Source: a virus. From it: a stretch of 64,000 nucleotides of DNA. Within the stretch, counting starts at the first letter, position 1, and the number at the start of each line of letters is the position of its first letter. Shown here in pieces: positions 1 to 64,000 of this stretch. The notes below the pieces were generated by a model, which had not been told where the DNA came from, made no database searches, and worked only from the letters and a program-made list of their open reading frames with translations. A program made the position numbers and the translations under genes. The stretch is taken from positions 1-64,000 of IMG/VR virus record IMGVR_UViG_3300000301_000012; one strand, written 5' to 3'.

Positions 1-287
1 GGCATCCAATACAGAATGTCCAAGGCCATAAGCAATTCAGAACAATTAACGTTGTATCTCTGCCATTTCCCACGCTTGTTGATGTAAAACTCTCCGACAA
101 ATCCGCAGTCCGTAGCAAGCACTCGCTCACCAGGTTCCGGCAGCCGGTCATATACGCTCACCCACTTGTTCGGCTGGGTGAGGGTGGACTGTAGGGCTTT
201 CCTTGCCCAGAAATACGCCTTGGCCTGCTCCTCGTTTTCTGGTACAGCAATCACAAAATACTGATACGCTTTTTCGGCCTCAGTCAT
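1..287 (-). CDS. hypothetical phage protein, DUF551-like (first 95 codons; 3' end beyond window edge)
   Basis: ATG at 287-285 lies 9 nt after GGGAGG and the frame stays open to position 1. The translation contains NKWVSVYDRLPEPGERVLA, a DUF551-type motif. It is missing from the ORF track because no stop lies in the window. Confidence 0.5.
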   Translation of the reverse strand, partial: MTEAEKAYQYFVIAVPENEEQAKAYFWARKALQSTLTQPNKWVSVYDRLPEPGERVLATDCGFVGEFYINKRGKWQRYNVNCSELLMALDILYWM

Positions 288-290
288 CTT

Positions 291-452
291 TCAGCGCCTC
301 CCATCTGTTCTCACTTTTACTCCATATTCTTCTTCAATAGCCTTAATATGCATGGGGCATTTTGGATTCGCTTTACATTTAAGACAATGCCCAGTTTCTT
401 CGTACATTTCCTGTCTGGTAAATGCCTCGTCGTAATCACATATCCTTGTCAT
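291..452 (-). CDS. small Cys-rich hypothetical protein (53 aa)
   Basis: ATG at 452-450 and TGA at 293-291. The translation MTRICDYDEAFTRQEMYEETGHCLKCKANPKCPMH is Cys-rich. Its stop sits inside the ribosome-binding region of the next gene. Confidence 0.35.
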   Translation of the reverse strand: MTRICDYDEAFTRQEMYEETGHCLKCKANPKCPMHIKAIEEEYGVKVRTDGRR

Positions 453-1224
453 ATAGCACCTCCAATCTCTCCATCACCATGTCCACGGCCTCATCCGTCA
501 TGGGAGCGCCGCAGGCAGGGCAAAAATGATTTGGGTCTTCCCAACTATAAAGGTCATGTTCACATCTGGAACATTCATACCATGTGCATCCATCATCGTC
601 GGTCATGCCAATCCACTCACCCTTCCACATCTTTTCAACCTGCTCCCTGGTAGTAAAACTTACAGAGACCAAGAGTGAGGGACTAAGAGTTAAAGCGGGC
701 CGAACCCCGCAAGCGCCGCTGTAGCCCCAATTGTTGTAGTTACCATCGGAGCTGACGTACCAGACGTCGTCGGTGTAGCTGGTGCTCGGGGAGCGGCTTG
801 GCGTTTTCCCAGGTGTTGCGAGCCAATAGATCGTGTCAATCCGAGGAATGATGTCGTAGTATTTCCCGTACTGCTCCAGCGTGAGAAGACCGGCGTGGAC
901 TCTTGCCACCCCGTATTCGTGCTGTCCGAGGGTGCACTTGAGGTCAAGCTTCATCGGAAGAATATCCTCATCCAATTTTGCTCCTGCACTGACCAGTCCC
1001 TCGGTATAGCGTCCTTCGAGGTATGCCCTCACCGAGCTGTCCCTGAAGTCATTCGGCGCAACCTTGTAATCCACTTCATCCTCTCGGAAAGGCATCTCGC
1101 AGACCGTTTCAGTCTCCAGAACGAAAATGCCTTTGTCATCACTGTCCAGAACCGTGTACACATGGCCCCAGATTTCAAAATTCTTCCCTACAGCGACATC
1201 GCTAAGCCTCATTTTCCTAGTCAT
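436..1224 (-). CDS. hypothetical protein with C-terminal CxxC...CxxC zinc ribbon
   Basis: 262-aa ORF from the track ending in TGA. The C-terminus reads CSRCEHD...FCPACG. It lies in the GC-richer block. Confidence 0.6.
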   Translation of the reverse strand: MTRKMRLSDVAVGKNFEIWGHVYTVLDSDDKGIFVLETETVCEMPFREDEVDYKVAPNDFRDSSVRAYLEGRYTEGLVSAGAKLDEDILPMKLDLKCTLGQHEYGVARVHAGLLTLEQYGKYYDIIPRIDTIYWLATPGKTPSRSPSTSYTDDVWYVSSDGNYNNWGYSGACGVRPALTLSPSLLVSVSFTTREQVEKMWKGEWIGMTDDDGCTWYECSRCEHDLYSWEDPNHFCPACGAPMTDEAVDMVMERLEVLYDKDM

Positions 1225-1260
1225 AATTATCCCTTCTCCTTAATTCTAGTTTAGCAGAAA

Positions 1261-1623
1261 TCAGCCTTTTTCAACCATCCATGAATCGCGTCCATGTGTC
1301 CTGTGACGATGAGTGAGGGTAGGTGCACAGGTGATTTCCCGCATAGCCTTATTGAGGCCATAGTTAAATCCGGATTCAAACTCGCTCACTGGTGTTGGTA
1401 TATGGTGCAAGCTGATATCATGCAGCACCTGCACGGCATCAATCGGTTCAATATCGTTCAGCTCCTCTACTTCTATCTTATCACAATCTGTATCTGGCTT
1501 AAACCAGCACATTTCATCTAAAAACATGTCATACGCTTTTTCTTTTGCTTCTTCACCGTTATCTGCTTCCACAATATAGCTGTGGATGTTGTGTTGAATA
1601 AAAGATACTCTGAACTTAGCCAT
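1261..1623 (-). CDS. hypothetical protein
   Basis: 120-aa ORF ending in TGA. It overlaps the upstream gene by 8 nt, a typical phage packing arrangement. Confidence 0.5.
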   Translation of the reverse strand: MAKFRVSFIQHNIHSYIVEADNGEEAKEKAYDMFLDEMCWFKPDTDCDKIEVEELNDIEPIDAVQVLHDISLHHIPTPVSEFESGFNYGLNKAMREITCAPTLTHRHRTHGRDSWMVEKG

Positions 1624-1957
1624 CTTTTAGCACCTCCTCCGGCGGGCGGCGGTAGAATTTTCCATTGCTGCCTTTTGCATATAGATGTTTTCCACTCCAA
1701 GTCGTTAGATTACCTTTATAAACTAAAACCCAACTGTTAATCTGGTCCCACCAAACAGGAGTAGTATCCTCCATGTTTTCCAACTTTTCCAACGTCAACG
1801 CCTCGTTCGGCTGGGTGAGGGCGGAGAGGACAAAGTCAAGCGCTTGTACATCTAAATCAAAAACATATGCCCCATTTTCGTCACTGTCTTTCATGTATTC
1901 GCAATAACTTTTTAGCTTCTCAATTTGTGCAATTGCCTCTTCCTTTGTCATTTTCAT
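1616..1957 (-). CDS. hypothetical protein
   Basis: 113-aa ORF ending in TAA, with GGAGATATCAAGCC upstream of the ATG. Confidence 0.5.
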   Translation of the reverse strand: MKMTKEEAIAQIEKLKSYCEYMKDSDENGAYVFDLDVQALDFVLSALTQPNEALTLEKLENMEDTTPVWWDQINSWVLVYKGNLTTWSGKHLYAKGSNGKFYRRPPEEVLKDG

Positions 1958-2021
1958 GGCTTGATATCTCCTTCTATATTATTGTATAGTTAATTACAAT
2001 GGATTCTTATATTTATTAAAT

Positions 2022-2840
2022 TTACTTTTTATAATTTTGCCCAATCTCTAAACAATCATATATAAAATTATCCAAAATTTCTCTAGCATATTCACTTCTA
2101 ACCTTCGACTTTTTTAATTCTTTTTCGGTTCCATATTTCTTTAAAAATAACTGATAAAAAGATTCTAATTGCTCCATAAAATAATCTCTAAAAGTTTTGG
2201 CTTTATCCAATTCAACAGGCAAAGTTTTCAATTCTCTAAGAAAATCAATATAATTATTAGTAACTTTTAAAGAATATTCAAAATCATTTGAGCTATAATA
2301 ACGTTTTAAAAAATCATAAAGTCGAATAATGTGAACTAATTGTTTTGGGTCATATCCATATTTCTCAATAGTTTCTTTCTTTCCTTCCGTCGGTTTGCTA
2401 AAAAGTTTAACTTTACTTAGCGCCATTCCCCTAGAAACATTTGCAAGAGTTAAAGGGCTTCTATTAGCAATTTTATCTCTCTTTTTTAAAAGATTAAAAA
2501 CGGGTTCTGTAAATTTAGGATTATACATATAATAAGGAGTATAAAGAATCTCCAAGAAATTAATATTTCCTTTATAAAAAGAATTACATATTAATCTAAT
2601 ATCTTGAATTAGATTAAGTCCGCCACTCTCATTATCTTTCTCTTTTGAAATCTTTTTCTTATCGAGATACAACTCGCGCTTTGTAGGGAGAATAATAGTC
2701 TTTACATCTACATCACTTTGTTCAGTTTCAATTCCATAGTTTTGGGAGCCATAAAGACCCATATAAACAAAAGGATGGCTATCTTTATAAATATCTTTAT
2801 AAAATAAGCCCATCTCATTTAAAATATTTGTAACCTCCAT
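2022..2840 (-). CDS. Pol-beta-fold nucleotidyltransferase, RlaP-like
   Basis: The translation has GSQNYGIETEQSDVDVK, the GS...D.D motif of the predicted-nucleotidyltransferase (RNA-repair-associated RlaP) family. Stop is TAA. This is the first gene of the AT-rich part. Confidence 0.65.
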   Translation of the reverse strand: MEVTNILNEMGLFYKDIYKDSHPFVYMGLYGSQNYGIETEQSDVDVKTIILPTKRELYLDKKKISKEKDNESGGLNLIQDIRLICNSFYKGNINFLEILYTPYYMYNPKFTEPVFNLLKKRDKIANRSPLTLANVSRGMALSKVKLFSKPTEGKKETIEKYGYDPKQLVHIIRLYDFLKRYYSSNDFEYSLKVTNNYIDFLRELKTLPVELDKAKTFRDYFMEQLESFYQLFLKKYGTEKELKKSKVRSEYAREILDNFIYDCLEIGQNYKK

Positions 2841-2849
2841 ATATTCTCC

Positions 2850-3047
2850 TTACTCAACAAAATAATCAATACTATAAGTATTAATTGTATCTATTTGAAT
2901 AATACTTTCTGGATGTACTATTTGCATAATTTTAGCTTCTGCTTTCTTTTTCGCATTCCAATCTGTGTCAGCTATTACCATTAACATTTTTTCTTCTTCA
3001 GTCGTAGCTGTCTGATAATAAACTTTAATCTTATAAGCTGTTTTCAT
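2850..3047 (-). CDS. hypothetical protein (65 aa)
   Basis: ORF from the track with AGGAGACTAAGAA before the ATG and a TAA stop. Confidence 0.45.
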   Translation of the reverse strand: MKTAYKIKVYYQTATTEEEKMLMVIADTDWNAKKKAEAKIMQIVHPESIIQIDTINTYSIDYFVE

Positions 3048-3102
3048 TTCTTAGTCTCCTTTCCTTTTCTATTTATATTATACTAAAATTTTAAAATAAA
3101 AT

Positions 3103-3132
3103 CAAAAAGGGAGCCGAATTTCTCCAGCTCCC
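3103..3132 (-). terminator. rho-independent terminator (minus strand)
   Basis: Stem GGGAGC (3127-3132 complement) pairs with GCTCCC, followed by TTTTT on the minus strand. Confidence 0.5.
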
Positions 3133-3136
3133 TTAA

Positions 3137-3222
3137 GTATATGTCCGCAAACATATACCCCAATTTTTCTTAAATTGGGGTATATGTCCGTAAACATATA
3201 CCCCAATTTTTCTTAAATTGGG
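3137..3222. repeat. tandem 43-nt direct repeat (2 copies), each unit holding two hairpins
   Basis: The unit gtatatgtccgYaaacatataccccaatttttcttaaattggg occurs at 3137-3179 and 3180-3222 with one mismatch. Each unit folds as GTATATGT/ACATATAC and CCCCAATTT/AAATTGGGG. Confidence 0.8.
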
Positions 3223-3335
3223 TAATGTCATCCCATCAGACATTTATTAAGGCGCAGTAACGTTACGCCACCCTATTTAAATTTTAGAGATTAGTAAAAA
3301 TAGCTTCGCCACGTAAAGGCTCTCTAATGAAGCCG

Positions 3336-3421
3336 CGCCAGAGAGAGGATTCGAACCTCCAAGCCATTTCTGACCGGCACTTTTCAAGAGTGCTGCTCTC
3401 ACCATACTGAGCGACTCTGGC
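3336..3421 (-). tRNA. tRNA-Ser(UGA)
   Basis: Acceptor GCCAGAG/CTCTGGC. Anticodon stem GCACT/AGTGC with loop CUUGAAA. Long variable arm, T-loop TTCGAAT, no encoded CCA. Confidence 0.85.
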
Positions 3422-3429
3422 ATATAAAA

Positions 3430-3504
3430 TGGTACCCACACCCAGAATCGAACTGAGATAGCGGCCTTAGAAGGACCGAGTTCTATCCGTTGAACTATAT
3501 GGGC
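3430..3504 (-). tRNA. tRNA-Arg(UCU)
   Basis: Acceptor GCCCATA/TGTGGGT. Anticodon stem CGGTC/GGCCG with loop CUUCUAA. T-arm CTCAG-TTCGATT-CTGGG, encoded CCA. Confidence 0.85.
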
Positions 3505-3511
3505 ATATAAC

Positions 3512-3598
3512 TAGACATAGTGAAGGAATCGAACCCTCTCAAGTAAAATTTTACAGATTTTCTTTTTAACCAAAAAATTTTTGCTGTTACTATGTCTA
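3512..3598 (-). ncRNA. tRNA-like RNA (GUA anticodon-like loop, canonical T-arm, aberrant D region); member of the ACAGCAAUU-box family
   Basis: A 9-bp terminal stem TAGACATAG/CTATGTCTA is followed by the box TAACAGCAA and the hairpin AAAAT-CUGUAAA-ATTTT. T-arm is GAGGG-TTCGATT-CCTTC. No normal D-arm is present. Confidence 0.45.
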
Positions 3599-3599
3599 T

Positions 3600-3695
3600 T
3601 GGCGCAACCGAGTAGACTCGAACTACCACATCAGATTTCTCCGATTACTCTCAACTTAGCAGGTTGATTCCTTACCCAATTAGGATTACGGCTGC
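3600..3695 (-). tRNA. tRNA-Ser(GCU)
   Basis: Acceptor GCAGCCG/CGGTTGC. Anticodon stem TCAAC/GTTGA with loop CUGCUAA. Long variable arm, T-loop TTCGAGT, encoded CCA. Confidence 0.85.
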
Positions 3696-3702
3696 ATAAA
3701 CT

Positions 3703-3766
3703 AGGCGCACTAACATCATCTACAAATTTATGGCGCAGATTGTTAATAGAATTGCAGTAAGCGCCT
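3703..3766 (-). ncRNA. acceptor-stem-like hairpin spacer with conserved box (family member)
   Basis: Terminal stem AGGCGC(T)/(A)GCGCCT, with the box TTACTGCAATT directly after the 5' arm on the minus strand. Confidence 0.35.
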
Positions 3767-3793
3767 TTTAGATTTATTGGACTTAATTTCAAC

Positions 3794-3867
3794 TGGCAGC
3801 GGTAGATGGTTACGCTCCACCTCCAAAGGTGTCAAAGACCTTTGTACTACTATTATACGATACCGCC
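3794..3867 (-). tRNA. tRNA-Gln(UUG)
   Basis: Acceptor GGCGGTA/TACCGCT (G1-U72) with discriminator G. Anticodon stem AAGGT/ACCTT with loop CUUUGAC. Unusual T-loop AGCGTAA, encoded CCA. Confidence 0.75.
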
Positions 3868-3870
3868 ATA

Positions 3871-3947
3871 TGGACCAGCAGACGAGATTTGAACTCGCAA
3901 CATCCTACTTGGAAGGCAGGTGCTCTAGCCAACTGAACTACTGCTGG
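3871..3947 (-). tRNA. tRNA-Gly(UCC)
   Basis: Acceptor CCAGCAG/CTGCTGG. Anticodon stem CCTGC/GTAGG with loop CUUCCAA. T-arm GCGAG-TTCAAAT-CTCGT, encoded CCA. Confidence 0.8.
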
Positions 3948-3951
3948 ATAT

Positions 3952-4091
3952 TGGTACTAGCGGGTGGAATCGAACCACCGGCAACAGGTTTTGGTGAGTT
4001 AAAAAGGTCTTGCACCTTCATCTTTTTAAAGGTTTTACTTTTAAACTATTAACCCATAAGACCTGCCCCATCACCACTTGGGTACGCTAGT
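3952..4091 (-). tRNA. interrupted tRNA; becomes a perfect 76-nt tRNA-Ile(UAU)-type cloverleaf if the 64-nt insert is removed
   Basis: Acceptor ACTAGCG/CGCTAGT, D-arm CCCA-AGTGGTGA-TGGG, anticodon stem CAGGT/ACCTG, T-arm GGTGG-TTCGATT-CCACC, then A-CCA. The loop halves CUUAU and AA are separated by 3992-4055. Confidence 0.6.
3992..4055 (-). ncRNA. tRNA-shaped insert lacking an anticodon arm, nested in an anticodon loop
   Basis: Reads GGGTTAA-TA-GTTT-AAAAGTA-AAAC-(12 nt)-GAAGG-TGCAAGA-CCTTT-TTAACTC-A-CCA. It has a 7-bp acceptor stem, D-arm, T-arm, discriminator and CCA. Confidence 0.5.
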
Positions 4092-4099
4092 ATATAGAC

Positions 4100-4159
4100 A
4101 AGACACCTTTGTTTCACAAATTGGCCATTTGTTGCAAGAAAAATTGCTGTTAGTGTCTT
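4100..4159 (-). ncRNA. acceptor-stem-like hairpin spacer with conserved box (family member)
   Basis: Terminal stem AAGACAC/GTGTCTT, then box TAACAGCAATT. Inner hairpins are GCAA-TTTTTC-TTGC and ACAAA-TGGCCAA-TTTGT. Confidence 0.4.
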
Positions 4160-4161
4160 AA

Positions 4162-4236
4162 TGGTTGTGACAGAAAGAATCGAACTTTCATGACGGCGTT
4201 ATCAGCACCGCATACTAACCATTGTATTATGTCACA
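4162..4236 (-). tRNA. tRNA-Ile(GAU)
   Basis: Acceptor TGTGACA/TGTCACA. Anticodon stem CGGTG/CGCCG with loop CUGAUAA. T-arm GAAAG-TTCGATT-CTTTC, A-CCA. Confidence 0.85.
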
Positions 4237-4239
4237 ATA

Positions 4240-4313
4240 TGGAGGCCAACCTCAGAATCAAACTGAGAACGAGAGGTTACAAAGCTCTTGTTTTATCATT
4301 AAACTAGTCGGCC
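4240..4313 (-). tRNA. tRNA-Thr(UGU)
   Basis: Acceptor GGCCGAC/GTTGGCC, D-arm GTTT-AATGATA-AAAC, loop UUUGUAA (one C-C mismatch closes the anticodon stem). T-arm CTCAG-TTTGATT-CTGAG, encoded CCA. Confidence 0.75.
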
Positions 4314-4318
4314 ATAAC

Positions 4319-4398
4319 TAGACGCTATTAACTATTAAATTAAATATATAGGGTTATATTTAGACCAAGATATTTAAATAAATTGCCGTAAGCGTCTA
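4319..4398 (-). ncRNA. acceptor-stem-like hairpin spacer with conserved box (family member)
   Basis: Terminal stem TAGACGCT/AGCGTCTA, with the box TTACGGCAATT after the 5' arm on the minus strand. Confidence 0.35.
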
Positions 4399-4409
4399 AT
4401 AAAAATTTC

Positions 4410-4486
4410 AAAGCACAATTAAGTAATATTTATCTTCTTGTCACAAAGTATCTTAAACTTAAAGTTCAAATTGCTGAATGTGCTTT
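4410..4486 (-). ncRNA. acceptor-stem-like hairpin spacer with conserved box (family member)
   Basis: Terminal stem AAAGCACA/TGTGCTTT, followed by the box TTCAGCAATT. Confidence 0.35.
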
Positions 4487-4488
4487 AT

Positions 4489-4564
4489 TGGTGCGCCAGG
4501 CGGTACTCGAAACCGCGGTCCCTTGATTAAAAGTCAAGTGCTTTACCAACTAAGCTACTGGCAC
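4489..4564 (-). tRNA. tRNA-Lys(UUU)
   Basis: Acceptor GTGCCAG/CTGGCGC. Anticodon stem CTTGA/TCAAG with loop CUUUUAA. T-arm GCGGT-TTCGAGT-ACCGC, A-CCA. Confidence 0.85.
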
Positions 4565-4616
4565 AAAATGCGTGTTTTACTTCCCGCCGGAAGATAAATA
4601 TATTTCCCAATCCTAT

Positions 4617-5054
4617 TTAGTTCTCTACGTTAAGCTTCATATTCTCATAAATATCTTTAAACTTCATATCCTCATAAATATCTACAATATTATGAGAATC
4701 TTCCTCTCGTACCCTAGCTACTCGTTCACGTTCCTCCTGATCCATTTCCACTTCCATCAAATTGAAAAAATGTTCCATAAATCGGTGAAGAGCCTTAGTC
4801 CTATCCTTCTCATACTTCAAGGAAGCTCGACGAGCCGCCATAATACGACCGATTTCCTCGTTAAAAACATCACCAGGCGCGCACTTAGCAACACCAACAT
4901 ACTTCTTCTTTAGCTTCAATACTTCGTACAATACAACAGGATTAAAGAGGTAAGGATTTTTAGCTCTCTTCAAAACAAGCTTATATACATCCTTATCACA
5001 ATTGTCAATAGTTGCCTTAACGATACCTGCTTCCTTGTCTACAAAGTACTTCAT
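4617..5054 (-). CDS. hypothetical protein embedded in the tRNA array
   Basis: 145-aa ORF with AAAGGAGTTTAAATT before the ATG and a TAA stop. Confidence 0.6.
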   Translation of the reverse strand: MKYFVDKEAGIVKATIDNCDKDVYKLVLKRAKNPYLFNPVVLYEVLKLKKKYVGVAKCAPGDVFNEEIGRIMAARRASLKYEKDRTKALHRFMEHFFNLMEVEMDQEERERVARVREEDSHNIVDIYEDMKFKDIYENMKLNVEN

Positions 5055-5139
5055 AATTTAAACTCCTTTTCTTTTTTTAAGTTTGTATAACTATTATACT
5101 TATTTTTTGTAGAACTTTCAAATTTTTTCTATCAGATGC

Positions 5140-5222
5140 TGGTGCGTTTGACAGGACTCGAACCTGCAAGCCGAAGCAACAGAACCTAAATCTGTCGAGT
5201 TTACCAATTTCTCCACAAACGC
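5140..5222 (-). tRNA. tRNA-Leu(UAG)
   Basis: Acceptor GCGTTTG/CAAACGC. Anticodon stem ACAGA/TCTGT with loop UUUAGGU. Long variable arm TGCTTCGGCT, T-loop TTCGAGT, A-CCA. Confidence 0.85.
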
Positions 5223-5564
5223 ATATTAAGTGCCTAGCTACCTCGTAAAACTAGGCGGGCTAGTGCTTCTCACCCGTAGGCATTACCCTTACCTTATCGG
5301 TTTACATCCACACTATATCACCACTATTATTTAATGGGTAATTCGCAGCGAGGTTTTTAACGATAATCTTATATTTTCTGGACAACATAAAATTGCGCTA
5401 TTTATTCTTCCAAATTAGCCCTAAAAAGTTTCATCTTAATATGCTTGTTAGGAATCTGCGCCCGTTTTGTTATTCATAGCTTTACTTTTAGTTATAAGTT
5501 CCTAGGTTTTATAACTAAAAGTTACCAATATTCCGAATCCCACGGAATAATATAAGATTATCTT
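5223..5564 (-). ncRNA. unassigned structured non-coding block (about 340 nt)
   Basis: No ORF on either strand. A 13-bp long-range pairing joins GATAATCTTATAT (5549-5561) to ATATAAGATTATC (5362-5374). A 13-bp hairpin spans about 5483-5525. Further pairings are ATTACCC/GGGTAAT and GCCTAG/CTAGGC. Confidence 0.4.
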
Positions 5565-5641
5565 TGGTAGTCACTAACAGACTCGAACTGTTGACCTCCT
5601 CGGTGTAAACGAGGCGTTCTAACCAACTGAACTAAGCGACT
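5565..5641 (-). tRNA. tRNA-Val(UAC)
   Basis: Acceptor AGTCGCT/AGTGACT. Anticodon stem CCTCG/CGAGG with loop UUUACAC. T-arm AACAG-TTCGAGT-CTGTT, A-CCA. Confidence 0.85.
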
Positions 5642-5647
5642 ATATAA

Positions 5648-5676
5648 GTGACTAATTATTTTAATTTGCTAGTCAC
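5648..5676 (-). ncRNA. short hairpin spacer with conserved box remnant (family member)
   Basis: Stem GTGACTA/TAGTCAC with a 15-nt loop that begins GCAAATT on the minus strand. Confidence 0.3.
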
Positions 5677-5746
5677 CAACAAATAGATGTTTGGGACACA
5701 CACAGTGGAGGGCACGGTCAGATTCGAACTGACGACACGCTGGTTA

Positions 5747-6415
5747 TGGCGTCAACTATGAGATTTGAACTCATATCTTTTCCCATTCTATATCAGAGTA
5801 TTTTTGAATATCTTTTCTCTTTGACGGTAAATTATACTTTTTACACCATTTACGAACAGCATTATCTGAAACTTTAAACATTTTTCCAATTGTAGTAAAC
5901 GGAGTATTTCTTATTAAGGATTTTAATTCTTCTCTACTTATTATATTTTTTTCTCTTAAACATTTCTAACATAACCCTGTTTTATTATTTGCAATTTCTT
6001 TTTTACAAGAAGAACAATAATATTGATGTTTTTTTGGATTTTTTAATTCTTCTGCTATATTTTTGTCATAAATTCTTTTTTGCTCAAGATATTCTTTAGT
6101 ATAAAAACCATCATGAACTTCTCTATGACAATTTGCACATAATAAAATACATTTCTAAATTTCTTGTAAATCTTCTTCCAAATTATGACAAATTCCTTTA
6201 GAAGAAATTCCGTACTCTTTTTCTTCAGGTCTTATATGATGAAATTCTAATGCACTTTTGCTTCTATTATAGCCACAAATATTACATTTATCACCACAAA
6301 CCCTTATTAAATTTTCTTTTCTTCTTCGTCTAAAATCAGAAGTTGCCTAACTACTCATAAATTTCACCATCAAACAATAGAATACAAAGAAAAATATTTC
6401 TTATACTAAGCTGAC
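5747..6415 (-). mobile_element. tRNA-shaped shell carrying an HNH endonuclease gene, nested in an anticodon loop
   Basis: The 5' end reads GTCAGCT-TA-GTAT-AAGAA-ATAT and the 3' end ATGAG-TTCAAAT-CTCAT-AGTTGAC-G-CCA. The acceptor stem has 7 bp including one G-U. The ORF replaces the anticodon arm. None of the ACGG...CCGTGCYAA group I core seen in the other three introns is present. Confidence 0.5.
5771..6358 (-). CDS. HNH homing endonuclease (3 in-frame TAG)
   Basis: ATG at 6358 and TGA at 5773-5771. The translation has CGDKCNICGY...EFHHI...CANCHREVH. TAG falls in the context GLC-TAG-KC. Not in the ORF track because TAG breaks it. Confidence 0.8.
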
Positions 6416-6451
6416 ACAGCCAGCTGCTCTGACCAACTGAGCTACGCACCC

Positions 6452-6977
6452 ATATAATGCCCTGGTTGCCAATCCTTCTCTGGTACTCAGACCTCTGGAG
6501 CGGCCGGGCCAGCCGCAAGAGTTTCTTTAATAAGGGAAACTACATAAAGACCTCCCCATCTTTCGTTAGGGACACGCTGAGGTTTAAGACCTCCCCCGTC
6601 TGTCGTTAGGGGTCACGCCGAGATTTTCAGGCACGAGGTACTCAGTACACACCCCGCTATTACGAGCGCCCGATGATGGACGCACTTAGTTTTTTCTCCG
6701 CAGAGAGGATATACTTTAACCCGAACTAGTTCTAGGCCTTTTTACTTCTTTACGCACATAAAAGACCACATAAACAACGCGCCATTTTACGAATTATTTC
6801 CACAGTTTGGGAGCCATACAAAAATAGTAACGAGGGCTTCGTCAGAAAGTTCTTATGCGACAAGAACTTACAATGAACGCTTTGAGTTTTTTCCTCGGAG
6901 TAAACCATCAACTAAATTTCTCGTATACAGAAACTTAATCTATTTTACAATCCTAGAAAAACGTTCCAAAGATTTAA
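6452..6977 (-). ncRNA. large structured non-coding RNA candidate (about 525 nt; ROOL/GOLLD-like context, class unconfirmed)
   Basis: No ORF, and visibly GC-richer than its flanks. It has many hairpins (AAGTTCTT/AAGAACTT, GCGGC/GCCGC, GTTTC/GAAAC). The module CCC(C)TAACGANAGAYGGGG(G)AGGTCTT is duplicated. It sits flush between two tRNA-type ends. Confidence 0.55.
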
Positions 6978-7509
6978 TGGTGGGCCATCTTGGTATCGAA
7001 CCAAGCGAGTCACAATGACAGCGGCTTTTGGAGATAGAATTTAGATTTGAACTAAAAAGTTGCAAGTATTAAATCCTTGGTTATTGGAATTTGGGATAGT
7101 TCTTAAAACTATTCTTGAAAGATTTCCAGATTTACGAATCTCTTCAACGGGAATTACAAAAAGATTCTTCATATCATCAGCACAAAATAATAAATCTACT
7201 GGATGATTTAGTAAATTATCATAAACTTGTCCCTTTGTTCCGCCTTTGTTTACCAATGAAATCTCCTTATTTTTACTAGCTGTAAATTTACATTGTACTG
7301 TTTGAAAAATATCATCTTTTTCTACAACTAAATCATACCATTGTGTATCATTAATTGGTAAACTAACAGTATAACCATTGGAACCAAAATATGCGATAGC
7401 AAGACTTAATCCCGCTCTTCCTTTATCCCTATTATTTAATAATTGCATAACCCTCCTCCATTAGGATTCTACCACAGGCCGCCCCGTCTCCTTAACGGAA
7501 TACTGACCC
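6978..7509 (-). mobile_element. tRNA-shaped shell carrying a PD-(D/E)XK endonuclease gene (free-standing)
   Basis: The 5' end reads GGGTCAG-TA-TTCC-GTTAA-GGAG and the 3' end CTTGG-TTCGATA-CCAAG-ATGGCCC-A-CCA, with 6 of 7 acceptor pairs. The architecture matches 5747-6415. Confidence 0.4.
7041..7448 (-). CDS. PD-(D/E)XK homing-endonuclease-like protein (I-Ssp6803I-like family)
   Basis: 135 aa with GGAGGAGGG before the ATG. The translation KGRAGLSLAIAYFGSNGYTVSLPINDTQWYDLVVEKDDIFQTVQCKF matches the D...(D/E)xK pattern of the small PD-(D/E)XK intron endonucleases. Confidence 0.7.
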   Translation of the reverse strand: MQLLNNRDKGRAGLSLAIAYFGSNGYTVSLPINDTQWYDLVVEKDDIFQTVQCKFTASKNKEISLVNKGGTKGQVYDNLLNHPVDLLFCADDMKNLFVIPVEEIRKSGNLSRIVLRTIPNSNNQGFNTCNFLVQI

Positions 7510-7596
7510 ATATAATGGCGGTTGGAGCTTATTTTAATTCGACGTCCGCCAACTCGAATGAAGGTTGAGTTATTGTCATTATACCTACAATATGAC

Positions 7597-7672
7597 TGGT
7601 CACGCCATCGGGAATCGAACCCGAATTACGGGATTGAAAGCCCCGTTTCCTTACCGTTTAGAAGATGGCGCG
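7597..7672 (-). tRNA. tRNA-Glu(UUC)
   Basis: Acceptor CGCGCCA/TGGCGTG. Anticodon stem CGGGG/TCCCG with loop CUUUCAA. T-arm TCGGG-TTCGATT-CCCGA, A-CCA. Confidence 0.85.
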
Positions 7673-7906
7673 ATAGAAATAGGAGTGACCGCCCTCCTAT
7701 TGGGTCTGTTGTTCCACTCCTATCGGTAGTTTTTAAATGGTGTTACCGACACCGATTTGCGTCAGGAGGAGTATCCTCCCCAATGGAATTTGTTGATACA
7801 ATCATAGAACCATCTCCTTCCAATAAACGCTTTTTAAGACTTAGCGTGGTACGCATTATTAAGAGGCGTGCTAAGTTCATTTCTACAAGAGGAACTTCCC
7901 ACTTGG
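7673..7906 (-). ncRNA. unassigned structured spacer immediately 3' of the suppressor tRNA
   Basis: No credible ORF. Hairpins are AGGAG-TGACCGCC-CTCCT, GGAGGA-GTA-TCCTCC, CGGTA...TACCG and CTTAGC...GCTAAG enclosing GCGT-GGT-ACGC. Confidence 0.35.
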
Positions 7907-7982
7907 TGGCAGCGGTTCTCAGAATCGAACTGAGTCCATCGCTTTTAGAGAGCGAGGCGCTAAACCGTTACGCTAAACCGCA
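7907..7982 (-). tRNA. amber suppressor tRNA(CUA), Gln-like identity features
   Basis: Anticodon stem TCGCT/AGCGA with loop CUCUAAA; the anticodon is complementary to plus-strand tag at 7946-7948. D-arm GCGT-AACGGTTTA-GCGC and T-arm CTCAG-TTCGATT-CTGAG. Acceptor TGCGGTT/AACCGCT has a U1-U72 mismatch, G2-C71 and discriminator G. CCA is followed by a second CCA. Confidence 0.85.
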
Positions 7983-8014
7983 TCATTCAAGTTTTTGAAT
8001 GGAACTTTAACCAT

Positions 8015-8089
8015 TGGGTGCAGAGGAAGGATTCGAACCTTCGATCTCCGACTCATGAGGACGGTGAGATACCACTTCTCTACTCTGCA
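8015..8089 (-). tRNA. tRNA-Met(CAU) (elongator Met or Ile2; not resolvable by eye)
   Basis: Acceptor TGCAGAG/CTCTGCA, loop CUCAUGA, T-arm GAAGG-TTCGAAT-CCTTC, C-CCA. The anticodon stem has one U-U mismatch. Confidence 0.75.
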
Positions 8090-8097
8090 ATATAGAC

Positions 8098-8162
8098 AAG
8101 GCACATAAGTAACAATAATTTCTCACCCAAGAAAAGCTGTTATTAATTGCTGTTTGCGCCTT
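8098..8162 (-). ncRNA. acceptor-stem-like hairpin spacer with conserved box (family member)
   Basis: Terminal stem AAGGCGCA/TGTGCCTT (one G-U pair), followed by the box AACAGCAATT. Confidence 0.35.
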
Positions 8163-8214
8163 TCTTTATCTTACATAAATATTATATAAGATTTTTAAAA
8201 ACTTTTCAAATTTC

Positions 8215-8337
8215 AAGATACCGTTAGAATAATTATTGCCTTACCATTTAGGCGATTTCTAAAATGATTAGAAAGTAAGAATCGAACTTACAATAGATAA
8301 TTTCCAAAAAATAATTATTGGTTGCTGTAGGTATCTT
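8215..8337 (-). ncRNA. circularly permuted, capped tRNA-like RNA on a basal stem (YrlA/Y-RNA-like architecture)
   Basis: The minus strand reads: basal AAGATACC, box TACAGCAA, then ATTAT, CTATT, T-arm GTAAG-TTCGATT-CTTAC. The acceptor TTTCTAA-TCATT-TTAGAAA is closed by a loop. Then come TC, D-arm GCCT-AAATGGTA-AGGC, A, ATAAT and basal GGTATCTT. Confidence 0.55.
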
Positions 8338-8341
8338 TAAC

Positions 8342-8415
8342 TGGCAGAAAACGTCGGTGCTGCCCCGCTATTCCACCTCCCAAAGATGGCGTGTTACTGT
8401 TACACTACGTTCTCT
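8342..8415 (-). tRNA. tRNA-Pro(UGG)
   Basis: Acceptor (A)GAGAAC(G)/(C)GTTTTC(T). Anticodon stem CCATC/GGTGG with loop UUUGGGA. The T-arm is weak and non-canonical (loop GGCAGCA). It abuts tRNA-Ala. Confidence 0.7.
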
Positions 8416-8491
8416 TGGTGGAACTAAGGGGATTCGAACCCCTAACCCTCTGCGTGCAAAGCAGATGCGCTTCCAATTACGCTATAGCCCC
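8416..8491 (-). tRNA. tRNA-Ala(UGC)
   Basis: Acceptor GGGGCTA/TAGTTCC carries the G3-U70 alanine identity pair. Loop UUUGCAC, T-arm AGGGG-TTCGAAT-CCCCT, A-CCA. Confidence 0.9.
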
Positions 8492-8640
8492 ACGTTTAGC
8501 GGCCGTTGCCATCCGCCATTCGTATCCTCTTATGCAGCAACGAACCGAGGAATTATAGGTTTTTATTTGTAAGCTACCTACAAACTTACTGGTAGGAGTG
8601 GCGGGACTCGAACCCGCACGACCACAAGCCAGCTGATTTT

Positions 8641-9387
8641 CATACTACTCTATGTCACCATAGCCGCATTACTGCGTTGTAGTCTGGACTATGTCTTCAC
8701 CATATCTCTCAACTTAGGTGGTTGGTATATAGTCTCTACACATTTATTTGGTGCAGTTCTTTCCACGATAGGAATCTGTTAAAGCGTGACAATTTGGACA
8801 TAATAATTCATAATTTTCTATACTATTATTATGTCTATTGCCATCTTTATGATGTAACTCTAATGGAATTGGATTGCCAAGCCATTCGGTTAAACCGCAA
8901 TGTTCACACTTATGTTCTTTATACCCTTCTTCTAACAACTTTATTCTAACTTTGTTTGATTGAATATCTTTGCTATTTTCAAGATATTGAACTAATGTCA
9001 TTTTTTCTTTAACTTTAGAATAACCTTTTCCACTTTGATTTCCATCATACTTTAAGCCTAATCTCTCTAATACGCTATTAATAGTTTTAGGATTACATCC
9101 TAATTCTCTTGCCATATAAGCTTTAGATCTGTTCTCAGAAATCCATCGTTCAATTTCTGCCTTACGCTCTAAAATATCTGTTCTCATAAGTATCACTCCT
9201 TTTTTTTCTTTCTACTTATAAGTAGAAAAGGAACACACTTATTACAGAATTTTGATGCGTAATCCAAAATTTAGCACGGCGTTCTGTGTTTGCCTTCGCC
9301 GTTTAGCCAACTTCTACTTTCACAATTTCTTGTGAAGCACTCTCTATCCAAAAGATAGCACTTCTTTTTAGGAAGTGAAACACATTA
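8641..9387 (-). mobile_element. group I intron with HNH homing-endonuclease ORF
   Basis: The 5' splice site follows U and the 3' splice site follows G. The core element GGCTAAACGGCG...ACGCCGTGCTAAATT resembles the P4-P6/P7 region of phage group I introns such as T4 td. The insertion site is the classical tRNA-Leu(UAA) position. Confidence 0.7.
8744..9187 (-). CDS. HNH homing endonuclease (intron-encoded)
   Basis: The translation has CEHCGL...LELHHKDGNRHNNSIENYELLCPNCHA. AGGAGTG lies 6 nt before the ATG at 9187. Stop is TAA. Confidence 0.85.
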   Translation of the reverse strand: MRTDILERKAEIERWISENRSKAYMARELGCNPKTINSVLERLGLKYDGNQSGKGYSKVKEKMTLVQYLENSKDIQSNKVRIKLLEEGYKEHKCEHCGLTEWLGNPIPLELHHKDGNRHNNSIENYELLCPNCHALTDSYRGKNCTK

Positions 9388-9587
9388 AAGTCAGCAGCGT
9401 ATACCGATTTCGCCACACTCCCATAGCGTCCCTCTCGTTTCATAGCTCATTGAGCCGATTTTGCAGGCTTGGGACTGCCGATGGCACGATTAACGCTAAA
9501 TGCCGAACTGAGAGAGTGAAAGGAAAGGAAAAATCTCTCTCATTCAACATTAATATTATATCAAAATTTTTAGTTTATTTCAAATTT

Positions 9588-9722
9588 TTAATACTCATCA
9601 TCTAAAAAGTAGAATGGATCATCCTGCTCTTCATTAATCCAGAAAGCGCCGCCTGAAAAGCCATATTCGCCAAAAAAATCATCATACTGAATATCATCGA
9701 ATCCATCAAAGTAATCTCCCAT
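9588..9722 (-). CDS. small acidic hypothetical protein (44 aa)
   Basis: AAAGGAGC lies before the ATG at 9722 and the stop is TAA. The translation begins MGDYFDGFDDIQYDDFFGEYG. Confidence 0.35.
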   Translation of the reverse strand: MGDYFDGFDDIQYDDFFGEYGFSGGAFWINEEQDDPFYFLDDEY

Positions 9723-9768
9723 TTTTAAGCTCCTTTCTTAACTTTCTGTATATATTATACAGAATTTT

Positions 9769-9906
9769 TTATTCATTTTCAAATTTTTTCTTGTGTTTTT
9801 CTTTTCGAGAATATTTCTTTTTATTAGGTATAATCTTCGTAGAAGGATTGAGGCCACTCCAATCCTTACGAATCTTTTTAAAAGTTTCGTAAGTTTTATT
9901 CTCCAT
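9769..9906 (-). CDS. small basic hypothetical protein (45 aa)
   Basis: GGAAGGTGAG lies before the ATG at 9906 and the stop is TAA. Confidence 0.35.
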   Translation of the reverse strand: MENKTYETFKKIRKDWSGLNPSTKIIPNKKKYSRKEKHKKKFENE

Positions 9907-9951
9907 TTCTCTCACCTTCCTTTAATATTATATATAAAAATTAAAGAAAAC

Positions 9952-10269
9952 TCAAATTTTTTCCATCTCTTTTTTATCTTGAGTAATTGCTTCCGCACGT
10001 GTATTAAGAAGTTTAATGAACTGACTTACTTCTTTTGACTTCTTAAAGATGGCGACTGGATATTTATGACCTTTGCCGATAATTTCCGCACCCAATTCAT
10101 CGCGTGCCATACGAAGATATTGTGCATAGCTAAGACCCATTACTCGTGCAGGAATAATATTATAACTTCCTGTTGTATATTTTAAGTTGAAATTGTCAAA
10201 GTTGGCTCTAATTGTATAGTGTTCATTTTGGATAGGATACTCATCAAGATAAAAATATTCTTTTTTCAT
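9952..10269 (-). CDS. hypothetical protein
   Basis: Track ORF trimmed to the ATG that follows GGGAGGAG. Stop is TGA. Confidence 0.55.
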   Translation of the reverse strand: MKKEYFYLDEYPIQNEHYTIRANFDNFNLKYTTGSYNIIPARVMGLSYAQYLRMARDELGAEIIGKGHKYPVAIFKKSKEVSQFIKLLNTRAEAITQDKKEMEKI

Positions 10270-10574
10270 AGAGTCATCTCCTCCCAAAGTTCTTCAATTT
10301 CAATTTCTTCTTTTTGACTTAGTACACATAAGTCGCCATAATTCTCAAGTCCTCTAAACATTTTAAGAACATCTTCAAAAGGAGGAAGTTCATCACGACT
10401 AAATGTTTTCTTGGGTTTATTCTGCGCCGGCTGGTAATTTGGAATAATATACTTTTTTACTGTAGTAGGAGAGGGAGAACCACCCATAGCTCTACTAACA
10501 CCAGCATAAGTTCCAATTTTTAAATAAAGTTCATTAAGTTCAATTATTTGCTCTTGAGTAATTTTACTTGCCAT
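10266..10574 (-). CDS. hypothetical protein (possible HTH)
   Basis: Track ORF trimmed to the ATG that follows AAAGGTGAG. Stop is TGA. Confidence 0.55.
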   Translation of the reverse strand: MASKITQEQIIELNELYLKIGTYAGVSRAMGGSPSPTTVKKYIIPNYQPAQNKPKKTFSRDELPPFEDVLKMFRGLENYGDLCVLSQKEEIEIEELWEEMTL

Positions 10575-10622
10575 TTTTCTCACCTTTCAATAAATATTAT
10601 ATAAAAAATTTAAAAGAAAATC

Positions 10623-10648
10623 AAAAAAGGAGCTTCCGAAGAAGCTCC
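10623..10648 (-). terminator. rho-independent terminator (minus strand)
   Basis: Stem GGAGCTTC-CGAA-GAAGCTCC is followed by TTTTTT on the minus strand, just after the TAA of the vWA gene. Confidence 0.7.
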
Positions 10649-10654
10649 CTTATA

Positions 10655-12130
10655 TTAAACTTTACCAATCCAAACGCAATCATACATAGGATTATTAAGA
10701 GTTTCAATCATAACATCCCAACCAGTCTTACCGTTCAACGCAGCAGTCAGTTCTTTAAAAGAAGAAGGAGAACCGCCACTTACATGGATAAGATCAGGAC
10801 TATTACCCAAGAAAGTATTGCTACGAGCGTAAACATTCCAAAGAACTAGCTTAGGAAGATTAAAACCGTATTTAGCAAATTTCTTCCTCTGAATTTCTAC
10901 GAAATCATCATTAATATTATCTCTTTGAGAAATCCAGTCAATTTCCATATCAGAAATAACGATAATAGCTTTAGGCATTTCATCGTTAGGAATCTTATAG
11001 TCAATACCAGTTCTCAATACTAAATTGAAAGCTTCATTTAAATCAGTATTATATCCAAAATCCGTCCCTTCGGCCTTTACTATTTTTTGATAAATGTCGT
11101 CACTCTCTTTAAGAGTAATAAAATGAGGATTATCAGTAAAAGTCATGTAAAGATTATGGAAATAACCTTTATTTCTTTCAGCAAAATAAACTGCCAAACT
11201 AGTAGACATTGCCATAGGACGTCCAGACATAGAACCAGATACATCAGCCATAACAATATAGTTATTTTCACCTTCGACATAATTAGGAAGTCCATTCCAC
11301 TGAGCCTGGAGTAAATCTCTAGCTTGCATATTACAGCTACTAATTCTATCTGATTTTTCCTTAAGGTCGTAAGGATAAAGGACAGAACTATTGACTTTAG
11401 ATTCGCCAGTCTTTAAACCTGCAACATATTCATTAAATCTATCTTCATCATGTCTACGGAAAGCATCGGAATAATTCTTCATAGCATAAGAAGGAACATT
11501 ATCATAAATAATTTCATCCCAATTATTCGCAGACATATCTCTCTCAACAATTCGAATAGCATGACGCAACCTAGACAGAGCTTTACGATAAGTTCTGCTA
11601 GTCATACCCAACTCACCAATGGCGCGCCGTGCAAGATGAATAGTCTCAGGAGAAGAAGCATTTTCAGAAGGCATCCACTTACCCAGAAGACTTACAGAAT
11701 TGCCCTTAGCGCAATTAACTAGATCTTCTTTAAAGGTTTCCTTAATCAAATCCCACATTACCTTCTCGCATTTTGTTCCAGTAAGAACAAAAAGAGAATC
11801 CCAACGATTAAAATGGGGAATCAACTTAATATTATTCTCTACATATTTAGGCGCAATATTTGCCAAAGTTTTTAGACAAATACGGAAAGTTCTGCGCTCA
11901 CCTAAACCGCCACGAATGTTACCGGCATAAAATAACATCTTAGTAGTCAATTCAGGATTTTCTCTAAAAGAATTTGTAAACATTTCACTAATGTCTTTCA
12001 CACTTCGACTTCTCAAAGCACCGATGACACCAAAAAGAGATAAAACATTACTATCCAAACAGGAATAAGCGTTCATTCCATTTTCAGTAAACTTATCGGT
12101 AGTATTCTTAGCGGCTTGTGCAAAATTCAT
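10655..12130 (-). CDS. DUF2828-type protein with C-terminal vWA domain (Ro60/TROVE-like architecture)
   Basis: 491 aa. The N-terminal region reads TENGMNAY...LFYAGNIRGGLGERRTFR. The C-terminal vWA domain has the MIDAS motif DVSGSMSG. The TROVE-plus-vWA order matches Ro60. Confidence 0.75.
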   Translation of the reverse strand: MNFAQAAKNTTDKFTENGMNAYSCLDSNVLSLFGVIGALRSRSVKDISEMFTNSFRENPELTTKMLFYAGNIRGGLGERRTFRICLKTLANIAPKYVENNIKLIPHFNRWDSLFVLTGTKCEKVMWDLIKETFKEDLVNCAKGNSVSLLGKWMPSENASSPETIHLARRAIGELGMTSRTYRKALSRLRHAIRIVERDMSANNWDEIIYDNVPSYAMKNYSDAFRRHDEDRFNEYVAGLKTGESKVNSSVLYPYDLKEKSDRISSCNMQARDLLQAQWNGLPNYVEGENNYIVMADVSGSMSGRPMAMSTSLAVYFAERNKGYFHNLYMTFTDNPHFITLKESDDIYQKIVKAEGTDFGYNTDLNEAFNLVLRTGIDYKIPNDEMPKAIIVISDMEIDWISQRDNINDDFVEIQRKKFAKYGFNLPKLVLWNVYARSNTFLGNSPDLIHVSGGSPSSFKELTAALNGKTGWDVMIETLNNPMYDCVWIGKV

Positions 12131-12166
12131 TTGACATTTCTCCTTTTACTCAATAAAGTAAAAGCT

Positions 12167-12277
12167 AGACGCAATAGCTCCAAAGAAGGGACTCGAACCC
12201 TTAAATACTGAATTTAACGTTCAGAGCTTTTTCCTTTTAAGCTACTTCGGAAATCTCTCGCTTCGCTGTTCGCGTCT
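12167..12277 (-). ncRNA. stem-enclosed tRNA-like RNA directly upstream of the Ro60-like gene
   Basis: Basal pairing AGACGC (12277-12272 complement) with GCGTCT (12172-12167 complement). The box-like GAACAGCG follows the 5' arm. It encloses the cloverleaf at 12178-12251. Confidence 0.45.
12178..12251 (-). tRNA. tRNA-like cloverleaf with UUA in the anticodon position and G33 (probably not a decoding tRNA)
   Basis: Acceptor TCCGAAG/CTTTGGA and D-arm GCTT-AAAAGGAAA-AAGC. Anticodon stem CTGAA/TTCAG with loop CGUUAAA. T-arm AAGGG-TTCGAGT-CCCTT, no CCA. Confidence 0.5.
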
Positions 12278-12389
12278 TAACTTTTCTGTAATTATTATCT
12301 CAAGATTTTCATTATTTTTCAAATTTTAAAAAGAAAAGAGAAAAGTTGAAACTTTTCTCCTTTTAATTATAATTATTTTTCATTTTATA

Positions 12390-12842
12390 TTAGCCAACTG
12401 TGGTACTTTCTTCAATTATTACATTGCTTTCATCAACTATTTCTTCTGTTTGTGGTAATTGAATTGCTTCAACCGTAGTTGTAGTAGGAGTAGCTACGGT
12501 AGTTGTTTCGGGAATTGTATATTCTACAGTCATATTTTCACTTTTAATCCGAATAACATCAGTTGCATTTTTAACAAGACCAATTAATTCAGATACAGCA
12601 GAACTTCCACCCATAAAAACTAGCGCTGTTAGTATCTATCCCATTATAGATACCTCTGCTATTAAACCTAGTCCAACTAAAATATCCAGTGAAAAACAAA
12701 AAGCACAAGCAAAAGAAAGAATTGCGGAAATTCCAACTGTTATATATTTACTATAAGGAACATTAACCCATAATTCTTTAAGTCTATCTATTATATACCA
12801 AATAATAACGCTCATCGCGCCAACTAAAAATAACATATCCAT
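12390..12842 (-). CDS. holin-like membrane protein (1 in-frame TAG)
   Basis: Track ORFs 12636-12842 and 12390-12614 share a frame and are joined only by TAG at 12638-12636; I checked that no TAA or TGA lies between them. The N-terminal half has two hydrophobic segments. Stop is TAA. Confidence 0.6.
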
Positions 12843-12916
12843 TTATCATTACCTCCTAATAAAAAGTCGTTAATATTATTATAATCTCTAGTAAATTTGC
12901 TTTTACTTAAAAAATA

Positions 12917-12925
12917 TGATATAAT
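12917..12925 (+). promoter_or_regulatory. extended -10 promoter element (TGATATAAT)
   Basis: TGnTATAAT lies about 50 nt upstream of the first plus-strand gene at 12977. Confidence 0.4.
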
Positions 12926-12976
12926 ATAATAAAATGAATAAGTATATTTATTAAATAATTAAAAAGGAAGGATAAT

Positions 12977-13381
12977 ATGGATTATACACAAATAGAAGAA
13001 AAACATAATTTATATGATAGAATTATAACTACAGCAATGATTAATATGTATAGTTTAAGTAAAGAAAAAGAAGAAATAATTCTAAAAAATGTTGATCCTA
13101 ATAATATTAGTCATTTATTTATGATTGAAGTAGCTAAAATTGTTAATTTATATTGGGGATTTAAAATTAAGATTCAAACTTCTTTTTTTAATTTTAGAAA
13201 ACTTAAAAAACAATGTAGATTAAGTAAAAAAAATACAAAAAGAATTTCTCTTAAAAAAGAGAATTATGCAGCTATTAAAATTGAAAAATTCTTAAAAGAT
13301 ATTCAAAAAGCTTACGAAACAAAACCTAGTATCTTTAGGGATATTTATGATGCTTATTATGCCTGTAATGAGGTGATATGA
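12977..13381 (+). CDS. hypothetical protein
   Basis: 134-aa ORF with AAGGAAGG before the ATG and a TGA stop that overlaps the next start. Confidence 0.6.
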   Translation: MDYTQIEEKHNLYDRIITTAMINMYSLSKEKEEIILKNVDPNNISHLFMIEVAKIVNLYWGFKIKIQTSFFNFRKLKKQCRLSKKNTKRISLKKENYAAIKIEKFLKDIQKAYETKPSIFRDIYDAYYACNEVI

Positions 13382-14397
13382 TGGTAACAATTATAATGCC
13401 AGTTCATAACAATAAAGAATTATTTAAATAGGCATTAGAATCTTTATGTCTTTAGACTAAAAAACTTTTTAGAGTTTATATAGTAGATGATAATAGTGAA
13501 GAAGATATTCAAAGTATTGTTTCTTAGTTTAAGAATAAACTGAATATTATTTATAGAAAATTAAATGAAAATGTAGGTCCTGGATTAGCGAGACAAATGG
13601 GTTTAGATGCAATTTATAAGCAAAAAGAATAGAATCCTGATTTAAACTTAGATTATGTAATGTTTATGGATTCAGATGATTTACTTTATCCGCGCGCGGT
13701 GGAAATTTTACATCGTGAAGCTATTGGTCATAATGTAGATATGTTATACTCATAGATTATGAGAGATGAAAAAGGTGGCACAGGTGGGGTTATTGATAAC
13801 GATAATAATACTACTTGGCTTCATGGAAAGATTTATCGAGTTGATTTTTTAAAAGATAATAATATTCGATTTTTAGATAGTATTAAATATAATGAAGATG
13901 CTTATTTTAATTTAGTTGCAGCCTTTTTAGCTAAAAGACGATTTCATGTTCAAGAAGTAACTTATCTTTGGAGAGATAATAAAAAATCAGTTACTAGAAC
14001 TAATTCTCTTTTGTTTAAAAAAGAACATAATGTTGAATATTTAATTTCTCAAGTTGAAGCAACTTTGAAGATTTTAGATAGTGTAAAAGACGCCGAAGGA
14101 TTAATTCCAACTTTATCTAATATTTATTGTAGCTATCAATATGAAAAATATTTATATCATCATAATACTAATTTTATTAATGAGAAAATAATTAAAATTT
14201 TTAATAATCCTAAAATTATTAAAATATTCGATAAAAAACCATTAATTAAAAAATTAGCATTTTCAATTCCTAGTTCAGTAGTAGTATGTGATAGCGTATA
14301 TTTCTTTAGTGAAAACTTTATTGAATGGATGAATAATTTTTAGGATGAAACAATGAATCAATTGGCTTAGAAATTAATTTGGAAAATAGAGGAATAA
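13378..14397 (+). CDS. family 2 glycosyltransferase (7 in-frame TAG)
   Basis: The translation has IIMPVHNN...ALESLCL-TAG-T, DDNSEEDI and FMDSDD motifs. I walked the frame: TAG at 13429, 13453, 13525, 13630, 13753, 14341 and 14368. The first TAA is at 14395, 2 nt before the next ATG. Confidence 0.85.
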
Positions 14398-14399
14398 AT

Positions 14400-14930
14400 A
14401 TGAAAATTATAGTTATTAACGGTTTTCCCGGCGCGGGAAAAGATGAATTTGTTAATTGTTGTAAAAAATTAATTGGAGAACCTTATGTTAGTAATATATC
14501 AACCGTTGATTTTGTAAAATATATAGCTGCTGAATGTGGATGGGATGGGACTAAAACTCCAGAGAATAGAGCTTTTCTTAGTGATTTAAAAGATTTATTG
14601 ACAAACTGGAATGACGTACCTTTTAAAAAGGTTGAAAAGGCGCTTTCTCTTTAGAAAGATGAATGGTCAATTTATGGAGTTTTAGAAAAGGGAATTATTT
14701 TTATTCATTGTAGAGAACCAAAAGAAATTCAAAAACTTTGTACTAGACTTGGCGCCATTGCTATTTTTATTAATCGAAAAGAAGCAAAAGAAAAATCTCA
14801 ATCCAATCATGCAGATACAGAAGTTGAGAATTTTAGATATAACTATTATATTGATAATAATGGAACAATAGATGATTTAATGAAAGAAGCTAAAAATTTC
14901 TTAATTAATTTGAAAATTCTTAAAAAATAA
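14400..14930 (+). CDS. P-loop kinase, dNMP-kinase-like (1 in-frame TAG)
   Basis: The translation starts MKIIVINGFPGAGKDEF. TAG lies at 14652-14654 and the frame continues to TAA at 14928. Confidence 0.7.
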
Positions 14931-14972
14931 GCTATAATTTATATAGAAACTTTAAAGGAAAGGAAAAGATAT

Positions 14973-16079
14973 ATGGAAAATTTAGTTATTGATAATATCG
15001 ACTTTAACGAATTAGAGAGTGAGAAATACTGGAGCTTTCCAAAATCTTATAAGGGCGATGCTAAACATGACACAAAAATGATGATTTTCTCTGGTGATTA
15101 TCTTGGCGCTAGAAAAATGGATGGTGCCTATTATCGTTTCACTAAATCTCTGGATGGAGAAATGAAACTCCAGGGTCGTTCTCGGAGTGTAAGTGGCGAT
15201 TTTCTTAATAAGATTGGTCATGTTCCTCAGCTTATGAACTTTTTTAATGCGCTGCCGCCTGGTACGTGTTTGCTCGGGGAGCTATATTTTCCTCAAAAAG
15301 AAGGTTCTCAAAATGTAACTACCATTATGGGTTGTAAAGAAGATAAGGCTATTGACCGCCAAGAGAAAGGTATGAAACTTCATTATTATATTTTTGATAT
15401 TTGGGCTTGGAATGGACTATCTTTCCTTACAAAGCGCGCGGTCGATAGATTCAATTATCTTATGAATAGGGCGTATGCTTATCAAAGTGAATATGTTGAA
15501 TATGCGAAATATTCTAGTGGAGAAAAACTTTGGGAAAATCTTCAAACTATTTTAGCTAATAACGGTGAAGGAATCGTTATGACAAAGAAAGATTCAATTC
15601 CTCAACCTGGTAAGCGCACAGCTCGAAAGACTTTAAAAGTCAAGAAGGAATTGGAGCAGAGCATTGATTGTTTCTTTACTGGTAAAGCCACCCCTCCTAC
15701 TAAGGAATATACTGGTAAGGAAATTGGTACATGGAAGTATTGGATTGATGAAGTCACTGGAGAGCGACTTGAAGAAGGAGAACATTATAGAGATTATAGT
15801 ATGGGAAAAACTATTATTCCAGTAACTAAACCTTATTATTATAATTGGGCGGGAAGTTTAGAGATTGGAATTTTAAAGGATAACAAAGTTTTTCCGATTG
15901 GTTTTATTAGTGGCGTTTCGGATGAAATTAAGAAGAATTATAAGGATTATTCGATGCGGCCGATTGAAGTTACAGCTATGGAAGTACATCCGACAGGAGG
16001 CTTACGCCATGCAAAATTTATTGGCTTTCGAGATGATTTAACTCTACAAGATTGTACTTATAATAAAATTTTTGGATAA
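14973..16079 (+). CDS. ATP-dependent polynucleotide ligase (DNA ligase most likely; RNA ligase not excluded)
   Basis: Nucleotidyltransferase motifs are present: K-x-D-G (ARKMDGAY), GELYF, EGIVMTKK and LKVKK. Confidence 0.8.
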   Translation: MENLVIDNIDFNELESEKYWSFPKSYKGDAKHDTKMMIFSGDYLGARKMDGAYYRFTKSLDGEMKLQGRSRSVSGDFLNKIGHVPQLMNFFNALPPGTCLLGELYFPQKEGSQNVTTIMGCKEDKAIDRQEKGMKLHYYIFDIWAWNGLSFLTKRAVDRFNYLMNRAYAYQSEYVEYAKYSSGEKLWENLQTILANNGEGIVMTKKDSIPQPGKRTARKTLKVKKELEQSIDCFFTGKATPPTKEYTGKEIGTWKYWIDEVTGERLEEGEHYRDYSMGKTIIPVTKPYYYNWAGSLEIGILKDNKVFPIGFISGVSDEIKKNYKDYSMRPIEVTAMEVHPTGGLRHAKFIGFRDDLTLQDCTYNKIFG

Positions 16080-16080
16080 G

Positions 16081-16110
16081 AAAAAGAGAGGTAGAAATAC
16101 CTCTCTTTCT
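16081..16110. terminator. bidirectional terminator between convergent genes
   Basis: Stem GAGAGGTA-GAAA-TACCTCTC is flanked by an A-run and a T-run. Confidence 0.7.
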
Positions 16111-16119
16111 TTATATATA

Positions 16120-17037
16120 TTAACCCCAAACACCAACTGTTTTAACCCAGGCGCTTCCATCCCAATAATTTAAAGTATGCTCAGAACTATTAATCCATAG
16201 AAGAGAAGTATCTGAAGGAGCTTCAGCCTATATTACGAAACTAGTTGTTTTAGGGGCATCAATCCATTGAGGGCCAGAAGAGCTATAACCAAGAATTTTT
16301 CCATCAGTTCCACCTTCAGGGAGGCCAGATGGTAAATTCTAAGGTTCAGGAATTCCAGAAGAATCAAAGCCTATTACCTAACCAGGTTTACCTGTTATAA
16401 AAGGCATAGCAAAATAACTCCAAGAACTCCACGAGATTCCTGATTCGGAAGATATAATACCATATCGGACATATCCACAACTAGGAGCTAAATCAACCGG
16501 AACCATAGAATAAATATTCTAAATTATCATTGCATATCCTTCAAAACCTGTAGAAGATGGGCCAACAAAATGGCGTACTTCTAAATAAAAAGCTGTAGCT
16601 ATCTCTTTATTAGGAATATTCGAAATTTCTGGATAAGTCGTACCGTTAGACATTCCAACATAAGTTCCAGGCTCAGTTACGTCATTTAAATCTGTAATTT
16701 CTAATTCATGCAATGATTTCATATTTGCATAGTCTAATTGTATGGCGGTATTACTTTTGTCATTCTATGCAATGGCATTTCCATCTTCGTCAAAGCCTAC
16801 TATTTGACCTTGAGTGCCAGTTAACTTATTTTGTTTATTTGTAATAAGATTCCTTAAAATCTCGTCTGTAAATGGAAGCTGAGTATAAGTTTTAGTTCCA
16901 TCGCCAACTTTAGCTCTTAGCTCTCCACTATCAGTGTCTATTAAAATAATTTCACCATTAAGTAAAACAGGATTATTAACTGTCCAATTGACGGCGGTAT
17001 CTCTCTTTAGCTTAATTCTTGCATTAAAATTGCTCAT
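16120..17037 (-). CDS. tail fibre paralogue with shared N-terminal domain (5 in-frame TAG)
   Basis: The frame was walked codon by codon: TAG at 16765, 16519, 16378, 16339 and 16228, and no TAA or TGA until 16122-16120. The N-terminus reads RIKLKRDTAVNWTVNNPVLLNGEI...GDGTKTYTQLPF. Confidence 0.8.
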
Positions 17038-17051
17038 TTATACCACCTCAA

Positions 17052-17984
17052 TCATATATAACTATTATATCCAACTGCAAACACTGAAATATATCCAGAA
17101 ACACCTGTAGTACTGGTAGGTCTAATTAAATAACATTGAGGAACATACCTATCTATATAACTTATAATTGGATTAATCCAAACTAATGCTGATAAGCTAT
17201 TATTAGAAATAAAAGACATCTGAACTTCCGGATTTATACTAGACGAATCCATACCTTTCCAACGATAGGCAGTAGAACTATATGGAGAATTAGAACGATA
17301 CCAACTTCCTAATGCAGTATTTACGTTTACATTAGAAACATTAATCTGTTGCCATTCAAAAATAACACCATTATCAAAGTGCATCCATCCTCCACTAGAA
17401 CTATTAGAACCAGCATCTGCCCAAGTATACATGTCATTTACTTTACTATACATTGCAGAAGACATTAGTCCGCTAGAAGAAGCAGAAGCATTTCCAATAT
17501 AAGAGGTAATATCAGACCAAGTTCCCTAATTAGAATTACTTCTTCTTAAAAATTGTCCGCTGCTACCTGTATTTGTAGGACTGTCCATTTTATCATTTAA
17601 ATCAGAAGTGTTTGCTTTATTATTTAAATTAGACTAAAGATTAGCGATTTCAGAAATAGCATGAGTATGACCCGTATTTGATTTTCCATCTAAGCTAGTT
17701 TGTAGATTAGTTACATCTGAAATAGTATGAATATGCTTATCTGGAACAAATACGCTAGGCTTGCCCTAAATATCATCCCAGTTTACTTCTACAGTAGAAT
17801 CTCCAAATTCAAAATATTGTAAATCGTTAAAATTACTTGTACCATTACCAATCTTTATTTTTAAAGAGCCGTCAGTCATATCAACTAGAACAATTTCTCC
17901 ATTTAGAAGAAGGGGATTATTAGATTCCCAATTTGCCTGAGTATCTCTTTTACTTTTGATTCTTGCGTCATAAATTTGACTCAT
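17052..17984 (-). CDS. tail fibre paralogue with shared N-terminal domain (3 in-frame TAG)
   Basis: GGAGGAATAAAA lies before the ATG at 17984. TAG at 17766, 17634 and 17526; stop is TGA at 17054-17052. The C-terminal domain is similar to that of 53707-54639. Confidence 0.8.
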
Positions 17985-18131
17985 TTTTATTCCTCCGTTA
18001 TTTAAAATAGCGTACCGTTTCATCAACGATATTTTATTTTATTATTTTATTCAATTCTTCTCTAGTAAGCAATCCTTAAAAATAGACAAAAAGCCGTTAT
18101 TTGCATAACGGCTATTGTCCTTTATTCAAAA

Positions 18132-19874
18132 TTACATAGCAGTAGTAGAAGTACCGCAGTCAAATACGATAGTAGCATTTTGAGTTAAGTCGTCCATCTT
18201 ACCAGTAGTAGCGACTTCTGCTAAATCTTCAGCATCTACTTTAGCGTCTAAAGCAGCCTGTAAGCCATTAACATTGGCAATTGTAGGCTGAGCGCGAGTA
18301 ACAGTGATAATACCGTCAGCTTCGCTTACAGCAGTAACAAACTGATTTGCTACAGCAGCATCTTCTTTATCTAAAGCACCAATAGCACTAGTAATTTGAG
18401 TTGTTACATTAGTTGAACCAACTAAAGTTTCTAAAGCATCTAAATCCTGACCTAATTGAGTAACAGTAGAAGCATCAGCCTTACCAGCTAAAGCAGTATC
18501 TAAACCAGCTACTTTATCAGTAGTAATAGCAGGAATATCAGCAGCAGTTAGAGCTTTTCTAGTAACTGCAATTTTACCGTCGGTTTCACTTACGGCAGTA
18601 ACGAACTGATTAGCGACTTCACTGTCAACTACGTCTAATGCACCGATTGCCTCAGTAATATTAGCAGGAGTAGCTTTGCCGGCTAAAGCAGCGTTTAAGC
18701 CGCCAATTTTATCCATAGAGATATTAGCACTAGCAGAAATATCAGCATCGGTAATTGCACCTTTTACTGCGTAGCTAGATTCATCACCTAATAGTCTCCA
18801 TGCTTCACCGTCATAAACATATTCTTTAGCTTGGTAGGTAACTACGTCGCCAGAAGCAGGAGAATATTCAGGTTTCTCATCAATAGTTACACTAGTAGCA
18901 GGGTCTGTGGTAGATTCACCAACATAGTGCATAGCACCAGAAAGTCCAGCAACTGCATTATTAACATCAGTCATAGTAGCAACTTTATTACTTGTAGCAT
19001 TATAAGTAGTATTAAATACTAAAGTATCTTGCTTTCCAGCTAAAGCTGTAGTTAAACCAGTAACTTTCTCTTGACCAATTTCTGGAATATCAGCGGCAAC
19101 TAAAGCTCTTGTAGAAGCAGCAACTAAACCATCGGTCTGAGAAATAGAACTAATAATTTGTCCTTGACCAGCAGAAACAGCAGCTAAATCTAAAGCAGCT
19201 AAGGCACCGCTTGCAGCAGTCTGAGCAGCGGCAACTTTTTCATCTGTATACTTCTTTACACCAGCGATTGTATTAGCAGTAGAAGGATCCTCGGCAGTAC
19301 CTAATAATTCAGTTTTTACACCAGTTGCAGCACCAGCAGCATCATAAGCAGTACTTTGAGTATAAGCCGCGCTACCTAAACCAGCAACAGGAACGTCAGT
19401 GCCATTAAACTTAACAGTACCGTTAGTATCACCAGTAGTTAAAGTAACAGTAGGGGCAACTAAAGCAATCTCACTTACATCAGTCCAATCTGGAGCTCCA
19501 ATTTCTTTGGACTGAAGTTTGAAGCCCATATTGCCATTTTTTACAATTTGATATGTAGTATTGGTATCTTCTACTTCACCAGAAATAAAATCTTCTAGTC
19601 CTTGAATTTCAGAAGCTTGATAGACGGGTTTTGAAGCAGCTTTAGCCCAAGCATAAACATCTGCAGCCTTACCACTTATCCAGTCTAAAGCAGCGAATTT
19701 CTTAATACCATCACCAACTTTTAAAAGATAAGCAGGCTCATTAAGACCAGTACCAGATTCGGCAGGAACTTCAACAACAGCAAGCTCGCCTTTTAAAAGA
19801 ATTGGATTTGTGGCAGTCCAATTGGCATAGGTATCATATTTTAGCTTAATTCTAGTATTAAAATTTGTAGCCAT
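18132..19874 (-). CDS. tail fibre protein (Ala-rich, repeated L-x-x-ALAGK motif)
   Basis: 580-aa uninterrupted ORF with the same N-terminal domain (RIKLKYDTYANWTATNPILLKGEL). The motif GL..ALAGK occurs 4 times. Confidence 0.85.
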   Translation of the reverse strand: MATNFNTRIKLKYDTYANWTATNPILLKGELAVVEVPAESGTGLNEPAYLLKVGDGIKKFAALDWISGKAADVYAWAKAASKPVYQASEIQGLEDFISGEVEDTNTTYQIVKNGNMGFKLQSKEIGAPDWTDVSEIALVAPTVTLTTGDTNGTVKFNGTDVPVAGLGSAAYTQSTAYDAAGAATGVKTELLGTAEDPSTANTIAGVKKYTDEKVAAAQTAASGALAALDLAAVSAGQGQIISSISQTDGLVAASTRALVAADIPEIGQEKVTGLTTALAGKQDTLVFNTTYNATSNKVATMTDVNNAVAGLSGAMHYVGESTTDPATSVTIDEKPEYSPASGDVVTYQAKEYVYDGEAWRLLGDESSYAVKGAITDADISASANISMDKIGGLNAALAGKATPANITEAIGALDVVDSEVANQFVTAVSETDGKIAVTRKALTAADIPAITTDKVAGLDTALAGKADASTVTQLGQDLDALETLVGSTNVTTQITSAIGALDKEDAAVANQFVTAVSEADGIITVTRAQPTIANVNGLQAALDAKVDAEDLAEVATTGKMDDLTQNATIVFDCGTSTTAM

Positions 19875-19890
19875 TTATATACCTCCAAAA

Positions 19891-21246
19891 TTATTCACTC
19901 ACAATAGGAGCAGCATTACCACCATTTAAAATAATTTCTGTTCCAGGAGTTTGTACAACTTTATCTATATTTAAAGTATTAACTGTCATTTTACCAGTGC
20001 CATCGACAGCAACTGTATTTTCTTCTGAACTGCTAACTACAACACCAGCTGCAGCGTCAGTAGCAAAAGGAACAGTTACAACACCTTCATCGGGAACCAA
20101 AGGAGTTGCACCAACTGTTACACCAGTAAGTTTAGCGTCTAATGCTTCAGGCAATCCTGTAATTTTATCTTGACCAATAGCTAATACACTTAAAGTACCA
20201 GTTCCTGCATCAAGGTTAAATTCCTCAGATACATCTTTAATAGTAGCAGAATCAGTTAATTTGGTTATTAATTCATCAGAAACTAAAGATTTGCCTTCTT
20301 CAACATTGACTTTTCCAGCAAGAGCGCCACTTAAACCAGTAACTTTAGACTGGTCAATAGCAACGACACTTAGCTCGCCTTCTTCAGAAAGGTTTAATTC
20401 ACCTTCTTCAACAGTTTTAATATTTGCTAAACCTTGTAGTTTAGTAATATCAGCATCAGGCACTAAAGAACTACCAGCAACTTTATCAACTTTATTTCCT
20501 AAAGCCTCGGTAACTGATGCAGTAGTAGCATAAGCGCTTAGATCAACGAAGCCAGAAAGTACATCCCATTTAAATTCATTTTCACCAACATCAATACAAA
20601 CTACATTTGTACCAGCGGGATATGATTTTCCAGTACCTTCTACGAAGTTTTCAGTTGTAGTGAAAGCGTTATTTACGTTATAAACCTTTCCCTCTTCTGT
20701 AGCAGCTAAAGCAGGTAAAGATTCAAAAGCAATTGTACCAGCAGGTTTATAAGTAGAACTAATAGCAACAGAAATTTTTTCATCTATTTTACCATCAGTT
20801 TCTGTTTTATTATAATAATTAGCAAATTTTCCATCAATTACTGCATCAGCGGCAATATAATCAGCGACTACTTCATCGATAGCGGCCCAAAGATCCGTAG
20901 CTGCTACTGTACTTTCTTCGCCTTTAGTACCAACAGAAGTTTCTAAGTTAGAAACTTTACCCTGAAGTTCAAGAATATCTTCAGTTAAATCTCCAGAGCT
21001 AGTAGTAGCAGCTAATTTTACAAGCGCGCCAGCAGTATTTTGAATCATATATGCTTCAACAGTGGTTTCAACCTCATTGACCAAACTTAAAATTTGACCA
21101 ACATAGGCGACAGGACTGGTTTGAGCATAGTTCTCCATTGCGGCTTTATCATACCAAACTGAATATTCATCAATAGGGAATGGATTACCACGACGAATAC
21201 TTAGAGGTAAAGCCATATAAGCAATCTATTTATTAATTACAGCCAT
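19891..21246 (-). CDS. tail fibre / structural protein (1 in-frame TAG)
   Basis: GGAGGAAAGATAA lies before the ATG at 21246. TAG is codon 7 (21228-21226) and the rest is the 441-aa track ORF. It contains GLSGALAGK and GLPEALDAK repeats. Confidence 0.8.
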
Positions 21247-21266
21247 TTATCTTTCCTCCTTCCCTA

Positions 21267-22325
21267 TTATCCTATTACTACCTTATGGTCTTCAGTAGCA
21301 TCAATAGATGCTGGTTGATAAACGAAAACATCATAAGGAACAGCAGTATAGCCATTTGCACCTTCAACTTGAACCGGAGCTTCTTGCTTTACATAACTAG
21401 AAGTTACATCGGCATTTAAACTAGAAGTAATATTAGCAGCGGTTACTTCAAGACCAGAAGATTGAGGTACAGCAATAATAATTCTTTTTGTATCTGCTTG
21501 AGCCTTAATGCTATTAATAGTCATAGCTGCGGCAGCCTTTCCCCCAGGAGTAAGTGAGCGAATAGTAGCACTATCCAAAGGAGTAGTAGCATTATTTACT
21601 CCATAGAAAATTTGACGATATCCAGTAGCAGCAGCACTTTGACCAGATTTAGAACCAGCTTTAATCTGACCTTCGGCATATTCATTACCTAAATTTGTTA
21701 CGGGGATCGCGCCGGCTCCGTGTTGAGCGGTAGCAATAATTCTTAAATTAGTGCTATCTCCAACCTGTATCTAAGCAAAAGTACCTGTTGCGGTAGTTAA
21801 CTATTCTTCTCCTAACTGAACGGTCCAAGAAGTAGCAGTAATACCAGTATCAGGACCATAAGAATAAGAGCCTTTATTTAGAGTAGCATTATAAGAAACA
21901 GTAATATTACTACCAGCTTCCATAGCTTTCATTTGACTAGAAGAAACAGAAACCGTAGGTTGAGTAACAGTAGGATTCTTTTCTTCTGCGAAAGCATCAG
22001 TTAATAATTGCTCTAAAGTTTTTCCTTCTGCAGGAACAGTAACTTGACCATCACCGCCAGGAGTGTATTTACCGAAAGCATAGGTAAAAGTTAAATCCTG
22101 GTCAAAACTAACATTTCCAGCATCAACTTCTACTATATCCTGACCGCCAGAATAAGGTAATTGGCCCCAAGTAGTAACACCATCGCCATATTTAACGCGA
22201 CCTTTATTTTCTCCATCAGTAGTTAAACAAGCTTCACCCTCAAGAGGAATTAAAGTTTCAGCCACTGATTGCCAATTGGCTTCAGTATCATGTCTAAGTT
22301 GAATCCTTGTTTTTAATTCAGCCAT
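21267..22325 (-). CDS. tail fibre paralogue with shared N-terminal domain (2 in-frame TAG)
   Basis: Track ORFs 21801-22325 and 21267-21578 share a frame. TAG at 21801 and 21771, with no TAA or TGA between them (checked). Confidence 0.8.
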
Positions 22326-22342
22326 TCATTTTTCCTCCATTT

Positions 22343-22906
22343 TTATAATGTTGCGGTTCCACCATCAAGAATTAGATAGAAACCTTCTTTGTTTTTTAAT
22401 CTATCTACTTCTAATGAATTAACTTCAGCAGTTCCATCGGCTAAAATTTTAATCTTATTATCTTCATCACTACTCTTAATAACGCCAAGAGTGTCATTTG
22501 TACCAATTGGAATATTAGCCTTATTATCCTCAATTGGAACATCTACTCCACCAATAGTGATTCCATTTAGCCCGCCGCCCTCACTAGGAGTAGGAGTGTA
22601 CCATTCTAAGTCACCAGAAGCACCTTTTCTAAGAATTTGTCCAGCTTGTGCTTCTGCAAATCCTTTTAATGATAATTTACCAAGTCCATCGACTACAATG
22701 GATACATCATCGGTATCAACATTAATAGAATCACCGCCAATATAAGGCAGCTCTTTCCAAGCTGTTGTACCATTACCGACTTTTAATTTGCCGGTATCCA
22801 TTTCAAAACCTGGTTCTCCCTCTCTTAAAGTAGGATTTATAGTAATCCATTCAGCGGAAGTGGCGCGCCGAAATTTAATTATAGCTTTATAAAGAATTTC
22901 CGCCAT
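22343..22906 (-). CDS. tail fibre paralogue with shared N-terminal domain
   Basis: 187-aa ORF. The N-terminus reads KFRRATSAEWITINPTLREGEPGFEMDTGKLKVGNGTTAWKELPY, which resembles HylP/Mtd-type N-terminal fibre domains. Confidence 0.8.
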   Translation of the reverse strand: MAEILYKAIIKFRRATSAEWITINPTLREGEPGFEMDTGKLKVGNGTTAWKELPYIGGDSINVDTDDVSIVVDGLGKLSLKGFAEAQAGQILRKGASGDLEWYTPTPSEGGGLNGITIGGVDVPIEDNKANIPIGTNDTLGVIKSSDEDNKIKILADGTAEVNSLEVDRLKNKEGFYLILDGGTATL

Positions 22907-22917
22907 AGTATCACCTT

Positions 22918-23271
22918 TTAATATCCATTAATATCTCCACCATCGTAAATTAAAATGGTGTCCTCAAAACCTTCGTCCTAATATCCATGTACATCTCCAC
23001 CATCATATATAATGACGTTATCTGTAGGAGGTTCTGGTTCTGGTTCATCTCCTCCTCCAGACCCACCGGAAGAAGGCTTTTTAATCCACTAATCTTGACC
23101 ATTTAGAAAATAGATTGCGCCAGTATCAATAACATAACAAGTACTTCCCATTGGAACCTTAGTAAGGGTGCCTCGTAAATCTATTTTATCCATATCTTCT
23201 AAAGTGTCGCAGATAAAATGTTGAAATGGAATATTAGGGGTTTTACCAGTTCGTTTTAATATATAAGCCAT
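22918..23271 (-). CDS. small structural protein (2 in-frame TAG)
   Basis: AAGGAGG lies before the ATG at 23271. TAG at 23089 and 22978; stop is TAA at 22920-22918. The C-terminus has a repeated YDGGD(V/I).GY motif. Confidence 0.6.
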
Positions 23272-23341
23272 AGTTCGCCTCCTTTTGCCGATTGTCATTC
23301 ATTTAATAAGTGGATAAGCTATACCCCATCTTTACTTATTT

Positions 23342-23713
23342 ATGGTGAAAAAAATGAGTGGTTATGAAATGCACATAATTCAAATACTACAAAAAGAAAA
23401 AATTAACTTTATAAGAGAGAAAACCTTTCAAGACTTAAAAAATGGAGCTTTACGTTTTGACTTTTATCTTTATGAAAAAAATATTATAATAGAAGTAGAT
23501 GGAGAATACCATTTTAAACCCATCAGAGGGCGCCAGAAATTTTTACTTCAAACAGAATATGATAGAAAGAAAAATAGTTATTGTTTAGCGAACAATATAT
23601 CTTTATATAGAATTCCTTATTGGGAACTAAAAAATATAAAAAATTTTTCAGATATCTTAAATAATAAATTTTTAGTAAAAACTCGCTGGCATAATGACAA
23701 ATTAGTGAAATAA
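23342..23713 (+). CDS. PD-(D/E)XK-fold endonuclease-like protein (DUF559/Vsr-like)
   Basis: The 123-aa translation has FDFYLYEKNIIIEVDGEYHF. Confidence 0.55.
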   Translation: MVKKMSGYEMHIIQILQKEKINFIREKTFQDLKNGALRFDFYLYEKNIIIEVDGEYHFKPIRGRQKFLLQTEYDRKKNSYCLANNISLYRIPYWELKNIKNFSDILNNKFLVKTRWHNDKLVK

Positions 23714-23727
23714 ATGGAGAGAGAAAG

Positions 23728-24282
23728 ATGATAACTTTTCAAACTATTTGTAACTTAATTGTTCTAATTGGCGCGGCAGTTGTTGCTATTTCTAATATTT
23801 TAAAATTTTTTGGAAAACCAGTAAAACTTTTCAAAAAGAAAAAATAGAAATAGCAAGAAGAATATGAAAAACAAATGAAAGATATATTAGATAAATTAAT
23901 TCCTAATTATCTTATAGACCATGATCATGAAACTAGAAAAAAATATTTAGCTGATAGGTAGCAATATTTAATGGATATAAGTAATGAAGTTTATAATAAA
24001 TTTTAGGGAGAAATAGATAAAATAAAAAGCACAAGCGAAAGTAATGAAAAAGTTATAAAATTATTAAAGAAAAATATGGTAGACGTTTTAAGACAAAAAA
24101 TTGAAAATATCTATTATAGATATAAAGACGAACGAACGCTACCAATTTATGTACATGAAAATTTACAGGAGCTTTATAAAGATTATACCGAAGCAGGCGG
24201 TAATCATTATATTGGTAAATTGTATAATCGTATGTCAACTTGGAAAGTACTTGAAGATGATTATATAGATGAGAATGAATAA
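23728..24282 (+). CDS. membrane-anchored hypothetical protein (4 in-frame TAG)
   Basis: ATG at 23728 follows GAGAGAAAG. The N-terminus has a hydrophobic segment. Four TAG codons precede the track ORF 24076-24282 in the same frame. Confidence 0.6.
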
Positions 24283-24313
24283 GAAGTCAAAATTTGACTT
24301 CTTATTCTTTTTT
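24281..24313 (+). terminator. rho-independent terminator
   Basis: Stem AAGAAGTCAAA/TTTGACTTCTT is followed by ATTCTTTTTT. Confidence 0.6.
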
Positions 24314-24342
24314 GTGTATTCTAAAATAAAGGAGATGAATAA

Positions 24343-25431
24343 ATGTATACCCAATTAGACGATATTCAAAAAGAGATAGTAACCTCTAATGCTAAAAATA
24401 TTTTAGTTATTGCTGGAAGCGGAAGTGGAAAAACAAGAGTTTTGACAGAGAGAATTAAATATCTTTTAGATACACAAGAAAATATTGAAGACATTGTTGC
24501 AATTACTTTTACTAACGCGGCCGCGGATGAAATTAAAGAAAGAATTGGTGAACAAGCTAACAATATTTATATTGGAACTATTCATGGTTATGCTAATCAA
24601 TTACTACTGCGCGCGGGAGTAGATACTAGTAAATTAATTAATGATGAACAATTTGATGAATTATTTGAAGAAATTCAAGACCATCCAGAAGCAATAAGAC
24701 ATATTTCTCATCTTTTAGTGGATGAATTTCAAGATATTGATTCAGACCAATATTTCTTTTTATTTGGTATGTTACAACCAGACAATTTCTTTGTTGTTGG
24801 TGATGATAACCAATGTATTTATAGTTTTAGAGGTAGTGATGTAACTTATTTCTTTGATTTGTATAATGATCCACTTGTAACAGTCTATAAGATGGAAAAC
24901 AACTATCGTACAGGATATAATATTCTTTCATTTGCTACAAAATTTCTAAGAACGCTCCAAAGAAAAATTCCAAAAAAAGTTTGTCCTAAGGTAGATTATG
25001 AAGGTACTGTTAAAAAAGTTCATGATGGTGGAATAGTTTCTCGTGATTTTACTCCTATTGCTGAAGAAATAAAAGAACAAAAAGATTACGGCAAATGGTT
25101 TATTTTAACTAGAACTAATAGTCAATTAGATAAAATAAAAAGTTTTTTAGAAGAAAAAAATATTCCTTGTGACACTTTTAAACGTGGTGACTTAACTACT
25201 TCTGATTTTAATAATAAAATGAGAGAAGATACTGTCAAAGTTTTAACTGCTCATTCTGCAAAAGGACTGGAGAATGACCATGTTGTTGTCTACGGAGTTA
25301 TTCCTAGGAATGATGAAGAAAAGCGATTAGCTTATGTTGCTGCTACAAGAGCTAAAAAAGAACTAATTTGGATTTATACAGACCATTTCTCAAAAAAGAA
25401 AAGAACTGAAAAAGTTTATAATTGGGAATAA
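24343..25431 (+). CDS. UvrD/PcrA-like superfamily 1 helicase
   Basis: Walker A motif AGSGSGKT, DEFQD box, and VLTAHSAKGLE...AATRAK near the C-terminus. Confidence 0.85.
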   Translation: MYTQLDDIQKEIVTSNAKNILVIAGSGSGKTRVLTERIKYLLDTQENIEDIVAITFTNAAADEIKERIGEQANNIYIGTIHGYANQLLLRAGVDTSKLINDEQFDELFEEIQDHPEAIRHISHLLVDEFQDIDSDQYFFLFGMLQPDNFFVVGDDNQCIYSFRGSDVTYFFDLYNDPLVTVYKMENNYRTGYNILSFATKFLRTLQRKIPKKVCPKVDYEGTVKKVHDGGIVSRDFTPIAEEIKEQKDYGKWFILTRTNSQLDKIKSFLEEKNIPCDTFKRGDLTTSDFNNKMREDTVKVLTAHSAKGLENDHVVVYGVIPRNDEEKRLAYVAATRAKKELIWIYTDHFSKKKRTEKVYNWE

Positions 25432-25459
25432 GAGGAATTTGATTTTCCTCTTATTTTTT
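25430..25459 (+). terminator. rho-independent terminator
   Basis: Stem AAGAGGAA/TTCCTCTT is followed by ATTTTTT. Confidence 0.6.
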
Positions 25460-25467
25460 GTTATAAT
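25459..25467 (+). promoter_or_regulatory. extended -10 promoter element (TGTTATAAT)
   Basis: TGnTATAAT lies 30 nt upstream of the topoisomerase start. Confidence 0.4.
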
Positions 25468-25496
25468 AATAATATATATGGAAAGGAGGATAAAGT

Positions 25497-26963
25497 GTGA
25501 GTTATAATGCTGATTCAATAAAAATTAAAGATTTTGCTACAGCGTGTAGAGATACTCCATCTATGTATTTAGGTGATGATAGACAGAACGGAATTTTTAA
25601 TGCGTTTCTTGAAATTCTTAATAATGCTTGTGATGAAGCTATTATGAAACGAGGAAATGTCATTACTGTTGATATGGAAGATGATTGTTTACAAATTGAA
25701 GATAGGGGTCGTGGAGTACCTCATGGAGAGAATGCTGACTGTAAGGAAGTTCTAATTGAACTTTTTACCAAAAGCCATTCTAGTGGTAAATTTGATACAA
25801 ATAACTATAAAAAAGTTCGAGGACTTCATGGCGTTGGTTCTAGCGCTGTTTGTGTTTGTTCTAAGACTTTTGAAGTATGGACAAAACGAGATGGATATAC
25901 TTGGTATTTAAAATTTAATGATGGTATTCCTGAAACGGAAGTTGCTCAACAAGGCGCGCCGACCAATGAGACTGGAACCATTATTAAGTTTTCTCCTAAT
26001 AAAAAAGTCTTCCATCTTAATGAAGATGAAAAATGTTTTGATTACAATAGAATAAGAGAAGAATTAGAATTAACTTCATATTTTATTCCTAATGTTACTT
26101 TTGTATTAAAATATAATGGAAGAACCGAAAGGTTCCTTTCTAAAAACGGATTAAAAGACTTTGCTAAAAGTAGAATTAAAAACCCTCTTCATAAGAATTT
26201 TATTTATGGATATAAAGAATTTGATGATGAAGTTGAAGTTGAGGTTTTTGCACAGTGGACCGCTGGAAAAGAAGAGTCTTACGTCTTTTCTAATGGCGCC
26301 TTAAATGCAGAAGGCGGTACTCCAATAACTGGTGCGAAAACCGCTTTTACGAGAACTATTAACTCTTTGTCCAAGGGTGAGTTTGACGCTGATATGATTA
26401 GAAAGGGATTAGTGTATATTATTAATATTCATCATCCCCATCCTATCTATCAGAATCAGATTAAAAATAAAATTCAAAATCCAGAACTTAGAGGATATAC
26501 CCAAACTGTTTTTAGTGAAGCAATTAAAGATTTTGTTTATAAGAATAAAAATGAATTTGAAAAGATTGTTGAAGTTTTAACTAAAGAAAAGAAAGCAGAA
26601 GCTGCGGCAGAACGAGCTAGACGTCAGGTTCTTGAGGCCACTAAGGATATTGAAAAAAATCAGAGAAAGAAAGTTTTTTCTTCTGATAAGTTAAAGGATG
26701 CAGAATTTTTAGGAGAAGACTCTACACTTTTAATTGTAGAGGGTAATTCTGCGGCAGCTTCAATGGCGGTAGCGAGAGATATTAAGAAATATGGTATTCT
26801 TGGTATTAGAGGCAAACTTTTAAATTGTCTTGCCCATCCAGAAGAAAAGATTTTTCAGAACGAAGAAATTAAACTTCTTCTTAGCGCAATGAATATTAAT
26901 CCAGGAAAGTATGATAGTAAAAAACTTAGATATGGAAAAATCGCAATTTGTGTTGATGCGGAT
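25497..26963 (+). CDS. type II topoisomerase ATPase subunit (GyrB/ParE-like), exon 1
   Basis: GTG start after AAAGGAGGA. The GHKL ATPase and Toprim regions are present (LIVEGNSAA). The exon ends within KIAICVDAD, just before the DG of the conserved DxDxDG motif. Confidence 0.85.
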
Positions 26964-28048
26964 AGAACTTAAAGAACTGTCCAAAAATGCTTTACTCTTA
27001 ACCAAGAGGGTCTACATATAAATGTAAGGATGGATTACATATAAATGTAGGCTAACGGTATCAGTGAAATAAGACTTCTCATTGAAACTATAAAGAGATA
27101 ATGGGATATATCCAAAGACGAATAAGCTGACTAAGAAACCCTAAACCTGAAATATGGTGAGATAAAGGGAATACCGTGGGAATCAGAATTAATCCATTCC
27201 TTCTTATTAAAAAGGAGGAATTAAAATGATAGGTATTTATAAAATAACCAAAAAAGAAAATGGCAAATCTTATATAGGACAATCTAACAATATAGAACGA
27301 AGATTTAAAGAACATCGACATAAGACAGATATTCCTATTGAATTAGCAATTCAAAAATATGGAGTAGATGCTTTTGAATACAAAATAATTGAGGAATGTT
27401 CTTTAGATGAGTTAGATGAAAAAGAAAAGTATTGGATAGCATATTATAATACATATAAAGGTTTCGGTTATAATTGTAATGAAGGCGGTGGAAATAACAG
27501 ATGTGAAAATAACGGAAGAACTAAATTAACTAATGAAGAAGTTAGTTATATTAGAGAATGTTATGATTTACATATGCGCCGACGTGAAGTATATAAAAAG
27601 TTTAAAGATAAAATTTCTTTTGGTGCTTTTGCTAGTATTTGGGATGGCTCTACTTGGAAAGAAATTAAGCCAGAAGTATATACCGAAGATAATAAGAAAT
27701 ATTATATGTATGAAGCTACCAATGGCGGAAAATCAGAAAGCGCTTGTTTAACAGATGAAGAAGTTATGAAATGTAGAACACGCTATATGAAAGAAACCGC
27801 AAAACAAATATATGAAGATTATAAAGAAAAAATAACTTATCAAGCTTTTCAAGCTATGTTATGGGGAAGAAGCTATAAAAATTTACCCATATATAGCAAA
27901 AAGAAAAAGGAATGGATTAATAAATGAAGCCTGTAACGACTATCTCCGTGAAGGAGAGTACAATTACTATTGGTACGTGATTGGAAAGAGCATTCTCATT
28001 TAATGAGTAAAATATAGTCTAAGCCATTTGAAAAAATGGAACATCTTG
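26964..28048 (+). mobile_element. group I intron with GIY-YIG ORF in the topoisomerase gene
   Basis: The 5' splice site follows U (gat|a) and the 3' splice site follows G (cttg|agt). Splicing restores in-frame ...VDAD-SDGYHIG.... Core elements are GCTAACGGTAT...ATACCGTGGGAA and TGTAACGACTATC, both shared with the dnaE intron. Confidence 0.7.
27226..27927 (+). CDS. GIY-YIG homing endonuclease
   Basis: The translation begins MIGIYKITKKENGKSYIGQSNNIERRFKEH. AAGGAGGA lies before the ATG. Confidence 0.85.
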   Translation: MIGIYKITKKENGKSYIGQSNNIERRFKEHRHKTDIPIELAIQKYGVDAFEYKIIEECSLDELDEKEKYWIAYYNTYKGFGYNCNEGGGNNRCENNGRTKLTNEEVSYIRECYDLHMRRREVYKKFKDKISFGAFASIWDGSTWKEIKPEVYTEDNKKYYMYEATNGGKSESACLTDEEVMKCRTRYMKETAKQIYEDYKEKITYQAFQAMLWGRSYKNLPIYSKKKKEWINK

Positions 28049-28432
28049 AGTGATGGTTATCATATTGGACTTTTAATTATGGCTGCACTTCGCTATTTGG
28101 CTCCAAAATTTTTAGAAGAAGGTAGACTATGCTGGCTTCGTTCTCCGCTTTATATTGTAAAAAATGGGAAATTAGAAAGTTATTATTTTTCAGATGAAGA
28201 ATTTGAACGGGCTAGAGGAAAAAGAGGCGCGACTGTAACACGAGCAAAAGGTTTGGGTGCATTATCAGAAGAACAAGCGAGAAATTCTATGTTTGGAGAA
28301 AGTCAAAGAATGGATATCATTGAACCTACTCCAGAAGCTATTGCGCTGCTTGAAGATTTAATGGGGGTAGATGTTGAACCGAGAAGAGAATTTATCTTTG
28401 AAAATGTTGATTTTTCGGAGGTTAAAGAGTAA
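28049..28432 (+). CDS. type II topoisomerase ATPase subunit, exon 2
   Basis: The translation SDGYHIGLLIMAALRYLAP...LYIV...KGLG continues the GyrB/ParE C-terminal region, in frame with exon 1. Confidence 0.8.
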   Translation, partial: SDGYHIGLLIMAALRYLAPKFLEEGRLCWLRSPLYIVKNGKLESYYFSDEEFERARGKRGATVTRAKGLGALSEEQARNSMFGESQRMDIIEPTPEAIALLEDLMGVDVEPRREFIFENVDFSEVKE

Positions 28433-28444
28433 AAAGAGGTATAT

Positions 28445-28912
28445 ATGACTGAAATAGAATTTATAAAAGAAAGATTAAAAAAATCGGATTTTCCTAATAT
28501 TTCTTTTGAAAATACACGTATAGAATATACAAATTATATTTTAAAAAGGATGTTTAAAGAACAATATTTAGATAATTTAAGGTATAGAATCGAAACAAAA
28601 AAATTTAGTTTTGATGTAATTCTTGAATATAATCCTAATATACAATTTGATTATTTTACATATCAAAGAGTTCGACACGATGGAACATTACTTTTTGAAT
28701 TTAATGCTATAATTGAGTGTATTAAAAAAGTAATATTAGCTGAAACTTATAATATAAAAATAGGTGAGCCTTATGAAAATTGTACTATTAAATATACTAT
28801 TGGTAATCTTTTAATCTGTAATGAATATGGAGAACAATTTGCTACTAAAGAAAAACCATGGATGCAACAATGTACTACAGTTTTTCTTCCAGTAAAATAT
28901 GAAATTATTTAA
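28445..28912 (+). CDS. hypothetical protein
   Basis: 155-aa ORF preceded by AAGAGG. Confidence 0.6.
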   Translation: MTEIEFIKERLKKSDFPNISFENTRIEYTNYILKRMFKEQYLDNLRYRIETKKFSFDVILEYNPNIQFDYFTYQRVRHDGTLLFEFNAIIECIKKVILAETYNIKIGEPYENCTIKYTIGNLLICNEYGEQFATKEKPWMQQCTTVFLPVKYEII

Positions 28913-28972
28913 AATTTGGAAATAAAATAAAATAGATATATTATAAATATATAAAACAAAAGGAGGAAAAGA

Positions 28973-31321
28973 ATGGAATTAACCCCAATAATTAAAGAAT
29001 CTTTTTCTCAATATGCTGGTGCAGTTCTTCAAAGTCGTGCGCTAGTTGATGTAAGAGACTGCTTAAAACCTTCTGCAAGACAAATTTTTTACTGTTTATA
29101 TACAGATAAATTTATCCATTCAAAACCTTTTAAGAAAACACTAAAGGGTATTGGTTCAGCTATGCGTATGTATATCCATGGAGATAGTTCTTGTGAGGGC
29201 GTTATTATGCGCGCAGGACAACCATTTGCAATGCGTTATCCTCTTGTAGAAGTTGAAGGTTCATATGGAAACTTAATGGAGAGTGGAAACTGGGCTGCAC
29301 CTCGTTATACGGCTTCTCGTCTTTCTGATATTTCTAATTATCTTTTTGAAGATATTGCGAAAGATACTATTAATGAATGGCGAGATAATTATGACGATAC
29401 AGAGCAATATCCAGCTGTATTGCCTTCTAAGGGTTTTTATAATATCGTTAATGGAACAATGGGTATTGGAATTGGAATGAGCAGTTCTATTCCTCAATTT
29501 AATCTAAGAGAAGTAAATGAAGCACTAATTAAACTTCTTTGGAATTCTGATTGTAGTTTTGAAGATATTTATTGCGCGCCAGATTTTTCAACTGGAAGCA
29601 TTCTTCTTAACGAAGAAGAAGTAAAAGAAAGTCTAAAGAATGGAAACGGTAAGTCTTGTAAACTTCGTTCCGTAATTAGTTACGATAACACAGAAAGATG
29701 TTTAATTGTAACTGAGATTCCATATAGTGTATATACTAATACCATTTGTGGAGAACTAGAAAAGATTCTTGAATCAGAAGAAAATCCAGGAATAGATAGA
29801 TTTAATGACTTGACTGGCTCTACTCCGTTAATTAAAATTTATCTATCTCGTAGAACCAATCCAGACAAAGTTTTAAAATATCTATATAAGAATACTTCTC
29901 TCCAGTATTATTATGGAATAAATATGACTATGCTTGAAAATGGTCGTTATCCTAAAGTCTTTACTTGGAAAGAAGCTCTTCAGTCCTATCTAAATCATGA
30001 GATATCTGTATATAGACAGGGTTTTATTTTTGATTTAAATAAAATTAAGAATAGACTTCATATTATTGAAGGATTGTTAAAAGCCATTAATAATATTGAT
30101 GAAGTTATTCGTCTTATTAAAGAGGCAGCAGATTCTAAAAATGCTTCATTAGCTTTACAAAAATTTCTAGGAATTACTGAAATTCAAGCTAAAGCAATTT
30201 TAGATATTAAACTCGCGCGCCTGGCTCGTTTAGAAGTTGATAAACTTATTAATGAACAAAAAGAGCTAGAAGCTGAAAAAGATAGAATCACTTCTATTTT
30301 AATGAACGAAGATTTATTAAAGAAAGAAATTGAAAAAGGTTTGATTGAGGTTGCTAATAAATTTGGCGATGAAAGAAGAACTAAAATTCTTAATGTTGAA
30401 GCAGAAGAGGATGAACCTAAAGAGGTTAAATCTTTAAGTGTAAATTTAACTAATAATAATAATGTTTATATTAACGAAATTTCTTCTCTTTATACCCAGA
30501 GAAAAGGTGGAGTTGGTGTAAAATTTAAATTAGATAATGGAGAATTTATTCTTAATTCTTTTTCTGCACAAACTATTGATACTATTTTATTTTTTACTAA
30601 TTATGGCAATTTCTATAGTTGTAATATTAGTATTTTACCTGTAGATGAAAAAGTGTATATTAATAACTTTGTAAATCTTCGTGAAAATGAAAGAATAGTC
30701 GCAGCTATTTCAATTAATAAAAATAATAACGTTCATAATTTGACTTTTATTACAAAATGTGGTATGATTAAAAAGTCTTCAATAGAAGAATATAATATTA
30801 AAAGACAAGTTGGTGTTAAAGCATTAAACCTCAATGAAGGAGATGAGCTTTGTGATGTTTTAACTACTGATAGTGAAAAAATTGGTATTCTTACTAATTT
30901 AGGACAATTTCTTATGTTTGTACCTAGAGATATTAGTGAAACTGGAAGAGTAACAAAAGGCGTAAAAGCTATCAAACTAAATGATGGAGATTATGTAGTC
31001 AGCGCGCGAGTAGTGCCAAAAACTACGAAAGAAATCATTAGTATTACTCATAAAGGATTATCTAAAAGGTCTAACATAAAAGATTTTTCTATTGGTAGTA
31101 GATATACTAAAGGACAGAAGATTCAAAAATTAAAAGATTCAAAAGATAACTTAGTTGATTTTTTGCCTATTGAAGAAAATTGTAGTATAATTGTAGTATC
31201 AAATAAAACTCAATTAAAGATTGCTACAGATTCTATTAATCTTTTAAGTAAAGATACTTACGGCGCGAAGTCTATAAAAATGGATGAAAAAAATTCAGTC
31301 GTAAAACTTTTAAAATGCTAA
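28973..31321 (+). CDS. type II topoisomerase cleavage subunit (GyrA/ParC-like)
   Basis: 782 aa. The active-site region AAPRYTASRL corresponds to the AAxRYTExR motif. Confidence 0.85.
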   Translation: MELTPIIKESFSQYAGAVLQSRALVDVRDCLKPSARQIFYCLYTDKFIHSKPFKKTLKGIGSAMRMYIHGDSSCEGVIMRAGQPFAMRYPLVEVEGSYGNLMESGNWAAPRYTASRLSDISNYLFEDIAKDTINEWRDNYDDTEQYPAVLPSKGFYNIVNGTMGIGIGMSSSIPQFNLREVNEALIKLLWNSDCSFEDIYCAPDFSTGSILLNEEEVKESLKNGNGKSCKLRSVISYDNTERCLIVTEIPYSVYTNTICGELEKILESEENPGIDRFNDLTGSTPLIKIYLSRRTNPDKVLKYLYKNTSLQYYYGINMTMLENGRYPKVFTWKEALQSYLNHEISVYRQGFIFDLNKIKNRLHIIEGLLKAINNIDEVIRLIKEAADSKNASLALQKFLGITEIQAKAILDIKLARLARLEVDKLINEQKELEAEKDRITSILMNEDLLKKEIEKGLIEVANKFGDERRTKILNVEAEEDEPKEVKSLSVNLTNNNNVYINEISSLYTQRKGGVGVKFKLDNGEFILNSFSAQTIDTILFFTNYGNFYSCNISILPVDEKVYINNFVNLRENERIVAAISINKNNNVHNLTFITKCGMIKKSSIEEYNIKRQVGVKALNLNEGDELCDVLTTDSEKIGILTNLGQFLMFVPRDISETGRVTKGVKAIKLNDGDYVVSARVVPKTTKEIISITHKGLSKRSNIKDFSIGSRYTKGQKIQKLKDSKDNLVDFLPIEENCSIIVVSNKTQLKIATDSINLLSKDTYGAKSIKMDEKNSVVKLLKC

Positions 31322-31339
31322 AAAATATCATCTCAAAAT

Positions 31340-31368
31340 TTGAAAAAAATAGAAAACGATGATATAAT
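31340..31368 (+). promoter_or_regulatory. sigma70-type promoter (TTGAAA - 17 nt - TGATATAAT)
   Basis: A -35 element at 31340-31345 and an extended -10 at 31360-31368 lie upstream of 31457. Confidence 0.5.
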
Positions 31369-31456
31369 ATTTACAGAAAGTTAAGAGAGAAGAAAATAAA
31401 CTTTCTGGCAAAAGCCAAATAAATAAAATTTTAAATTAAAAAGGAGTTAATTAATT

Positions 31457-31711
31457 ATGAAGCTAACTGAAATGTCTAACGCTGTTTTTACTTATGTTAA
31501 GGAGAATAATGGTCGTGTAAGTGTTCCCGAGCTTTGCGATGCTTTGGGCCGTACCCCTCGTTCTGTAAATGCTAATGTAACTGACCTTAGTAAGAAGGGT
31601 CTTGTAACTCGTGAGAAGGTTCCTGGCGAGGGCGAAGACGCTAAGGATATTACTTATGTAGTTATTACTGATGAAGGCCGTACCTTTGTTCCTTCTGACG
31701 ACGAAGAGTAA
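31457..31711 (+). CDS. small winged-helix DNA-binding protein
   Basis: 84 aa. Codon usage is noticeably GC-richer than in neighbouring genes. The C-terminal tail is acidic. Confidence 0.6.
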   Translation: MKLTEMSNAVFTYVKENNGRVSVPELCDALGRTPRSVNANVTDLSKKGLVTREKVPGEGEDAKDITYVVITDEGRTFVPSDDEE

Positions 31712-31735
31712 TTAATTAGTTAATATTATATTAAT

Positions 31736-31767
31736 GGTTATGAGTTCTACTCATAACCTTTATATTT
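31736..31767 (+). terminator. rho-independent terminator
   Basis: Stem GGTTATGAG/CTCATAACC is followed by TTTATATTT. Confidence 0.6.
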
Positions 31768-31810
31768 ATCAAAAAGAACCAAAAATATTATATAAATGAG
31801 GTATTATTAA

Positions 31811-32722
31811 ATGTTGAGACAAGCAGAAAATAGAGTAAAGATTGAAGGAATTTTGAGTGAAATTGATTTGAAGAATGGTTCTTTCAAAAAGAATGGCGTA
31901 GAAATGGAATCTATTGGCGGTATTATTAAGGTAAAGGTAGACTAGACAATTAATGACGAAGCTAAAGCTTTGGAAATTCCTATTCATATGTTTGCTAGTA
32001 AACTAACAACTAAGGGTACTATTAATCCCGCTTATGAGAATATTGAAAGGATTATGAACTCTTATACTAGCATCGCGGCCGCGGGCAGTGAAGACTTGGC
32101 TGATAGAATTAGAATTTCTAATGGTCAGATTCAGATGAATGAGTATTACAATAATAACAAGCAACTAGTTTCATTCCCAAGAATTACTGCTTCTTTTGTT
32201 ACTAAGGTAAAGAAAGAGGAATTTGAACCTTGCGCAGAGTTTGGTGTTACTTTCTACGTTATTTCTAAAGGTTATGAGTTGGATGAAGATGGTATTGAAA
32301 CTAAGAAGTATAAGGTAACGGCTGCGCTTCCTCAGTATGGCGGAAAGGTAGATGTTATTCCTTTCTTTAGTGCTAATGAAAATGTAACTAGTGGTATTTC
32401 TTCTTTCTGGAATGAAGGAGATACTGTTGTAGCCAATGGTCGTTTGAATTTTTCTTCTACGGTTGAGAAAATTGCTAGAAAGGTAGACTTCGGTGAAGCA
32501 CAGTATGATACTCGTACAGTTTCTGTAAGTGAACTTCTGATTACTGGTGGTACCCAAGTCCCTCTTGATGGAGATGCAGCTTATGAGGAAGCTGATATTA
32601 GAGAGGCTTTGGTCGAAAGAAAGAATAGACTTGAAAATCAGAAGGAAAGAGATATTGAGCGTAGAGCTACTAAGACTTCCACTCCTAGCGCTACAGGAGG
32701 TCTTAGCGACCTAGGTTTCTAA
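31811..32722 (+). CDS. single-stranded-DNA-binding-like protein (1 in-frame TAG)
   Basis: ATG at 31811, with TAG at 31943-31945 in frame with track ORF 31970-32722. The acidic C-terminal tail ends in DLGF. Confidence 0.6.
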
Positions 32723-32739
32723 TTGGAGGTAGATAATAT

Positions 32740-33708
32740 ATGGCTATTGATATTTTAAATATTGAACCTACCACAATTAGTAGAGATTTAAAAGGTAAGT
32801 ATATTTGTATTTATGGGCCGGCTAAGGTGGGTAAAACAACATTCGCTTCGCGCGCCCCGAAAAACCTATTGCTTGCTTTTGAAAAAGGATATAATGGTTT
32901 AGCTGGGGTTAAAGCAGTTGATATAAATAAATGGAGCGATTTAAAACTCGTTCTTAAACAGCTTGAAAGAAAAGAAGCCCAGGAAATGTATGATACAGTT
33001 ACTATTGATACTGTTGGTTTAATGTGGCAAATGTGTGAAGATTATATTTGTGTTGCCAATGGAGTTCAAAGTATTTCTGATATTGCCTGGGGTAAAGGAT
33101 ATGCTCTTTGTAAAAAGGAATTTGATTCTACTTTGAGAAAAATTACTAAACTTGGTTATGGTTTAATTATTATTGCTCATGTAGAAAAAAGAGTTGAGAA
33201 GATTGATGATGATAATTCTATTGAAATCTTTTCTCCTAATATTCCTAAGAGAGCATACGATATTGTAAATCAGCTTGTTGATATTATTGGTTTTATCAAT
33301 GTTGAATATGATAAAGAAGGAATTGGACATAGATATTTATATACTAGGTCTAACCCAACTTTCTTAGCGGGAAGTCGATTCCCTCATTTGCCACAAAAAA
33401 TTCCATTTGGTTATACTGAATTAAGTGAAGCACTTAGTAAAGCTATTGAACAAAGTGGAATTGAAGATGGCGCTACAATTGTAGATAAAGATAAGCCAGA
33501 AGAAATAGATGAAAGAACTTTTAATGAAGTAAGAAAAGAGGCAGAAGAAATTTGGACTTCTCTTATTAAAAAGAGTCCTGATAATGCTAAGAAGATAATG
33601 GAATTGGTAGAAGAAGTTTTTGGACACCAAATGAAATTATCTGAAATTACTGAAAGTCAAGTAGATTTATTTAAATTGCTAGTTGATGAAATGAAAGCGT
33701 TAGTGTAA
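32740..33708 (+). CDS. RecA-fold ATPase, Sak4-like (AAA_24 type)
   Basis: Walker A motif IYGPAKVGKTT with the hydrophobic strand LIIIAHV. Confidence 0.75.
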   Translation: MAIDILNIEPTTISRDLKGKYICIYGPAKVGKTTFASRAPKNLLLAFEKGYNGLAGVKAVDINKWSDLKLVLKQLERKEAQEMYDTVTIDTVGLMWQMCEDYICVANGVQSISDIAWGKGYALCKKEFDSTLRKITKLGYGLIIIAHVEKRVEKIDDDNSIEIFSPNIPKRAYDIVNQLVDIIGFINVEYDKEGIGHRYLYTRSNPTFLAGSRFPHLPQKIPFGYTELSEALSKAIEQSGIEDGATIVDKDKPEEIDERTFNEVRKEAEEIWTSLIKKSPDNAKKIMELVEEVFGHQMKLSEITESQVDLFKLLVDEMKALV

Positions 33709-33726
33709 ATAATATAGGTAGAGATA

Positions 33727-33758
33727 GGGATGAATCGTGTAGGTTCATCCCTATTTTG
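33727..33758 (+). terminator. rho-independent terminator
   Basis: Stem AGGGATGAA/TTCATCCCT is followed by ATTTT. Confidence 0.65.
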
Positions 33759-33762
33759 AATT

Positions 33763-33790
33763 TGACTTCTAAATAAAAAAATGTTATAAT
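33763..33790 (+). promoter_or_regulatory. sigma70-type promoter (TTGACT - 16 nt - TGTTATAAT)
   Basis: A -35 element at 33763-33768 and an extended -10 at 33782-33790. Confidence 0.5.
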
Positions 33791-33811
33791 ATTATTAAGG
33801 AGTTGAATAAT

Positions 33812-34378
33812 ATGGCGCGACTTGGAATAGTACATTGTAGAGTTTGTAAAAAACCTATTGATAGAAATAAATTAACGGAAAATATAGATTGGGTAATGCC
33901 ATCAAAAAATTGGTTTTATCATACAGATTGTTATAAAACCTGGTGCGAAGGAAAGAGTAATTATAAAGATATTACTAAAAAAGAAACTCAAGAAGAATAT
34001 TTAGAAAATATAAAATATTACCTTTATAAAGATTTAAAAATTAATGTAAATTTTTCTAAGCTAACTCAACAAATTCAAACTTTCTTAAAAAGAGGGTATA
34101 CTTTAAAAGGAATATTATTTACATTAATTTATTTTTATGATATTCAAAAGGGAAGTATTGATAAAAGCCAAGGCGGTATTGGTATTGTTCCTTATGTTTA
34201 TGAAGATGCTAAACAATACTGGATTGAACAAACAACCAAACAATATGATATTTTAAATATAATTGAAAAACAAATTGAACAACGTAGAGCGCGCGATACT
34301 ATTACCATTAAAAAGAAAGATAAAACTAAAAAAATAGTAAGTCACTTGGAAGAAATAGGTGAGTTAGAAGATGAATGA
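33812..34378 (+). CDS. hypothetical replication-module protein with N-terminal zinc ribbon
   Basis: ATG follows AAGGAG. The translation has CRVCKK...HTDC. It lies immediately upstream of the helicase and overlaps it. Confidence 0.6.
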   Translation: MARLGIVHCRVCKKPIDRNKLTENIDWVMPSKNWFYHTDCYKTWCEGKSNYKDITKKETQEEYLENIKYYLYKDLKINVNFSKLTQQIQTFLKRGYTLKGILFTLIYFYDIQKGSIDKSQGGIGIVPYVYEDAKQYWIEQTTKQYDILNIIEKQIEQRRARDTITIKKKDKTKKIVSHLEEIGELEDE

Positions 34379-35933
34379 AAAGCCCGATGTATTGCAAATA
34401 TTTGGGACTTTAATGAAAAATCCGATTCTTCTTAGTAAAACTGATAAATATACATTGAATCTAACTGATTTTCATAGTAGATTTGAAAAATATATTTTTG
34501 ATGCGATTTCCGTTTTATATCAAAAAGGCGCAAAAAAGATTATGCCTATTGATATAGAAAACTATTTAAGTTCTAATGAAGTTGCAAAAAAATATTATAC
34601 TGCTAATAATGGTAGAGAGTATTTACAAGATGCTATTGAACTAGCTCAAGAAGATAATTTTGATTATTACTATGAGCATTTAAAGAAGATAAATGTACTT
34701 AGAAGTTTTAATAAGATGGGTTTTGACACTTCGGATTTTTATTGCGAAGACCCTTCTAATCCTAAATTTACTGATATAAATAAAAATTTTGAAAAACTTA
34801 CCATTTCTGAAATGGTAGAACAAATAAAAAGAAAACTTCTAAAAATAGAACATGATTTTTTAAAAAATGATGTATCTGAAACTAGAAACGTTTTTTCTGG
34901 ATTAGACGAACTAATTGAAGAATCTTATGAAGGCGCTGATATTGGTATTCCACTTCAAGGCGAACTTTTTAATGAAGTTATGGCTGGCGCAAGAAAAGGA
35001 ACATTTTGTCTAAGAAGTGGTGGCTCTGGCTTAGGTAAAACTAGAAATATGGTAGCCGATGCTTGTTATATTGCTTTTCCGTTAAGATTTAATCCTTATA
35101 CTATGAAATGGGAGCAAAAGGGAAATTCTGAAAAAGTTCTATATATTACAACAGAACAAAATTTTAAAGAGATTCAAAGAATGATTCTTGCTTATTTAAC
35201 TGGAATTAATGAGTCTAAATTTAAATATGGTAATTTTAATAAACTAGAAGAAAAAGTTATTGCTCAAGCTAAAAAAATAATTGAACAATATCAAGATAAT
35301 TTTCAAATTACTAAAATGCCGAATCCTACTAATGAACTAATTAAAAATACTGTTCGTGAGAATTATGTATTATATAATACAGAATATGTATTTTATGACT
35401 ATATTTTTATCGGACCTGCGCTATTAAAAGAGTTTCGAGGTTATTCATTAAGAAGTGATGAATTACTTTTAATTTTATCAACAACTTTAAAAGATTTAGC
35501 TTCTGAATTAAATATTTTTGTTATGTCTGGTACTCAAGTAAGTGCAAAAGCTGATGAAAATAAAGATATAAGAAATGAATCTAGTTTAGCTGGTGGCAGA
35601 GCCACTATTAATAAAGCTGACTATGGTTTTATCATGGCGCGCCCAACTAAAGAAGAACTAGAATTAATTAGACCTTACACTACAAAATATGGTAAAGAAG
35701 CTAACTTAGTATCTGATGTTTTTAAAGTGCGCGCTGGAGAATGGACTCAAGTAAGAATATGGTCTATTTTTGACGCAGGTATTTTAAGGAAAGAAGATTT
35801 ATTTTTAACTAATAGCAGATGCGAAGAAGTAGATATGTCTAACGGTGTTAATTTTAGATATGAAAATTGGGATTCTGACGAATACGGAGAACTAATAAAA
35901 AAATTGAATAAGTTAAATGAGGAGTTAATTTGA
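34371..35933 (+). CDS. dnaB: DnaB-like replicative helicase
   Basis: 520 aa with Walker A motif SGGSGLGKT in the C-terminal RecA-like domain, preceded by an N-terminal helical domain. Confidence 0.8.
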   Translation: MNEKPDVLQIFGTLMKNPILLSKTDKYTLNLTDFHSRFEKYIFDAISVLYQKGAKKIMPIDIENYLSSNEVAKKYYTANNGREYLQDAIELAQEDNFDYYYEHLKKINVLRSFNKMGFDTSDFYCEDPSNPKFTDINKNFEKLTISEMVEQIKRKLLKIEHDFLKNDVSETRNVFSGLDELIEESYEGADIGIPLQGELFNEVMAGARKGTFCLRSGGSGLGKTRNMVADACYIAFPLRFNPYTMKWEQKGNSEKVLYITTEQNFKEIQRMILAYLTGINESKFKYGNFNKLEEKVIAQAKKIIEQYQDNFQITKMPNPTNELIKNTVRENYVLYNTEYVFYDYIFIGPALLKEFRGYSLRSDELLLILSTTLKDLASELNIFVMSGTQVSAKADENKDIRNESSLAGGRATINKADYGFIMARPTKEELELIRPYTTKYGKEANLVSDVFKVRAGEWTQVRIWSIFDAGILRKEDLFLTNSRCEEVDMSNGVNFRYENWDSDEYGELIKKLNKLNEELI

Positions 35934-36985
35934 ATAGTCAATATCAAGAATTAATTAATAATTTAAATGAAGAAAAAATTATTGAATTAATGACTAAACT
36001 TGGGGCTGATAGATATATAGAGAAGGAAGGATATATTATCTTTCCTACTATATGTCATAATATAGATGCTGAAAGCGCGAGCATGAAACTTTATTACTAT
36101 AAAGACAATAAATTTTTTTATTGTTATACTAATTGTGAAGGAATGTCTATTTTTAATTTCTTAAAAGAATATTATGAAACTAGACAATACGAATATGATT
36201 GGTATGAAGATATTGTTCAAATAGTAGAAAAATGCTCAACTTTTTCCCTATTAGATTCTTTTGAACAAACTCAATATATATCTCAAAGAAATGAATATCA
36301 AAATCCTCATAAGAATATTAAATTACCTTCTTATCCCGAAGGAATACTAAATGTTTTTACAAAGTTTTATCCTCCAGAATGGTTAAAGGATAGTATTACC
36401 GAAAAAGCTATGGATAAATTTAATATTCTTTTTTCTATTTCTCAAAATAAAATTATTATTCCTCATTATGATATTGAAAATAATCTAGTAGGAATTAGAG
36501 GGCGCGCGCTGGATGAATGGGAAGTTGAAAATATAGGTAAGTATATGCCAGTTAAAATTGAGAATAAATGGTATTCACATCCGCTGTCAATGAATCTATA
36601 TGGATTAAATAAAAATATAGATAATATAAAAAAAAATAAGATAGTTTATGTTTTTGAAAGTGAAAAATCTATTTTGCAATTAGAAAGTTTTCCTATAGAC
36701 AATTGTTCTGTTGCTGTTTGCGGAAGTAATTTTAATAAATTGCAATTAAACCTTTTGCTAAAAAATTGTTATCCTCAAGAAATTATAATTTGTTTTGATA
36801 AAGAAGAAAAGCCAGGAGAAGATTTATATTTTAATAAGTTATTAAAAATTTGTCAGAAATATAAAAATTATTGTAATTTTTCTTTTATTTACGATAGAGA
36901 AAATTTGTTAGATTTAAAAGATTCTCCTAGTGATAAAGGTTATGAAGTTTTTAATAAATTATTAGACAGGAGAGTTATAGTGTGA
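35930..36985 (+). CDS. DnaG-like primase (CHC2-type zinc finger plus Toprim)
   Basis: The translation has CHN...C.TNC, and Toprim residues in VFESEKS and CFDKEE. It starts at TTG, overlapping the helicase stop. Confidence 0.7.
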   Translation: MNSQYQELINNLNEEKIIELMTKLGADRYIEKEGYIIFPTICHNIDAESASMKLYYYKDNKFFYCYTNCEGMSIFNFLKEYYETRQYEYDWYEDIVQIVEKCSTFSLLDSFEQTQYISQRNEYQNPHKNIKLPSYPEGILNVFTKFYPPEWLKDSITEKAMDKFNILFSISQNKIIIPHYDIENNLVGIRGRALDEWEVENIGKYMPVKIENKWYSHPLSMNLYGLNKNIDNIKKNKIVYVFESEKSILQLESFPIDNCSVAVCGSNFNKLQLNLLLKNCYPQEIIICFDKEEKPGEDLYFNKLLKICQKYKNYCNFSFIYDRENLLDLKDSPSDKGYEVFNKLLDRRVIV

Positions 36986-38703
36986 AAGTAAAATTAGTAA
37001 ATCAAAATTATAAAAACAATTATACTGAAAATTTATTAAGGGAAAGACAAATTGAAGACTTGCAAAGCTATTTATACCCTACTGCAATTGATTTAGAAGA
37101 ACCAACGTGTTTAGACAATGTTGAGAAAGGTTTTTAGCTCCTAAAAAAAGTTCTTGAAGATAATAAAGAAATACTATTAGTAGTGGATAGTGACTGTGAT
37201 GGCTTTACTTCTTCTGCTATTATGTATTTATATATTAAAGACTGGTTTCCAGATGCAAAAATTACTTATGTTTTACATGAAGGAAAACAACATGGACTAC
37301 AAGACCATATTCAGGAAATAACTGAAAAAGAACAATATGGTCTTGTTATTTTACCTGATGCTTCTAGTAATGATGAAGTTTACCATGATAATCTAAAAGA
37401 ATTAAATATTCCTGTTTTAGTATTAGACCATCATATTTTAGAAACAGAAGTAAGTTCAAATGCAGTAATTATTAATAATCAATCTTCTGAAAATTATACT
37501 AATAAAGCGTTAACCGGCGCGGGAGTAGTGTGGCAGTTTTGTAGATATATTGACTCTCAAACTGGGAAAGATTTTGCATGGAAATATATTGACTTAGCGG
37601 CGCTTGGTGTAATTGGCGATATGGGAAGCGTTGCAGAAATTGAAAATAGATTTATTATAGTAAATGGATTATCTTCTATTAAAAATTTCTTTTTTAAAAC
37701 TTTAATTGATAAACAATCTTTTTCAATGGGTGGTAGAATTAATCCTACTACTGTAGCTTTTTATATTGTTCCAATGATTAATGCTATGATTAGAATTGGA
37801 ACGCAAGACGAAAAAGTTAGATTGTTTGAAGCATTTATAGATGGAAAGAAAGAAGTTGAAAGTAACAAGCGTGGAGAAAAAGGACAAAAAACTTTATTGG
37901 CCTTAGAAAGCGCTCGTGAATGCACGAATGCAAAAGCAAAACAGAACAAGATAAAGGATAAAGTTGTTGAAGATTTAGAAATAAAAATTTATAAGTATGG
38001 CTTATTAGATAATAAAATTCTTTTTATAAGACTTGATGACAATGATATTTTTCCTTCTGAATTAAACGGATTAGTTGCTAATCAATTAGCTAATAGGTAT
38101 AATCATCCTACGATTGTCGCGCGCCTCAATGATGAAGGATATATTAGAGGAAGTGCAAGAGGATTAAATAATAGTGAACTTGAAAATTTTAAAGATTTTG
38201 TAATAGATAGCGAATTAGTTGAGTACGCACTTGGCCATGAAAACGCATATGGTTTTAGTATTCTAAATAAGAACTTATCTGAATTTCATAATTATGCTAA
38301 TGAGAAATTAAAAGAAATAGATTTTTCTGAAAACGTTTATAATGTTAATTTCTCACGAATGGCGGCTGACGAAGACTTAGTTAATCTTATTATGGATATT
38401 GGAAAGTATGTAGATATTTGGGGCCAAGGATTACCTGAACCTCTAATTTATATTTCTGATATTAATTTAACTCCAAATGAAATAGAAGTTATAGGTAAGA
38501 ATAAAGATACTGTAAAGTTTTCAAAATTTGGAACAACTTATATTAAATTTCATGCTAAAGATTTAATTGAAGAATTATCACAATATAATAATATAAAAAT
38601 TAATTTGGTTGGAAAAGCTAATATAAATGAATGGATGGGTAGAGAAACTCCTCAAATAATTATTGAAGATTATGAAGTTTTAGATGGAACCTATAGTTTT
38701 TAA
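36982..38703 (+). CDS. RecJ-like DHH-family exonuclease (1 in-frame TAG)
   Basis: GTG at 36982 follows AGGAGAG. A TAG precedes the track ORF at 37183 in the same frame. Motifs VVDSDCDG and LDHH are present. Confidence 0.75.
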
Positions 38704-38711
38704 AGGAGAAA

Positions 38712-39248
38712 GTGATGATTAATAAAGGATATTTAACAGCAAAAACCAATAAAGAATCAGACGAAGTTTATACTCCATCTTACGCAGTAATCCCAATTTT
38801 AAAATATTTGCCAAATAAAACAGGACTAACTATTTGGTGTCCTTTTGATTATAATGATAGCGAATATGTAAAAATTCTTCGTAAACAAGGATATCATGTA
38901 ATAAACAGCCATATAGATTATAATCAAAATTTTTTCTTTTTTGAGCCAGAAGAAAAATATGATATAATTATTTCTAACCCGCCCTTTAGTGTGAAAGATG
39001 ATGTTTTAAAAAGATTATATGAATTAAATAAACCCTATATGATGCTTTTACCAATACCAACATTACAAGGCCAAAAAAGATATAAATATATAAAAGATTG
39101 TCAGGCATTAATTTTTGATAAAAGAATTAATTTTTTTAAAAATAAACAAACAAAAGAAATATTAAAGGGCGTTTCTTTTGGAAGCTTTTATCTTTGTAGA
39201 AAAATATTACCAAAAGATTTGATTTTTGAGGAGTTAATAGTTAAATGA
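38712..39248 (+). CDS. N6-adenine DNA methyltransferase-like protein
   Basis: The translation has IIISNPPFS, the NPPF catalytic motif. Confidence 0.65.
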   Translation: MMINKGYLTAKTNKESDEVYTPSYAVIPILKYLPNKTGLTIWCPFDYNDSEYVKILRKQGYHVINSHIDYNQNFFFFEPEEKYDIIISNPPFSVKDDVLKRLYELNKPYMMLLPIPTLQGQKRYKYIKDCQALIFDKRINFFKNKQTKEILKGVSFGSFYLCRKILPKDLIFEELIVK

Positions 39249-39526
39249 TACAAATAAATATATATTATGATTTAAAAAATAAAGAAAAGGCACAAGAAAT
39301 TTACAATTCTTATAAAGCTTGTTTATCAAATATAATTAAAGAAATAAAAAGTTTAAATTATCAAACTATTTATAATAATTGCTTTAAAATTTCTATGATT
39401 CTTATTAATGAATCAGCTAGAGGATATGCTTGTCATATTGGATATTTTCCTAAAGATATAAACCCAGAAATAAAAAATTCAGTAATATTACCAACAATAA
39501 AAAGTTTTACAAGAAAAGAATTTTAA
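39245..39526 (+). CDS. hypothetical protein
   Basis: 93-aa ORF overlapping the previous stop. Confidence 0.5.
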   Translation: MIQINIYYDLKNKEKAQEIYNSYKACLSNIIKEIKSLNYQTIYNNCFKISMILINESARGYACHIGYFPKDINPEIKNSVILPTIKSFTRKEF

Positions 39527-39590
39527 AACTTGTATTTTTAATAAAAAAGAAGTATAATAATTATATAAAGGGAAAGGAAGGTGATGCCAT

Positions 39591-40936
39591 ATGACAAATC
39601 AGTATCCTGGTAGTTTACATAACCATACTGATTATTCTTAGTTCTAACTTTCGTTTGCGCGATTCAATAAATACGGTTGAATCTTTGGTTAATCGAGCAA
39701 TAGAACTTGGTCATAATGTTTTGGCAATAACCGAACATGAAACAATTAGTTCTGCCATTAAAGCAGAGAAAGTTTATAATAAAGTAAAAAAAGACCATCC
39801 TGATTTTAAATTAATTTTGGGTAATGAGATTTATCTCTGTAGAAATGGATTAAACGCTCAAAATTTTAATAGAGAAAATGACAGATATTATCACTTCATT
39901 CTTTTAGCTAAAGATGCTATTGGACATGAACAAATTAGAGAGATTTCTACCAGAGCTTGGAGCCACTCTTACATGGCGCGCGGTATGATGCGCGTTCCAA
40001 CTTATTATCAAGATTTATATGAAGTTATTGGCAGAAACCCTGGACATGTAATTGGAAGTACAGCTTGCTTAGGTGGCGCTCTACCTACTCAACTTTTAAA
40101 ATATAGAAAAAATCATAGTAAAGATTTATATAAAAAGATTTGTCTTTGGTGTAGACAGTTGAAAGATTTATTTAGAGAAGGTAATTTTTATTTAGAAATG
40201 CAACCCTCTCGAAATGAAGAACAAATTTATGTAAATAAAAATTTAATTAAGCTTTCAGAAGAATTAGATATTCCTTATATTATTACAAACGATTCTCATT
40301 ATCTTAAAAAAGAGGATATTAATATTCATCATGCTTTTCTTAATGCTCAAGGCGGCGACAGAGAAACGGAAAGTTTTTATGCTACTACTTATTTAATGAG
40401 TACAGAAGAAATTTATGAATATATGGAGCAAACTCTAGGGGAAGAGGTTCTTCAAAAAGCTTTTAATAATATTCTTAAAATTAAAGAAAAATGTGAAGAC
40501 TATTCTTTAATGCACCCATTGAGAATTCCATATTTACCCAAACATCCTTCAGAGCCAAATGAAGATTATTATAATGAGTTTGTTAAAGATATTCCTATAA
40601 TGGAATCTTTTAAAAATTCTGAGTATGATAGTGATAGACATTTGTTAAGTGTAGTTTTAAATAAAATAAAAAAAGATTCTCAGTATCAAAATAAGAGAGC
40701 TTATGATGAAATAAATATTTGCTTAAAAAGTGTTTGGGATTCTTCTGAGGCTTCTCGCACAAGATGGTCTGCATATTTAATGAATGTTAGAGATTATATC
40801 GAGATTGCTTGGGAGGACGGAGATACTCTTATTGGTCCTTCTCGTGGGTCTGGCGGTGGATTTATTTTATTAAATATTTTAGGTATTACACAAATTAACC
40901 CACTAAGAGAAAAAACTAAGTTATTTCCTTGGAGGT
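39591..40936 (+). CDS. dnaE: DNA polymerase III alpha (DnaE-type), exon 1, with a frame break near codon 17
   Basis: ATG at 39591 gives MTNQYPGSLHNHTDYS, the PHP HxH motif. That frame then hits TAG (39639) and TAA (39645). The body (NFRLRDSINTVE...AITEHE...) runs in the +1 frame, open from 39595, and ends at the intron. Confidence 0.75.
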
Positions 40937-41863
40937 TAGCTAATGTGGCATAAGCCTCCTCTCTATGGTGACATAGTTAAAATAAACGCTGTGAACGCCT
41001 TTAGCAAGCGGTGTCCGAAAGGGCTAACGGGGAAAATCTTATAAAAATAAAGACAATCCCGTGCCAAGTTACTTTATCATTGGAGAGCCAATAATAAAGT
41101 AAAAGGTGTAACGACTATCCGAAAGGAGTAGGGTGGATTTGCTACCACTCGAAGCGCAGCGGCTCTCATAATATTTAAAGTAGGTGATATTATGGGATAT
41201 ATTTATAAAATTCAAAATAAAATAAATGATAAAATTTATATTGGACAAACAGTAGCTAGTCCACAAAGAAGATGGACTTAGCATAAAAACAATATAAAAA
41301 GAGATTACTTATAGCATATAGCTTTATACAAAGCTATGAATAAATATGGTATCGAAAATTTTACTTTTGAAGTTTTAGAAGAAGTTTCAAATAATTTGCT
41401 CGATGAACGAGAAAAATATTGGATAAAAAATTTTAATAGCTATGGTAAAAATGGTTATAATATGACTCTAGGTGGAAGATGTACTAAACTTTATAATTGG
41501 GATGAACTTGAAATAATTGAGTTATACTATAAAGAGAAATCTGCTAGAAAAGTTGCAAAAATAATTGGATGCGACCATAGTACTGTTGATAAAATTTTAA
41601 ATGCAAATAATATTCCTAGATTTTCTATTGCATAGCAAATTAGTAAAAGAATAGTCCTAGAAAAAGATGATAAATATTTATTTGAAACGACTTCTGATGC
41701 TGCTAAATGGCTAATAGAAACTGGAAAAACAAGAAGTAAAAATTTTCATAGCATAAGATAGCAAATTTCAGAAAAAGCAAGAGTAAATGGAATTTATTTT
41801 GGATTTAAAGTATATTATGAGAGTAAGATATAGTCTACCCCACTAGAAATAGTGGATAAGGTG
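40937..41863 (+). mobile_element. group I intron with GIY-YIG ORF in dnaE
   Basis: The 5' splice site follows U (aggt|t) and the 3' splice site follows G (ggtg|tt). Splicing gives ...LFPWR-F-MNPERVSPLDIDID..., the conserved RF(L/M)NPER motif. The core GCTAACGGGGAA...GACAATCCCGTGCCAAGTT is close to the T4 td intron core. TGTAACGACTATCC is shared with the topoisomerase intron. Confidence 0.75.
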
Positions 41864-41869
41864 TTATGA
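41192..41869 (+). CDS. GIY-YIG homing endonuclease (5 in-frame TAG)
   Basis: The translation reads MGYIYKIQNKINDKIYIGQT...RRWT-TAG-HKNN. Track ORF 41336-41635 is in the same frame. The first non-TAG stop is TGA at 41867. Confidence 0.75.
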
Positions 41870-44517
41870 ATCCTGAGCGAGTTAGTCCTTTGGATATTGA
41901 TATTGATATTGAAGGCTCTAAAAGAGATAAAGTATATAGTGCTTTTCAAAAACATTATGGCGCAAATAGAGTTTCTAAAGTTTTAACTTTAAGAACTGAA
42001 AAATCTAAATCAGCGGTTCTTACTGCCGCGCGCGGACTTGGTATTGATGTTGATATTGCTCAATATTTATCTTCTATGATTACGGCAGATAGAGGATTAT
42101 TAAGAACTTTAAAACAAACTGCTTATGGTGATGAAGATAATAATATTTCAGCTAATAATCAATTTAGGATTGAAATGGAAGAAAATTATCCTGAACTTTG
42201 GGAAGTTGCACAAAGAATTGAAGGTTTAATCTGTGGGGTTGGTTCTCATGCAGGCGGTGTTATTTTTGTAGACGAACCTTTTTATAAAACAACGGCATTG
42301 ATGAAAACTTCTAATGGTGACGTTGTAACTCAATTTGACCTTCATGATGCCGAGGATGTAAGTTTAATAAAAATTGACCTGTTGTCTATTGAGGCTCTTG
42401 ATAAAATCCATATTTGTTTGGATTTACTTTGTGATTATGGATATATTACACGAGAAAAAACTTTAAAAGAAACCTATGAAAAAGTTCTTGGTATTTATAA
42501 TCTTGAACGAGATAATCCTGATATGTGGAAAATGCTTTGGAATCATGAAGTAATGTCATTATTCCAAATGGAAAAACAAAGTGGTATTCAAGGAATTGCA
42601 TTGACTCATCCTTCTTCTGTTGATGATTTAGCAGTTATTAATTCAGTAATGAGATTGATGGCTTCTGAAAAAGGCGCGGAGCAACCGTTGAGCAAATATG
42701 CCAGATATAAAGACAACATAAATCTTTGGTATGATGAAATGATAAATTATGGATTAACTGAAGACGAAATTAATTGGCTTAGAAGCTATTTAGATATTTC
42801 TTTTGGTATTTGTGAAACACAAGAAAAACTAATGTCTATGGTACAAGACGAAAGAATAGGTGGCCATTCTCTTCTTTTTGCTGATAGATTAAGAAAATCT
42901 ATTGCAAAGAAAAAACCAGTAGAATTTTTACAATGTGAAAAAGAGTTTTTTGAAACTATAGAAGAAAAGCATTTATCCAAAAGATTGGCCAATTATGTTT
43001 GGAATGTTATTTTTAAGGTTCAAAGAGGATATTCATTTTGTGCCGCGCATACGCTTGCCTATAGTTTAGTGGGATTACAAGAGTTAAATCTTGCTTTTAA
43101 ATATCCTATTGTTTTTTGGAATTGTGCTTGTTTAATTACAGATAGTGGTGGATTAGAACAAGAGCAAGAGGAAGAAGAAGATATTTATTCCGAAGAAACT
43201 CAATATATTAATTGTATTGAAGAATTTACGGAAGATGAAGAAGAAGACGATGATGATGACGATGAAGAAGAAAAAGATTCTACTAAAAAGAAAAAGAAAG
43301 TAAAAACAGTAAACTTCGGTAAGATAGCTACAGCAATTGGAAAAATGAAAGCAATAGGAATTGAGGTGGCTCCACCTGATATAAATAAATCAGGATATAC
43401 TTTTTCTCCAGAAGTAAAAACTAATACTATTCGTTATGGTCTAAGCGGCATTACTAGAGTTGGGGAAGAAATTATTCAAAATATTCTTTCTAATAGACCA
43501 TACTCTACTTTACAAGATTTTCTTTCTAAAGTAAAAGTTACAAAGCCTCAAATGGTTAATCTAATTAAATCAGGTGCATTTGATAGTTTTGGAGATAGAG
43601 AAGAAGTAATGAAAAAATATATTGCTTCAATTAGTAGTCCCAAAACTAGATTAACATTACAAAATATGAGAATGTTAATTGATAACAACTATATTCCGCC
43701 TCATTTAGATTTTCAAATTAGACTTTTTAATTTTAATAAATATTTAAAGAATTTTAAATATGAAAATAAATATTTGTTGAATGATATTGCTCTTAGCTTC
43801 TTTGATAAAAATTTTGATGTAGATGAATTAATTGTAATGAATAATTCTGAATATCAATATGCTATTCTTCAAACTAAATGGGACAAGATATATAAGAAAG
43901 GTATGGACCCTGTTAGAGACTTTTTAAAAAGCCATCAAGAAGAATTACTTAAAGAAGTAAATGAAGGATTAGTAAAAGAATTGTGGGATAAGTATTGTAG
44001 TGGCAATATTAGTAAATGGGAAATGGATTCAGTTTCTTATTACTCACACGATCATGAACTGAAAAATGTTGATTGCGCCCGCTACAATTTTTCTGATTAT
44101 AGTTATCTTTCTGAAAATCCTGAAATTGACAGAATTATAGAAATCAAAGGGAAAAAGATTCCATTATTTAAATTACATCGTATTATTGGAACTGTTCTTG
44201 ATAAGGATAAAAATAAAAAAACAGTTACTATTTTAACTACTAGTGGAGTAGTTACAGTTAAGATTTACGGTGGAGTATATTCTCATTATGACCGACAAAT
44301 TTCCAGAAAAGACCCAAAGACAGGAAAGAAAAAAGTTATAGAAAAATCTTGGTTTTCAAGAGGTAATAAAATAATTGTAACTGGAATTAGACAAGAGGAT
44401 GGATTCTTAGCTAAAAAATATAAAAATACACCTTATCATTTAGTGGAATTAATTGAAAAAGTAAAAGATGATGGAAGTATTTTAATAAGAAGTGAAAGAA
44501 TTGAGGAAGAAGAATAA
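41864..44517 (+). CDS. dnaE: DNA polymerase III alpha, exon 2
   Basis: The translation has MNPERVSPLDIDIDIEG...GSHAGGVIF...QMEKQSG..., and a C-terminal OB-like region. An acidic E/D insertion lies at about 43141-43290. Confidence 0.85.
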
Positions 44518-45677
44518 TGGGTACTGTAGGTTTATATGATTGTGACTTATCTAATTTTGGATAGATTTTCTTCAATTTAGAGTTGATGAAAATAGCTTCC
44601 TATTTTAAGAATAGCAACTAGATTGTAACTATGTGTCCAAAGATATAGCCAGAATTATATTCTGATTTTTATTATCGAAAAGATTATGATACTGGAGTTT
44701 TTAATAAAAAGATTCTTCCTTATTTAAGTAATGAACATTTTCATTACGGTGGTTTAGCTTTCTCAAATAATAAATACATTCCATTACCAGAGGATATTGA
44801 AGGGTCTATTCCTGACCCTTCTATTTATTCTCGATTTTAGGAATCCTTTGAAAGAAGTTCTTTAGGAAAAATTGGATATAGAAGTTTTATGCGCGGGCCG
44901 CACTTAAGATTATCTACAGATGAAAAGACTATCTCAAATTATCCTTTTGATAAAGTATTATGGTCTACTAAAGGAGTAATAGTGTTTATCCACGATTATG
45001 ATATTGGTAAAATAGAGGATAGTTTGGATACAGTAAAATATTTATTACAATAGAAAAATAAAAATTTAATAAAAGGCGCGCTCGCGACAAAATTTCCCGT
45101 TGTTCTAAAAAAAGAATAGGATTTTATTGAATGGGAAAAAATAATTTGGTCGCCATTATCCGCGCCACTAACTTTTAAAGGATTAATGAATGATGAAGCT
45201 TTTTCGGAAGTAACTTTATTAACAAGATTAGGTCAACGAAAAATAGAGAATATAGATTATTATATAGATTATGGATGTTCCGATGAAGATGATTTTATAA
45301 TAAATCGCTTACCTAAAATTTTTAAATAGGTCACATTTTTACGAATGAATTAGGCAAGAATTTTTCTTAAATATGAGGATAATTTTTTTCAAGATGAAAG
45401 ATGTAGAAAATTAATTGGATTACTTAATGTATTTATAGAAGGAGAACGAACTTTAAATTATGAATAGCACCATGATTTTATAAATACGAATACCTTTGCA
45501 GGTTATTGTAAAAAATTATAGATAGTGCAAGGTAAACCAAAAGTCGTTCCTTTTCTAAGGGAAGATGCAAGAGAAGTATTTCAATTTATTCGAGAAAAAA
45601 ACTACGAACTTTTTAAAGATTTTTATGAATGTAGTACTGTTACTTTAAAAAATGGAGAGTTTAAAAATGACAAGTGA
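44517..45677 (+). CDS. hypothetical early-module protein (10 in-frame TAG)
   Basis: ATG overlaps the dnaE TAA. I walked all 386 codons. TAG lies at 44562, 44619, 44646, 44838, 45051, 45117, 45327, 45351, 45465 and 45519. No TAA or TGA occurs before 45675. Confidence 0.7.
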
Positions 45678-45858
45678 ACAAATTCATAATAAAATTGTAG
45701 AAAACAATAATGAAATAGAAAAAATTTTAACAGCAAATAGATTTACTTTAAATATTAAAATTTAGGAACTGTTAGAAGAAAACAAAAAACTTCAAAAAGA
45801 ATGCAATCATTTATTTGAAAATGGAGTATGTATTTATTGTTTTAAGGAGGCAGATTGA
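45667..45858 (+). CDS. small hypothetical protein (1 in-frame TAG)
   Basis: ATG at 45667, one TAG, and TGA at 45856 overlapping the next ATG. Confidence 0.45.
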
Positions 45859-46055
45859 TGTTTATAGTGTATTCAACAGGATGCCCACAATGTAAAGTTT
45901 TAATTTCCAAACTTAAAGAAAAAACGATTCCTTATGAAATAATTTCTGATATTGATGTAATGTTAGAGAAAGGTATTCAATCTGTTCCTGTTATTGAATA
46001 TGAAGGAAGACTTTATCCCTTTATGGAAGCATTAAAATTAATTAGGGAGTGGTAA
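45858..46055 (+). CDS. glutaredoxin/NrdH-like redoxin
   Basis: 65 aa. The translation has the CPQC active site in MFIVYSTGCPQCKVL. Confidence 0.75.
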   Translation: MFIVYSTGCPQCKVLISKLKEKTIPYEIISDIDVMLEKGIQSVPVIEYEGRLYPFMEALKLIREW

Positions 46056-46060
46056 TTTTA

Positions 46061-47974
46061 ATGAATATAAATATTCGTTTAAATAAGAATTTTACAACTC
46101 AATTTAATAAACTTCAAGAAAAATATGGTGAAGAATTTGCTAAATTACAAGGGCTTTCCGATGATAAATTGAGTTTAACAGATTTTATTAATGGCTTTGT
46201 AGATAGTGATAATGTAGCCAATAGTTCTATTGATGCTAATTCAAATATTGGACAAAAAGATGTTGTTACGCTTATTAGTGAAATGAGTAAGCCTCATAAG
46301 AAGTTATTAGCTTTTAATAAAATTTACTATGAATTAAATAAGAAATATAGCTTTAAAGAAGCTAATAAAATTATTGAAGAATTATGGAATTATAGTTCAT
46401 ACCTTCATGATTTTGATACTTCCACTTTTTATAGTTATTGCTTTGCTTATGATATAAAAGATATTGTAGAACAAGGCCTTTTCTTTATTGAAGGATACAA
46501 TGCAGAACCTCCAAAGCACTTAGATTCTTTTATTCAAATTCTATTAGAAGCTGTATCTTATTTAAGCCGTAGACAAAGTGGCGCAGTTGGATTACCAAAT
46601 CTAATTCCCTATATGTGGTATTTTTGGCATAAAGATGTAGAAGAAGGATATTATACTAAAACTCCTGAAAAATATCGTGACCAACAAATTCAGGCTCTTA
46701 TTTATAGATTGAACCAGCCTTGGATGCGCGCGGACCAATGCGCTTTTACAAACGTTTCTGTTTTTGACCATCCTTATTTTGAAGCTATTTTCGGTGGCGC
46801 GGTTCTTCCAGATGGTAGTTTTATGATTGATTATGAAGAAGAAATTATTCAATTTCAGAAAGATTTTATTAATATTGTTAATAAAATTAGAAAGGATAAT
46901 GTTTTTACTTTCCCTGTTTTAACTGCTTCTCTATTGTACCAAAATGAAAAATTTGTAGATGAAGATTTCGCAAAATGGGCATGTGAAGCTTCAAGAGAAT
47001 GGAATATTTTCAATTTCTTTACTGATTCAAGTGTAAACAGTCTATCTAATTGCTGCCGCCTAAAAAGTAATATTGAAGATTTAGGCTATTTTAATAGTAT
47101 TGGTGGTACAGCTTTAAAAGTTGGTTCAGTTAAAGTTTGTACTCTTAATCTTGCGCGCCTTGCTTATAAGAATCAAGATGAAAAGAGTTATTTAGTTGAA
47201 TTAAAGGATTTAACGGAAGATTGTTTGAAAATATTAGATGTAGTTCGTAGTATTATTAAAAGAAATGTAGAGAAAGGATTGCTTCCTAATTTTACTTATG
47301 GGCTAATTGATTTTGAGCATCTTTATAATACTGTTGGAATCAATGGTATTTATGAAACAATGAAAACTTTTGGATATACTTATAAAGATGAATTTGGGAA
47401 TACTTTCTATAAAGATGAGGCTTATGATTTTGGCAAAAAGATTTTTAAAGTAATTCAAAATACTATTGATAATTTTGCTTTAGATAAAGATTATAAAATC
47501 AATATTGAACAAGTCCCTGCTGAACAGGCTGCGGTAAAATTAATTGAAAGTGATAAACTTCTTTATGGTGATAAAGTAGTTTTAGATTTACCTCTTTACG
47601 GTAATCAATGGATTCCTCTTGGTATTCAAGCAACTATGAAAGAGCGGACCAAAATTTGTGCTGCATTTGATAGTTATTGTAATGGCGGTTCGATTGAACA
47701 TATAAATATTGAGGGGACATTTAGTAATTTTGAACAAGCTTGGGATATGCTTAACTGGGTTGCTCAACAAGGAGTTACTTATTTTGCCTTTAATAGTAAA
47801 GTTTCTCAATGTAAAAATTACCATAGTTTTTATGGTGACGTTTGTCCTGAGTGTCATGAACCCAAAGAATTTGAATATACTAGAACAGTAGGGTTCTATA
47901 CTAGAACGGCTACTTGGTCAAAAGAACGTAAAAATGAATTTCAGTTAAGAAAGTGGGAAAAAATAAATGAATAA
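46061..47974 (+). CDS. nrdD: anaerobic ribonucleoside-triphosphate reductase
   Basis: Class III RNR length and order. The C-terminus has a Cys cluster (CKNYH...CPECH) followed by a glycyl-radical-type segment (TRTVGFYT). Confidence 0.85.
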   Translation: MNINIRLNKNFTTQFNKLQEKYGEEFAKLQGLSDDKLSLTDFINGFVDSDNVANSSIDANSNIGQKDVVTLISEMSKPHKKLLAFNKIYYELNKKYSFKEANKIIEELWNYSSYLHDFDTSTFYSYCFAYDIKDIVEQGLFFIEGYNAEPPKHLDSFIQILLEAVSYLSRRQSGAVGLPNLIPYMWYFWHKDVEEGYYTKTPEKYRDQQIQALIYRLNQPWMRADQCAFTNVSVFDHPYFEAIFGGAVLPDGSFMIDYEEEIIQFQKDFINIVNKIRKDNVFTFPVLTASLLYQNEKFVDEDFAKWACEASREWNIFNFFTDSSVNSLSNCCRLKSNIEDLGYFNSIGGTALKVGSVKVCTLNLARLAYKNQDEKSYLVELKDLTEDCLKILDVVRSIIKRNVEKGLLPNFTYGLIDFEHLYNTVGINGIYETMKTFGYTYKDEFGNTFYKDEAYDFGKKIFKVIQNTIDNFALDKDYKINIEQVPAEQAAVKLIESDKLLYGDKVVLDLPLYGNQWIPLGIQATMKERTKICAAFDSYCNGGSIEHINIEGTFSNFEQAWDMLNWVAQQGVTYFAFNSKVSQCKNYHSFYGDVCPECHEPKEFEYTRTVGFYTRTATWSKERKNEFQLRKWEKINE

Positions 47975-48176
47975 TATTGATATTACCTCTAAAAAACAAA
48001 TCAATAAAATGTTAAAGTCTTTAAAAGAAATTGGAGAAGATGAACCTATTTCTTTTGAATATGTTATGACAGCATTATTTCCTACTGTATTTTTTAATAT
48101 ACAAGAAAAAATGAAAGAACAATATACTAAAGGTTATATTCAAGGATTACAAGAAGGAGGTAATAATGAAAGTTAA
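47967..48176 (+). CDS. hypothetical protein
   Basis: 69-aa ORF that overlaps both neighbouring genes. Confidence 0.45.
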   Translation: MNNIDITSKKQINKMLKSLKEIGEDEPISFEYVMTALFPTVFFNIQEKMKEQYTKGYIQGLQEGGNNES

Positions 48177-48639
48177 AGGAATAGTTTTTGAGGATTTTTT
48201 AAACTATAAGAAGCCTTCTTTATTTATTATTTTCCCTTATTGTAATTTTAAATGTGATAAAGATTGCGGTTTAAAAGTATGTCAAAATAGTTCTTTGGCT
48301 AAAGAAAAAGAAATTGAATATAGTATTGATAAAATTGTTAATAACTATATTGAAAATGATATAACTAAAGCTATTGTATGTGGTGGGCTTGAGCCTATGG
48401 ATTCTTTCGATGATTTAAAAGAATTAGTGGGCGCGCTGCGTATAAAAACTAATGATGATATTGTAATTTATACTGGATACAGAGAAGAAGAAATAGAGGA
48501 TAAAGCAAATGATTTAAAACAATTTGCTAATATTATAATTAAGTTTGGAAGATATATTCCTAATGACAAAGAATATTATAATGATATTTTAGGAATTAAT
48601 CTTGCTAGTAGAAATCAATATGCAAAAAAAATCAGTTAA
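48166..48639 (+). CDS. nrdG: anaerobic RNR activating protein (radical SAM)
   Basis: The translation has a CNFKCDKDC (CxxxCxxC) cluster. The gene lies adjacent to nrdD. Confidence 0.8.
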   Translation: MKVKGIVFEDFLNYKKPSLFIIFPYCNFKCDKDCGLKVCQNSSLAKEKEIEYSIDKIVNNYIENDITKAIVCGGLEPMDSFDDLKELVGALRIKTNDDIVIYTGYREEEIEDKANDLKQFANIIIKFGRYIPNDKEYYNDILGINLASRNQYAKKIS

Positions 48640-48648
48640 GGTGATTGA

Positions 48649-48834
48649 ATGAAAATTCGTTCAAATCCAAATAAAGAACTTGTAAAAGAAATAAGAGAGA
48701 AACTAAAAGAAAACGATGGATACTGTCCTTGTAAAATAGTCAAGAATGAAGATACAAAGTGTATCTGCAAAGAATTTATTGAACAAGGATTAGGTCCATG
48801 TCATTGCGGTTTGTATATTAAAGAGGAAATTTGA
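48649..48834 (+). CDS. small Cys-rich protein, ferredoxin-thioredoxin-reductase catalytic-chain-like
   Basis: The translation has CPCK...CICKEF...GPCHCGLY, which follows the CPC...C.C...CHC pattern. Confidence 0.45.
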   Translation: MKIRSNPNKELVKEIREKLKENDGYCPCKIVKNEDTKCICKEFIEQGLGPCHCGLYIKEEI

Positions 48835-48851
48835 TTTCCTCTTTATTTTTT
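48822..48851 (+). terminator. rho-independent terminator
   Basis: Stem AGAGGAAAT/ATTTCCTCT is followed by TTATTTTTT. Confidence 0.65.
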
Positions 48852-48891
48852 AGTATAATATATATAGAAAATAGAGAGGAGAAATAAATTA

Positions 48892-49158
48892 ATGAAAAAC
48901 AATAATATTAAAAATTATACTAACAATAAAAATTATGAATATGGTTGTTTAATATTTTTAGTAGCATTAGTTGTACTTCTTTTATTTGGATTTATTTATA
49001 GCGCAATTATTATGTGGATTTGGAACGCAGTTATTGTTGTGCTCTTTGGTTTGCCTTTTATTTCTTACTGGCAAGCTTTTGGACTTTACATTTTATGTAA
49101 TATTTTATTTAAAAATACTACAAATGTAAGGAGTGAAGATTTTTATGATAAAAATTGA
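48892..49158 (+). CDS. small membrane protein
   Basis: 88 aa with two long hydrophobic segments. Confidence 0.55.
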   Translation: MKNNNIKNYTNNKNYEYGCLIFLVALVVLLLFGFIYSAIIMWIWNAVIVVLFGLPFISYWQAFGLYILCNILFKNTTNVRSEDFYDKN

Positions 49159-49840
49159 AAATTATGATGTTGTGGGCTGGGAACATGCAATTCGTGGGAT
49201 GCGGAATCCGATGAACTCTTGGGAGAAGAGTGATAGTTTTGAATTCCCTCCTGATGAAGATGGCGTACCAGATATTGGCCCAAATGATTATAAATTAATG
49301 AAAAGTCTTCGAGAAAGTGGGACTGACCATCGTAAGTTTATGAGAATGATTACGGTATATCTTGACATTGTTAGTCCTTTATATTTTCTCAAAGAGCTCG
49401 ATACATATAAAGTTGGAACTGTGGCAAACTCTTGCTCGACGATGCATAAAATTGCGGAGAAGGAATTTACTCTGGAGGATTTCTCACACGAGAAATTGAT
49501 GAGTGTCTACAATGATGATCCGTGTGACGCTCTATTTCTCGATGGGACAAATATCAGAGTTGATGGGGACGATTTGTTAGGGTTGACAATAAATGTTCTT
49601 AATTACTATCGAACACGCTACCTCAAAACCAAAGACAAGAAATACTGGTGGCAAATGATTCAACTCCTTCCTAGTTCCTACAATCAGAGACGGACGGTTA
49701 TGTTAAATTATGAAGTTTTAGCTAATATGTATAAATCTCGAAAAGACCACAAACTTGACGAATGGAGAGATTTTTGTAAGTGGATTAAAACTCTCCCTTA
49801 TAGTGAATTAATTACAGGAGAATATGATAATGGGTATTGA
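49133..49840 (+). CDS. ThyX-like protein (flavin-dependent thymidylate synthase fold, signature motif divergent)
   Basis: The translation RESGTDHRKFMRMITVYLDIVSPLYFLKELDTYKVGTVANSCSTMH aligns by eye with the ThyX core, but TYK...S.S replaces RHR..S....S.R. Confidence 0.45.
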   Translation: MKIFMIKIENYDVVGWEHAIRGMRNPMNSWEKSDSFEFPPDEDGVPDIGPNDYKLMKSLRESGTDHRKFMRMITVYLDIVSPLYFLKELDTYKVGTVANSCSTMHKIAEKEFTLEDFSHEKLMSVYNDDPCDALFLDGTNIRVDGDDLLGLTINVLNYYRTRYLKTKDKKYWWQMIQLLPSSYNQRRTVMLNYEVLANMYKSRKDHKLDEWRDFCKWIKTLPYSELITGEYDNGY

Positions 49841-50684
49841 TAATATTAAAAATATTAACGAAAATCAACAGAATGCTATTGATACATTTGCCCAAATTCT
49901 GGCGCTTCCCGATGAAGAATTTAAAACTTTCTCCCAGCTTTTTCTTGATACTCTTGAAAAAGAATTGACCGACCCCAAGAATATTTCTACTATACAAATT
50001 ATTTTTAAAAATTCTGGGATAGATGTTGAAAATTTTGTAGATAGCGCTGATGATTTATGTGAATCTCTTAAAGAAAAATATGGTAAAGATTTAGGAGAAG
50101 ATAGAATTGATTTCCTTGTAAAGATGGTTATTCTATTTAAAAACGCAGTTCGCGCGAATGGTAATCTTGGAAAGAAAATTGTAATGATTCAAGTAGAAAA
50201 ATGTTCGGAAGATACAAAAATTCCCACCTACGCGAGAGTTGGTGATGCTGGAATGGATATTTACTCTACAGAAGAAGTTACTTTGGCGCCAGGTGAGAAG
50301 AAATTAATTGGAACAGGTATTAAAGTTGCTATTCCTGAAGGATATGAAATTGAAGTAGTTCCTAAAAGTGGTATCGCATTAAGAACTGGTTTAAAAGTTT
50401 CTAATAGTCCTGGTACTATTGATAGTGGATATAGAGATGAAATTAAAGTAATTGTTGAAAACTCAGAGCCTTCAATTAAGGATATTGAATATACTTTTGA
50501 TGATAATAGAAATCCTGTAATTAAAAGCATCCTTCATGGAAAATCTTATACTATTGAAAAAGGTCAAAAAATTGCACAGATTATTCTAAAAGAAGTTCCT
50601 ATGATTAACTTCCAAGAAGTTAAAAATATTAGTGAAATTTCGGGCGACCGAGGTGGAGGCTTTGGCTCAACTGGGCTTAAGTAA
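49824..50684 (+). CDS. dut: dUTPase with N-terminal extension
   Basis: The translation has ARVGDAGMDIYS, GTIDSGYRDEI and C-terminal RGGGFGSTG motifs. Confidence 0.85.
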   Translation: MIMGIDNIKNINENQQNAIDTFAQILALPDEEFKTFSQLFLDTLEKELTDPKNISTIQIIFKNSGIDVENFVDSADDLCESLKEKYGKDLGEDRIDFLVKMVILFKNAVRANGNLGKKIVMIQVEKCSEDTKIPTYARVGDAGMDIYSTEEVTLAPGEKKLIGTGIKVAIPEGYEIEVVPKSGIALRTGLKVSNSPGTIDSGYRDEIKVIVENSEPSIKDIEYTFDDNRNPVIKSILHGKSYTIEKGQKIAQIILKEVPMINFQEVKNISEISGDRGGGFGSTGLK

Positions 50685-50686
50685 AA

Positions 50687-51421
50687 ATGTCTAAAATAAA
50701 AATAGAAGATATAAGAAAGGAACTTCAAGATGATGGATGGAAATTAATTTCTGATACTTATGAAAATTTAGATAGTGAAATGATTTTTTAGTGTCCAGAA
50801 GGACATACAGTATATAGCTCATGGAAAAAATTAAGAACAAAAAAAGAATGTCCTATTTGCAAAGCTAATAATTTTAAAGTCTTAGATTCAAAAGTAATCT
50901 CTAAATCAAAAGGAGTAAAGAGAGTTTTAGCTTTAGATTAGGCGACTCATATTACAGGCTGGGCTATTTTTGATAATCAGAAATTAATTAAATATGGAAA
51001 GTTTAGAACGGATTATTCTAAAGAAGAAGAACGTACCAATACAATAAAACATTGGTTAATTAATATGATTACTACTTGGAATCCTGATGAAGTAGGAATT
51101 GAAGATATACATTTTCAATAGAAAACCGCACAAGGCGCGCCAGTTGGCTTAATGACTTATAAAACTTTAGCTCATTTATAGGGAGTTATTATAGATACAT
51201 TATTTGAGATGAAACAATCTTTTACAATTTGTTCTCCATCTACTTGGCGCGAGCATTGTAAGGTTAAAGGTAAAACTAGCCCAGATAAAAAACGCTCAAT
51301 GCAATTAAAGGTTAAAGAATGGTTTGATATTAGTGTTACAAATGATGAGGCAGATGCAATAGGTATTGGGAAATATGTATCGGATAGCTTAAAAAAATGG
51401 GAAATAGTTAATTGGGAATAA
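50687..51421 (+). CDS. ruvC: RuvC-like Holliday junction resolvase with N-terminal zinc-ribbon extension (4 in-frame TAG)
   Basis: The translation has VLALD-TAG-ATHITGWAIF, GIEDIHFQ-TAG-K and NDEADAIGIG. Track ORF 51209-51421 is in the same frame as the ATG at 50687. Confidence 0.75.
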
Positions 51422-51425
51422 AATG

Positions 51426-51460
51426 AAAAAGAGTGGATAGATATTCTATCCACTCTTTTA
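51426..51460. terminator. bidirectional terminator at the convergence of early and late modules
   Basis: Stem GAGTGGATAG/CTATCCACTC with a 5-nt loop, flanked by an A-run and a T-run. Confidence 0.7.
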
Positions 51461-51461
51461 T

Positions 51462-51749
51462 TTACATTTTTTTCATTTTATTTTCTAAATCTTCGTACCA
51501 TTCTTCCAAACTATCTTTTAAAAATTCTCTTAAAGAATTATTTTCCATTGCTTTGTCAGCTTTGCTAATTTGTTCGAATAGCTGCATTGTCTATGGGAAA
51601 CTAACTGTTATTCTTTCTTTCGCCTAAGCAAATAAAAATTTAGAAACTTCAGGAGATGAATCTTGTAACTCTTTGGCCCAATCTAGCCACATACCAGCGT
51701 CTTTTAAATCATCCATCATTTTTTTATATAATGCTTTATATTTTAACAT
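51462..51749 (-). CDS. hypothetical protein (2 in-frame TAG)
   Basis: GGAGAA lies before the ATG at 51749 and the stop is TAA at 51464-51462. Not in the ORF track because of the TAG codons. Confidence 0.55.
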
Positions 51750-51762
51750 CTTATTTTCTCCA

Positions 51763-52179
51763 TTAACATAGTTTAGTTATAACAACATTAACATTAGAGA
51801 AAGTAGCTGGAACATCAGTATTAATTAAAGTTAAATTAACATTATTATCTATTGCACAACAAGAAGGTTTAACCTAAATTATAGTTGAAAAACTTAGGTT
51901 CTTAATATCGGTTAATGCGGTTGTAGATGCTGCTGTAGTAAGCGCACCAGGAACATTAACTCCATTTTGTTGCAGCTAAACAGTTATATTACCAACCGTA
52001 TCAGTTGCAGCGGCAATTCCATTAAAAGTAACAAAATAAAAACCTGGTTTATTTAGTGCAAAAGTAGCTGAGCCTGCGGCATGAGTAACAGTACATCCCG
52101 TCTATACGAAATTATTATTAAAAGTTAAAGCTTCATTTGTTAAAACTGCAAGACTAGTATTAGTATAACTATTTACCAT
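51763..52179 (-). CDS. hypothetical structural protein, BclA-C-terminal/C1q-like by eye (3 in-frame TAG)
   Basis: The frame was walked: TAG at 52102, 51976 and 51874, with TAA at 51765-51763. GGAGTGATGTAAA lies before the ATG. Confidence 0.55.
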
Positions 52180-52223
52180 TTTACATCACTCCTATGATAC
52201 GGATTTGTACTCTTTAAGAGTGA

Positions 52224-52901
52224 TTAGTTGCAGCAGCAACCATTATTATATCCATAGCCAGTATAAGCAGTAGTATAAGGGCTACAAGTAATGTAAGCAG
52301 GTTTTGCACATGGACGTAGTTCACTAATTAAAGTCTAAGTCTGAGCGTTGTTTTGAAGAGTTAATTGAGCAGATTGCAACTCAGTGCGTAAGTTCTCAAT
52401 CTTATCGTTAGTCATAAAGTCAATAATGCGTTGGAATCCTGCGTTCTAAGAATCGATAATATCTCTAGTATTCATATTGTTATTAGTAACAATATCACAA
52501 GTATTCTTAGCATTTTCATAACGAACTGCATCAATATTACGATTTGTTTCACAGCAACAGTTCTAAGTGGCAAAACGATTTTCAGCAATAGCGGAATTTA
52601 CTCCATTGAAACCTTGAAGAGCAGTTGTGTTTAAATCATAGAATCCACTACAAAGACCATTTTGAACACCCTGAATCTGCCTTTCAATGTTGTTCATTGT
52701 AAATCCATCGTACATTTCTGCTCTAGTAAGGGCACCATTCGCGCCAACTCCACCAAAGCCGCCGAAGCCGCCACCGAAAGCATTAAAAGCCCACATCCAT
52801 ACTAAATATACGAATGGATTATCCCACATTCCATCATTATAGCAATTTCTATTGTTATTTGTCAAAGCCAATACATCGGCTGCTGATAGGCCATTATCCA
52901 T
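52224..52901 (-). CDS. Gly/Cys-rich hypothetical protein (3 in-frame TAG)
   Basis: The track ORF 52563-52901 extends through TAG at 52563, 52446 and 52335 to TAA at 52226-52224 (checked). Confidence 0.65.
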
Positions 52902-52934
52902 TTTACAGGCCTCCTATTTTATTTATTTCTTCGT

Positions 52935-53216
52935 TTAAAACGAAGATTGTTTCAATTGTTCAATAAAGTTTAATCCCGATTGAATATCGTTCTCTGACAT
53001 ACCCTATTGTCGCGCTCTCTAAACCAATTGAGATAATATATTATCATCTATATTTGGTAAATACTAACGAAACTAATTCTAATTAATAGGCATATTCCCA
53101 CTTGGCATCATATTATTCATCATTTGCGCCATTGGATTTCTAGGCATAATACCCATTCCAGGGCCACCTTGGCTCATCATGTTCATCATCATCGAAAAAG
53201 GATTAGATGAGTTCAT
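52935..53216 (-). CDS. Met/Asn-rich hypothetical protein (5 in-frame TAG)
   Basis: ATG at 53216 and TAA at 52937-52935. The translation begins MNSSNPFSMMMNMMSQGGPG. The length is a multiple of 3. Confidence 0.5.
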
Positions 53217-53631
53217 TTATTTTTCCTCCACTATTACTCTTTTTCAATTCACTAATTTCATTCTCAAGATTATTTATTTTTTCTCTTTGTTTTTGAAATT
53301 CTGTAACTAATGCATTAAGGACATCTTGCTAATTACTCGAAGTTGAATTGGAATTTATATTTTGATTTGAATTTGAGTTATTATCATATGGAGTAATTTT
53401 ATATGCCATAAACATAGGATTTCCATTTTGCATTGATTTTAAATATAGAAGTCCTTCTGACAGACATAATGCTACTGATAATCCACCGCTCATAGGTACA
53501 TTTGCTACTTCTAAAGAGTTATTGATAGTGTAAACATTACCTTGTGGCTGAGGAAATAACTATTGTGGTTGATACTGTCCCATTGACTATGCCTATTGAT
53601 TATATGGAAATTGGTAGCTATTATTTGTCAC
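53203..53631 (-). CDS. Gln-rich hypothetical protein with C-terminal coiled coil (4 in-frame TAG)
   Basis: AAGGAGGTG lies 8 nt before the GTG at 53631. Three TAG codons fall inside the run YNQ-TAG-A-TAG-SMGQYQPQ-TAG-LFPQPQ. Confidence 0.55.
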
Positions 53632-53706
53632 TACTTTTCCACCTCCTTTTCGCTCCTATTAATAAGTAAACTATGAGAAATACTATTTTAATAATTTGGT
53701 GTAAAT

Positions 53707-54639
53707 TTATACATTAGTCTATCCTGAGATATAAAAATTTATATATCCTATAACTGAGTTTGCGGTAGATGGCCTAATTAAATACAAAGAAGGAGCATAA
53801 TCTATTCTGTAAGATGCTGTAGGATTTAACCATATCAATGCAGACTAATTGTTAGTTGAATAAAAACTTGCCTAAATATTCGGATATGTATTTCTTTGAA
53901 AAGAATAGGGGTAGCGATATTCTCTTTGACCAATGGGGGAATCAGAACGATACCAATTTTCCCCTAGTGTATAAGATACAGAAGTAGAAACATAAATAGA
54001 GGCCCATAATTCCATAAAACCATCAGACCATATGCGATAGGTCCATACTCCTGAGGTTCCTTCAATTGTTATATAACGATTTATCATATTTAATTTATCA
54101 TAAAGAAATGTAGTCATTAGTCCATCCTAAGAACTAGATACAGTCGGAATAGTATACCAAGTTCCCTAATTAGATGAATCTCTTCTTAGGTACTATCCAC
54201 TAGAACCTAAATTTGTAGGAGAATCCATTTTTTTATTTAAAGTATTATATAATTCAGTAGTCATTAGTCCATTCTAAGAACTAGATACAGTTGGAATAGT
54301 AACCCATGTTCCCTAATTATTTCCTGCTCTTTGCAGATACTATCCACTAGAACCTAAATTTGTAGGAGAATCCATTTTTTCATCTATAGATTCTTTTATT
54401 AAAGTTATTTCACTTTCTAAATTTTCTATATCAATTATTTTATGAGTATGTTCTTCTGGAGGAAAAGTTTCTGGTTTATTCTAAATATTTTCCCAAGAAG
54501 TATCATTTAACGAAACGATTTCTCCATTAATTTTAGTATATAATTTATTAGTAGTTTTATCTATGCCAGGTTCTAATTCTTCTAAATCATTAGATGTTGG
54601 TATTGTTTCTCCACTCTTTAAAATTATTTTATTAGCCAT
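53707..54639 (-). CDS. tail fibre tip-like protein, twin of 17052-17984 (10 in-frame TAG)
   Basis: The frame was walked codon by codon. TAG lies at 54481, 54340, 54313, 54274, 54193, 54166, 54127, 53872, 53845 and 53719, with TAA at 53709-53707. It has an internal duplicated MDSPTNLGSSG-TAG-YL segment. It is exactly 933 nt, the same length as 17052-17984. Confidence 0.8.
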
Positions 54640-55033
54640 CAGAAACCTCCAAAAATTTTAGAAGAGTTTCTAAATCTCCAAATTTTAAATTAACTTCATT
54701 CAATTTTTCAAAATCTTTGTTTTTAATTTTAATTTTTTCTATTTCAACTTCTGTATTATTTAATTCCATAATTGCTTTTTGACATTCTTCAATTTTATCT
54801 TTTATAATAATAAAACTACTCTAATCATTTGACATTTTTATTGTACCATCTTCATTTTTTTCACAATAAAGATTTAAAATTTTATTAAATTCTTCTTGCC
54901 AAAAATTATAATTAGTTTTATTTTTTTCATTTAATAAAGTTAAAGAATAGGCTAATTGAATAGGTATTACCTTTTCCTTTAAATTATTATATACTTCCTA
55001 AAAAACTAAACAATCCTATAAATTAATTTTCAT
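54632..55033 (-). CDS. hypothetical protein (3 in-frame TAG)
   Basis: GGAGGA lies before the ATG at 55033. TAG at 55016, 54998 and 54821; TAA at 54634-54632 (checked). Confidence 0.6.
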
Positions 55034-55096
55034 ATAAAAATCCTCCTTTTACTCCTTTATAATAATTATACCATAGCAATTGTTTTTATGTCAAAT

Positions 55097-58000
55097 TTAC
55101 CAATTGCCGCCAGAAATTATCGCACCATCAATAGTTCTGTTTTTTAAGTCTATTAAAATAGTTTGATTGTTATTTGTATCATAACCAATTAATGTTCCAT
55201 TTTTAACATTAATAACTATATTCATTGCTTCTCCGGCTTCATTAGTTCCAATAAATTTTATTTTATCTCTCATACCAAAATCAGAAACAATAAAAATTTC
55301 ATCTTCATCTTTACTAAAATTATTGGTATTTATACCTACATGATTTGCTCTATGAGATACGGTAGGCGCGTCAGCATAATAAGTATAAATTGATGAATAA
55401 GTAATATTTACACTTAATCCATTAAAATCTTCTAATTCATTAGTTCCTAACCCAGTAGACATAATTAAAACTAATCTTGAATAAAGTTTTTTATTTAGAA
55501 AATTTTCATTTAAAACATCTGTTGCAATTGTAATAGGCTATCCATTATTAGAACCAATAGATTCAAAGTCTGTATTGCTATCGTAATCTATAGAAGTTAT
55601 TCCATAGTTATTACTGGAAGTATTATTAAAATTACCATCTAAACAATACTCTAAAGAGATTCTAGCTTTTTTATTATAACTTTCACCATTTAAAGAAATT
55701 GTTCTTTCAAAATTAGGATACTAAGAATAAGTATAAATCTAACTATTTACAAAGCGCGAGCCGCCTAAATCTGAAATAATGTAAGTAAATTTTAATTTAT
55801 TATCAGTATTGTCTACTTTAGCATCAAAATCAATAGTAGCATTTTGAATACGACAGCCAATTAAATAAGTTTCTGAATATTTATATTCAGATAAATTTCC
55901 CTTACTATCTACCGCCGCAATTGCAAAAATTAAAAATTTGTTCATTGTATAAGAATTAACTGGATATAACATATTAACTTCATTATTATCAATATCTAAT
56001 TCTTCCAGGGAATAAGTTTTTAACATTTCAAAATTTCCAGTAGAATAATTAGCATCAAAAGCTATTGCAGGTTTTGTATCTAATCTTTTTACAAATAATC
56101 TATATCCAATTATATCTTCATTATAATCAGTTGCTTTATTAAATTTTAGAAAAACAGATTCTCCTGGATTAAACATTCTTTCATTGGCAATATTAAAATC
56201 TCCAGAAGTTGTTGTACTTACCATCTTTATTTTATTTGTTGTAGTCTAAGCATTATATTCTATACCTAAACTTATATATTCTCCAGTTACAAATTTAGGA
56301 GACTCAATAAATTTAATCTAAGTATTTTGACTACTGTTTATTGTAGATGTCATTCCAGAATTATCTCTAGCATAAATTCTATATCTAACATTTATAAAAT
56401 TCTAATTCCAAATAGTATCTTCTGGATTATCTTTTAAGGAATTATTTTTAAGCAAGGTATTTATATTATTAGCTTCTACTGTAAAAAATACTGTATCTCC
56501 TTCAGTTGAAGTAGGGTCTACATTAGTTAAAATTGGAATTGTTAATCCTTTTTGTTCTATATAAGCATCAATAGTATAAGTGATAGGATTATCACTAATT
56601 GCACGAACAGAAGAAAATACTAAATTTTGGGTATTAGTATAAGGACGAACAGTAACCATATTATCTTCTTCTGGACCTGTAACACTGAAAACTTCTGTAC
56701 TTAATTCAGGACCATATCCTCTATACAAAATATATTGACTATTAGTTGCGATTGTATCGCTAAATCGTCCTGCCGTATCTGTAACTCTAACGCCAAAACG
56801 ATAATACTGCCCTGGCGTAAAATTAGCCGTTACAGTCTAAGTATTAATTCCACCAGAAGTATTATTTCCATTAATCCCTGATAAAATTGTACTACCCCAT
56901 GAACTTCCATTTGAACTAGCCTAATAAATTACTTGAGTAGAAGTAATATTTGCATTACCACTTTGTATAACTGGATTGGTCCAAGTAATTTTTATACTAT
57001 TTGAAAAATATCCAGGAGCTAATCCTGACTCTGCTGCTTCAACAGAAGAAATTGTAGGAGCAGAGGGTTTGCTTGGAACTTGATATACCTCACTAGTATA
57101 TGTCCAATCAGAATTTCCGTAGTCATTGGTTAAATATGCTCGTGCTTTAATATAATTTCCAGCATAAGTATTACTGAAATTAGATGGAACTTCAATAGCA
57201 ACATATCCAGGAGAAACTTGTGGAACTGTAACTCGTCCAACTGTATAGGAATTTCCTCTATTGTTTAATATTGTAGAATAATTACTACTAAAAGTTAATT
57301 GTACATATGCACTTGTGGGATAATATTCTCCATTATTACTTCCGCTATTTAAATCTACAGTTACTAAATTTGGAATAATTAAAGAAGCATTTGTATTTCC
57401 CTAAATACCATCGACCTAAAGGCCAGTTAATTCTACCTCTGAAGGAGCATACGGAGGATAGGAATTTACAGTTATATATTTACTAACTGTACTACTATAA
57501 GCATAATAACCATTTTTATAATTATAGCAACGAAAAGTATAGTTTCCACTAGATTCTGGTTCATCAGTAACTGTAAAACTGGTTGTAGTATGCCAAGAGC
57601 TACTATCAGGTGTCTAATATTGCAAATAATCTGCGTTATAACCTATTGTAAAAGTAACAGACTAACCTTTAGTAATCTATTCTCTATTTACGCTAACAGA
57701 AGGCCTGCTAGGAGTAGTAGGTCTATTAGAATTTATTTTAAAATAAAAAGCTCTACTCAAATCAGAATGATACTAGGAAACATTAGCTCCACTTGAAACA
57801 GATGAACTTACCTATAACTAAGCTCTAACTGCTAAGTACTATCCTTCATGCCCAGACTCTAATGTTTTTGTAACTTCCGGCCAAGCCTAACCAAGTTTAC
57901 TATCCCAATTTCCCGTGGGAGTACTAGGAGTAGAAGAAGAAGATGAATTAACATACTTTAAAAAGAATTGATAACCAGATACTTCCAAATTCTATCCAGG

Positions 58001-58645
58001 AGAACTTCCACTACAAGAAATAGTAACTGTATCTCCATCATAAACTGTAGAAGGAGATATTTCTATATTAGTAGGAGCTTTACTTTTTGTATAAATGGGA
58101 GTGGGGTCTGATTGCTTTGGTAAAGTTAATGTTACATTACCATTACTATCAACATTAACCCCACTGTGACTAGTTAATCCATGTGAGTCATGAAAATAAG
58201 TACTCGCATAAGGAAGAGTCATATAAGTTAAAAAACTAGATATCTTATGAGAAGTAGGAGGGGGATTACAAAATCCTGCTAAAATTGATATAGTTTTACT
58301 AGAAGTTGATGTATAAGTAAAACTATGTGTAACAGCTGGAAAATTAACCCATCCATTACCAATCTCATAAGGTCCATTTCCCCCATCTTCTCCAGAAGTA
58401 TTCTTATTATGAACCTATTTTTTAATACCATTTATTGTAATATAATCGCTTCCATATGGATTATCTCCTTTTCCATACCAAGTAGGTCCATAATTATCAT
58501 AACGTCTTACAGACATTGTTGTAGTAAAAGTCGCAGTAGTAGTAGTACCACTTGTGCTAAGCGAATATGAGCCTGCAATTTTAAAGCCCATATTTGCCGT
58601 AGCGTCATTATCTCTATACCAAACTTCAACTGAATAATTAGGCAT
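55097..58645 (-). CDS. large structural / host-recognition protein, 1182 codons (20 in-frame TAG)
   Basis: AAAGGAGTG lies before the ATG at 58645. Five track ORFs share this frame. I walked every gap: 20 TAG and no TAA or TGA until TAA at 55099-55097. Confidence 0.85.
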
Positions 58646-58658
58646 TTAATCACTCCTT

Positions 58659-61600
58659 TTACTCCTAAACATATAAATCGTATCCAATTAATTGACCATT
58701 ATCATTTCGAATAGCTCGATATTCAATTATATCTTGTAATAATAAATTTTCATTAAAATAAACATTAGTATTAAATCTTGACTAATTACGATTAAAAGTA
58801 ACTGTTGTAATATCAGTCGCAGTTGAATCAATAATATTAATACCATTATTATAATTTAAATACATCTAATAATCTAGTCCAGAAATAGTAGAAGGTAAAC
58901 CATTATTAGTAAAACCTATTCTATTTGGCTAAATAACAAGAAGATTACTAATATCTTCCGTCTAATTATAAATTAATGCTATTGGCATTATAACTGTAGA
59001 ATCATTTCTAACTGTAAAATTTGAACCTACATATAAATTTGAATTTAAAGTTAACCCCTAATCGGTTAAACTCATTCTCTAAATGCCATTATTAGTAAAA
59101 TTAATACCATAAGCAACATCTTGAATATTTAGCGCAGCATTTGTGTAATCTCCATTACTATCTTTAGCATATCCTGTTATTGTTGCTGTTTTTATTTCAG
59201 CCGCGGTTATAGTTGCATCAGTAATAATTGTACCCTAGAAATAACCGCTACCAGCGTAAAGATTTCCATAAGTATCAACTCTAAAACGAGCATTTTCAAT
59301 ATCTTCTACTGAATCACTATCTGCACCAGCCCATAATAGAATATTTCCTCGTCTATCAGCAGGAAAATTAGAATTTTTTTCCATAGCTTCTGATTCAGTG
59401 TTTATACCAGAAGAATAATTTATTCCATTCGCTATCATAGAACCCTTTAAAAGAACATTATCAGCATATAATCCATATTTGCCAGATAAACTACCGTATG
59501 TTTCTGGAATATTAGGAATCTAACCTAAAATAACTCTAGGAATAATATTTACATTTCCTTCTAAATCATAAGTTGAGGCTGATTCAATTTGAAGTTCAAA
59601 AAGAGATAAGGCATTTCCAGTAACTAAATTAGAATTTTTAGAGCTATTAATTCCAATTCCAATATCTCCTGTTTTACCAAAATCTACAAAAGGTAATCCT
59701 ATAAAATTATAATTTGTTAAATTAGAACTATTTAATAGTTCAATTTCCGCACCATCTTCTCCATTTAGCTCTCCAGTTGTATCATCAATTTCAAAAATAC
59801 CTTCAGCGAAAGCTATTTCAAACATACTTTCTGTTAAAGCATTTCCATATCCAATTTTACAGTAGTCCCCTGTTGAAAAGCCATTTCGATTTTCAATAGT
59901 AATAAAAACATTTCCATTTTCTTCTTTTCTAACAGTTTTAATTATTGAACTAGGGCGAACTATTAAAATACCACCTACAGCCTAAATATTAGAATATTCT
60001 AATACAGAAGATTTAATAGAACCTCTAGCTATAATATTATTAAAAATAGCTGAATCAGAATTTATATTCCATCCTGAATTAGTATTATAATTTGCAGATT
60101 GAATAGATTCTGCTACTCCATTTAAAATAATTCCCGTTGTTTCACTACCTAATCTTAATATTCCATCAGATGTAACTACAAAACTATTTATTAGTTCATT
60201 TAAAGAATTAATCTAATTTATTAATAAGAAAGCATTAGATGGAATTTTATTAGTTTCTTTTAATTCAGAATCTAAACTATTTACACTACTTGGATTAAAA
60301 ATCCAAGTATTATTTCCTAATCTTATATAATTTTTAATAGTTGCATAATCTCCTAAAGTAATAGTATTAGCAACTATTTCACCAGAGCTAGAAATAAAGA
60401 AACCTGAATTACTATCTGAGGTATAATTATTTATATAAATACCCTAATACTAATTTTGAATTTCTATAGTAGGATTTTCATACCAATTTGAAGTTGAAGG
60501 ATTTACTAAATTATTAAGATTTACACTTATATATTCTTCTTCCTACAAAATATAATAATTTTTATTTATATTTAATGTTGTATCCTAAGATAAAGTATAA
60601 TCTTCACCATTAAATTCATAGTAATTACTTAAAGATGGATTAATTAAAGTAGAAAAATCTACTTGAATATATTCTTCTTCAAATAAAGTATAGTATTTTT
60701 TTTCAAAATCAATTGAAGTATCTTTAGAAAGAATATAATTTGAAGTATCAATTTGTTCAATAATGTCTCTACCATCTATAATAATATTACCTACCAATAA
60801 CTAGCCATCAATATTTAAATTTCCTAAAGTTCCATTAACAGCATTTACTGTACCATTAAAAGTACCATCAGTAGCATTTACTGTACCATTGAAGGTACCA
60901 TTATTAGCATAAATAGTCCCTTCTATAATTAAATCTCCATTATCATCAGCATATAAAACTCTTTCTTCATTATTATTTAAGATAGATAATCCACCATTCT
61001 AAATTGTAAGTCCATCAATATTAAATTCTAATTTAGTATTTTGAATTGCTGCATTTATACCTGCCGCGTTTAATTCAAAAATTGCCATATCCTCTGTAGA
61101 ACCAAATCTAATTTCAATAGGAGAAACTACTAAAATTTGCTCAGTATTAGGCTAAAACGCTTTAAATCTAATTACAGTTTCCTATGTTCTAATAATATCT
61201 CTAATTTTTTGCCATTTCTTGTCTTCAATTTCACTTGTCGCAGAACAATAATCCTATATATTAAAAATATATCTATTCTCATTTTCAATAGTATCTTGAA
61301 CTATATAATACCCTATATAATCATTCATACTCAACCATTCATTTTCATTATTGTCATAAACTTCAAAAATGGCATCATACTAATTAAAACCCATATTTAA
61401 ACTATTATTATCATAGTATAAACTAAGTGATATTATTAACTAAGAAGGAGAAAATATTGTATTTATCTCCTAGGTTTCAGAATTAATTTCCTTAAATTTT
61501 AATATTCTTTCTTGATTAAAATTTACGATGTATCTTCTTTGAGAAATCGCAGAACCATCCTCGCCCTTAACTTTATTCCAAGTATAAGCAGATTTATCAG

Positions 61601-64000
61601 TCGGCGCAGTCTCAGAGGGACCAGTATAAATTCCCATATAAATATTAGGAGTATCACTAAAATCAGTACCATCAGGATAAGCAGAATATTTAATATGAAC
61701 ATAAGTCTATTCTCCAGATTCTCCTGGCTTACCTTGCGCGCCGTCTGCAACAGTGTTAATAGTTAAGTAAGAAGTATAATTTTCTCCATCTGTTCCACTT
61801 ACAACTAAGCGAATAAAATATGTTCCGTTAGTATTAAATTTATCTTTATGAGCTTCATAATTAAATATATACTAACTTCCAGATCCAGATAAGATTTCCC
61901 ACTAATCAAAATCATTACTACCAGACCAAGTATAAGCAGTATCTCCTGCTACTTGAACATTACTTAAACGAGCAGTTAAAGTCAAAGACTCTGGACTTGC
62001 CACTCCATCTTTAAGTTTAAAAAATTCTCCTTCTAGCGATTGAATTGTAACATTCTTTCCAATCTACCCAATATTATTAATATCTTCGATTGTCATATTA
62101 CCAATTTTACCGCCAGTAGCATAGATAGTACCAGTTAATTCTACTCTATCAGCTTTTAATAAACCATTATCATATATAGCAACAGTTTCAATATTTTCCT
62201 GGTCTTTTACAGAGAAAATTTTAGAATAATCTTTTAAGCTATCATCAGTTGTAATTTCTCCATCTTCAGTATAGCTTTCAATTACACCAATCTAAGCTCT
62301 ATAACGATAAGTGTCTGATATATCTGGACCAATAAATAATTTCTACTTTAAGAATAATTGACCATCATCATCAGTAACCATTACTGGCGCGCCGTCACTA
62401 TCTGAAAATCTTATACCAAATAAATCTTGACCTAATCGACCAATCTTTATTCTTTCAGTTCCTTGTCCATCAATAACCTAAATATCATTTTCAGAATCAA
62501 TAGTTATATATCCCTATTCATCTGGCGCAACATTTCCATAATTACTCTTCAAGAAGAAGCCATCCCAAGTAAAGCCAAAATCAGCATTATTTCTAATTTC
62601 TTCTTCGCTTTCTGGAGTAAAATCCTAATTTCCTCGCATACCATAGATACCATACTGGTCAAAACGAACAAATTCTCCAAAATTAAAAAATTCTGCTTCT
62701 CCTTGGTCATTTCTCGTAAATCTATAGGCATTGATACCTCTTTCATCCCATCTAAAGGCACTAAAAGAACCACTTAAAATATGAATTCGAGAAGCATCAA
62801 TTTGTCCAGAAGTTATATGATTAGCATTTATACCATTACCAGTAATACCAGCATTCCAAGTATCTCCACCATTTGTGCTTAAAAAGATACCACCACTAAC
62901 CAATCTAACAATTTCATTTGGTTTAGATAAACTAGTAATAATCATACCATTATCGTTCCAAACAACACTTTGGTCCTTAGCATTACTAATGATTAAAGAG
63001 TTATTTGCAAAGCTATTCTAAAGAGTTTGAACTTTTATTTCTCCATTTGTATTTATAATATCGGATACCTTTCCATACTCACCACTTTTATACTCAATAG
63101 ATTGAGTAGTTGCAGTAATACGTTGAAATAAATCTTCAAACTGAGTTTTATAATTCTAAACAGTAATTTTATTTGATTCTGGAGAATCAAGACTATAGCT
63201 AATCTCAGAAATAACGATTTCTTCTTTATATGGAGTTTTCATACCATTTTTAACTACCCAGCCAAAAAATTCAGTATCTTCCATATAAGTAATATCGCCT
63301 AAGGCAAAATGATAATTTTCAAAACCAGGCATTTCACTTATTTCTAAAACATTTATTGTATAACTTATCTAAGGCGAGGCAGAAGTATATAACAAAGCTT
63401 CAGCATCAAGATAATATAAATTATCATCAATATAATCTTCGGAAATCCAAGAACCTTCCTAAATAAAACGAGAATATTTTTTATAAAATATTTTATTTAA
63501 TTCATTTTTCTATTCTGCAATACTATCAAGATAATTTTCAATATTTTCTAATTTTCCTTGATATTCTTGTAAATTAGCTTCAGCCTAAGACCATAAAGCA
63601 TTAAATCTATCAGTCTATCCAGATAAAGTTTTTATAGCAGTTATATATTCTCTAACCTTATCATTTACTAACCATTTTGCAGCTTCTGAATTATTATTAG
63701 TAAAATCTTCATAAGCAAAACCAGTATAAGCCTTTAGCTCATTTTTATTAGTAGTTAAACTTGCTTCGGCTTCTTGTGCTGCTACTTCATAAGTTTGTAC
63801 TTGAGCTTCAAGATTTGTAATGGTATTTTCAATTTCAGACTATTGTTCAATATAAGAATCTCTATCTTTATTTAGATTTCTTAATTTAACATAATATCCT
63901 AAATATCCACCAGCATCTAGGTATAAATCATTACTGACCTAAGTGTAATCTAGTAAGCCCTGTTGAATATAATGTTTAAAATTATATAGGAAATTTTCTT
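58659..64000 (-). CDS. giant tail-associated host-specificity protein (Tal/PblB-like), at least 1780 codons, start beyond window (41 in-frame TAG)
   Basis: The frame ending at TAA 58661-58659 has no TAA or TGA up to the window edge (every codon outside the track ORFs walked). The segment GGIFLSTNGGDTWNAGITGNGINANHITSGQIDASRI is typical of siphovirus tail-tip/antireceptor proteins. Confidence 0.8.

What the first reader, a model, noticed from the sequence alone, without database searches (positions are those of the whole stretch)
7907..7982. Phage-encoded amber suppressor tRNA(CUA) with glutamine-type identity features
This is a clean cloverleaf with anticodon loop CUCUAAA (anticodon CUA). The acceptor end has an unpaired 1-72 position (U-U), G2-C71 and discriminator G73. 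In E. coli tRNA-Gln, a weak 1-72 pair together with G73 are GlnRS identity elements. The tRNA-Gln(UUG) in this array (3794-3867) likewise has a wobble 1-72 pair and G73. The gene ends in CCACCA, a doubled CCA. This supplies the decoding agent for the TAG reassignment and argues for Gln.
Basis: partly seen in the sequence, partly recalled or inferred. Interest (0 to 1): 0.75.

Follow-up and report, generated by a model that had tools for sequence, protein, structure and literature searches.

The report
Phage amber suppressor tRNA, glutamine type
This is a real phage tRNA gene that reads the stop codon TAG, almost certainly as glutamine, so the phage can translate late genes full of in-frame TAGs; this mechanism is already known in gut phages, here seen in an undescribed lineage.

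Summary
Window 7907-7982 (minus strand) is a canonical cloverleaf tRNA with anticodon CUA (Rfam tRNA 54.6 bits). It has U1·U72, G2-C71, G73 and an encoded CCACCA.

TAG is a sense codon in this genome. ORF coverage rises from 65% to 91% when TAG is read through. One tail gene carries 41 in-frame TAGs, and no ORF needs TAG as a stop.

The amino acid is Gln on four lines of evidence:
- In 120 homologues of the tail protein, Q makes up 35% of residues at TAG columns, against a 4% background, and five columns are nearly invariant Q.
- Standard-code relatives have CAA/CAG at TAG columns.
- Between near-identical strains, TAG varies only with CAG/CAA (6 sites) or GAG (2 sites).
- The tRNA's acceptor end matches only the phage's own tRNA-Gln(UUG).

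All five distinct recoded relatives examined carry the tRNA in the same place, after tRNA-Met. Three non-recoded relatives lack it. U1·U72 and G73 are invariant in the homologues. The doubled CCA is not.

This is a new member of a known kind (code-15 phages). The charging route (GlnRS, or GluRS plus GatCAB) and the handling of RF1 are not shown.

In passing: a second "suppressor", tRNA(UUA) at 12177-12251, looks like a Y-RNA-like tRNA mimic next to a Ro60-like gene, not an ochre suppressor.

The parts
7907..7982 (-). tRNA-Sup(CUA): amber suppressor with U1·U72, G2-C71, G73, G10, A37, a 4-nt variable loop UGGA, a canonical T loop UUCGAUU, and encoded CCA
   Evidence: conserved in L010, L011, L012, L013, L014, L031
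7904..7906 (-). Second CCA immediately after the encoded CCA (first bases of the 3' trailer). Present in 4 of 6 homologues, so not a conserved feature.
8015..8089 (-). tRNA-Met(CAU), 32 nt upstream of the suppressor. The Met-Sup pair is syntenic in all relatives that carry the suppressor.
8181..8209 (-). Sigma-70-like promoter match (TTGAAA-17-TATAAT, 11 of 12) about 90 nt upstream of tRNA-Met. Candidate promoter for the Met-Sup unit; a consensus match only.
3794..3867 (-). Phage tRNA-Gln(UUG) with G1·U72 and G73. Acceptor positions 2-6 and 67-73 are identical to the suppressor, and it has the same UGGA variable loop.
3335..8491 (-). tRNA gene array (13 further tRNAs plus two degenerate tRNA-like remnants) in which the suppressor sits
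58659..63998 (-). Tail protein ORF (Prophage_tail family), running off the window end: 1779 codons with 41 in-frame TAG. The main client of the suppressor.
55097..58645 (-). 1182-codon structural ORF with 20 in-frame TAG
53707..54657 (-). Tail-fibre-like ORF with 10 in-frame TAG. Its paralogue at 17052-18038 has CAA and CAG at two of these positions.
44505..45677 (+). 390-codon ORF (386-aa protein) of unknown function between the DNA polymerase and NrdD genes, with 10 in-frame TAG. Used for the homologue test.
50681..51421 (+). RuvC-like resolvase ORF with 4 in-frame TAG. Three of them are CAA/CAG Gln in the standard-code relative L007.

Best explanation
The gene encodes a functional elongator tRNA with anticodon CUA. 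It is expressed from the phage's tRNA array, is charged by host enzymes so that it carries glutamine, and inserts Gln at UAG. This turns TAG into a sense codon (genetic code 15) during infection.

Genes needed early are TAG-free: topoisomerase, helicases, most of the polymerase, ligase, the Ro60-like gene and the tRNA region. Structural genes and some accessory genes carry TAG at 1.4-3.3% of codons, so they can only be made full-length once the suppressor has accumulated.

Shown here:
- the tRNA and its conservation;
- TAG as a sense codon;
- Gln as the residue that fits TAG positions;
- co-occurrence of the tRNA with recoding.

Inferred:
- Glutamine charging through the weak 1-72 pair, G73, G2-C71, G10 and U35. 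These are either read directly by GlnRS, or the tRNA is charged by non-discriminating GluRS and then amidated by GatCAB.
- Near-complete out-competition or inactivation of host RF1. This is required because 41 TAGs lie in one ORF.
- The role as a timer for late genes.
For: The tRNA is real and canonical.

TAG is a sense codon:
- Stop-to-stop ORF coverage rises from 65% to 91% when TAG is sense. TGA as sense gives only 69%.
- Within the 41 ORFs defined with TAG read as sense there are 133 in-frame TAGs; every complete ORF ends in TAA (30) or TGA (10), and one runs off the window end.
- 36 TAGs are conserved as TAG in strains at least 90% identical.
- The base after an in-frame TAG is distributed as after any sense codon (p = 0.62).

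The residue is Gln:
- Tail protein against 120 homologues: Q is 35% of residues at TAG columns against 4.1% background. Five columns have Q in 87-119 of 120. The summed BLOSUM62 score is Q 28.2, E 18.3, K 8.4. The Q fraction at TAG columns (0.29 counting gaps, 0.35 without) is close to that at the protein's true CAR-Gln columns (0.37).
- 386-aa protein against 82 homologues: Q is the top residue, and one column has Q in 79 of 82.
- DNA-verified standard-code relatives L004 and L007 have CAA/CAG at these conserved columns and at 2-3 of the 4 RuvC-like TAG sites.
- The independently recoded relative L036 has CAA at two window TAG columns. The window has CAR-Gln at 4 of the 12 aligned non-TAG positions where L036 has TAG.
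- Strain-level variable sites: six TAG<->CAG/CAA, two TAG<->GAG, and nothing else.
- In-window paralogues show TAG opposite CAA and CAG.

tRNA identity:
- The acceptor end (2-6 GCGGU, 67-73 ACCGCUG) is identical to the phage tRNA-Gln(UUG). It is the best match among 122 tRNAs (12 of 15 positions), and the next best match is also a Gln tRNA.
- Gln tRNAs of this phage family share U72 and G73, whereas its Glu tRNAs have C72 and A73.
- U1·U72 and G73 are invariant in 6 of 6 suppressor homologues, even though the anticodon and D stems have been replaced by compensatory changes.

Association: all recoded relatives L010-L014 and L031 carry the tRNA. Non-recoded L015-L017 do not carry it within ±10 kb of the syntenic marker gene.

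Precedent: TAG->Gln with phage tRNA-Sup(CUA) is reported in the bioRxiv preprint 10.1101/2021.08.26.457843, PMC9523058 (mass spectrometry) and PMC10607447.
Against: - There is no direct evidence of expression, aminoacylation or the residue inserted.
- Part of the homologue evidence is circular. The protein collection translates recoded contigs with code 15, so an unknown fraction of homologue 'Q' residues are themselves TAG. Only the DNA-verified comparisons are free of this problem.
- E and K are the runners-up at TAG columns, and 2 of 8 strain-level changes are TAG<->GAG.
- One TAG column aligns with a conserved Tyr (106 of 120).
- The E. coli GlnRS identity set is only partly met (C3-G70, A36, A38).
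- The compositional test (Gln codon depletion in TAG-rich genes) was inconclusive.
- No release factor, aminoacyl-tRNA synthetase or anti-RF1 gene was found among the window ORFs scanned, so how 41 TAGs in one ORF are read efficiently is unexplained.
- Whole-sequence similarity of the suppressor to tRNA-Gln is no higher than to other isoacceptors (0.64-0.67).
Confidence: 0.85

Rival explanations
1. The tRNA is a functional amber suppressor but delivers glutamate (or lysine), not glutamine. For example, a non-discriminating GluRS could charge it in a GlnRS-less host and GatCAB might not amidate it.
For: E is the second-best residue at TAG columns. Two of eight strain-level changes are TAG<->GAG. 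The nearest cultured relatives by DNA polymerase are SPbeta-like Bacillus phages, and many Bacillota lack GlnRS (established knowledge).
Against: Five tail-protein columns, one column in the 386-aa protein and two or three RuvC-like columns are specifically Q, not E or K. TAG<->CAR outnumbers TAG<->GAG 6 to 2. The acceptor end matches the phage Gln tRNA (U72/G73), not its Glu tRNAs (C72/A73). In the established GatCAB system a weak first pair marks the Gln tRNA, not the Glu tRNA.
Confidence: 0.06
2. The CUA tRNA is not the main decoder, or is inactive. UAG would then be read by something else: the nearby tRNA-like UUA element by wobble, a host near-cognate tRNA-Gln after RF1 inactivation, or an unseen factor encoded elsewhere in the genome.
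For: In Borges et al., only about 40% of TAG-recoded phages had a detectable suppressor, so other routes must exist (10.1101/2021.08.26.457843). A 1-72 mismatch is unusual for an elongator tRNA. A second tRNA-like gene with UUA lies at 12177-12251. Only 64 kb of a roughly 116-122 kb genome was seen.
Against: The CUA tRNA is conserved with intact pairing through compensatory changes. It is present in all recoded relatives examined and absent from the three non-recoded ones. The UUA element lacks U33, its 'anticodon' is not conserved (UUA versus GUA), it has no CCA, and it sits next to a Ro60-like gene. An ochre-reading tRNA would also read the genome's main stop codon, TAA (30 of 40 complete ORFs).
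Confidence: 0.05
3. It is a pyrrolysine tRNA, as ARAGORN's label suggests.
For: ARAGORN names it tRNA-Pyl because of the CUA anticodon.
Against: It has a standard cloverleaf: two bases between the acceptor and D stems, a 9-nt D loop with GG, a 5-bp anticodon stem, a 4-nt variable loop and a UUCGAUU T loop. The published tRNA-Pyl architecture is different. No Pyl-related family appeared among the window ORFs scanned. TAG at 2-3% of codons in late genes, sitting on Gln-conserved columns, is incompatible with Pyl usage.
Confidence: 0.01

Closest known systems
tRNA-Sup(CUA) of TAG->Gln (code 15) gut phages: crAss-like, Lak, and the gemstone-named clades of Borges et al. (10.1101/2021.08.26.457843; mass-spectrometry validation in PMC9523058)
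   Same: A phage-encoded CUA tRNA in a low-GC gut-type phage. TAG is enriched in structural and late genes and absent from most replication genes. TAG aligns with Gln. No dedicated synthetase is found nearby.
   Different: The lineage is different. There is no nucleotide or tRNA match in GenBank phages or IMG/VR. The replication and structural modules are SPbeta-like (YorL-type DNA polymerase III alpha at 41% identity; a YomU tube protein in a relative). No release factor gene was seen in the window.
phAss-1 / proposed 'Phassvirus' group (PMC10607447)
   Same: A roughly 120-136 kb phage with DNA polymerase III alpha and a large tRNA array that includes tRNA-SUP-CTA. TAG is recoded to Gln in virion genes and some DNA-processing genes. 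The predicted host is a Bacillota species.
   Different: This window has one suppressor copy, against two or three in that group. There is no detectable nucleotide similarity to anything in the GenBank phage collection searched, and the best polymerase matches there are SPbeta-like phages. It is therefore not close to any sequence in that collection; whether the phAss-1 group is included there was not checked.
E. coli supE (glnV44), tRNA-Gln with anticodon CUA
   Same: A Gln-type acceptor end (weak 1-72 pair, G2-C71, G73, G10) combined with a CUA anticodon that keeps U35. It inserts Gln at UAG.
   Different: The phage tRNA has a full U·U mismatch rather than U1-A72, C3-G70 instead of G3-C70, and A38 instead of U38. 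It serves genome-wide sense decoding rather than weak nonsense suppression.

Membership tests
tRNA (Rfam RF00005) | Covariance-model score above the gathering threshold, with all four arms present | tested here: met
   54.6 bits against a threshold of 29, model positions 1-71 of 71; only the 1-72 pair is non-canonical. ARAGORN also calls it.
Amber suppressor tRNA of code-15 (TAG->Gln) phages | Anticodon CUA in a 7-nt loop with U33 and a purine at position 37 | tested here: met
   The loop is C-U-C-U-A-A-A. CUCUAA is invariant in 6 homologues.
Amber suppressor tRNA of code-15 (TAG->Gln) phages | The carrying genome uses TAG as a sense codon | tested here: met
   ORF coverage rises from 65% to 91%. 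There are 133 in-frame TAGs, up to 41 in one ORF. TAGs are conserved between strains.
Amber suppressor tRNA of code-15 (TAG->Gln) phages | TAG positions correspond to Gln in homologues | tested here: met
   Caveat: some database homologues were themselves translated with code 15.
Amber suppressor tRNA of code-15 (TAG->Gln) phages | The tRNA co-occurs with recoding among relatives | tested here: met
   Six of 6 recoded related contigs (five distinct) carry it. None of the 3 non-recoded related loci carries it within ±10 kb. The sample is small.
Amber suppressor tRNA of code-15 (TAG->Gln) phages | Gln is actually incorporated at UAG (protein-level evidence) | not testable with these tools
   Needs proteomics of virions or infected cells.
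tRNA-Gln identity set (E. coli GlnRS, from the literature) | Weak or openable 1-72 pair plus G73 | tested here: met
   U1·U72 and G73, invariant in 6 of 6 homologues.
tRNA-Gln identity set (E. coli GlnRS, from the literature) | G2-C71 and G3-C70 | tested here: not met
   G2-C71 is present, but position 3-70 is C-G. The phage's own tRNA-Gln(UUG) has the same C3-G70.
tRNA-Gln identity set (E. coli GlnRS, from the literature) | G10; anticodon U35 and G36; A37; U38 | tested here: inconclusive
   G10, U35 and A37 are present. Position 36 is A, as it must be in any amber suppressor (supE has the same). Position 38 is A, not U. Host-specific identity rules are unknown.
tRNA-Gln identity set (E. coli GlnRS, from the literature) | Aminoacylation with Gln by GlnRS, or by ND-GluRS plus GatCAB | not testable with these tools
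tRNA-Pyl | Compact non-canonical architecture (6-bp anticodon stem, 3-nt variable loop, small D loop without GG, one base between acceptor and D stems), together with pyl genes | tested here: not met
   The tRNA has a canonical cloverleaf with GG in a 9-nt D loop, a 5-bp anticodon stem, a 4-nt variable loop and a UUCGAUU T loop. No pyl gene family appeared among the ORFs scanned.

The most novel reading that the evidence does not exclude
The host may be a Bacillota species without GlnRS. The suppressor would then reach Gln by the indirect route: a non-discriminating GluRS accepts a CUA anticodon, and GatCAB recognises the invariant unpaired U1·U72 end. That would be stop-codon reassignment driven through transamidation. 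In this reading, the flanking Ro60-like protein, its tRNA-like RNA and the RlaP-like enzyme would act as a quality-control or protection module for the phage tRNA set.
Probability: 0.15. Interest if true: 0.55.

Novelty: new member of a known kind. Interest (0 to 1): 0.3.

Why it matters
The result tells annotators to translate this phage, and a sizeable family of roughly 110-140 kb relatives in gut-type metagenomes, with code 15. Otherwise about a quarter of the coding sequence, including the tail genes, is fragmented.

It adds a lineage with SPbeta-like modules to the set of TAG->Gln phages. It also gives a clean comparative case. The suppressor shares its acceptor end with the phage's own tRNA-Gln and keeps an unpaired 1-72 position through extensive stem turnover. 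That points to the acceptor end as the selected identity determinant, and it can be tested by charging assays. It does not change the current understanding of phage recoding.

Tried and rejected
- Megablast of 25 kb of the window, and blastn of the tRNA, against GenBank phages found nothing.
- tblastn of the 386-aa and 1182-aa TAG-rich proteins against GenBank phages found nothing.
- IMG/VR scans with the Ro60-like protein, and with exact and degenerate tRNA patterns, found nothing.
- A degenerate tRNA pattern in GTDB genomes gave only chance hits in unrelated MAGs. In JGI metagenomes it gave one true relative, L031, among 11 hits.
- An exact-sequence lookup of the window's Ro60-like protein was not on record.
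- A compositional test, asking whether CAA/CAG is depleted where TAG is frequent, was weak and non-significant.
- A +4 context bias after TAG was not found.
- Whole-tRNA sequence similarity does not single out Gln; only the acceptor end does.
- TAA or TGA recoding was rejected. TGA as sense adds almost nothing. TAA as sense only inflates spurious ORFs in a 32% GC sequence, and TAA is the main stop codon.
- The host was not identified.

Full report
**1. The observation**

ARAGORN finds 15 tRNA genes, all on the minus strand between 3335 and 12251. One of them, at 7907-7982, is a 76-nt tRNA with anticodon cta. Rfam's tRNA model scores it at 54.6 bits (gathering score 29; E 5.6e-9 for the window) over the full model. 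The only non-canonical pair flagged is 1-72.

Read on the minus strand, the sequence is UGCGGUU-UA-GCGU-AACGGUUUA-GCGC-C-UCGCU-CUCUAAA-AGCGA-UGGA-CUCAG-UUCGAUU-CUGAG-AACCGCU-G-CCA, followed by CCA. The tRNA-Gln(UUG) at 3794-3867 does have G1·U72 and G73. ARAGORN labels the gene 'tRNA-Pyl', which I take to be its generic name for a CUA anticodon. The architecture is a standard cloverleaf with GG in the D loop and a UUCGAUU T loop, not the tRNA-Pyl architecture.

**2. TAG is a sense codon here**

The window is 31.7% GC.
- Stop-to-stop ORFs of at least 100 codons cover 65% of the window under the standard code. They cover 91% if TAG is read through, and only 69% if TGA is read through. Reading TAA through merely multiplies spurious ORFs.
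- With TAG as sense, the ORF at 58659-63998 (-) has 1779 codons with 41 TAGs. The ORF at 55097-58645 (-) has 1182 codons with 20 TAGs. The ORFs at 53707-54657 (-) and 44505-45677 (+) have 10 each.
- There are 133 in-frame TAGs in 41 ORFs defined with TAG read as sense; every complete ORF ends in TAA (30) or TGA (10), and one runs off the window end.
- Topoisomerase, helicase, ligase, most polymerase pieces and the gene next to the tRNA array have no TAG.
- The base that follows an in-frame TAG is distributed as after any sense codon (p = 0.62).
- Thirty-six TAGs are conserved as TAG in strains at least 90% identical. They are therefore not assembly errors or pseudogene lesions.

**3. Which amino acid**

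(a) *Tail protein.* The first 842 residues of the tail protein (Prophage_tail family) were compared with 120 homologues at 40-55% identity.
- Q makes up 35% of residues at the aligned TAG columns, against a 4.1% background.
- Five columns have Q in 119, 118, 108, 104 and 87 of 120 homologues.
- The summed BLOSUM62 score is Q 28.2, E 18.3, K 8.4.
- The Q fraction at TAG columns (0.29 counting gaps, 0.35 without) is close to that at the protein's genuine CAA/CAG columns (0.37).

(b) *The 386-aa protein.* Against 82 homologues at 30-41% identity, Q is again the top residue (17% against 3.7% background). One column has Q in 79 of 82. W is at 0.1% and Y at 1.8%.

(c) *A caveat found on the way.* The protein collection translates recoded contigs with TAG = Q. 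This applies to P0001 and P0263, so some homologue Q residues are circular. I therefore checked DNA directly.
- Relatives L004 (NCBI MAG contig JAIFIN010000028.1) and L007 translate with the standard code across this gene. They have CAA/CAG at the conserved column and at 2-3 of the 4 RuvC-like TAG sites.
- In the independently recoded L036, two window TAG columns are CAA. The window has CAA/CAG Gln at 4 of the 12 aligned non-TAG positions where L036 has TAG. One of these is a column that is Q in 119 of 119 homologues.

(d) *Strain-level changes.* In blocks at least 90% identical, the only changes involving TAG are six TAG<->CAG/CAA and two TAG<->GAG.

(e) *Paralogues.* Within the window, the paralogue pair 53707-54657 and 17052-18038 shows TAG opposite CAA and CAG.

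The compositional test was inconclusive. One TAG column sits on a conserved Tyr. Overall, Gln is strongly favoured, Glu is a distant second, and Trp, Tyr, Leu and Ser are excluded as the general meaning.

**4. The tRNA's identity and conservation**

Relatives were reached through homologues of the neighbouring gene 10655-12145 and through one metagenome pattern hit.
- The CUA tRNA is present directly after tRNA-Met(CAU) in L010, L011, L012, L013, L014 and L031.
- The window and L010 copies are identical. L014 differs by one D-loop base.
- L013 and L031 have replaced the D stem (GCGU/GCGC with GUAU/GUAC, the same D stem as the phage tRNA-Gln). All or most anticodon-stem pairs have changed with complementarity kept (UCGCU/AGCGA, CCUGG/CCAGG, CACGG/CCGUG). 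T-stem pairs have also changed.
- Through all this turnover, U1, U72, G73, positions 2-7/66-71 and the loop bases CUCUAA are invariant.
- Positions 2-6 and 67-73 are identical to the phage tRNA-Gln(UUG). Among 122 tRNAs from this window and seven related loci, the acceptor end plus discriminator matches Gln tRNAs best (12 of 15 positions; the next best, also Gln, is 10 of 15).
- Gln tRNAs of more distant, non-recoded relatives also have N1-U72 and G73. Glu tRNAs in the family have C72 and A73.
- Whole-sequence identity does not discriminate between isotypes. The resemblance is confined to the part of the tRNA that a synthetase or amidotransferase reads besides the anticodon.

The doubled CCA is present in 4 of 6 homologues. 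L031 has a single CCA. In L011 a GIY-YIG homing-endonuclease insertion starts right after C74 and removes the encoded CCA. I therefore regard CCACCA as incidental trailer sequence.

**5. Association with recoding**

Loci that carry the tRNA (L010-L014) jump from 0.45-0.67 to about 0.85 ORF coverage when TAG is sense. L015-L017 are about 54-56% identical in the marker protein and have no CUA tRNA within ±10 kb. They gain no more from TAG than from TGA. The sample is small, but it points the right way.

**6. Mechanism**

The best-supported account is as follows. The tRNA is transcribed within the phage tRNA array; a TTGAAA-17-TATAAT match lies at 8209-8181 upstream of the Met-Sup pair (a consensus match only). 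It is matured, charged by host enzymes to carry Gln, and competes with RF1 at UAG. Genes with many TAGs (tail and other structural genes, plus a glycosyltransferase, homing endonucleases and a RuvC-like resolvase) can then be completed only after the tRNA accumulates. This is the late-gene timer proposed by Borges et al. (10.1101/2021.08.26.457843).

Because one ORF holds 41 TAGs, per-codon read-through must be close to complete. RF1 must therefore be out-competed or neutralised. No release factor or synthetase was found among the window ORFs scanned, but only about half of a genome of roughly 116-122 kb is in view.

The charging route is inferred, not shown. The E. coli GlnRS identity set is met for the weak 1-72 pair, G73, G2-C71, G10, U35 and A37. 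It is not met for G3-C70 or U38. The closest cultured relatives by polymerase are SPbeta-like Bacillus phages (41% identity), and a relative encodes a YomU-type tube protein. A Bacillota host is therefore plausible, and many such hosts make Gln-tRNA through GluRS plus GatCAB. I could not identify the host.

**7. Comparison with what is known**

TAG->Gln recoding with phage-encoded tRNA-Sup(CUA) is established for several groups:
- crAss-like and Lak phages and several gemstone-named clades (10.1101/2021.08.26.457843);
- crAss-like phages validated by metaproteomics (PMC9523058);
- the roughly 136-kb, polymerase III alpha-encoding, tRNA-rich phAss-1 group (PMC10607447).

This window has no nucleotide or tRNA match in GenBank phages or IMG/VR. 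It belongs to a large metagenomic family: 5,995 homologues of the Ro60-like protein at E <= 1e-60, many on contigs of 100-140 kb. It is a new member of a known kind.

**8. The second apparent suppressor**

ARAGORN also calls a 'tRNA-Stop(UUA)' at 12177-12251 (Rfam tRNA 54.1 bits).
- It lacks U33: the loop is CGUUAAA here, UGUUAAA in L014 and CAGUAAA in L013. The 'anticodon' is therefore not conserved.
- It has no encoded CCA.
- It is enclosed by an extra outer stem (12277-12272 AGACGC / 12172-12167 GCGUCU). That stem shows a compensatory change in L013 and a wobble change in L014.
- It has its own promoter-like site.
- It lies 31 nt upstream of gene 10655-12145. That gene's AlphaFold model (pLDDT 80.5) has only Ro60/TROVE structures as its top ten matches. 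They include the Thermus phage phiLo Ro60 (TM 0.60-0.63) and the Deinococcus, Xenopus and human Ro60 proteins. Pfam sees DUF2828, DUF7788 and a weak VWA match.

Bacterial and phage Ro60 genes are known to be flanked by Y RNAs with tRNA-like domains (PMC4201824). I therefore read the element as a Y-RNA-like tRNA mimic rather than an ochre suppressor. This also fits TAA being the main stop codon. Its unpermuted tRNA topology differs from the YrlA RNA described in that paper. This is a side finding and was only partly followed up.

Noticed in passing
window 12167-12277 (-), core 12177-12251; gene 10655-12145 (-): A tRNA-like element is called 'tRNA-Stop(UUA)' (Rfam tRNA 54.1 bits). It has no U33, a non-conserved 'anticodon' (UUA here, GUA in L013), no CCA, and an extra outer stem that covaries. 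It sits 31 nt upstream of a DUF2828/DUF7788 protein whose predicted structure matches Ro60/TROVE proteins (Thermus phage phiLo Ro60, TM about 0.6). It is probably a Y-RNA-like tRNA mimic paired with a phage Ro60-like protein, with ordinary rather than permuted tRNA topology. ARAGORN does not detect it upstream of the homologous gene in L015-L017.
   Followed up: partly
window 2022-2840 (-): An RlaP-like (RNA repair pathway, DNA polymerase beta family) nucleotidyltransferase lies at the far end of the tRNA array. Together with the Ro60-like gene it brackets the array, which suggests an RNA repair or quality-control module.
   Followed up: no
L011 14268-15034 (relative of the window): A GIY-YIG homing-endonuclease gene is inserted directly after C74 of the suppressor tRNA, replacing the encoded CCA and the trailer. 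The tRNA array and the replication genes of this family are riddled with GIY-YIG, HNH and LAGLIDADG genes. In the window these lie at 5771-6400, 8744-9238, 27211-27927 and 41051-41869.
   Followed up: partly
window 22343-22927 (-) and 16120-22325 (-); L010/L011/L013 around 2500-5300: The window has an ORF with an Mtd_N (major tropism determinant) domain among paralogous tail-fibre-like genes. Close relatives carry a reverse transcriptase (RVT_1) next to the tail-fibre genes. This suggests a diversity-generating retroelement in the family.
   Followed up: no
window 1-2000: This block is 47% GC, against 31.7% for the window. It holds three minus-strand ORFs (436-1224 with DUF6273/DUF7129, 1261-1623, 1616-1957). 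It did not align to the close relatives L010 or L011, so it is likely a recently acquired insert.
   Followed up: no
window 3794-3867 (-): The phage tRNA-Gln(UUG) has a non-canonical T loop, AGCGUAA, with no UUC. This is conserved in L011, L013 and L031. It has the lowest Rfam score of the full-length tRNAs (46 bits).
   Followed up: no
window 3995-4055 (-) and 8346-8414 (-): There are two degenerate tRNA-like sequences. One lacks the anticodon arm (40.9 bits). The other is a weak tRNA-Pro(UGG)-like sequence with an aberrant T arm (29.6 bits). Neither is a suppressor.
   Followed up: partly
window 58659-63998 (-), motif NNIG-TAG-IGKN: One in-frame TAG aligns with a Tyr that is conserved in 106 of 120 homologues (Phe in 10). 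It is an exception to the Gln pattern. It could be a tolerated Tyr-to-Gln replacement reached by a single-base change from TAT/TAC.
   Followed up: no
L004 (NCBI MAG GCA_019973075.1, contig JAIFIN010000028.1) around 17500-18450: In this relative the replication genes translate with the standard code. However, there is an in-frame TAG in the homologue of window ORF 52224-52922, and the gene calls there are fragmented. It may be partly or newly recoded while deposited under the standard code.
   Followed up: no

What the first reader, a model, noticed from the sequence alone, without database searches (positions are those of the whole stretch)
8215..8337. Circularly permuted, capped tRNA-like RNA on a basal stem: a Y-RNA (YrlA)-like design
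Reading 5' to 3' on the minus strand gives the following order. A basal stem strand is followed by the conserved box, then anticodon-stem 3' strand ATTAT and a variable loop. Next come a canonical T-arm (TTCGATT loop) and an acceptor stem closed by a 5-nt loop (TTTCTAA-TCATT-TTAGAAA). Then come TC, a canonical D-arm (GCCT-AAATGGTA-AGGC), anticodon-stem 5' strand ATAAT, and the basal stem strand. This is a complete tRNA body opened at the anticodon and sealed at the acceptor end. That is the architecture reported for bacterial YrlA Y RNAs, which bind Ro60 (Rsr). A Ro60-like TROVE/vWA gene lies 2.3 kb away.
Basis: partly seen in the sequence, partly recalled or inferred. Interest (0 to 1): 0.85.

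Follow-up and report, generated by a model that had tools for sequence, protein, structure and literature searches.

The report
Phage Y-RNA-like tRNA mimic
The sequence is a real, conserved small RNA shaped like a transfer RNA opened at the anticodon and sealed at the acceptor end; it is one of five related RNAs in this phage that sit beside a gene for a Ro60-like protein, a likely second, undescribed branch of the Ro60/Y-RNA partnership.

Summary
On the minus strand, 8337-8215 folds as a basal stem, a conserved ACAGCAA box, a variable loop, a T arm, a closed 7-bp acceptor hairpin and a D arm. The fold has z = -4.0.

Related loci show covariation in all four tRNA-like helices and in the tertiary 15:48 pair.

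The YrlA-like reading is supported, with three corrections:
- The neighbouring protein (10655-12130) is DUF2828/DUF7788, not Pfam TROVE. Its predicted fold matches Ro60 structures best.
- The conserved 5' motif is ACAGCAA, not GNCGAA.
- Rfam's YrlA model misses this AT-rich copy. It does hit its homologues at 39-50 bits, more than a bona fide phage YrlA scores (32.5 bits).

The larger result is the module of AAGRYRC/GYRYCTT stem plus ACAGCAA box. It occurs five times in this window with different apical parts.
- It is found in 66 of 72 DUF2828 loci, including Felix O1, LeBron, Listeria AG20 and Bacillus Thrax2.
- Loci picked by the RNA pattern alone carry a DUF2828 gene in 45 of 87 viral and 75 of 91 bacterial cases, always on the same strand.

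No Rfam family and no paper I could search describes these RNAs. I rate it a new variant of a known kind. Binding and function are inferred, not shown.

The parts
8215..8337 (-). Whole RNA, 123 nt: a Y-RNA-like (YrlA-type) non-coding RNA with a circularly permuted tRNA-like domain
   Evidence: Sequence. Fold z = -4.04. Model R1 scores it 111 bits. Homologues are L121:12151-12275, L122:12233-12358 and L123:11224-11348.
8330..8337 (-). 5' strand of the basal stem, AAGATACC
   Evidence: Pairs with 8215-8222. The stem covaries across relatives: AAGACGC/GCGTCTT, AAGGCAC/GTGCCTT, AGAGCGC/GCGCTCT. A perfect 7-nt complement is found in 67% of cases against 10% for shuffled 7-mers.
8215..8222 (-). 3' strand of the basal stem, GGTATCTT
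8322..8328 (-). Conserved box ACAGCAA, unpaired and directly 3' of the basal 5' strand. It is the presumed protein-recognition motif.
   Evidence: Invariant in alignments A1/A4. In DUF2828 loci, 266 boxes lie on the gene strand against 73 on the other strand. It occupies the position of GNCGAA in the Rfam YrlA consensus.
8304..8321 (-). Small hairpin CCAA-loop-TTGG between the box and the tRNA-like domain
   Evidence: Compensated as TCTG-loop-CAGA in L122 and L123. Its length and sequence vary across the family.
8297..8301 (-). Anticodon-stem-like helix, 3' strand ATTAT. It pairs with 8232-8236.
   Evidence: Helix 1 of A7: all 5 pairs show changes on both sides, and 81.5% of cells pair.
8232..8236 (-). 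Anticodon-stem-like helix, 5' strand ATAAT
   Evidence: The minimum-energy fold of this copy prefers an alternative partner.
8292..8296 (-). Variable loop CTATT. Its last base is position 48 of the Levitt pair.
   Evidence: A15:U48 in this copy. Across the family the pair is A:U in 14, G:C in 10, and other in 2.
8275..8291 (-). T arm, GTAAG-TTCGATT-CTTAC
   Evidence: Helix 2 of A7: 100% of cells pair, and 4 of 5 pairs have changes on both sides.
8256..8274 (-). Acceptor-like 7-bp hairpin closed by the loop TCATT
   Evidence: Helix 3 of A7: all 7 pairs have changes on both sides, and 90.5% of cells pair.
8238..8253 (-). D arm, GCCT-AAATGGTA-AGGC, preceded by TC (positions 8 and 9)
   Evidence: Helix 4 of A7: 97% of cells pair. 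G18 and G19 are present.
10655..12130 (-). Gene for a 491-aa DUF2828/DUF7788 protein with a Ro60-like fold. It is the presumed protein partner.
   Evidence: Pfam hits at 3e-34 and 4e-27. PHROG 850, 'RNA-binding protein'. AlphaFold2 model at pLDDT 80. The ten best Foldseek PDB hits are all Ro60 proteins.
12167..12277 (-). Second stem+box module, AGACGCGA...TTGCGTCT with box ACAGCGA, in the leader of the DUF2828 gene. It encloses the 'tRNA-Stop(tta)' called by ARAGORN.
   Evidence: A promoter-like site lies at 12322->12294.
8098..8162 (-). Third module, 65 nt, a plain hairpin: AAGGCGCA-AACAGCAA-...-TGTGCCTT
   Evidence: The orthologue is L121:12328-12393, which differs by wobble-type changes.
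4100..4159 (-). Fourth module, 60 nt, a plain hairpin: AAGACACT-AACAGCAA-...-GGTGTCTT
   Evidence: The orthologue is L121:15149-15208.
3513..3597 (-). Fifth module, 85 nt, with a T arm only: AGACATAGT-AACAGCAA-...-GAGGGTTCGATTCCTTC-ACTATGTCT
   Evidence: The orthologue is L121:15776-15859.
8181..8209 (-). Sigma-70-like promoter, TTGAAA-17-TATAAT, between the RNA of the finding and the third module
   Evidence: 11 of 12 matches. This is a consensus match only.

Best explanation
The element is a phage-encoded non-coding RNA of the Y-RNA type, closest to bacterial YrlA, and it has two parts.

Part 1 is a basal stem formed by the RNA's 5' and 3' ends (consensus U-AAGRYRC ... GYRYCUU-G), followed by an unpaired ACAGCAA box. 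I infer that this is the docking site for the phage's own Ro60-like protein, the DUF2828/DUF7788 product of 10655-12130.

Part 2 is a tRNA body opened where the anticodon loop would be and closed at the acceptor end. By analogy with YrlA, I infer that it presents a tRNA-shaped surface to a second factor, such as an exoribonuclease, a tRNA-processing or repair enzyme, or a tRNA-targeting host nuclease.

The RNA lies inside the phage's tRNA array without a promoter of its own in this window. It is therefore probably cut out of a polycistronic tRNA precursor by the tRNA-processing enzymes. Its 7-bp acceptor hairpin could also make it an RNase P substrate, as shown for M. smegmatis YrlA.

Shown here: the structure, its conservation and covariation, the family, and the genomic coupling to DUF2828 genes. 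Inferred: expression as a discrete RNA, binding by the DUF2828 protein, and the biological role in RNA surveillance, RNA repair or counter-defence during infection.
For: Structure:
- Fold z = -4.04.
- Covariation in the T, acceptor, D and anticodon-like helices: 92.3% of cells pair against 65.1% in shuffles and 38-46% in slid controls.
- The Levitt 15:48 pair covaries: A:U in 14, G:C in 10, other in 2.

Relation to YrlA:
- Family members hit Rfam RF02553 at 49.6 bits (L141), 39.8 bits (phage LeBron) and 39.0 bits (L154).
- The true YrlA next to the TROVE Ro60 of phage Bxz1 scores 32.5 bits.
- The segment UGCUUAGGGAGC...GUGUC aligns with the YrlA consensus.

Protein:
- The ten best PDB fold matches are all Ro60 proteins, at E = 1e-6 to 8e-5 over about 500 columns. 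The next matches cover only the vWA domain.
- The MIDAS-type DVSGSM motif is shared with Bxz1 Ro60.

Coupling of the RNA module to the gene:
- 66 of 72 DUF2828 loci carry at least one stem+box module on the gene strand.
- 164 of 266 boxes have a perfect stem, against 14 of 73 on the opposite strand and about 17% for permuted boxes.
- Loci found by the RNA pattern alone contain a DUF2828 gene in 45 of 87 viral contigs, with 47 same-strand pairs and 0 opposite.
- The same holds in 75 of 91 bacterial genome contigs, with 78 same-strand pairs and 0 opposite.
- Only 2 of 119 control tRNA-rich phage loci contain a DUF2828 gene.

Multiple RNAs per genome:
- There are five modules in this window, with different apical parts. 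This parallels the YrlA/YrlB pairs of bacteria (PMC4201824).

Context:
- In Listeria phage AG20 the DUF2828 gene sits beside genes annotated as 'tRNA splicing ligase' and 'RNA ligase', and in several phages it sits beside tRNA arrays.

RNA-level pairing:
- 82 of 144 distinct modules contain a G-U pair, which would be a mismatch on the other strand.
Against: - There are no expression or binding data.
- The Rfam YrlA model does not match this copy, even at E <= 10.
- The YrlA-defining motif GNCGAAN0-1G is absent.
- The protein is not recognised as TROVE by Pfam. Its fold similarity to Ro60 is moderate (TM 0.4-0.54, model pLDDT 80). A profile comparison with Bxz1 Ro60 finds only a short match around the MIDAS motif, at probability 14%.
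- In bacterial genomes 74 of 78 modules lie just upstream of the DUF2828 gene. That would also fit a purely cis-acting leader element.
- For this copy the minimum-energy fold replaces the 5-bp anticodon-like stem with another pairing.
Confidence: 0.7

Rival explanations
1. The stem+box module is a cis-acting element and not a free RNA partner. It would be a leader or autoregulatory site of the DUF2828 mRNA, or a processing signal within tRNA operons. On this reading the tRNA-like copy is a variant of that element with no function in trans.
For: - In bacterial contigs 74 of 78 modules lie directly upstream of the gene, at a median distance of about 200 nt.
- In this window one module sits in the gene's leader, between a promoter-like site and a hairpin that overlaps the ribosome-binding site.
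Against: - The RNA of the finding lies 2.3 kb downstream of the gene, with other ORFs and tRNAs in between.
- Phages carry 2-8 modules scattered through their tRNA arrays.
- In viral contigs 18 of 47 modules lie downstream of the gene.
- A full tRNA mimic with conserved tertiary pairs is hard to explain as a leader element.
- Bacterial Y RNAs are also encoded upstream of rsr on the same strand, so the position does not discriminate (PMC4201824).
Confidence: 0.12
2. The tRNA-like RNA works without the DUF2828 protein. It could be a decoy or inhibitor for host nucleases or enzymes that recognise tRNA. [quoted passage not shown]
For: - The acceptor hairpin is 7 bp throughout the family. That is the length that makes M. 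smegmatis YrlA an RNase P substrate with CCA addition (PMC4201824).
- The RNA sits in a tRNA array.
Against: - The stem+box is shared with modules that have no tRNA-like part at all.
- The coupling to DUF2828 genes is strong and strand-specific.
- There is no anticodon loop.
- The acceptor loops have no conserved CCA.
Confidence: 0.1
3. It is a chance or decayed arrangement: the 3' half of one tRNA gene next to the 5' half of another (tRNA pseudogenes), or a true permuted tRNA gene of the kind found in red algae.
For: - It lies in a tRNA cluster.
- The Rfam tRNA model gives a weak partial hit of 17.3 bits.
Against: - It is conserved in relatives whose DUF2828 proteins are only 54-61% identical, with compensatory changes in every helix.
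- The two acceptor strands pair with each other in all members.
- There is no anticodon loop, and ARAGORN calls nothing here.
- The conserved box and basal stem have no counterpart in tRNA genes.
Confidence: 0.02

Closest known systems
YrlA, the bacterial and phage Y RNA-like A (Rfam RF02553; Chen et al. 2014, PMC4201824; structure in bioRxiv 10.1101/312249)
   Same: - The modular plan is the same: a stem formed by the 5' and 3' ends with a conserved 5' motif, and a circularly permuted tRNA mimic in the order V-T-AS-D with a closed acceptor stem.
- The Levitt pair covaries in the same way (A15:U48 or G15:C48).
- The RNA is encoded within 4 kb of a Ro60-type protein, on the same strand.
- Genomes carry several Y-type RNAs.
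- Relatives of this RNA hit RF02553 at 39-50 bits.
   Different: - The partner protein is DUF2828/DUF7788, not TROVE + vWA_Ro60.
- The 5' motif is an unpaired ACAGCAA after the stem, instead of GNCGAAN0-1G within the stem.
- This copy gives no RF02553 match.
- The acceptor hairpin is always 7 bp, against 6 bp in Salmonella.
- T-stem sequences vary freely here, whereas they are nearly invariant in YrlA.
M. smegmatis YrlA/YrlB (PMC4201824)
   Same: - The acceptor-like stem is 7 bp.
- A tRNA-like RNA sits beside simpler hairpin RNAs, some with only a T arm, and they are processed from one precursor next to the protein gene.
   Different: [quoted passage not shown] They are only a possibility here.
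Thermus phage phiLo Ro60 with Yrl1/Yrl2 (PMC12135203; PDB 9KOP, 9L5Y)
   Same: - A phage-encoded Ro60-type protein with its own adjacent small RNAs.
- 9KOP and 9L5Y are the two best structural matches of the window's protein.
   Different: The phiLo RNAs were identified through a CGAA motif in an internal bulge, and that paper does not describe them as tRNA-like.
Bas63 gp130, a Felixounavirus protein (bioRxiv 10.1101/2024.10.10.617714)
   Same: - It is a Ro60-like protein encoded directly upstream of the phage tRNA array.
- The authors reported that it counters the Ppl defence system, and they speculated that some 'tRNA genes' are Y RNAs.
- Felix O1 has the same layout, with four stem+box modules between its tRNAs.
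   Different: - That work identified no RNA.
- That gp130 belongs to DUF2828 is my inference from Felix O1 ORF86. I did not check it on Bas63 itself.
Circularly permuted tRNA genes of Cyanidioschyzon and two-piece (permuted) tmRNA (from my own knowledge)
   Same: The gene order is the 3' half before the 5' half, with the acceptor strands joined by a loop.
   Different: - Those mature into functional tRNA or tmRNA with free acceptor ends.
- Here there is no anticodon loop and no tag reading frame.
- The only match to the permuted tmRNA model is weak (16 bits) and lies outside the element, at 8355-8443.

Membership tests
YrlA (Rfam RF02553 / Chen et al. 2014) | tRNA-like domain in the order V, T arm, closed acceptor-like stem-loop, D arm, flanked by an anticodon-like stem | tested here: met
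   Sequence, fold, and covariation in all four helices.
YrlA (Rfam RF02553 / Chen et al. 2014) | Nucleotides for tRNA tertiary contacts, including a covarying Levitt pair 15:48 | tested here: met
   U8, A14, G18, G19, the T loop UUCGAUU and A15:U48 are present. Across the family the 15:48 pair is A:U in 14, G:C in 10 and other in 2.
YrlA (Rfam RF02553 / Chen et al. 2014) | Conserved GNCGAAN0-1G motif near the 5' end | tested here: not met
   The 5' region reads AAGAUACCUACAGCAACC. The conserved motif is ACAGCAA, sharing only a GC..AA core, and it lies outside the stem.
YrlA (Rfam RF02553 / Chen et al. 2014) | Match to the Rfam covariance model at its gathering score of 69 bits | tested here: not met
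   There is no RF02553 match in 8100-8800 at E <= 10. Homologues reach 39-50 bits. A true phage YrlA (Bxz1) reaches only 32.5 bits, so the threshold is also missed by accepted phage members.
YrlA (Rfam RF02553 / Chen et al. 2014) | Encoded within about 4 kb of a Ro60 (TROVE) orthologue, on the same strand | tested here: inconclusive
   The RNA is on the same strand, 2.3 kb from a protein with a Ro60-like fold. That protein is DUF2828/DUF7788, with no TROVE match in Pfam.
Y RNA (functional class) | Bound by the Ro60-type protein through the terminal stem and motif | not testable with these tools
   Only genomic coupling is available.
Ro60 / TROVE protein family (for the partner gene 10655-12130) | TROVE HEAT-repeat ring followed by a vWA domain with a MIDAS motif | tested here: inconclusive
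   - The AlphaFold2 model has a helical N-terminal part (28-280) and a vWA domain (291-485).
- The ten best PDB matches are Ro60 proteins, but at TM 0.4-0.54.
- A MIDAS-type DVSGSM motif is present.
- Pfam TROVE and vWA_Ro60 are not matched.
- hhalign against Bxz1 Ro60 gives a probability of 14%.
tRNA (RF00005) | Acceptor stem made of free 5' and 3' ends, and a 7-nt anticodon loop | tested here: not met
   ARAGORN calls nothing here. RF00005 scores 17.3 bits against a gathering score of 29. The acceptor is closed by a loop, and the anticodon position opens into a three-way junction.

The most novel reading that the evidence does not exclude
DUF2828/DUF7788 proteins and RNAs with the AAGRYRC stem plus ACAGCAA box form a second, so far undescribed Ro60/Y-RNA-type ribonucleoprotein system. 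It is widespread in phages (Felix O1-like, mycobacteriophage cluster L, Listeria A511-like, Bacillus and gut phages) and in bacterial genomes. One protein would load a set of interchangeable RNAs (a tRNA mimic, a T arm only, or a plain hairpin). In phages the system would serve to protect or repair the phage's tRNA supply, or to counter host defence, as reported for Bas63 gp130 against Ppl.
Probability: 0.5. Interest if true: 0.8.

Novelty: new variant of a known kind. Interest (0 to 1): 0.7.

Why it matters
Ro60 and its Y RNAs form a conserved RNA-surveillance system whose bacterial and viral roles are still poorly understood.

DUF2828 proteins are annotated in hundreds of phage genomes as 'RNA-binding' or 'Ro-like', with no known RNA. 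One preprint reported that the Ro60-like protein of a Felix O1-type phage defeats a host defence system, and it could only guess that Y RNAs hide among the tRNA genes.

This analysis supplies concrete candidate RNAs, with a defined recognition module, in cultured and genetically tractable phages (Felix O1, LeBron, Listeria AG20, Bacillus Thrax2). That makes the guess directly testable.

It also warns annotators. Some 'tRNA' or 'suppressor tRNA' calls in phage tRNA arrays may be the tRNA-like parts of such RNAs. An example is the tta call at 12177-12251, which sits inside a module and lacks U33.

Tried and rejected
- DNA similarity to GenBank phages found nothing useful. A near search of 7000-13000 gave no match, and a distant search of the element gave only chance hits.
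- A scan of viral contigs with the T-arm sequence alone was unspecific: it returned 119 tRNA loci. I reused these loci as a control set.
- A strict hand-written descriptor missed the copies in L001 and several others. The covariance model R1 found them.
- A sequence search of the protein against the PDB found nothing meaningful. Only the fold comparison found Ro60.
- hhalign of the DUF2828 alignment against Bxz1 Ro60 was nearly uninformative.
- The MAFFT alignments misplaced gaps in the acceptor hairpin and the 3' basal strand. I therefore left the basal stem out of R1 and tested it separately by enrichment and shuffling.
- The supplementary tables of Chen et al. 2014 are not held, and the 2020 review is not held. 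I could not check whether any of their 22 phages belong to the DUF2828 group.
- Rejected readings: a real tRNA, a tRNA pseudogene pair, a permuted tRNA gene, tmRNA, and a DNA-level repeat. The last is rejected because of the strand bias and the G-U pairs.

Full report
**Observation.** On the minus strand, 8337-8215 reads as follows:

AAGAUACC-U-ACAGCAA-CCAAUAAUUAUUUUUUGG-AA-AUUAU-CUAUU-GUAAG-UUCGAUU-CUUAC-UUUCUAA-UCAUU-UUAGAAA-UC-GCCU-AAAUGGUA-AGGC-A-AUAAU-UAUUCUAAC-GGUAUCUU

The RNA fold is -25.8 kcal/mol, z = -4.04, and no shuffle out of 200 does as well. The minimum-energy fold and the cloverleaf model share the basal, T, acceptor and D helices. They differ only in the partner of the palindromic AAUAAUUAUU. 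The cloverleaf model scores -21.7 kcal/mol. ARAGORN calls no tRNA here. Rfam gives only a 17-bit partial tRNA match and no YrlA or Y_RNA match, even at E <= 10.

**Homologues and covariation.** The neighbouring 491-aa protein has thousands of metagenomic relatives. Contigs that encode proteins 95% and 60-61% identical to it carry the same RNA downstream in a tRNA array. The copies next to the 60-61%-identical proteins show compensatory changes:
- T stem: GUAAG/CUUAC becomes AUUGG/CCAAU.
- Acceptor hairpin: UUUCUAA/UUAGAAA becomes UACUUUA/UGAAGUA.
- Basal stem: AAGAUACC/GGUAUCUU becomes AAGACGC/GCGUCUU.

I built a covariance model from ten sequences, with the basal stem left unpaired (R1). It found further members in viral contigs, in bacterial MAG contigs and in cultured phages.

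On 26 matches, 92.3% of cells form standard pairs, against 65.1% in shuffles and 38-46% when partners are slid. There are 160 cells with changes on both sides, against 46 in shuffles. All 7 acceptor pairs, 4 of 5 T pairs, 3 of 4 D pairs and all 5 anticodon-like pairs show changes on both sides. This alignment was fitted to the model, which favours the structure. The slid controls and the raw alignments show the same result.

The tertiary Levitt pair also covaries: A15:U48 in 14 sequences, G15:C48 in 10, and two exceptions, one of them a probable tandem-tRNA false positive. This is the behaviour Chen et al. reported for YrlA (PMC4201824).

**The protein.** Pfam assigns DUF2828 (3e-34) and DUF7788 (4e-27), with a weak VWA_2 match, and no TROVE. 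PHROGs calls it 'RNA-binding protein'. An AlphaFold2 model (pLDDT 80) has a helical N-terminal part and a vWA domain. Its ten best PDB matches are all Ro60 proteins: phage phiLo 9KOP and 9L5Y, Xenopus 1YVR and 1YVP, Deinococcus 2NVO, and the Ro60 chains of the pre-5S rRNA complexes 9NEP, 9NF8 and 9NFA. These matches have E = 1e-6 to 8e-5 over about 500 columns, at TM 0.4-0.54. Later matches cover only the vWA domain. So 'Ro60-like' is supported at the level of fold, not of sequence family. hhalign against a true TROVE Ro60 finds only the MIDAS region.

**Relation to YrlA.** As a positive control I took mycobacteriophage Bxz1. Its gp220 is a true TROVE + vWA_Ro60 protein. Rfam RF02553 hits just upstream of that gene at 32.5 bits. 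The same model hits members of the present family at 49.6 bits (L141), 39.8 bits (phage LeBron, just downstream of its DUF2828 gene gp53) and 39.0 bits (L154). All are below the gathering score of 69 but highly significant. The alignment shows that UGCUUAGGGAGC-CGUGUGUC of L141 matches the YrlA consensus AUGCuuggGgaaCUAcgccuGUu. It also shows that the ACAGCAA box stands where YrlA has GNCGAA. The window's copy is an AT-rich, diverged member (D arm GCCU/AGGC instead of GCUC/GAGC), which explains the missing direct hit.

**The wider system.**

*The module and its forms.* The conserved unit is not the tRNA mimic. It is the stem plus box: (U)AAGRYRC, then 0-3 nt, then ACAGCAA, then a variable insert, then GYRYCUU(G). 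The apical part varies: a permuted tRNA body, a T arm alone, a plain hairpin, or a tRNA body in normal order. This window has five such modules on the minus strand, all within the tRNA region: 12277-12167, 8337-8215, 8162-8098, 4159-4100 and 3597-3513. All five are conserved in the closest relative.

*Enrichment in DUF2828 loci.* In 72 DUF2828 loci (1.05 Mb), 266 boxes lie on the gene strand and 164 of them have a perfect stem of at least 7 bp. On the other strand the figures are 73 and 14. Permuted boxes have stems in about 17% of cases. In all, 66 of 72 loci have at least one module. A test that does not preselect for pairing gives 67% perfect complements, against 10% for shuffled 7-mers. 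There are 109 distinct 5' strands among 144 distinct modules, and 82 modules contain a G-U pair. Both point to pairing at the RNA level.

*The reciprocal test.* I searched with one fixed stem variant plus the box.
- It finds 87 viral loci, of which 45 contain a DUF2828 gene. There are 47 same-strand pairs and 0 opposite.
- It finds 91 bacterial genome loci, of which 75 contain a DUF2828 gene. There are 78 same-strand pairs and 0 opposite, and 74 modules lie upstream of the gene.
- Of 119 control tRNA-rich phage loci, 2 contain the gene.

*Cultured phages with the gene.* The protein has homologues in 706 GenBank phage records. The four cultured phages I examined carry modules next to the gene or in the adjoining tRNA array. 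Felix O1 has four stem+box modules, Bacillus phage Thrax2 six, and Listeria phage AG20 three. Mycobacteriophage LeBron has two, plus a tRNA-like copy with the box GCAGCAA. No Rfam family matches the modules.

**Mechanism.** By analogy with Ro60 and Y RNA (PMC4201824; bioRxiv 10.1101/312249; PMC12135203), the stem and box would bind the DUF2828 protein, and the tRNA mimic would recruit or occupy a second factor.

The RNA of the finding has no promoter of its own in this window. It follows a tRNA-Ala and a weak tRNA-like sequence. A strong promoter-like site starts right after it. In relatives the RNA is followed within 7-8 nt by tRNA-Met. This suggests release by the tRNA-processing enzymes.

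The acceptor hairpin is always 7 bp, the length that made M. smegmatis YrlA an RNase P substrate (PMC4201824).

The biological role is open. The neighbouring genes annotated as 'tRNA splicing ligase' and 'RNA ligase' in Listeria phage AG20, and the RNA ligase and polynucleotide kinase reported for LeBron (PMC13148394), point to RNA repair or surveillance. The report that Bas63 gp130 counters the Ppl defence (bioRxiv 10.1101/2024.10.10.617714) points to counter-defence. All of this is inference.

**Novelty.** YrlA-type RNAs next to TROVE Ro60 genes are known in bacteria and in some phages. DUF2828 proteins are already labelled 'Ro-like' in phage annotations. I found no description of their RNA partners in Rfam 15 or in the searchable literature. 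I therefore rate the finding as a new variant of a known kind.

Noticed in passing
window 12177-12251 (-), inside the module 12277-12167: The 'tRNA-Stop (tta)' called by ARAGORN is enclosed by a stem+box module in the leader of the DUF2828 gene. It has G at position 33 where tRNAs have U. Its orthologue in L122 reads gta with A33, and the one in L123 reads tta with G33. It may be a tRNA-like cargo and not an ochre suppressor.
   Followed up: partly
window 7907-7982 (-): There is a tRNA with anticodon cta, which ARAGORN labels 'Pyl' and which would read the amber stop codon. It is conserved in relatives L121, L122, L123 and L154. This may be a sign of TAG recoding in this phage group.
   Followed up: no
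window 8590-8700 and 8744-9196 (-): A T arm and acceptor 3' strand ending in ACCA (about 8640-8590) lie just downstream of an HNH endonuclease ORF. Weak tmRNA and group I intron matches overlap the region. This could be an intron-interrupted or fragmented tRNA gene. I found no matching 5' acceptor strand.
   Followed up: partly
window 8346-8414 (-): A marginal tRNA match (29.6 bits, no proper T arm, not called by ARAGORN) lies directly upstream of the RNA of the finding.
   Followed up: no
window 12130-12166 (-) and the same place in L121-L127, L141, L145: A conserved hairpin, CUUUUACU...AGUAAAAG, overlaps the Shine-Dalgarno sequence (AAGGAG) of the DUF2828 gene, right after the leader module. 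It is a possible site of translational control.
   Followed up: no
L179:9576-9690: One module encloses a tRNA body in the normal order (D arm, anticodon-like arm, T arm), with the basal stem taking the place of the acceptor stem. The family therefore uses both permuted and unpermuted tRNA mimics.
   Followed up: no
L121:528-1580, L122:2227-3330, L123:3557-4048: The closest relatives carry a reverse transcriptase (RVT_1) or an Mtd_N-type target protein a few kb from the DUF2828 gene. This suggests a diversity-generating retroelement. I did not look for the equivalent region in the window.
   Followed up: no
L001:5392-5913: Five stem+box modules lie in tandem directly upstream of a DUF2828 gene on a contig with no tRNA genes. 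The RNAs therefore do not depend on a tRNA array.
   Followed up: partly
L281-L371 (bacterial genome contigs): The module plus DUF2828 pair is common in Clostridia MAGs. It also appears in Helicobacter pullorum, Verrucomicrobiales, Saccharibacteria and others. I did not determine whether these are prophages or cellular loci.
   Followed up: no

What the first reader, a model, noticed from the sequence alone, without database searches (positions are those of the whole stretch)
10655..12277. Ro60-like (TROVE plus vWA) protein preceded by a stem-enclosed tRNA mimic with UUA in the anticodon position
The 491-aa protein combines a DUF2828-type N-terminal region with a vWA domain carrying an intact MIDAS motif. 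That domain order is the same as in Ro60. Immediately upstream on the same strand is a 74-nt cloverleaf (12178-12251) with loop CGUUAAA. It has G33 instead of the near-universal U33, UUA where the anticodon would be, and no CCA. The cloverleaf is clamped by an outer AGACGC/GCGTCT stem with a box-like GAACAGCG. Together with 8215-8337 and the RlaP-type nucleotidyltransferase at 2022-2840, this suggests a phage RNA-surveillance or tRNA-repair RNP module wrapped around the tRNA array. It could counter host anticodon nucleases.
Basis: inference. Interest (0 to 1): 0.8.

Follow-up and report, generated by a model that had tools for sequence, protein, structure and literature searches.

The report
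Phage Ro60-like protein, tRNA-mimic Y RNA
A phage gene for a ring-shaped, Ro60-like RNA-binding protein is preceded by a non-decoding tRNA look-alike held in a conserved "CAGC-box" stem, and that stem defines an apparently undescribed small-RNA family that travels with this protein in hundreds of phages.

Summary
Gene 10655-12130(-) encodes a DUF2828 + vWA protein with an intact MIDAS motif. Its AlphaFold model matches only Ro60 structures over its full length, although the TROVE domain is not detectable by sequence.

The 74-nt cloverleaf at 12178-12251(-) scores as a tRNA but does not look like a decoder:
- It has G33 and no encoded CCA, whereas 13 of 14 array tRNAs encode CCA.
- In 8 related phages its "anticodon" drifts (UUA, GUA, AUA, UAA) while every stem keeps compensatory changes.

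A 7-bp stem followed by nnA-CAGCRA lies next to DUF2828-vWA genes in very different phages: Felix O1, Listeria, Staphylococcus, Enterococcus, Campylobacter, mycobacteriophage LeBron and Bacillus Tsamsa. It is almost always on the gene strand (69 vs 3; 180 vs 10). The window holds six copies, including 8215-8337.

Long copies fold as circularly permuted tRNAs, like bacterial YrlA. The finding's copy instead carries an unpermuted cloverleaf.

Best reading: a phage Ro60-like/Y-RNA-like ribonucleoprotein, a new variant of a known kind. Protein-RNA binding and any anti-defence role are inferred, not shown. Rfam and the searched literature do not contain this RNA family.

The parts
10655..12130 (-). 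Gene for a 491-aa DUF2828 + vWA (DUF7788) protein with an intact MIDAS motif and a predicted Ro60-like ring fold.
12167..12278 (-). Y-RNA-like element in the leader of the gene. A 7-bp closing helix (AAGACGC / GCGTCTa) encloses the box and the cloverleaf.
12263..12268 (-). CAGCGA box. The family consensus is nnA-CAGCRA immediately 3' of the 5' strand of the helix. It is the proposed protein-docking motif.
   Evidence: The docking role is inferred.
12178..12251 (-). Unpermuted 74-nt tRNA-like cloverleaf with loop CGUUAAA (G33, UUA), G73 and no CCA. It is a non-decoding tRNA mimic.
12294..12322 (-). Promoter-like site TTGAAA-17-(TG)GATAAT, conserved in relatives. The transcript would start about 10 nt before the element.
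   Evidence: Consensus match only.
12140..12164 (-). Hairpin CUUUUAC/GUAAAAG that overlaps the Shine-Dalgarno sequence AAAGGAG (12146-12140). It is a possible clade-specific translational switch.
   Evidence: Not family-wide; inferred.
10626..10651 (-). Intrinsic-terminator-like hairpin that ends the one-gene transcription unit.
8215..8337 (-). Long CAGC-box element with a YrlA-type permuted tRNA-like core: T arm, closed 7-bp stem, then D arm.
8098..8162 (-). Short CAGC-box element (AAGGCGCA..CAGCAA..TGTGCCTT), 8 nt upstream of tRNA-Met.
4409..4487 (-). Short CAGC-box element that starts 1 nt after the CCA of tRNA-Lys.
4099..4160 (-). Short CAGC-box element that starts 1 nt after the CCA of tRNA-Ile.
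3512..3598 (-). CAGC-box element with a T-arm hairpin (AGGGUUCGAUUCCUU), lying between tRNA-Ser(GCU) and tRNA-Arg. It gives a weak Rfam tRNA-Sec-like hit.
3335..8491 (-). Array of 14 canonical tRNA genes in which the other CAGC-box elements are interleaved.
2022..2840 (-). RlaP-family nucleotidyltransferase (context only).
   Evidence: 27 bits, cut-off 23. The biochemistry of RlaP is in PMC12776372.

Best explanation
The locus encodes a phage counterpart of the Ro60/Y-RNA ribonucleoprotein.

Shown here:
- The 491-aa DUF2828-vWA protein is predicted to fold as a Ro60-type HEAT-repeat ring closed by a vWA domain.
- One promoter-to-terminator unit carries a small structured RNA in the mRNA leader, followed by the gene.
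- That RNA has two modules. The first is a 7-bp closing helix followed on its 5' strand by nnA-CAGCRA, and this module is conserved wherever this protein family occurs. The second is a variable inner module.
- Five further RNAs of the same family sit between the tRNA genes of the array. They start 1 nt after an upstream CCA or end 7-9 nt before the next tRNA.
- In this clade the gene-proximal RNA carries a complete, unpermuted cloverleaf. Position 33 is always a purine, the anticodon triplet is not conserved, and no CCA is encoded. It is therefore a structural tRNA mimic and not a decoder.

Inferred:
- The helix plus box is the docking site for the protein, by analogy with the Ro60-binding stem of Y RNAs.
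- The array-embedded RNAs are probably released by RNase P and 3'-end processing of the neighbouring tRNAs.
- The tRNA-shaped module presents a tRNA surface to a partner. That partner could be a tRNA-recognising host nuclease or defence factor (decoy or tether), or tRNA repair and quality-control enzymes. This would protect or police the tRNA pool that the phage brings with it.
For: Protein:
- Pfam gives DUF2828 and DUF7788; PHROG 850 matches.
- The MIDAS residues are invariant.
- The AF2 model has pLDDT 82 and pTM 0.71.
- The ten best Foldseek PDB matches are all Ro60 (phiLo phiRo60, D. radiodurans Rsr, Xenopus and human Ro60), aligned over the full length.
- hhalign places the vWA half on the Ro60 vWA of TROVE proteins, including the C-terminal VSG motif.

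RNA family:
- The stem+box is conserved with compensatory changes in the seven closest loci even where the cloverleaf is absent.
- It is 10-fold enriched upstream of the gene compared with the opposite strand.
- 48% of CAGCAA sites on the gene strand are enclosed by a stem of at least 7 bp, against 14% on the antisense strand and 8-17% for five of six rearranged boxes (35% for AACAGC, which overlaps the motif).
- All 7 pairs covary in 136 unique elements.
- The element is present next to the gene in Felix O1, Listeria AG20, LeBron, Tsamsa, Campylobacter Los1, Staphylococcus CoN_Ph9 and Enterococcus iF6, whose other neighbouring genes differ.
- Counts are 69 sense vs 3 antisense in 57 dereplicated clusters, and 15 of 26 clusters without any tRNA still have the element.
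- In 80 bacterial-genome loci the counts are 180 sense vs 10 antisense.
- Reverse linkage holds: 12 of 32 stem-bearing pattern matches have the gene in the short locus, all on the same strand, against 2 of 51 matches without a stem.

tRNA likeness:
- Long elements fold as T arm, closed 7-bp stem, UA, then D arm. This is the YrlA topology (10.1101/312249).

Cloverleaf:
- Searches support the description above.

Transcription unit:
-.

Precedent:
- Thermus phage phiRo60 binds two Y-RNA-like RNAs encoded upstream of its gene (PMC12135203).
- The Ro60-like gp130 of Bas63, a Felixounavirus phage, lies directly upstream of that phage's tRNA genes and counters the Ppl defence (PMC11482910).
Against: - There is no direct evidence that the protein binds these RNAs.
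- The N-terminal DUF2828 region shows no sequence-level similarity to TROVE. Homology with Ro60 therefore rests on a predicted fold with modest TM-scores (0.37-0.57).
- 17 of 57 clusters lack an element under the strict criteria. About 10 of these have relaxed versions; about 6 seem to lack it truly.
- Bas63 gp130 alone rescues T7 on a Ppl strain, so at least one function may not need phage-encoded RNAs.
- The covariation count on A3 is partly circular, because the elements were selected for having stems.
- Retention of a full anticodon arm is not explained by the YrlA paradigm.
- Any decoy or repair role is conjecture.
Confidence: 0.65

Rival explanations
1. The CAGC-box stem-loops are purely cis-acting signals. 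They could be an autoregulatory leader of the gene's mRNA, or processing or stability signals of polycistronic tRNA transcripts. On this view they are not stable trans-acting partner RNAs.
For: - The finding's element lies in the mRNA leader between promoter and Shine-Dalgarno sequence.
- In this clade the 3' flank (CUUUU/CCUUU) can pair either with the Shine-Dalgarno sequence or with the 5' flank (AAAAG), with some covariation.
- The array copies abut tRNA ends.
Against: - Elements occur upstream or downstream of the gene, in 2-6 tandem copies, and kilobases away inside tRNA arrays.
- The flank switch is not family-wide: 24% against 13% for permuted partners.
- Long copies keep an elaborate permuted-tRNA fold that a processing signal would not need.
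- The element tracks the gene rather than tRNAs: 15 of 26 tRNA-free clusters have it.
- A cis role and a trans role are not mutually exclusive.
Confidence: 0.15
2. The cloverleaf is a working suppressor tRNA (an ochre suppressor, or a tRNA-Tyr derivative) used in this phage's stop-codon recoding. On this view the outer stem is only a precursor structure.
For: - ARAGORN and Rfam accept it as a tRNA.
- The phage does reassign TAG and carries a canonical tRNA(CUA).
- The variants GUA and UUA are one mutation apart, as in classical Tyr-derived suppressors.
Against: - Position 33 is G or A in all 8 homologues and never U.
- The triplet varies (UUA, GUA, AUA, UAA) while the stems covary.
- It encodes no CCA, unlike 13 of the 14 array tRNAs.
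- Its class-I shape is unlike the 85-87-nt tRNA-Tyr genes present in the relatives' arrays.
- TAA ends 20 of 37 long ORFs, including this gene, so an ochre suppressor would harm the phage.
- The TAA-as-sense model fragments ORFs rather than joining them.
Confidence: 0.07
3. The elements are real structured RNAs but are bound by another factor, either phage or host. Their linkage to the DUF2828-vWA gene would then reflect a shared pathway rather than direct binding.
For: - No binding data exist.
- The box differs from the GNCGAA motif of TROVE-type Ro60 partners.
Against: - The DUF2828-vWA gene is the only neighbour shared across Felix O1, Listeria, Staphylococcus, Enterococcus, Campylobacter, Bacillus and mycobacterial phages.
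- Adjacency of a Ro60 gene and its Y RNAs is the rule in bacteria and in phage phiLo.
Confidence: 0.08
4. The cloverleaf is a decaying tRNA pseudogene that happened to insert into a hairpin.
For: - The loop is non-canonical and there is no CCA.
Against: - Compensatory substitutions occur in the acceptor, anticodon and T stems across proteins only 57-60% identical.
- The T loop and the D-loop GG are intact.
Confidence: 0.03

Closest known systems
Bacterial Ro60 (Rsr) with YrlA/YrlB Y RNAs (Salmonella, M. smegmatis, D. radiodurans; Chen et al. 2014, PMC4201824; Wang et al. 2018, bioRxiv 10.1101/312249)
   Same: - The protein is a ring (HEAT repeats) plus a vWA domain with MIDAS.
- The partner RNAs are encoded next to the gene, often as one long tRNA-like RNA plus shorter ones.
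- The RNA ends form a closing stem that carries a short conserved motif on its 5' strand.
- The long RNAs are circularly permuted tRNA mimics without CCA.
   Different: - The N-terminal domain is DUF2828, not detectably TROVE.
- The motif is nnA-CAGCRA instead of GNCGAAN0-1G.
- Copies are embedded in phage tRNA arrays.
- The finding's RNA carries an unpermuted cloverleaf with a full anticodon arm, which YrlA lacks.
Thermus phage phiLo phiRo60 with Yrl1/Yrl2 (PMC12135203; PDB 9KOP, 9L5Y)
   Same: - It is a phage-encoded Ro60-fold protein and the best structural match to the model (TM 0.54-0.57).
- Its small partner RNAs are encoded just upstream of the gene.
- An anti-host role has been proposed for it.
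   Different: - phiRo60 is a TROVE-domain protein, with only E = 1.9 to the DUF2828 profile.
- Its RNAs were picked by a CGAA motif and are not tRNA-shaped in the paper's description.
- Binding to PNPase is shown there and is not tested here.
Bas63 (Felixounavirus) gp130, a counter of the Ppl defence (PMC11482910)
   Same: - It is a Ro60-like protein lying directly upstream of the phage tRNA block. Felix O1 ORF86, a homologue of the window protein, has the same arrangement.
- The authors speculated that some of the 'tRNA genes' are Y RNAs.
   Different: - Orthology of gp130 to the window protein is inferred from genus and arrangement; it was not aligned here.
- No RNA motif was defined there.
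- The candidate RNAs found here in Felix O1 are the inter-tRNA CAGC-box elements, not annotated tRNAs.
- gp130 works without phage RNAs in T7.
Suppressor tRNAs of stop-codon-recoded phages
   Same: - The shape is a cloverleaf and UUA occupies the anticodon position.
- The same genome reassigns TAG and carries a canonical tRNA(CUA).
   Different: - It has a purine at position 33, a drifting triplet and no CCA.
- It is enclosed in a protein-gene-linked stem.

Membership tests
Pfam DUF2828 / DUF7788 (PHROG 850 'RNA-binding protein') | Profile matches above the curated cut-offs | tested here: met
   DUF2828 scores 118.9 bits (cut-off 29) and DUF7788 scores 95.3 bits (cut-off 27.1). PHROG 850 matches at 1e-116.
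Ro60 / TROVE proteins | TROVE domain recognisable by sequence profile (PF05731) | tested here: not met
   - No TROVE hit at E <= 1.
- No Ro60 found in the PDB by phmmer or hmmsearch.
- hhalign of the DUF2828 profile against a 25-sequence TROVE profile aligns only the vWA half.
- The control protein McGee gp233 hits TROVE at 9e-50.
Ro60 / TROVE proteins | Helical-repeat ring closed by a C-terminal vWA domain (fold) | tested here: met
   The AF2 model has pLDDT 82. The ten best Foldseek PDB matches are all Ro60, over about 510 aligned columns, with E from 4e-6 to 3e-3. This is a predicted structure, not a solved one.
Ro60 / TROVE proteins | vWA domain with MIDAS (DxSxS...T...D) | tested here: met
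   D296, S298, S300, T362 and D394 are invariant in A2 and A4. The vWA half aligns to the Ro60 vWA with probability 70% and E 3.9e-5.
Ro60 / TROVE proteins | Partner small RNAs encoded next to the gene | tested here: met
Ro60 / TROVE proteins | Physical binding of Y RNA on the outer ring surface and of RNA ends in the cavity | not testable with these tools
   This needs EMSA, RIP or cryo-EM.
YrlA-type bacterial Y RNA | GNCGAAN0-1G motif near the 5' end | tested here: not met
   The family consensus is AAAGRCNC-nnA-CAGCAA. The CGAA in the window copy is not conserved in relatives. The motif definition comes from PMC4201824.
YrlA-type bacterial Y RNA | Circularly permuted tRNA-like core (T arm, closed acceptor stem, D arm) with no anticodon loop | tested here: not met
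   The element of the finding is an unpermuted cloverleaf with an anticodon arm. The sibling elements (8215-8337, Felix O1, LeBron, Tsamsa, iF6) do meet this feature.
YrlA-type bacterial Y RNA | No free or encoded CCA end | tested here: met
YrlA-type bacterial Y RNA | Substrate of TruB and DusA; tRNA-like L shape | not testable with these tools
   The T loop UUCGAGU and the D-loop GG are present. Modification and 3D fold are untested.
Decoding or suppressor tRNA | Cloverleaf that scores as a tRNA | tested here: met
   ARAGORN and Rfam (54.1 bits) both accept it.
Decoding or suppressor tRNA | U33 and an anticodon conserved among orthologues | tested here: not met
   Position 33 is G or A in 8 of 8 homologues. 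The triplets are UUA, GUA, AUA and UAA.
Decoding or suppressor tRNA | 3' CCA, as encoded by the other tRNAs of this phage | tested here: not met
   13 of 14 array tRNAs encode CCA; this element does not. Post-transcriptional addition is untested.
Rfam families | Match to any curated covariance model other than tRNA | tested here: not met
   Searches give only tRNA-clan hits on these elements.

The most novel reading that the evidence does not exclude
DUF2828-vWA proteins and CAGC-box RNAs would form a large, previously unrecognised branch of the Ro60/Y-RNA world that is specific to tRNA-rich phages.
- The partner RNAs would be cut out of tRNA arrays by the host's own tRNA-processing enzymes.
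- They would range from plain hairpins, through permuted tRNA mimics, to a complete non-decoding cloverleaf as seen here.
- That cloverleaf has a Tyr/ochre-like loop with a purine at position 33. It would act as an uncleavable decoy or tether for host tRNA-targeting defences, and the protein would be a general anti-defence factor.
Probability: 0.3. Interest if true: 0.85.

Novelty: new variant of a known kind. Interest (0 to 1): 0.72.

Why it matters
'Ro-like RNA-binding protein' or 'DUF2828' is annotated in at least 706 phage records. These include model and therapeutic phages: Felix O1-like phages, Listeria P100/A511-like phages, Staphylococcus and Enterococcus phages, and mycobacteriophages. 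No partner RNA and no mechanism are known for it.

A simple, searchable RNA signature next to the gene gives concrete candidate ligands. These can be used for RIP, EMSA and cryo-EM experiments.

The result links the reported anti-defence phenotype of Bas63 gp130 to a testable RNP. It also reassigns 'empty' spacers, and some small hypothetical ORFs in phage tRNA arrays, as structured RNAs.

It extends tRNA mimicry by Y RNAs from permuted cores to a full cloverleaf. It also bears on the long-open question of what the tRNA-like module of Y RNAs is for.

Tried and rejected
- Nucleotide search of the locus in the phage collection found no close relative.
- Sequence searches against the PDB with the protein and with two profiles found no significant Ro60 match. 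phiRo60 reached only E = 1.9.
- NCBIfam gave no family.
- Rfam gave nothing but tRNA-clan hits on the elements.
- A single-protein scan of IMG/VR found only one locus. The alignment-based scan was needed.
- An exact-pattern scan of IMG/VR for the cloverleaf (TTTCCNANNTAGCTTAAA) returned 37 chance matches and no homologue. Cloverleaf relatives came only from the contig look-ups.
- hhalign of DUF2828 against TROVE did not align the N-terminal halves.
- The idea that a 5'-flank / 3'-flank / Shine-Dalgarno switch is a family feature was rejected. It holds only in the window's clade.
- The candidate element at 12590-12638(-) was dropped. Its box is CAGCGC and it lies at a junction between ORFs.
- The ochre-suppressor reading was considered and rejected on position 33, triplet drift, absence of CCA and TAA usage.
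- Literature searches for DUF2828, Ro-like with phage, Y-RNA-like and RlaP found no description of this RNA family.
Full report
**1. What is at the coordinates**

The minus strand between 12363 and 10626 is a self-contained transcription unit.
- A terminator-like hairpin (12363-12334) closes the upstream gene.
- A promoter-like site follows: TTGAAA-17-GATAAT with an extended -10 TG (12322-12294).
- The structured RNA element lies at 12278-12167.
- The Shine-Dalgarno sequence AAAGGAG lies at 12146-12140.
- The ORF runs 12130-10655 and encodes 491 aa.
- A strong terminator-like hairpin follows at 10651-10626.

- AGACGC (12277-12272) pairs with GCGTCT (12172-12167).
- A box, GAACAGCGA, follows the 5' strand of that stem.
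- A 74-nt cloverleaf occupies 12251-12178. Its loop is CGUUAAA, with G33 at 12218 and UUA at 12217-12215.
- The discriminator is G and there is no CCA.

ARAGORN calls the cloverleaf tRNA-Stop(tta), and the Rfam tRNA model gives 54.1 bits. By contrast, 13 of the 14 canonical tRNAs in the neighbouring array encode CCA.

**2. The protein**

- Pfam gives DUF2828 (E 3e-34) and DUF7788, a vWA-type domain (E 4e-27). There is no TROVE hit.
- PHROG 850 'RNA-binding protein' matches end to end at 1e-116.
- The MIDAS residues D296, S298, S300, T362 and D394 are invariant, both in 48 close homologues and in a 13-member set that spans phages of Gram-positive, Gram-negative and actinobacterial hosts.
- tblastn finds the family in 706 phage records. 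Many are annotated 'Ro-like RNA binding protein' or 'DUF2828'.

An AlphaFold2 model was built (pLDDT 82, pTM 0.71) and searched against the PDB with Foldseek.
- The ten best matches are all Ro60: Thermus phage phiLo phiRo60, D. radiodurans Rsr, and Xenopus and human Ro60.
- They align over about 510 columns, with E from 4e-6 to 3e-3 and TM-scores up to 0.57.
- Everything below them is an isolated vWA domain with E above 0.08.

Sequence methods do not see this relationship.
- phmmer and two profile searches of the PDB find no significant Ro60 match. phiRo60 scores E = 1.9 at the MIDAS loop only.
- I built a true TROVE profile from mycobacteriophage McGee gp233, which hits TROVE at 9e-50 and vWA_Ro60 at 4e-54.
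- hhalign of the DUF2828 profile against that TROVE profile aligns only the vWA halves, with probability 70% and E 3.9e-5. The alignment includes a shared C-terminal VSG motif.

So 'Ro60-like' is supported at the level of fold and architecture. Membership of the TROVE sequence family is not.

**3. The stem and box, not the cloverleaf, are the conserved feature**

I fetched the contigs that encode close homologues and aligned the upstream regions.
- The cloverleaf is present only when the protein is at least about 57% identical.
- The outer stem and box are present in all seven loci, with compensatory changes: AGACGC/GCGTCT, AGGCGC/GTGCCT, GAGCCC/GGGCTC and GGGCA/TGCCC.

Eighty further IMG/VR loci, with proteins 41-55% identical, show the same motif just upstream of the gene. 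It is often present in two or three tandem copies. The consensus from 136 unique instances is 5'-AAAGRCNC-nnA-CAGCAA-(12-140 nt)-GNGYCTTG-3'.

Statistics:
- The element occurs at 2.85 per kb in the 400 nt upstream of the gene, against 0.28 per kb on the opposite strand.
- In a test that does not preselect stems, 48% of unique CAGCAA sites on the gene strand are enclosed by a stem of at least 7 bp. The figure is 14% on the other strand and 8-17% for five of six rearranged boxes; the sixth, AACAGC, overlaps the motif and gives 35%.
- All seven pairs covary. The covariation score is 1.0, against 0.23 for shuffles and 0.1-0.2 for slid partners. The caveat is that these instances were chosen for having stems.
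- After dereplication, 40 of 57 gene clusters have a strict element within 500 nt. Counts are 69 on the sense strand against 3 on the antisense strand. 15 of 26 clusters with no tRNA in the locus still have the element.
- An independent set of 80 loci from bacterial genome assemblies gives 180 sense against 10 antisense elements. These are mostly gut Firmicutes MAGs, plus the Selenomonas sputigena chromosome.
- Reverse linkage also holds. An exact-pattern scan of IMG/VR for one allele of the motif gave 32 matches with the complementary strand nearby. Twelve of these have a DUF2828 homologue in the short locus fetched, always on the same strand. Only 2 of 51 matches without a stem do.

**4. Breadth across phage lineages**

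In annotated phages of unrelated lineages the element flanks the gene, while the other neighbouring genes differ.
- Felix O1: 4 copies among the tRNAs downstream of the gene.
- Listeria AG20: 3 copies upstream, with an RtcB-type ligase a few genes downstream.
- Mycobacteriophage LeBron: 3 copies downstream, with no tRNAs nearby.
- Bacillus Tsamsa: 6 copies in and after a 19-tRNA array.
- Campylobacter Los1: 2 copies upstream.
- Staphylococcus CoN_Ph9: 3 copies downstream, partly annotated as a 29-aa 'hypothetical protein'.
- Enterococcus iF6: 4 copies upstream.

The DUF2828-vWA gene is the only constant neighbour. The gene also sits beside or inside same-strand tRNA arrays in roughly half of all loci.

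**5. Two size classes and tRNA mimicry**

Inserts cluster at 20-40 nt and at 80-110 nt. 26 of 136 elements contain a T-arm hairpin of the form NNNNN-TTCRANN-NNNNN.

The long elements of Felix O1, LeBron, Tsamsa, iF6 and window 8337-8215 all fold in the same order:
- the closing helix,
- a T arm,
- an immediately adjacent closed stem of 6-8 bp, usually 7,
- a short linker, usually UA,
- a D arm with a GG loop.

This is the circularly permuted tRNA design of bacterial YrlA (10.1101/312249; PMC4201824). A long tRNA-like RNA alongside short ones parallels YrlA and YrlB.

The protein-proximal motif differs, however.
- TROVE-type partners carry GNCGAAN0-1G. McGee has GGCCGAAG upstream of its TROVE gene and no CAGCRA box there.
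- The DUF2828-type RNAs carry CAGCRA.

**6. The window holds six such RNAs**

All six are on the minus strand:
- 12278-12167
- 8162-8098
- 4487-4409
- 4160-4099
- 3598-3512

In 3001-12500 the count is 6 on the minus strand against 0 on the plus strand. Shuffles give a mean of 0.36 and a maximum of 2.

The array copies start 1 nt after the CCA of the preceding tRNA, or end 7-9 nt before the next tRNA. tRNA end-processing would therefore release them; this step is inferred.

**7. The cloverleaf is not a decoder**

Eight loci carry it: the window, L002, L003, L004 and L254-L257.
- The outer stem and all four tRNA stems are maintained. 95.5% of cells are paired, 13 of 28 pairs change on both sides, and the covariation score is 0.50 against 0.235 for shuffles.
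- The loop reads CGUUAAA, UGUUAAA, CAGUAAA, CAAUAAA or CGUAAAA.
- Position 33 is therefore always a purine, and the 'anticodon' is UUA, GUA, AUA or UAA.

These points come together with three others:
- There is no encoded CCA.
- The shape is class I, whereas the relatives' arrays contain ordinary 85-87-nt tRNA-Tyr genes.
- TAA is the commonest stop codon, used by 20 of 37 long ORFs including this gene.

Together this argues against a suppressor function.

The phage does recode TAG.
- Reading TAG as sense raises ORF coverage from 0.72 to 0.94.
- It joins late-gene ORFs, for example 58659-63998 with 41 in-frame TAGs.
- A GT2 domain spans TAG positions.
- A canonical tRNA(CUA) with U33 and CCA lies at 7907-7982.

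That canonical tRNA serves the recoding, not the mimic.

**8. Mechanism**

Shown:
- the Ro60-like predicted fold;
- a conserved, strand-specific, covarying stem+box RNA family linked to the gene;
- tRNA-like cores in the long members;
- a structurally constrained, non-canonical cloverleaf in this clade.

Inferred:
- the protein binds the helix and box, as Ro60 binds the Y-RNA stem;
- the RNAs are released by tRNA processing;
- the tRNA-shaped module engages a tRNA-recognising partner.

Two precedents exist.
- phiLo phiRo60 binds two RNAs encoded upstream of its gene and forms complexes with host PNPase (PMC12135203).
- The Ro60-like gp130 of the Felixounavirus Bas63 lies upstream of the tRNA block and counters the Ppl defence. 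It does so even when moved alone into T7 (PMC11482910).

The second result warns that phage RNAs may not be needed for every function.

The window also has an RlaP-family nucleotidyltransferase. RlaP enzymes add nucleotides to damaged RNA 3' ends during tRNA repair (PMC12776372). Its link to this module is proximity only.

A clade-specific detail: the 3' flank of the element (CUUUU) can pair either with the Shine-Dalgarno region or with the 5' flank (AAAAG), with some covariation. This hints at translational feedback, but it is not a family feature.

**9. Novelty**

Neither Rfam 15 nor the searched literature describes a CAGC-box RNA or any partner RNA for DUF2828 proteins.

The 2014 YrlA survey was restricted to genomes annotated with TROVE proteins.

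The system works like Ro60/Y RNA but fails two defining membership tests: a TROVE sequence signature and the GNCGAA motif. The finding's RNA also fails the 'permuted core, no anticodon arm' feature of YrlA.

I therefore rate it a new variant of a known kind. The RNA family itself is probably undescribed.

Noticed in passing
window 13372-14397(+), 16120-17037(-), 41051-41869(+), 44505-45677(+), 53707-63998(-): The phage appears to reassign TAG.
- Treating TAG as sense raises stop-to-stop ORF coverage from 0.72 to 0.94.
- It fuses late-type ORFs. A 1779-aa ORF carries 41 in-frame TAGs and a 1182-aa ORF carries 20.
- A Glycos_transf_2 domain (E 1e-22) spans TAG positions.
- Early-type genes, including the Ro60-like gene, have no TAG.
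   Followed up: partly
window 7907-7982(-): A canonical amber-suppressor tRNA(CUA) with U33 and an encoded CCA. ARAGORN labels it 'Pyl'. It is present at the same array position in relatives L002-L004.
   Followed up: partly
window 7839-7875(-): An Rfam abiF RNA motif match at 36.8 bits, just below the gathering score of 37 (E 4e-4). It lies inside the tRNA region.
   Followed up: no
window 3995-4055(-), 8346-8414(-), 6379-6451(-): Additional weak tRNA-like Rfam hits (40.9, 29.6 and 23.1 bits) that ARAGORN does not call. The 8346-8414 hit lies 8 nt upstream of the long CAGC-box element.
   Followed up: no
window 7041-7448(-), 8744-9196(-): A PD-(D/E)XK endonuclease gene and an HNH/HTH endonuclease gene are inserted within the tRNA region. 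Relatives carry GIY-YIG genes at comparable places.
   Followed up: no
window 12140-12164(-) and 12281-12285(-): In the window's clade the 3' flank of the element (CUUUU) can pair either with the Shine-Dalgarno region or with AAAAG upstream of the stem. Covariation is seen (AAAAG/CUUUU, CAAAG/CUUUG, GAAAG/CUUUC, AAAGG/CCUUU). This is not seen family-wide.
   Followed up: partly
L095 4513-4602 (Staphylococcus phage S-CoN_Ph9); L089 4619-5644 (Felix O1): Small 'hypothetical protein' or 'unknown' CDS features are annotated over CAGC-box elements and tRNA spacers in public records. They are probably not genes.
   Followed up: no
L102 157-714: Three tandem CAGC-box elements about 270 nt apart lie on a 15.6-kb contig labelled as a giant-virus MAG (GVMAG). 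No DUF2828 homologue was found in the fetched stretch.
   Followed up: no
L338 380-400 (mycobacteriophage McGee): The TROVE-type Ro gene gp233 has a GGCCGAAG (GNCGAA-type) motif about 120 nt upstream, inside an annotated 57-aa 'hypothetical protein' (gp232). There is no CAGCRA box nearby.
   Followed up: partly
L090 5090-7035 (Listeria phage AG20): An HD-type phosphohydrolase and an RtcB-type 'tRNA splicing ligase' lie a few genes downstream of the DUF2828-vWA gene. This echoes the bacterial rsr-rtcB linkage.
   Followed up: no
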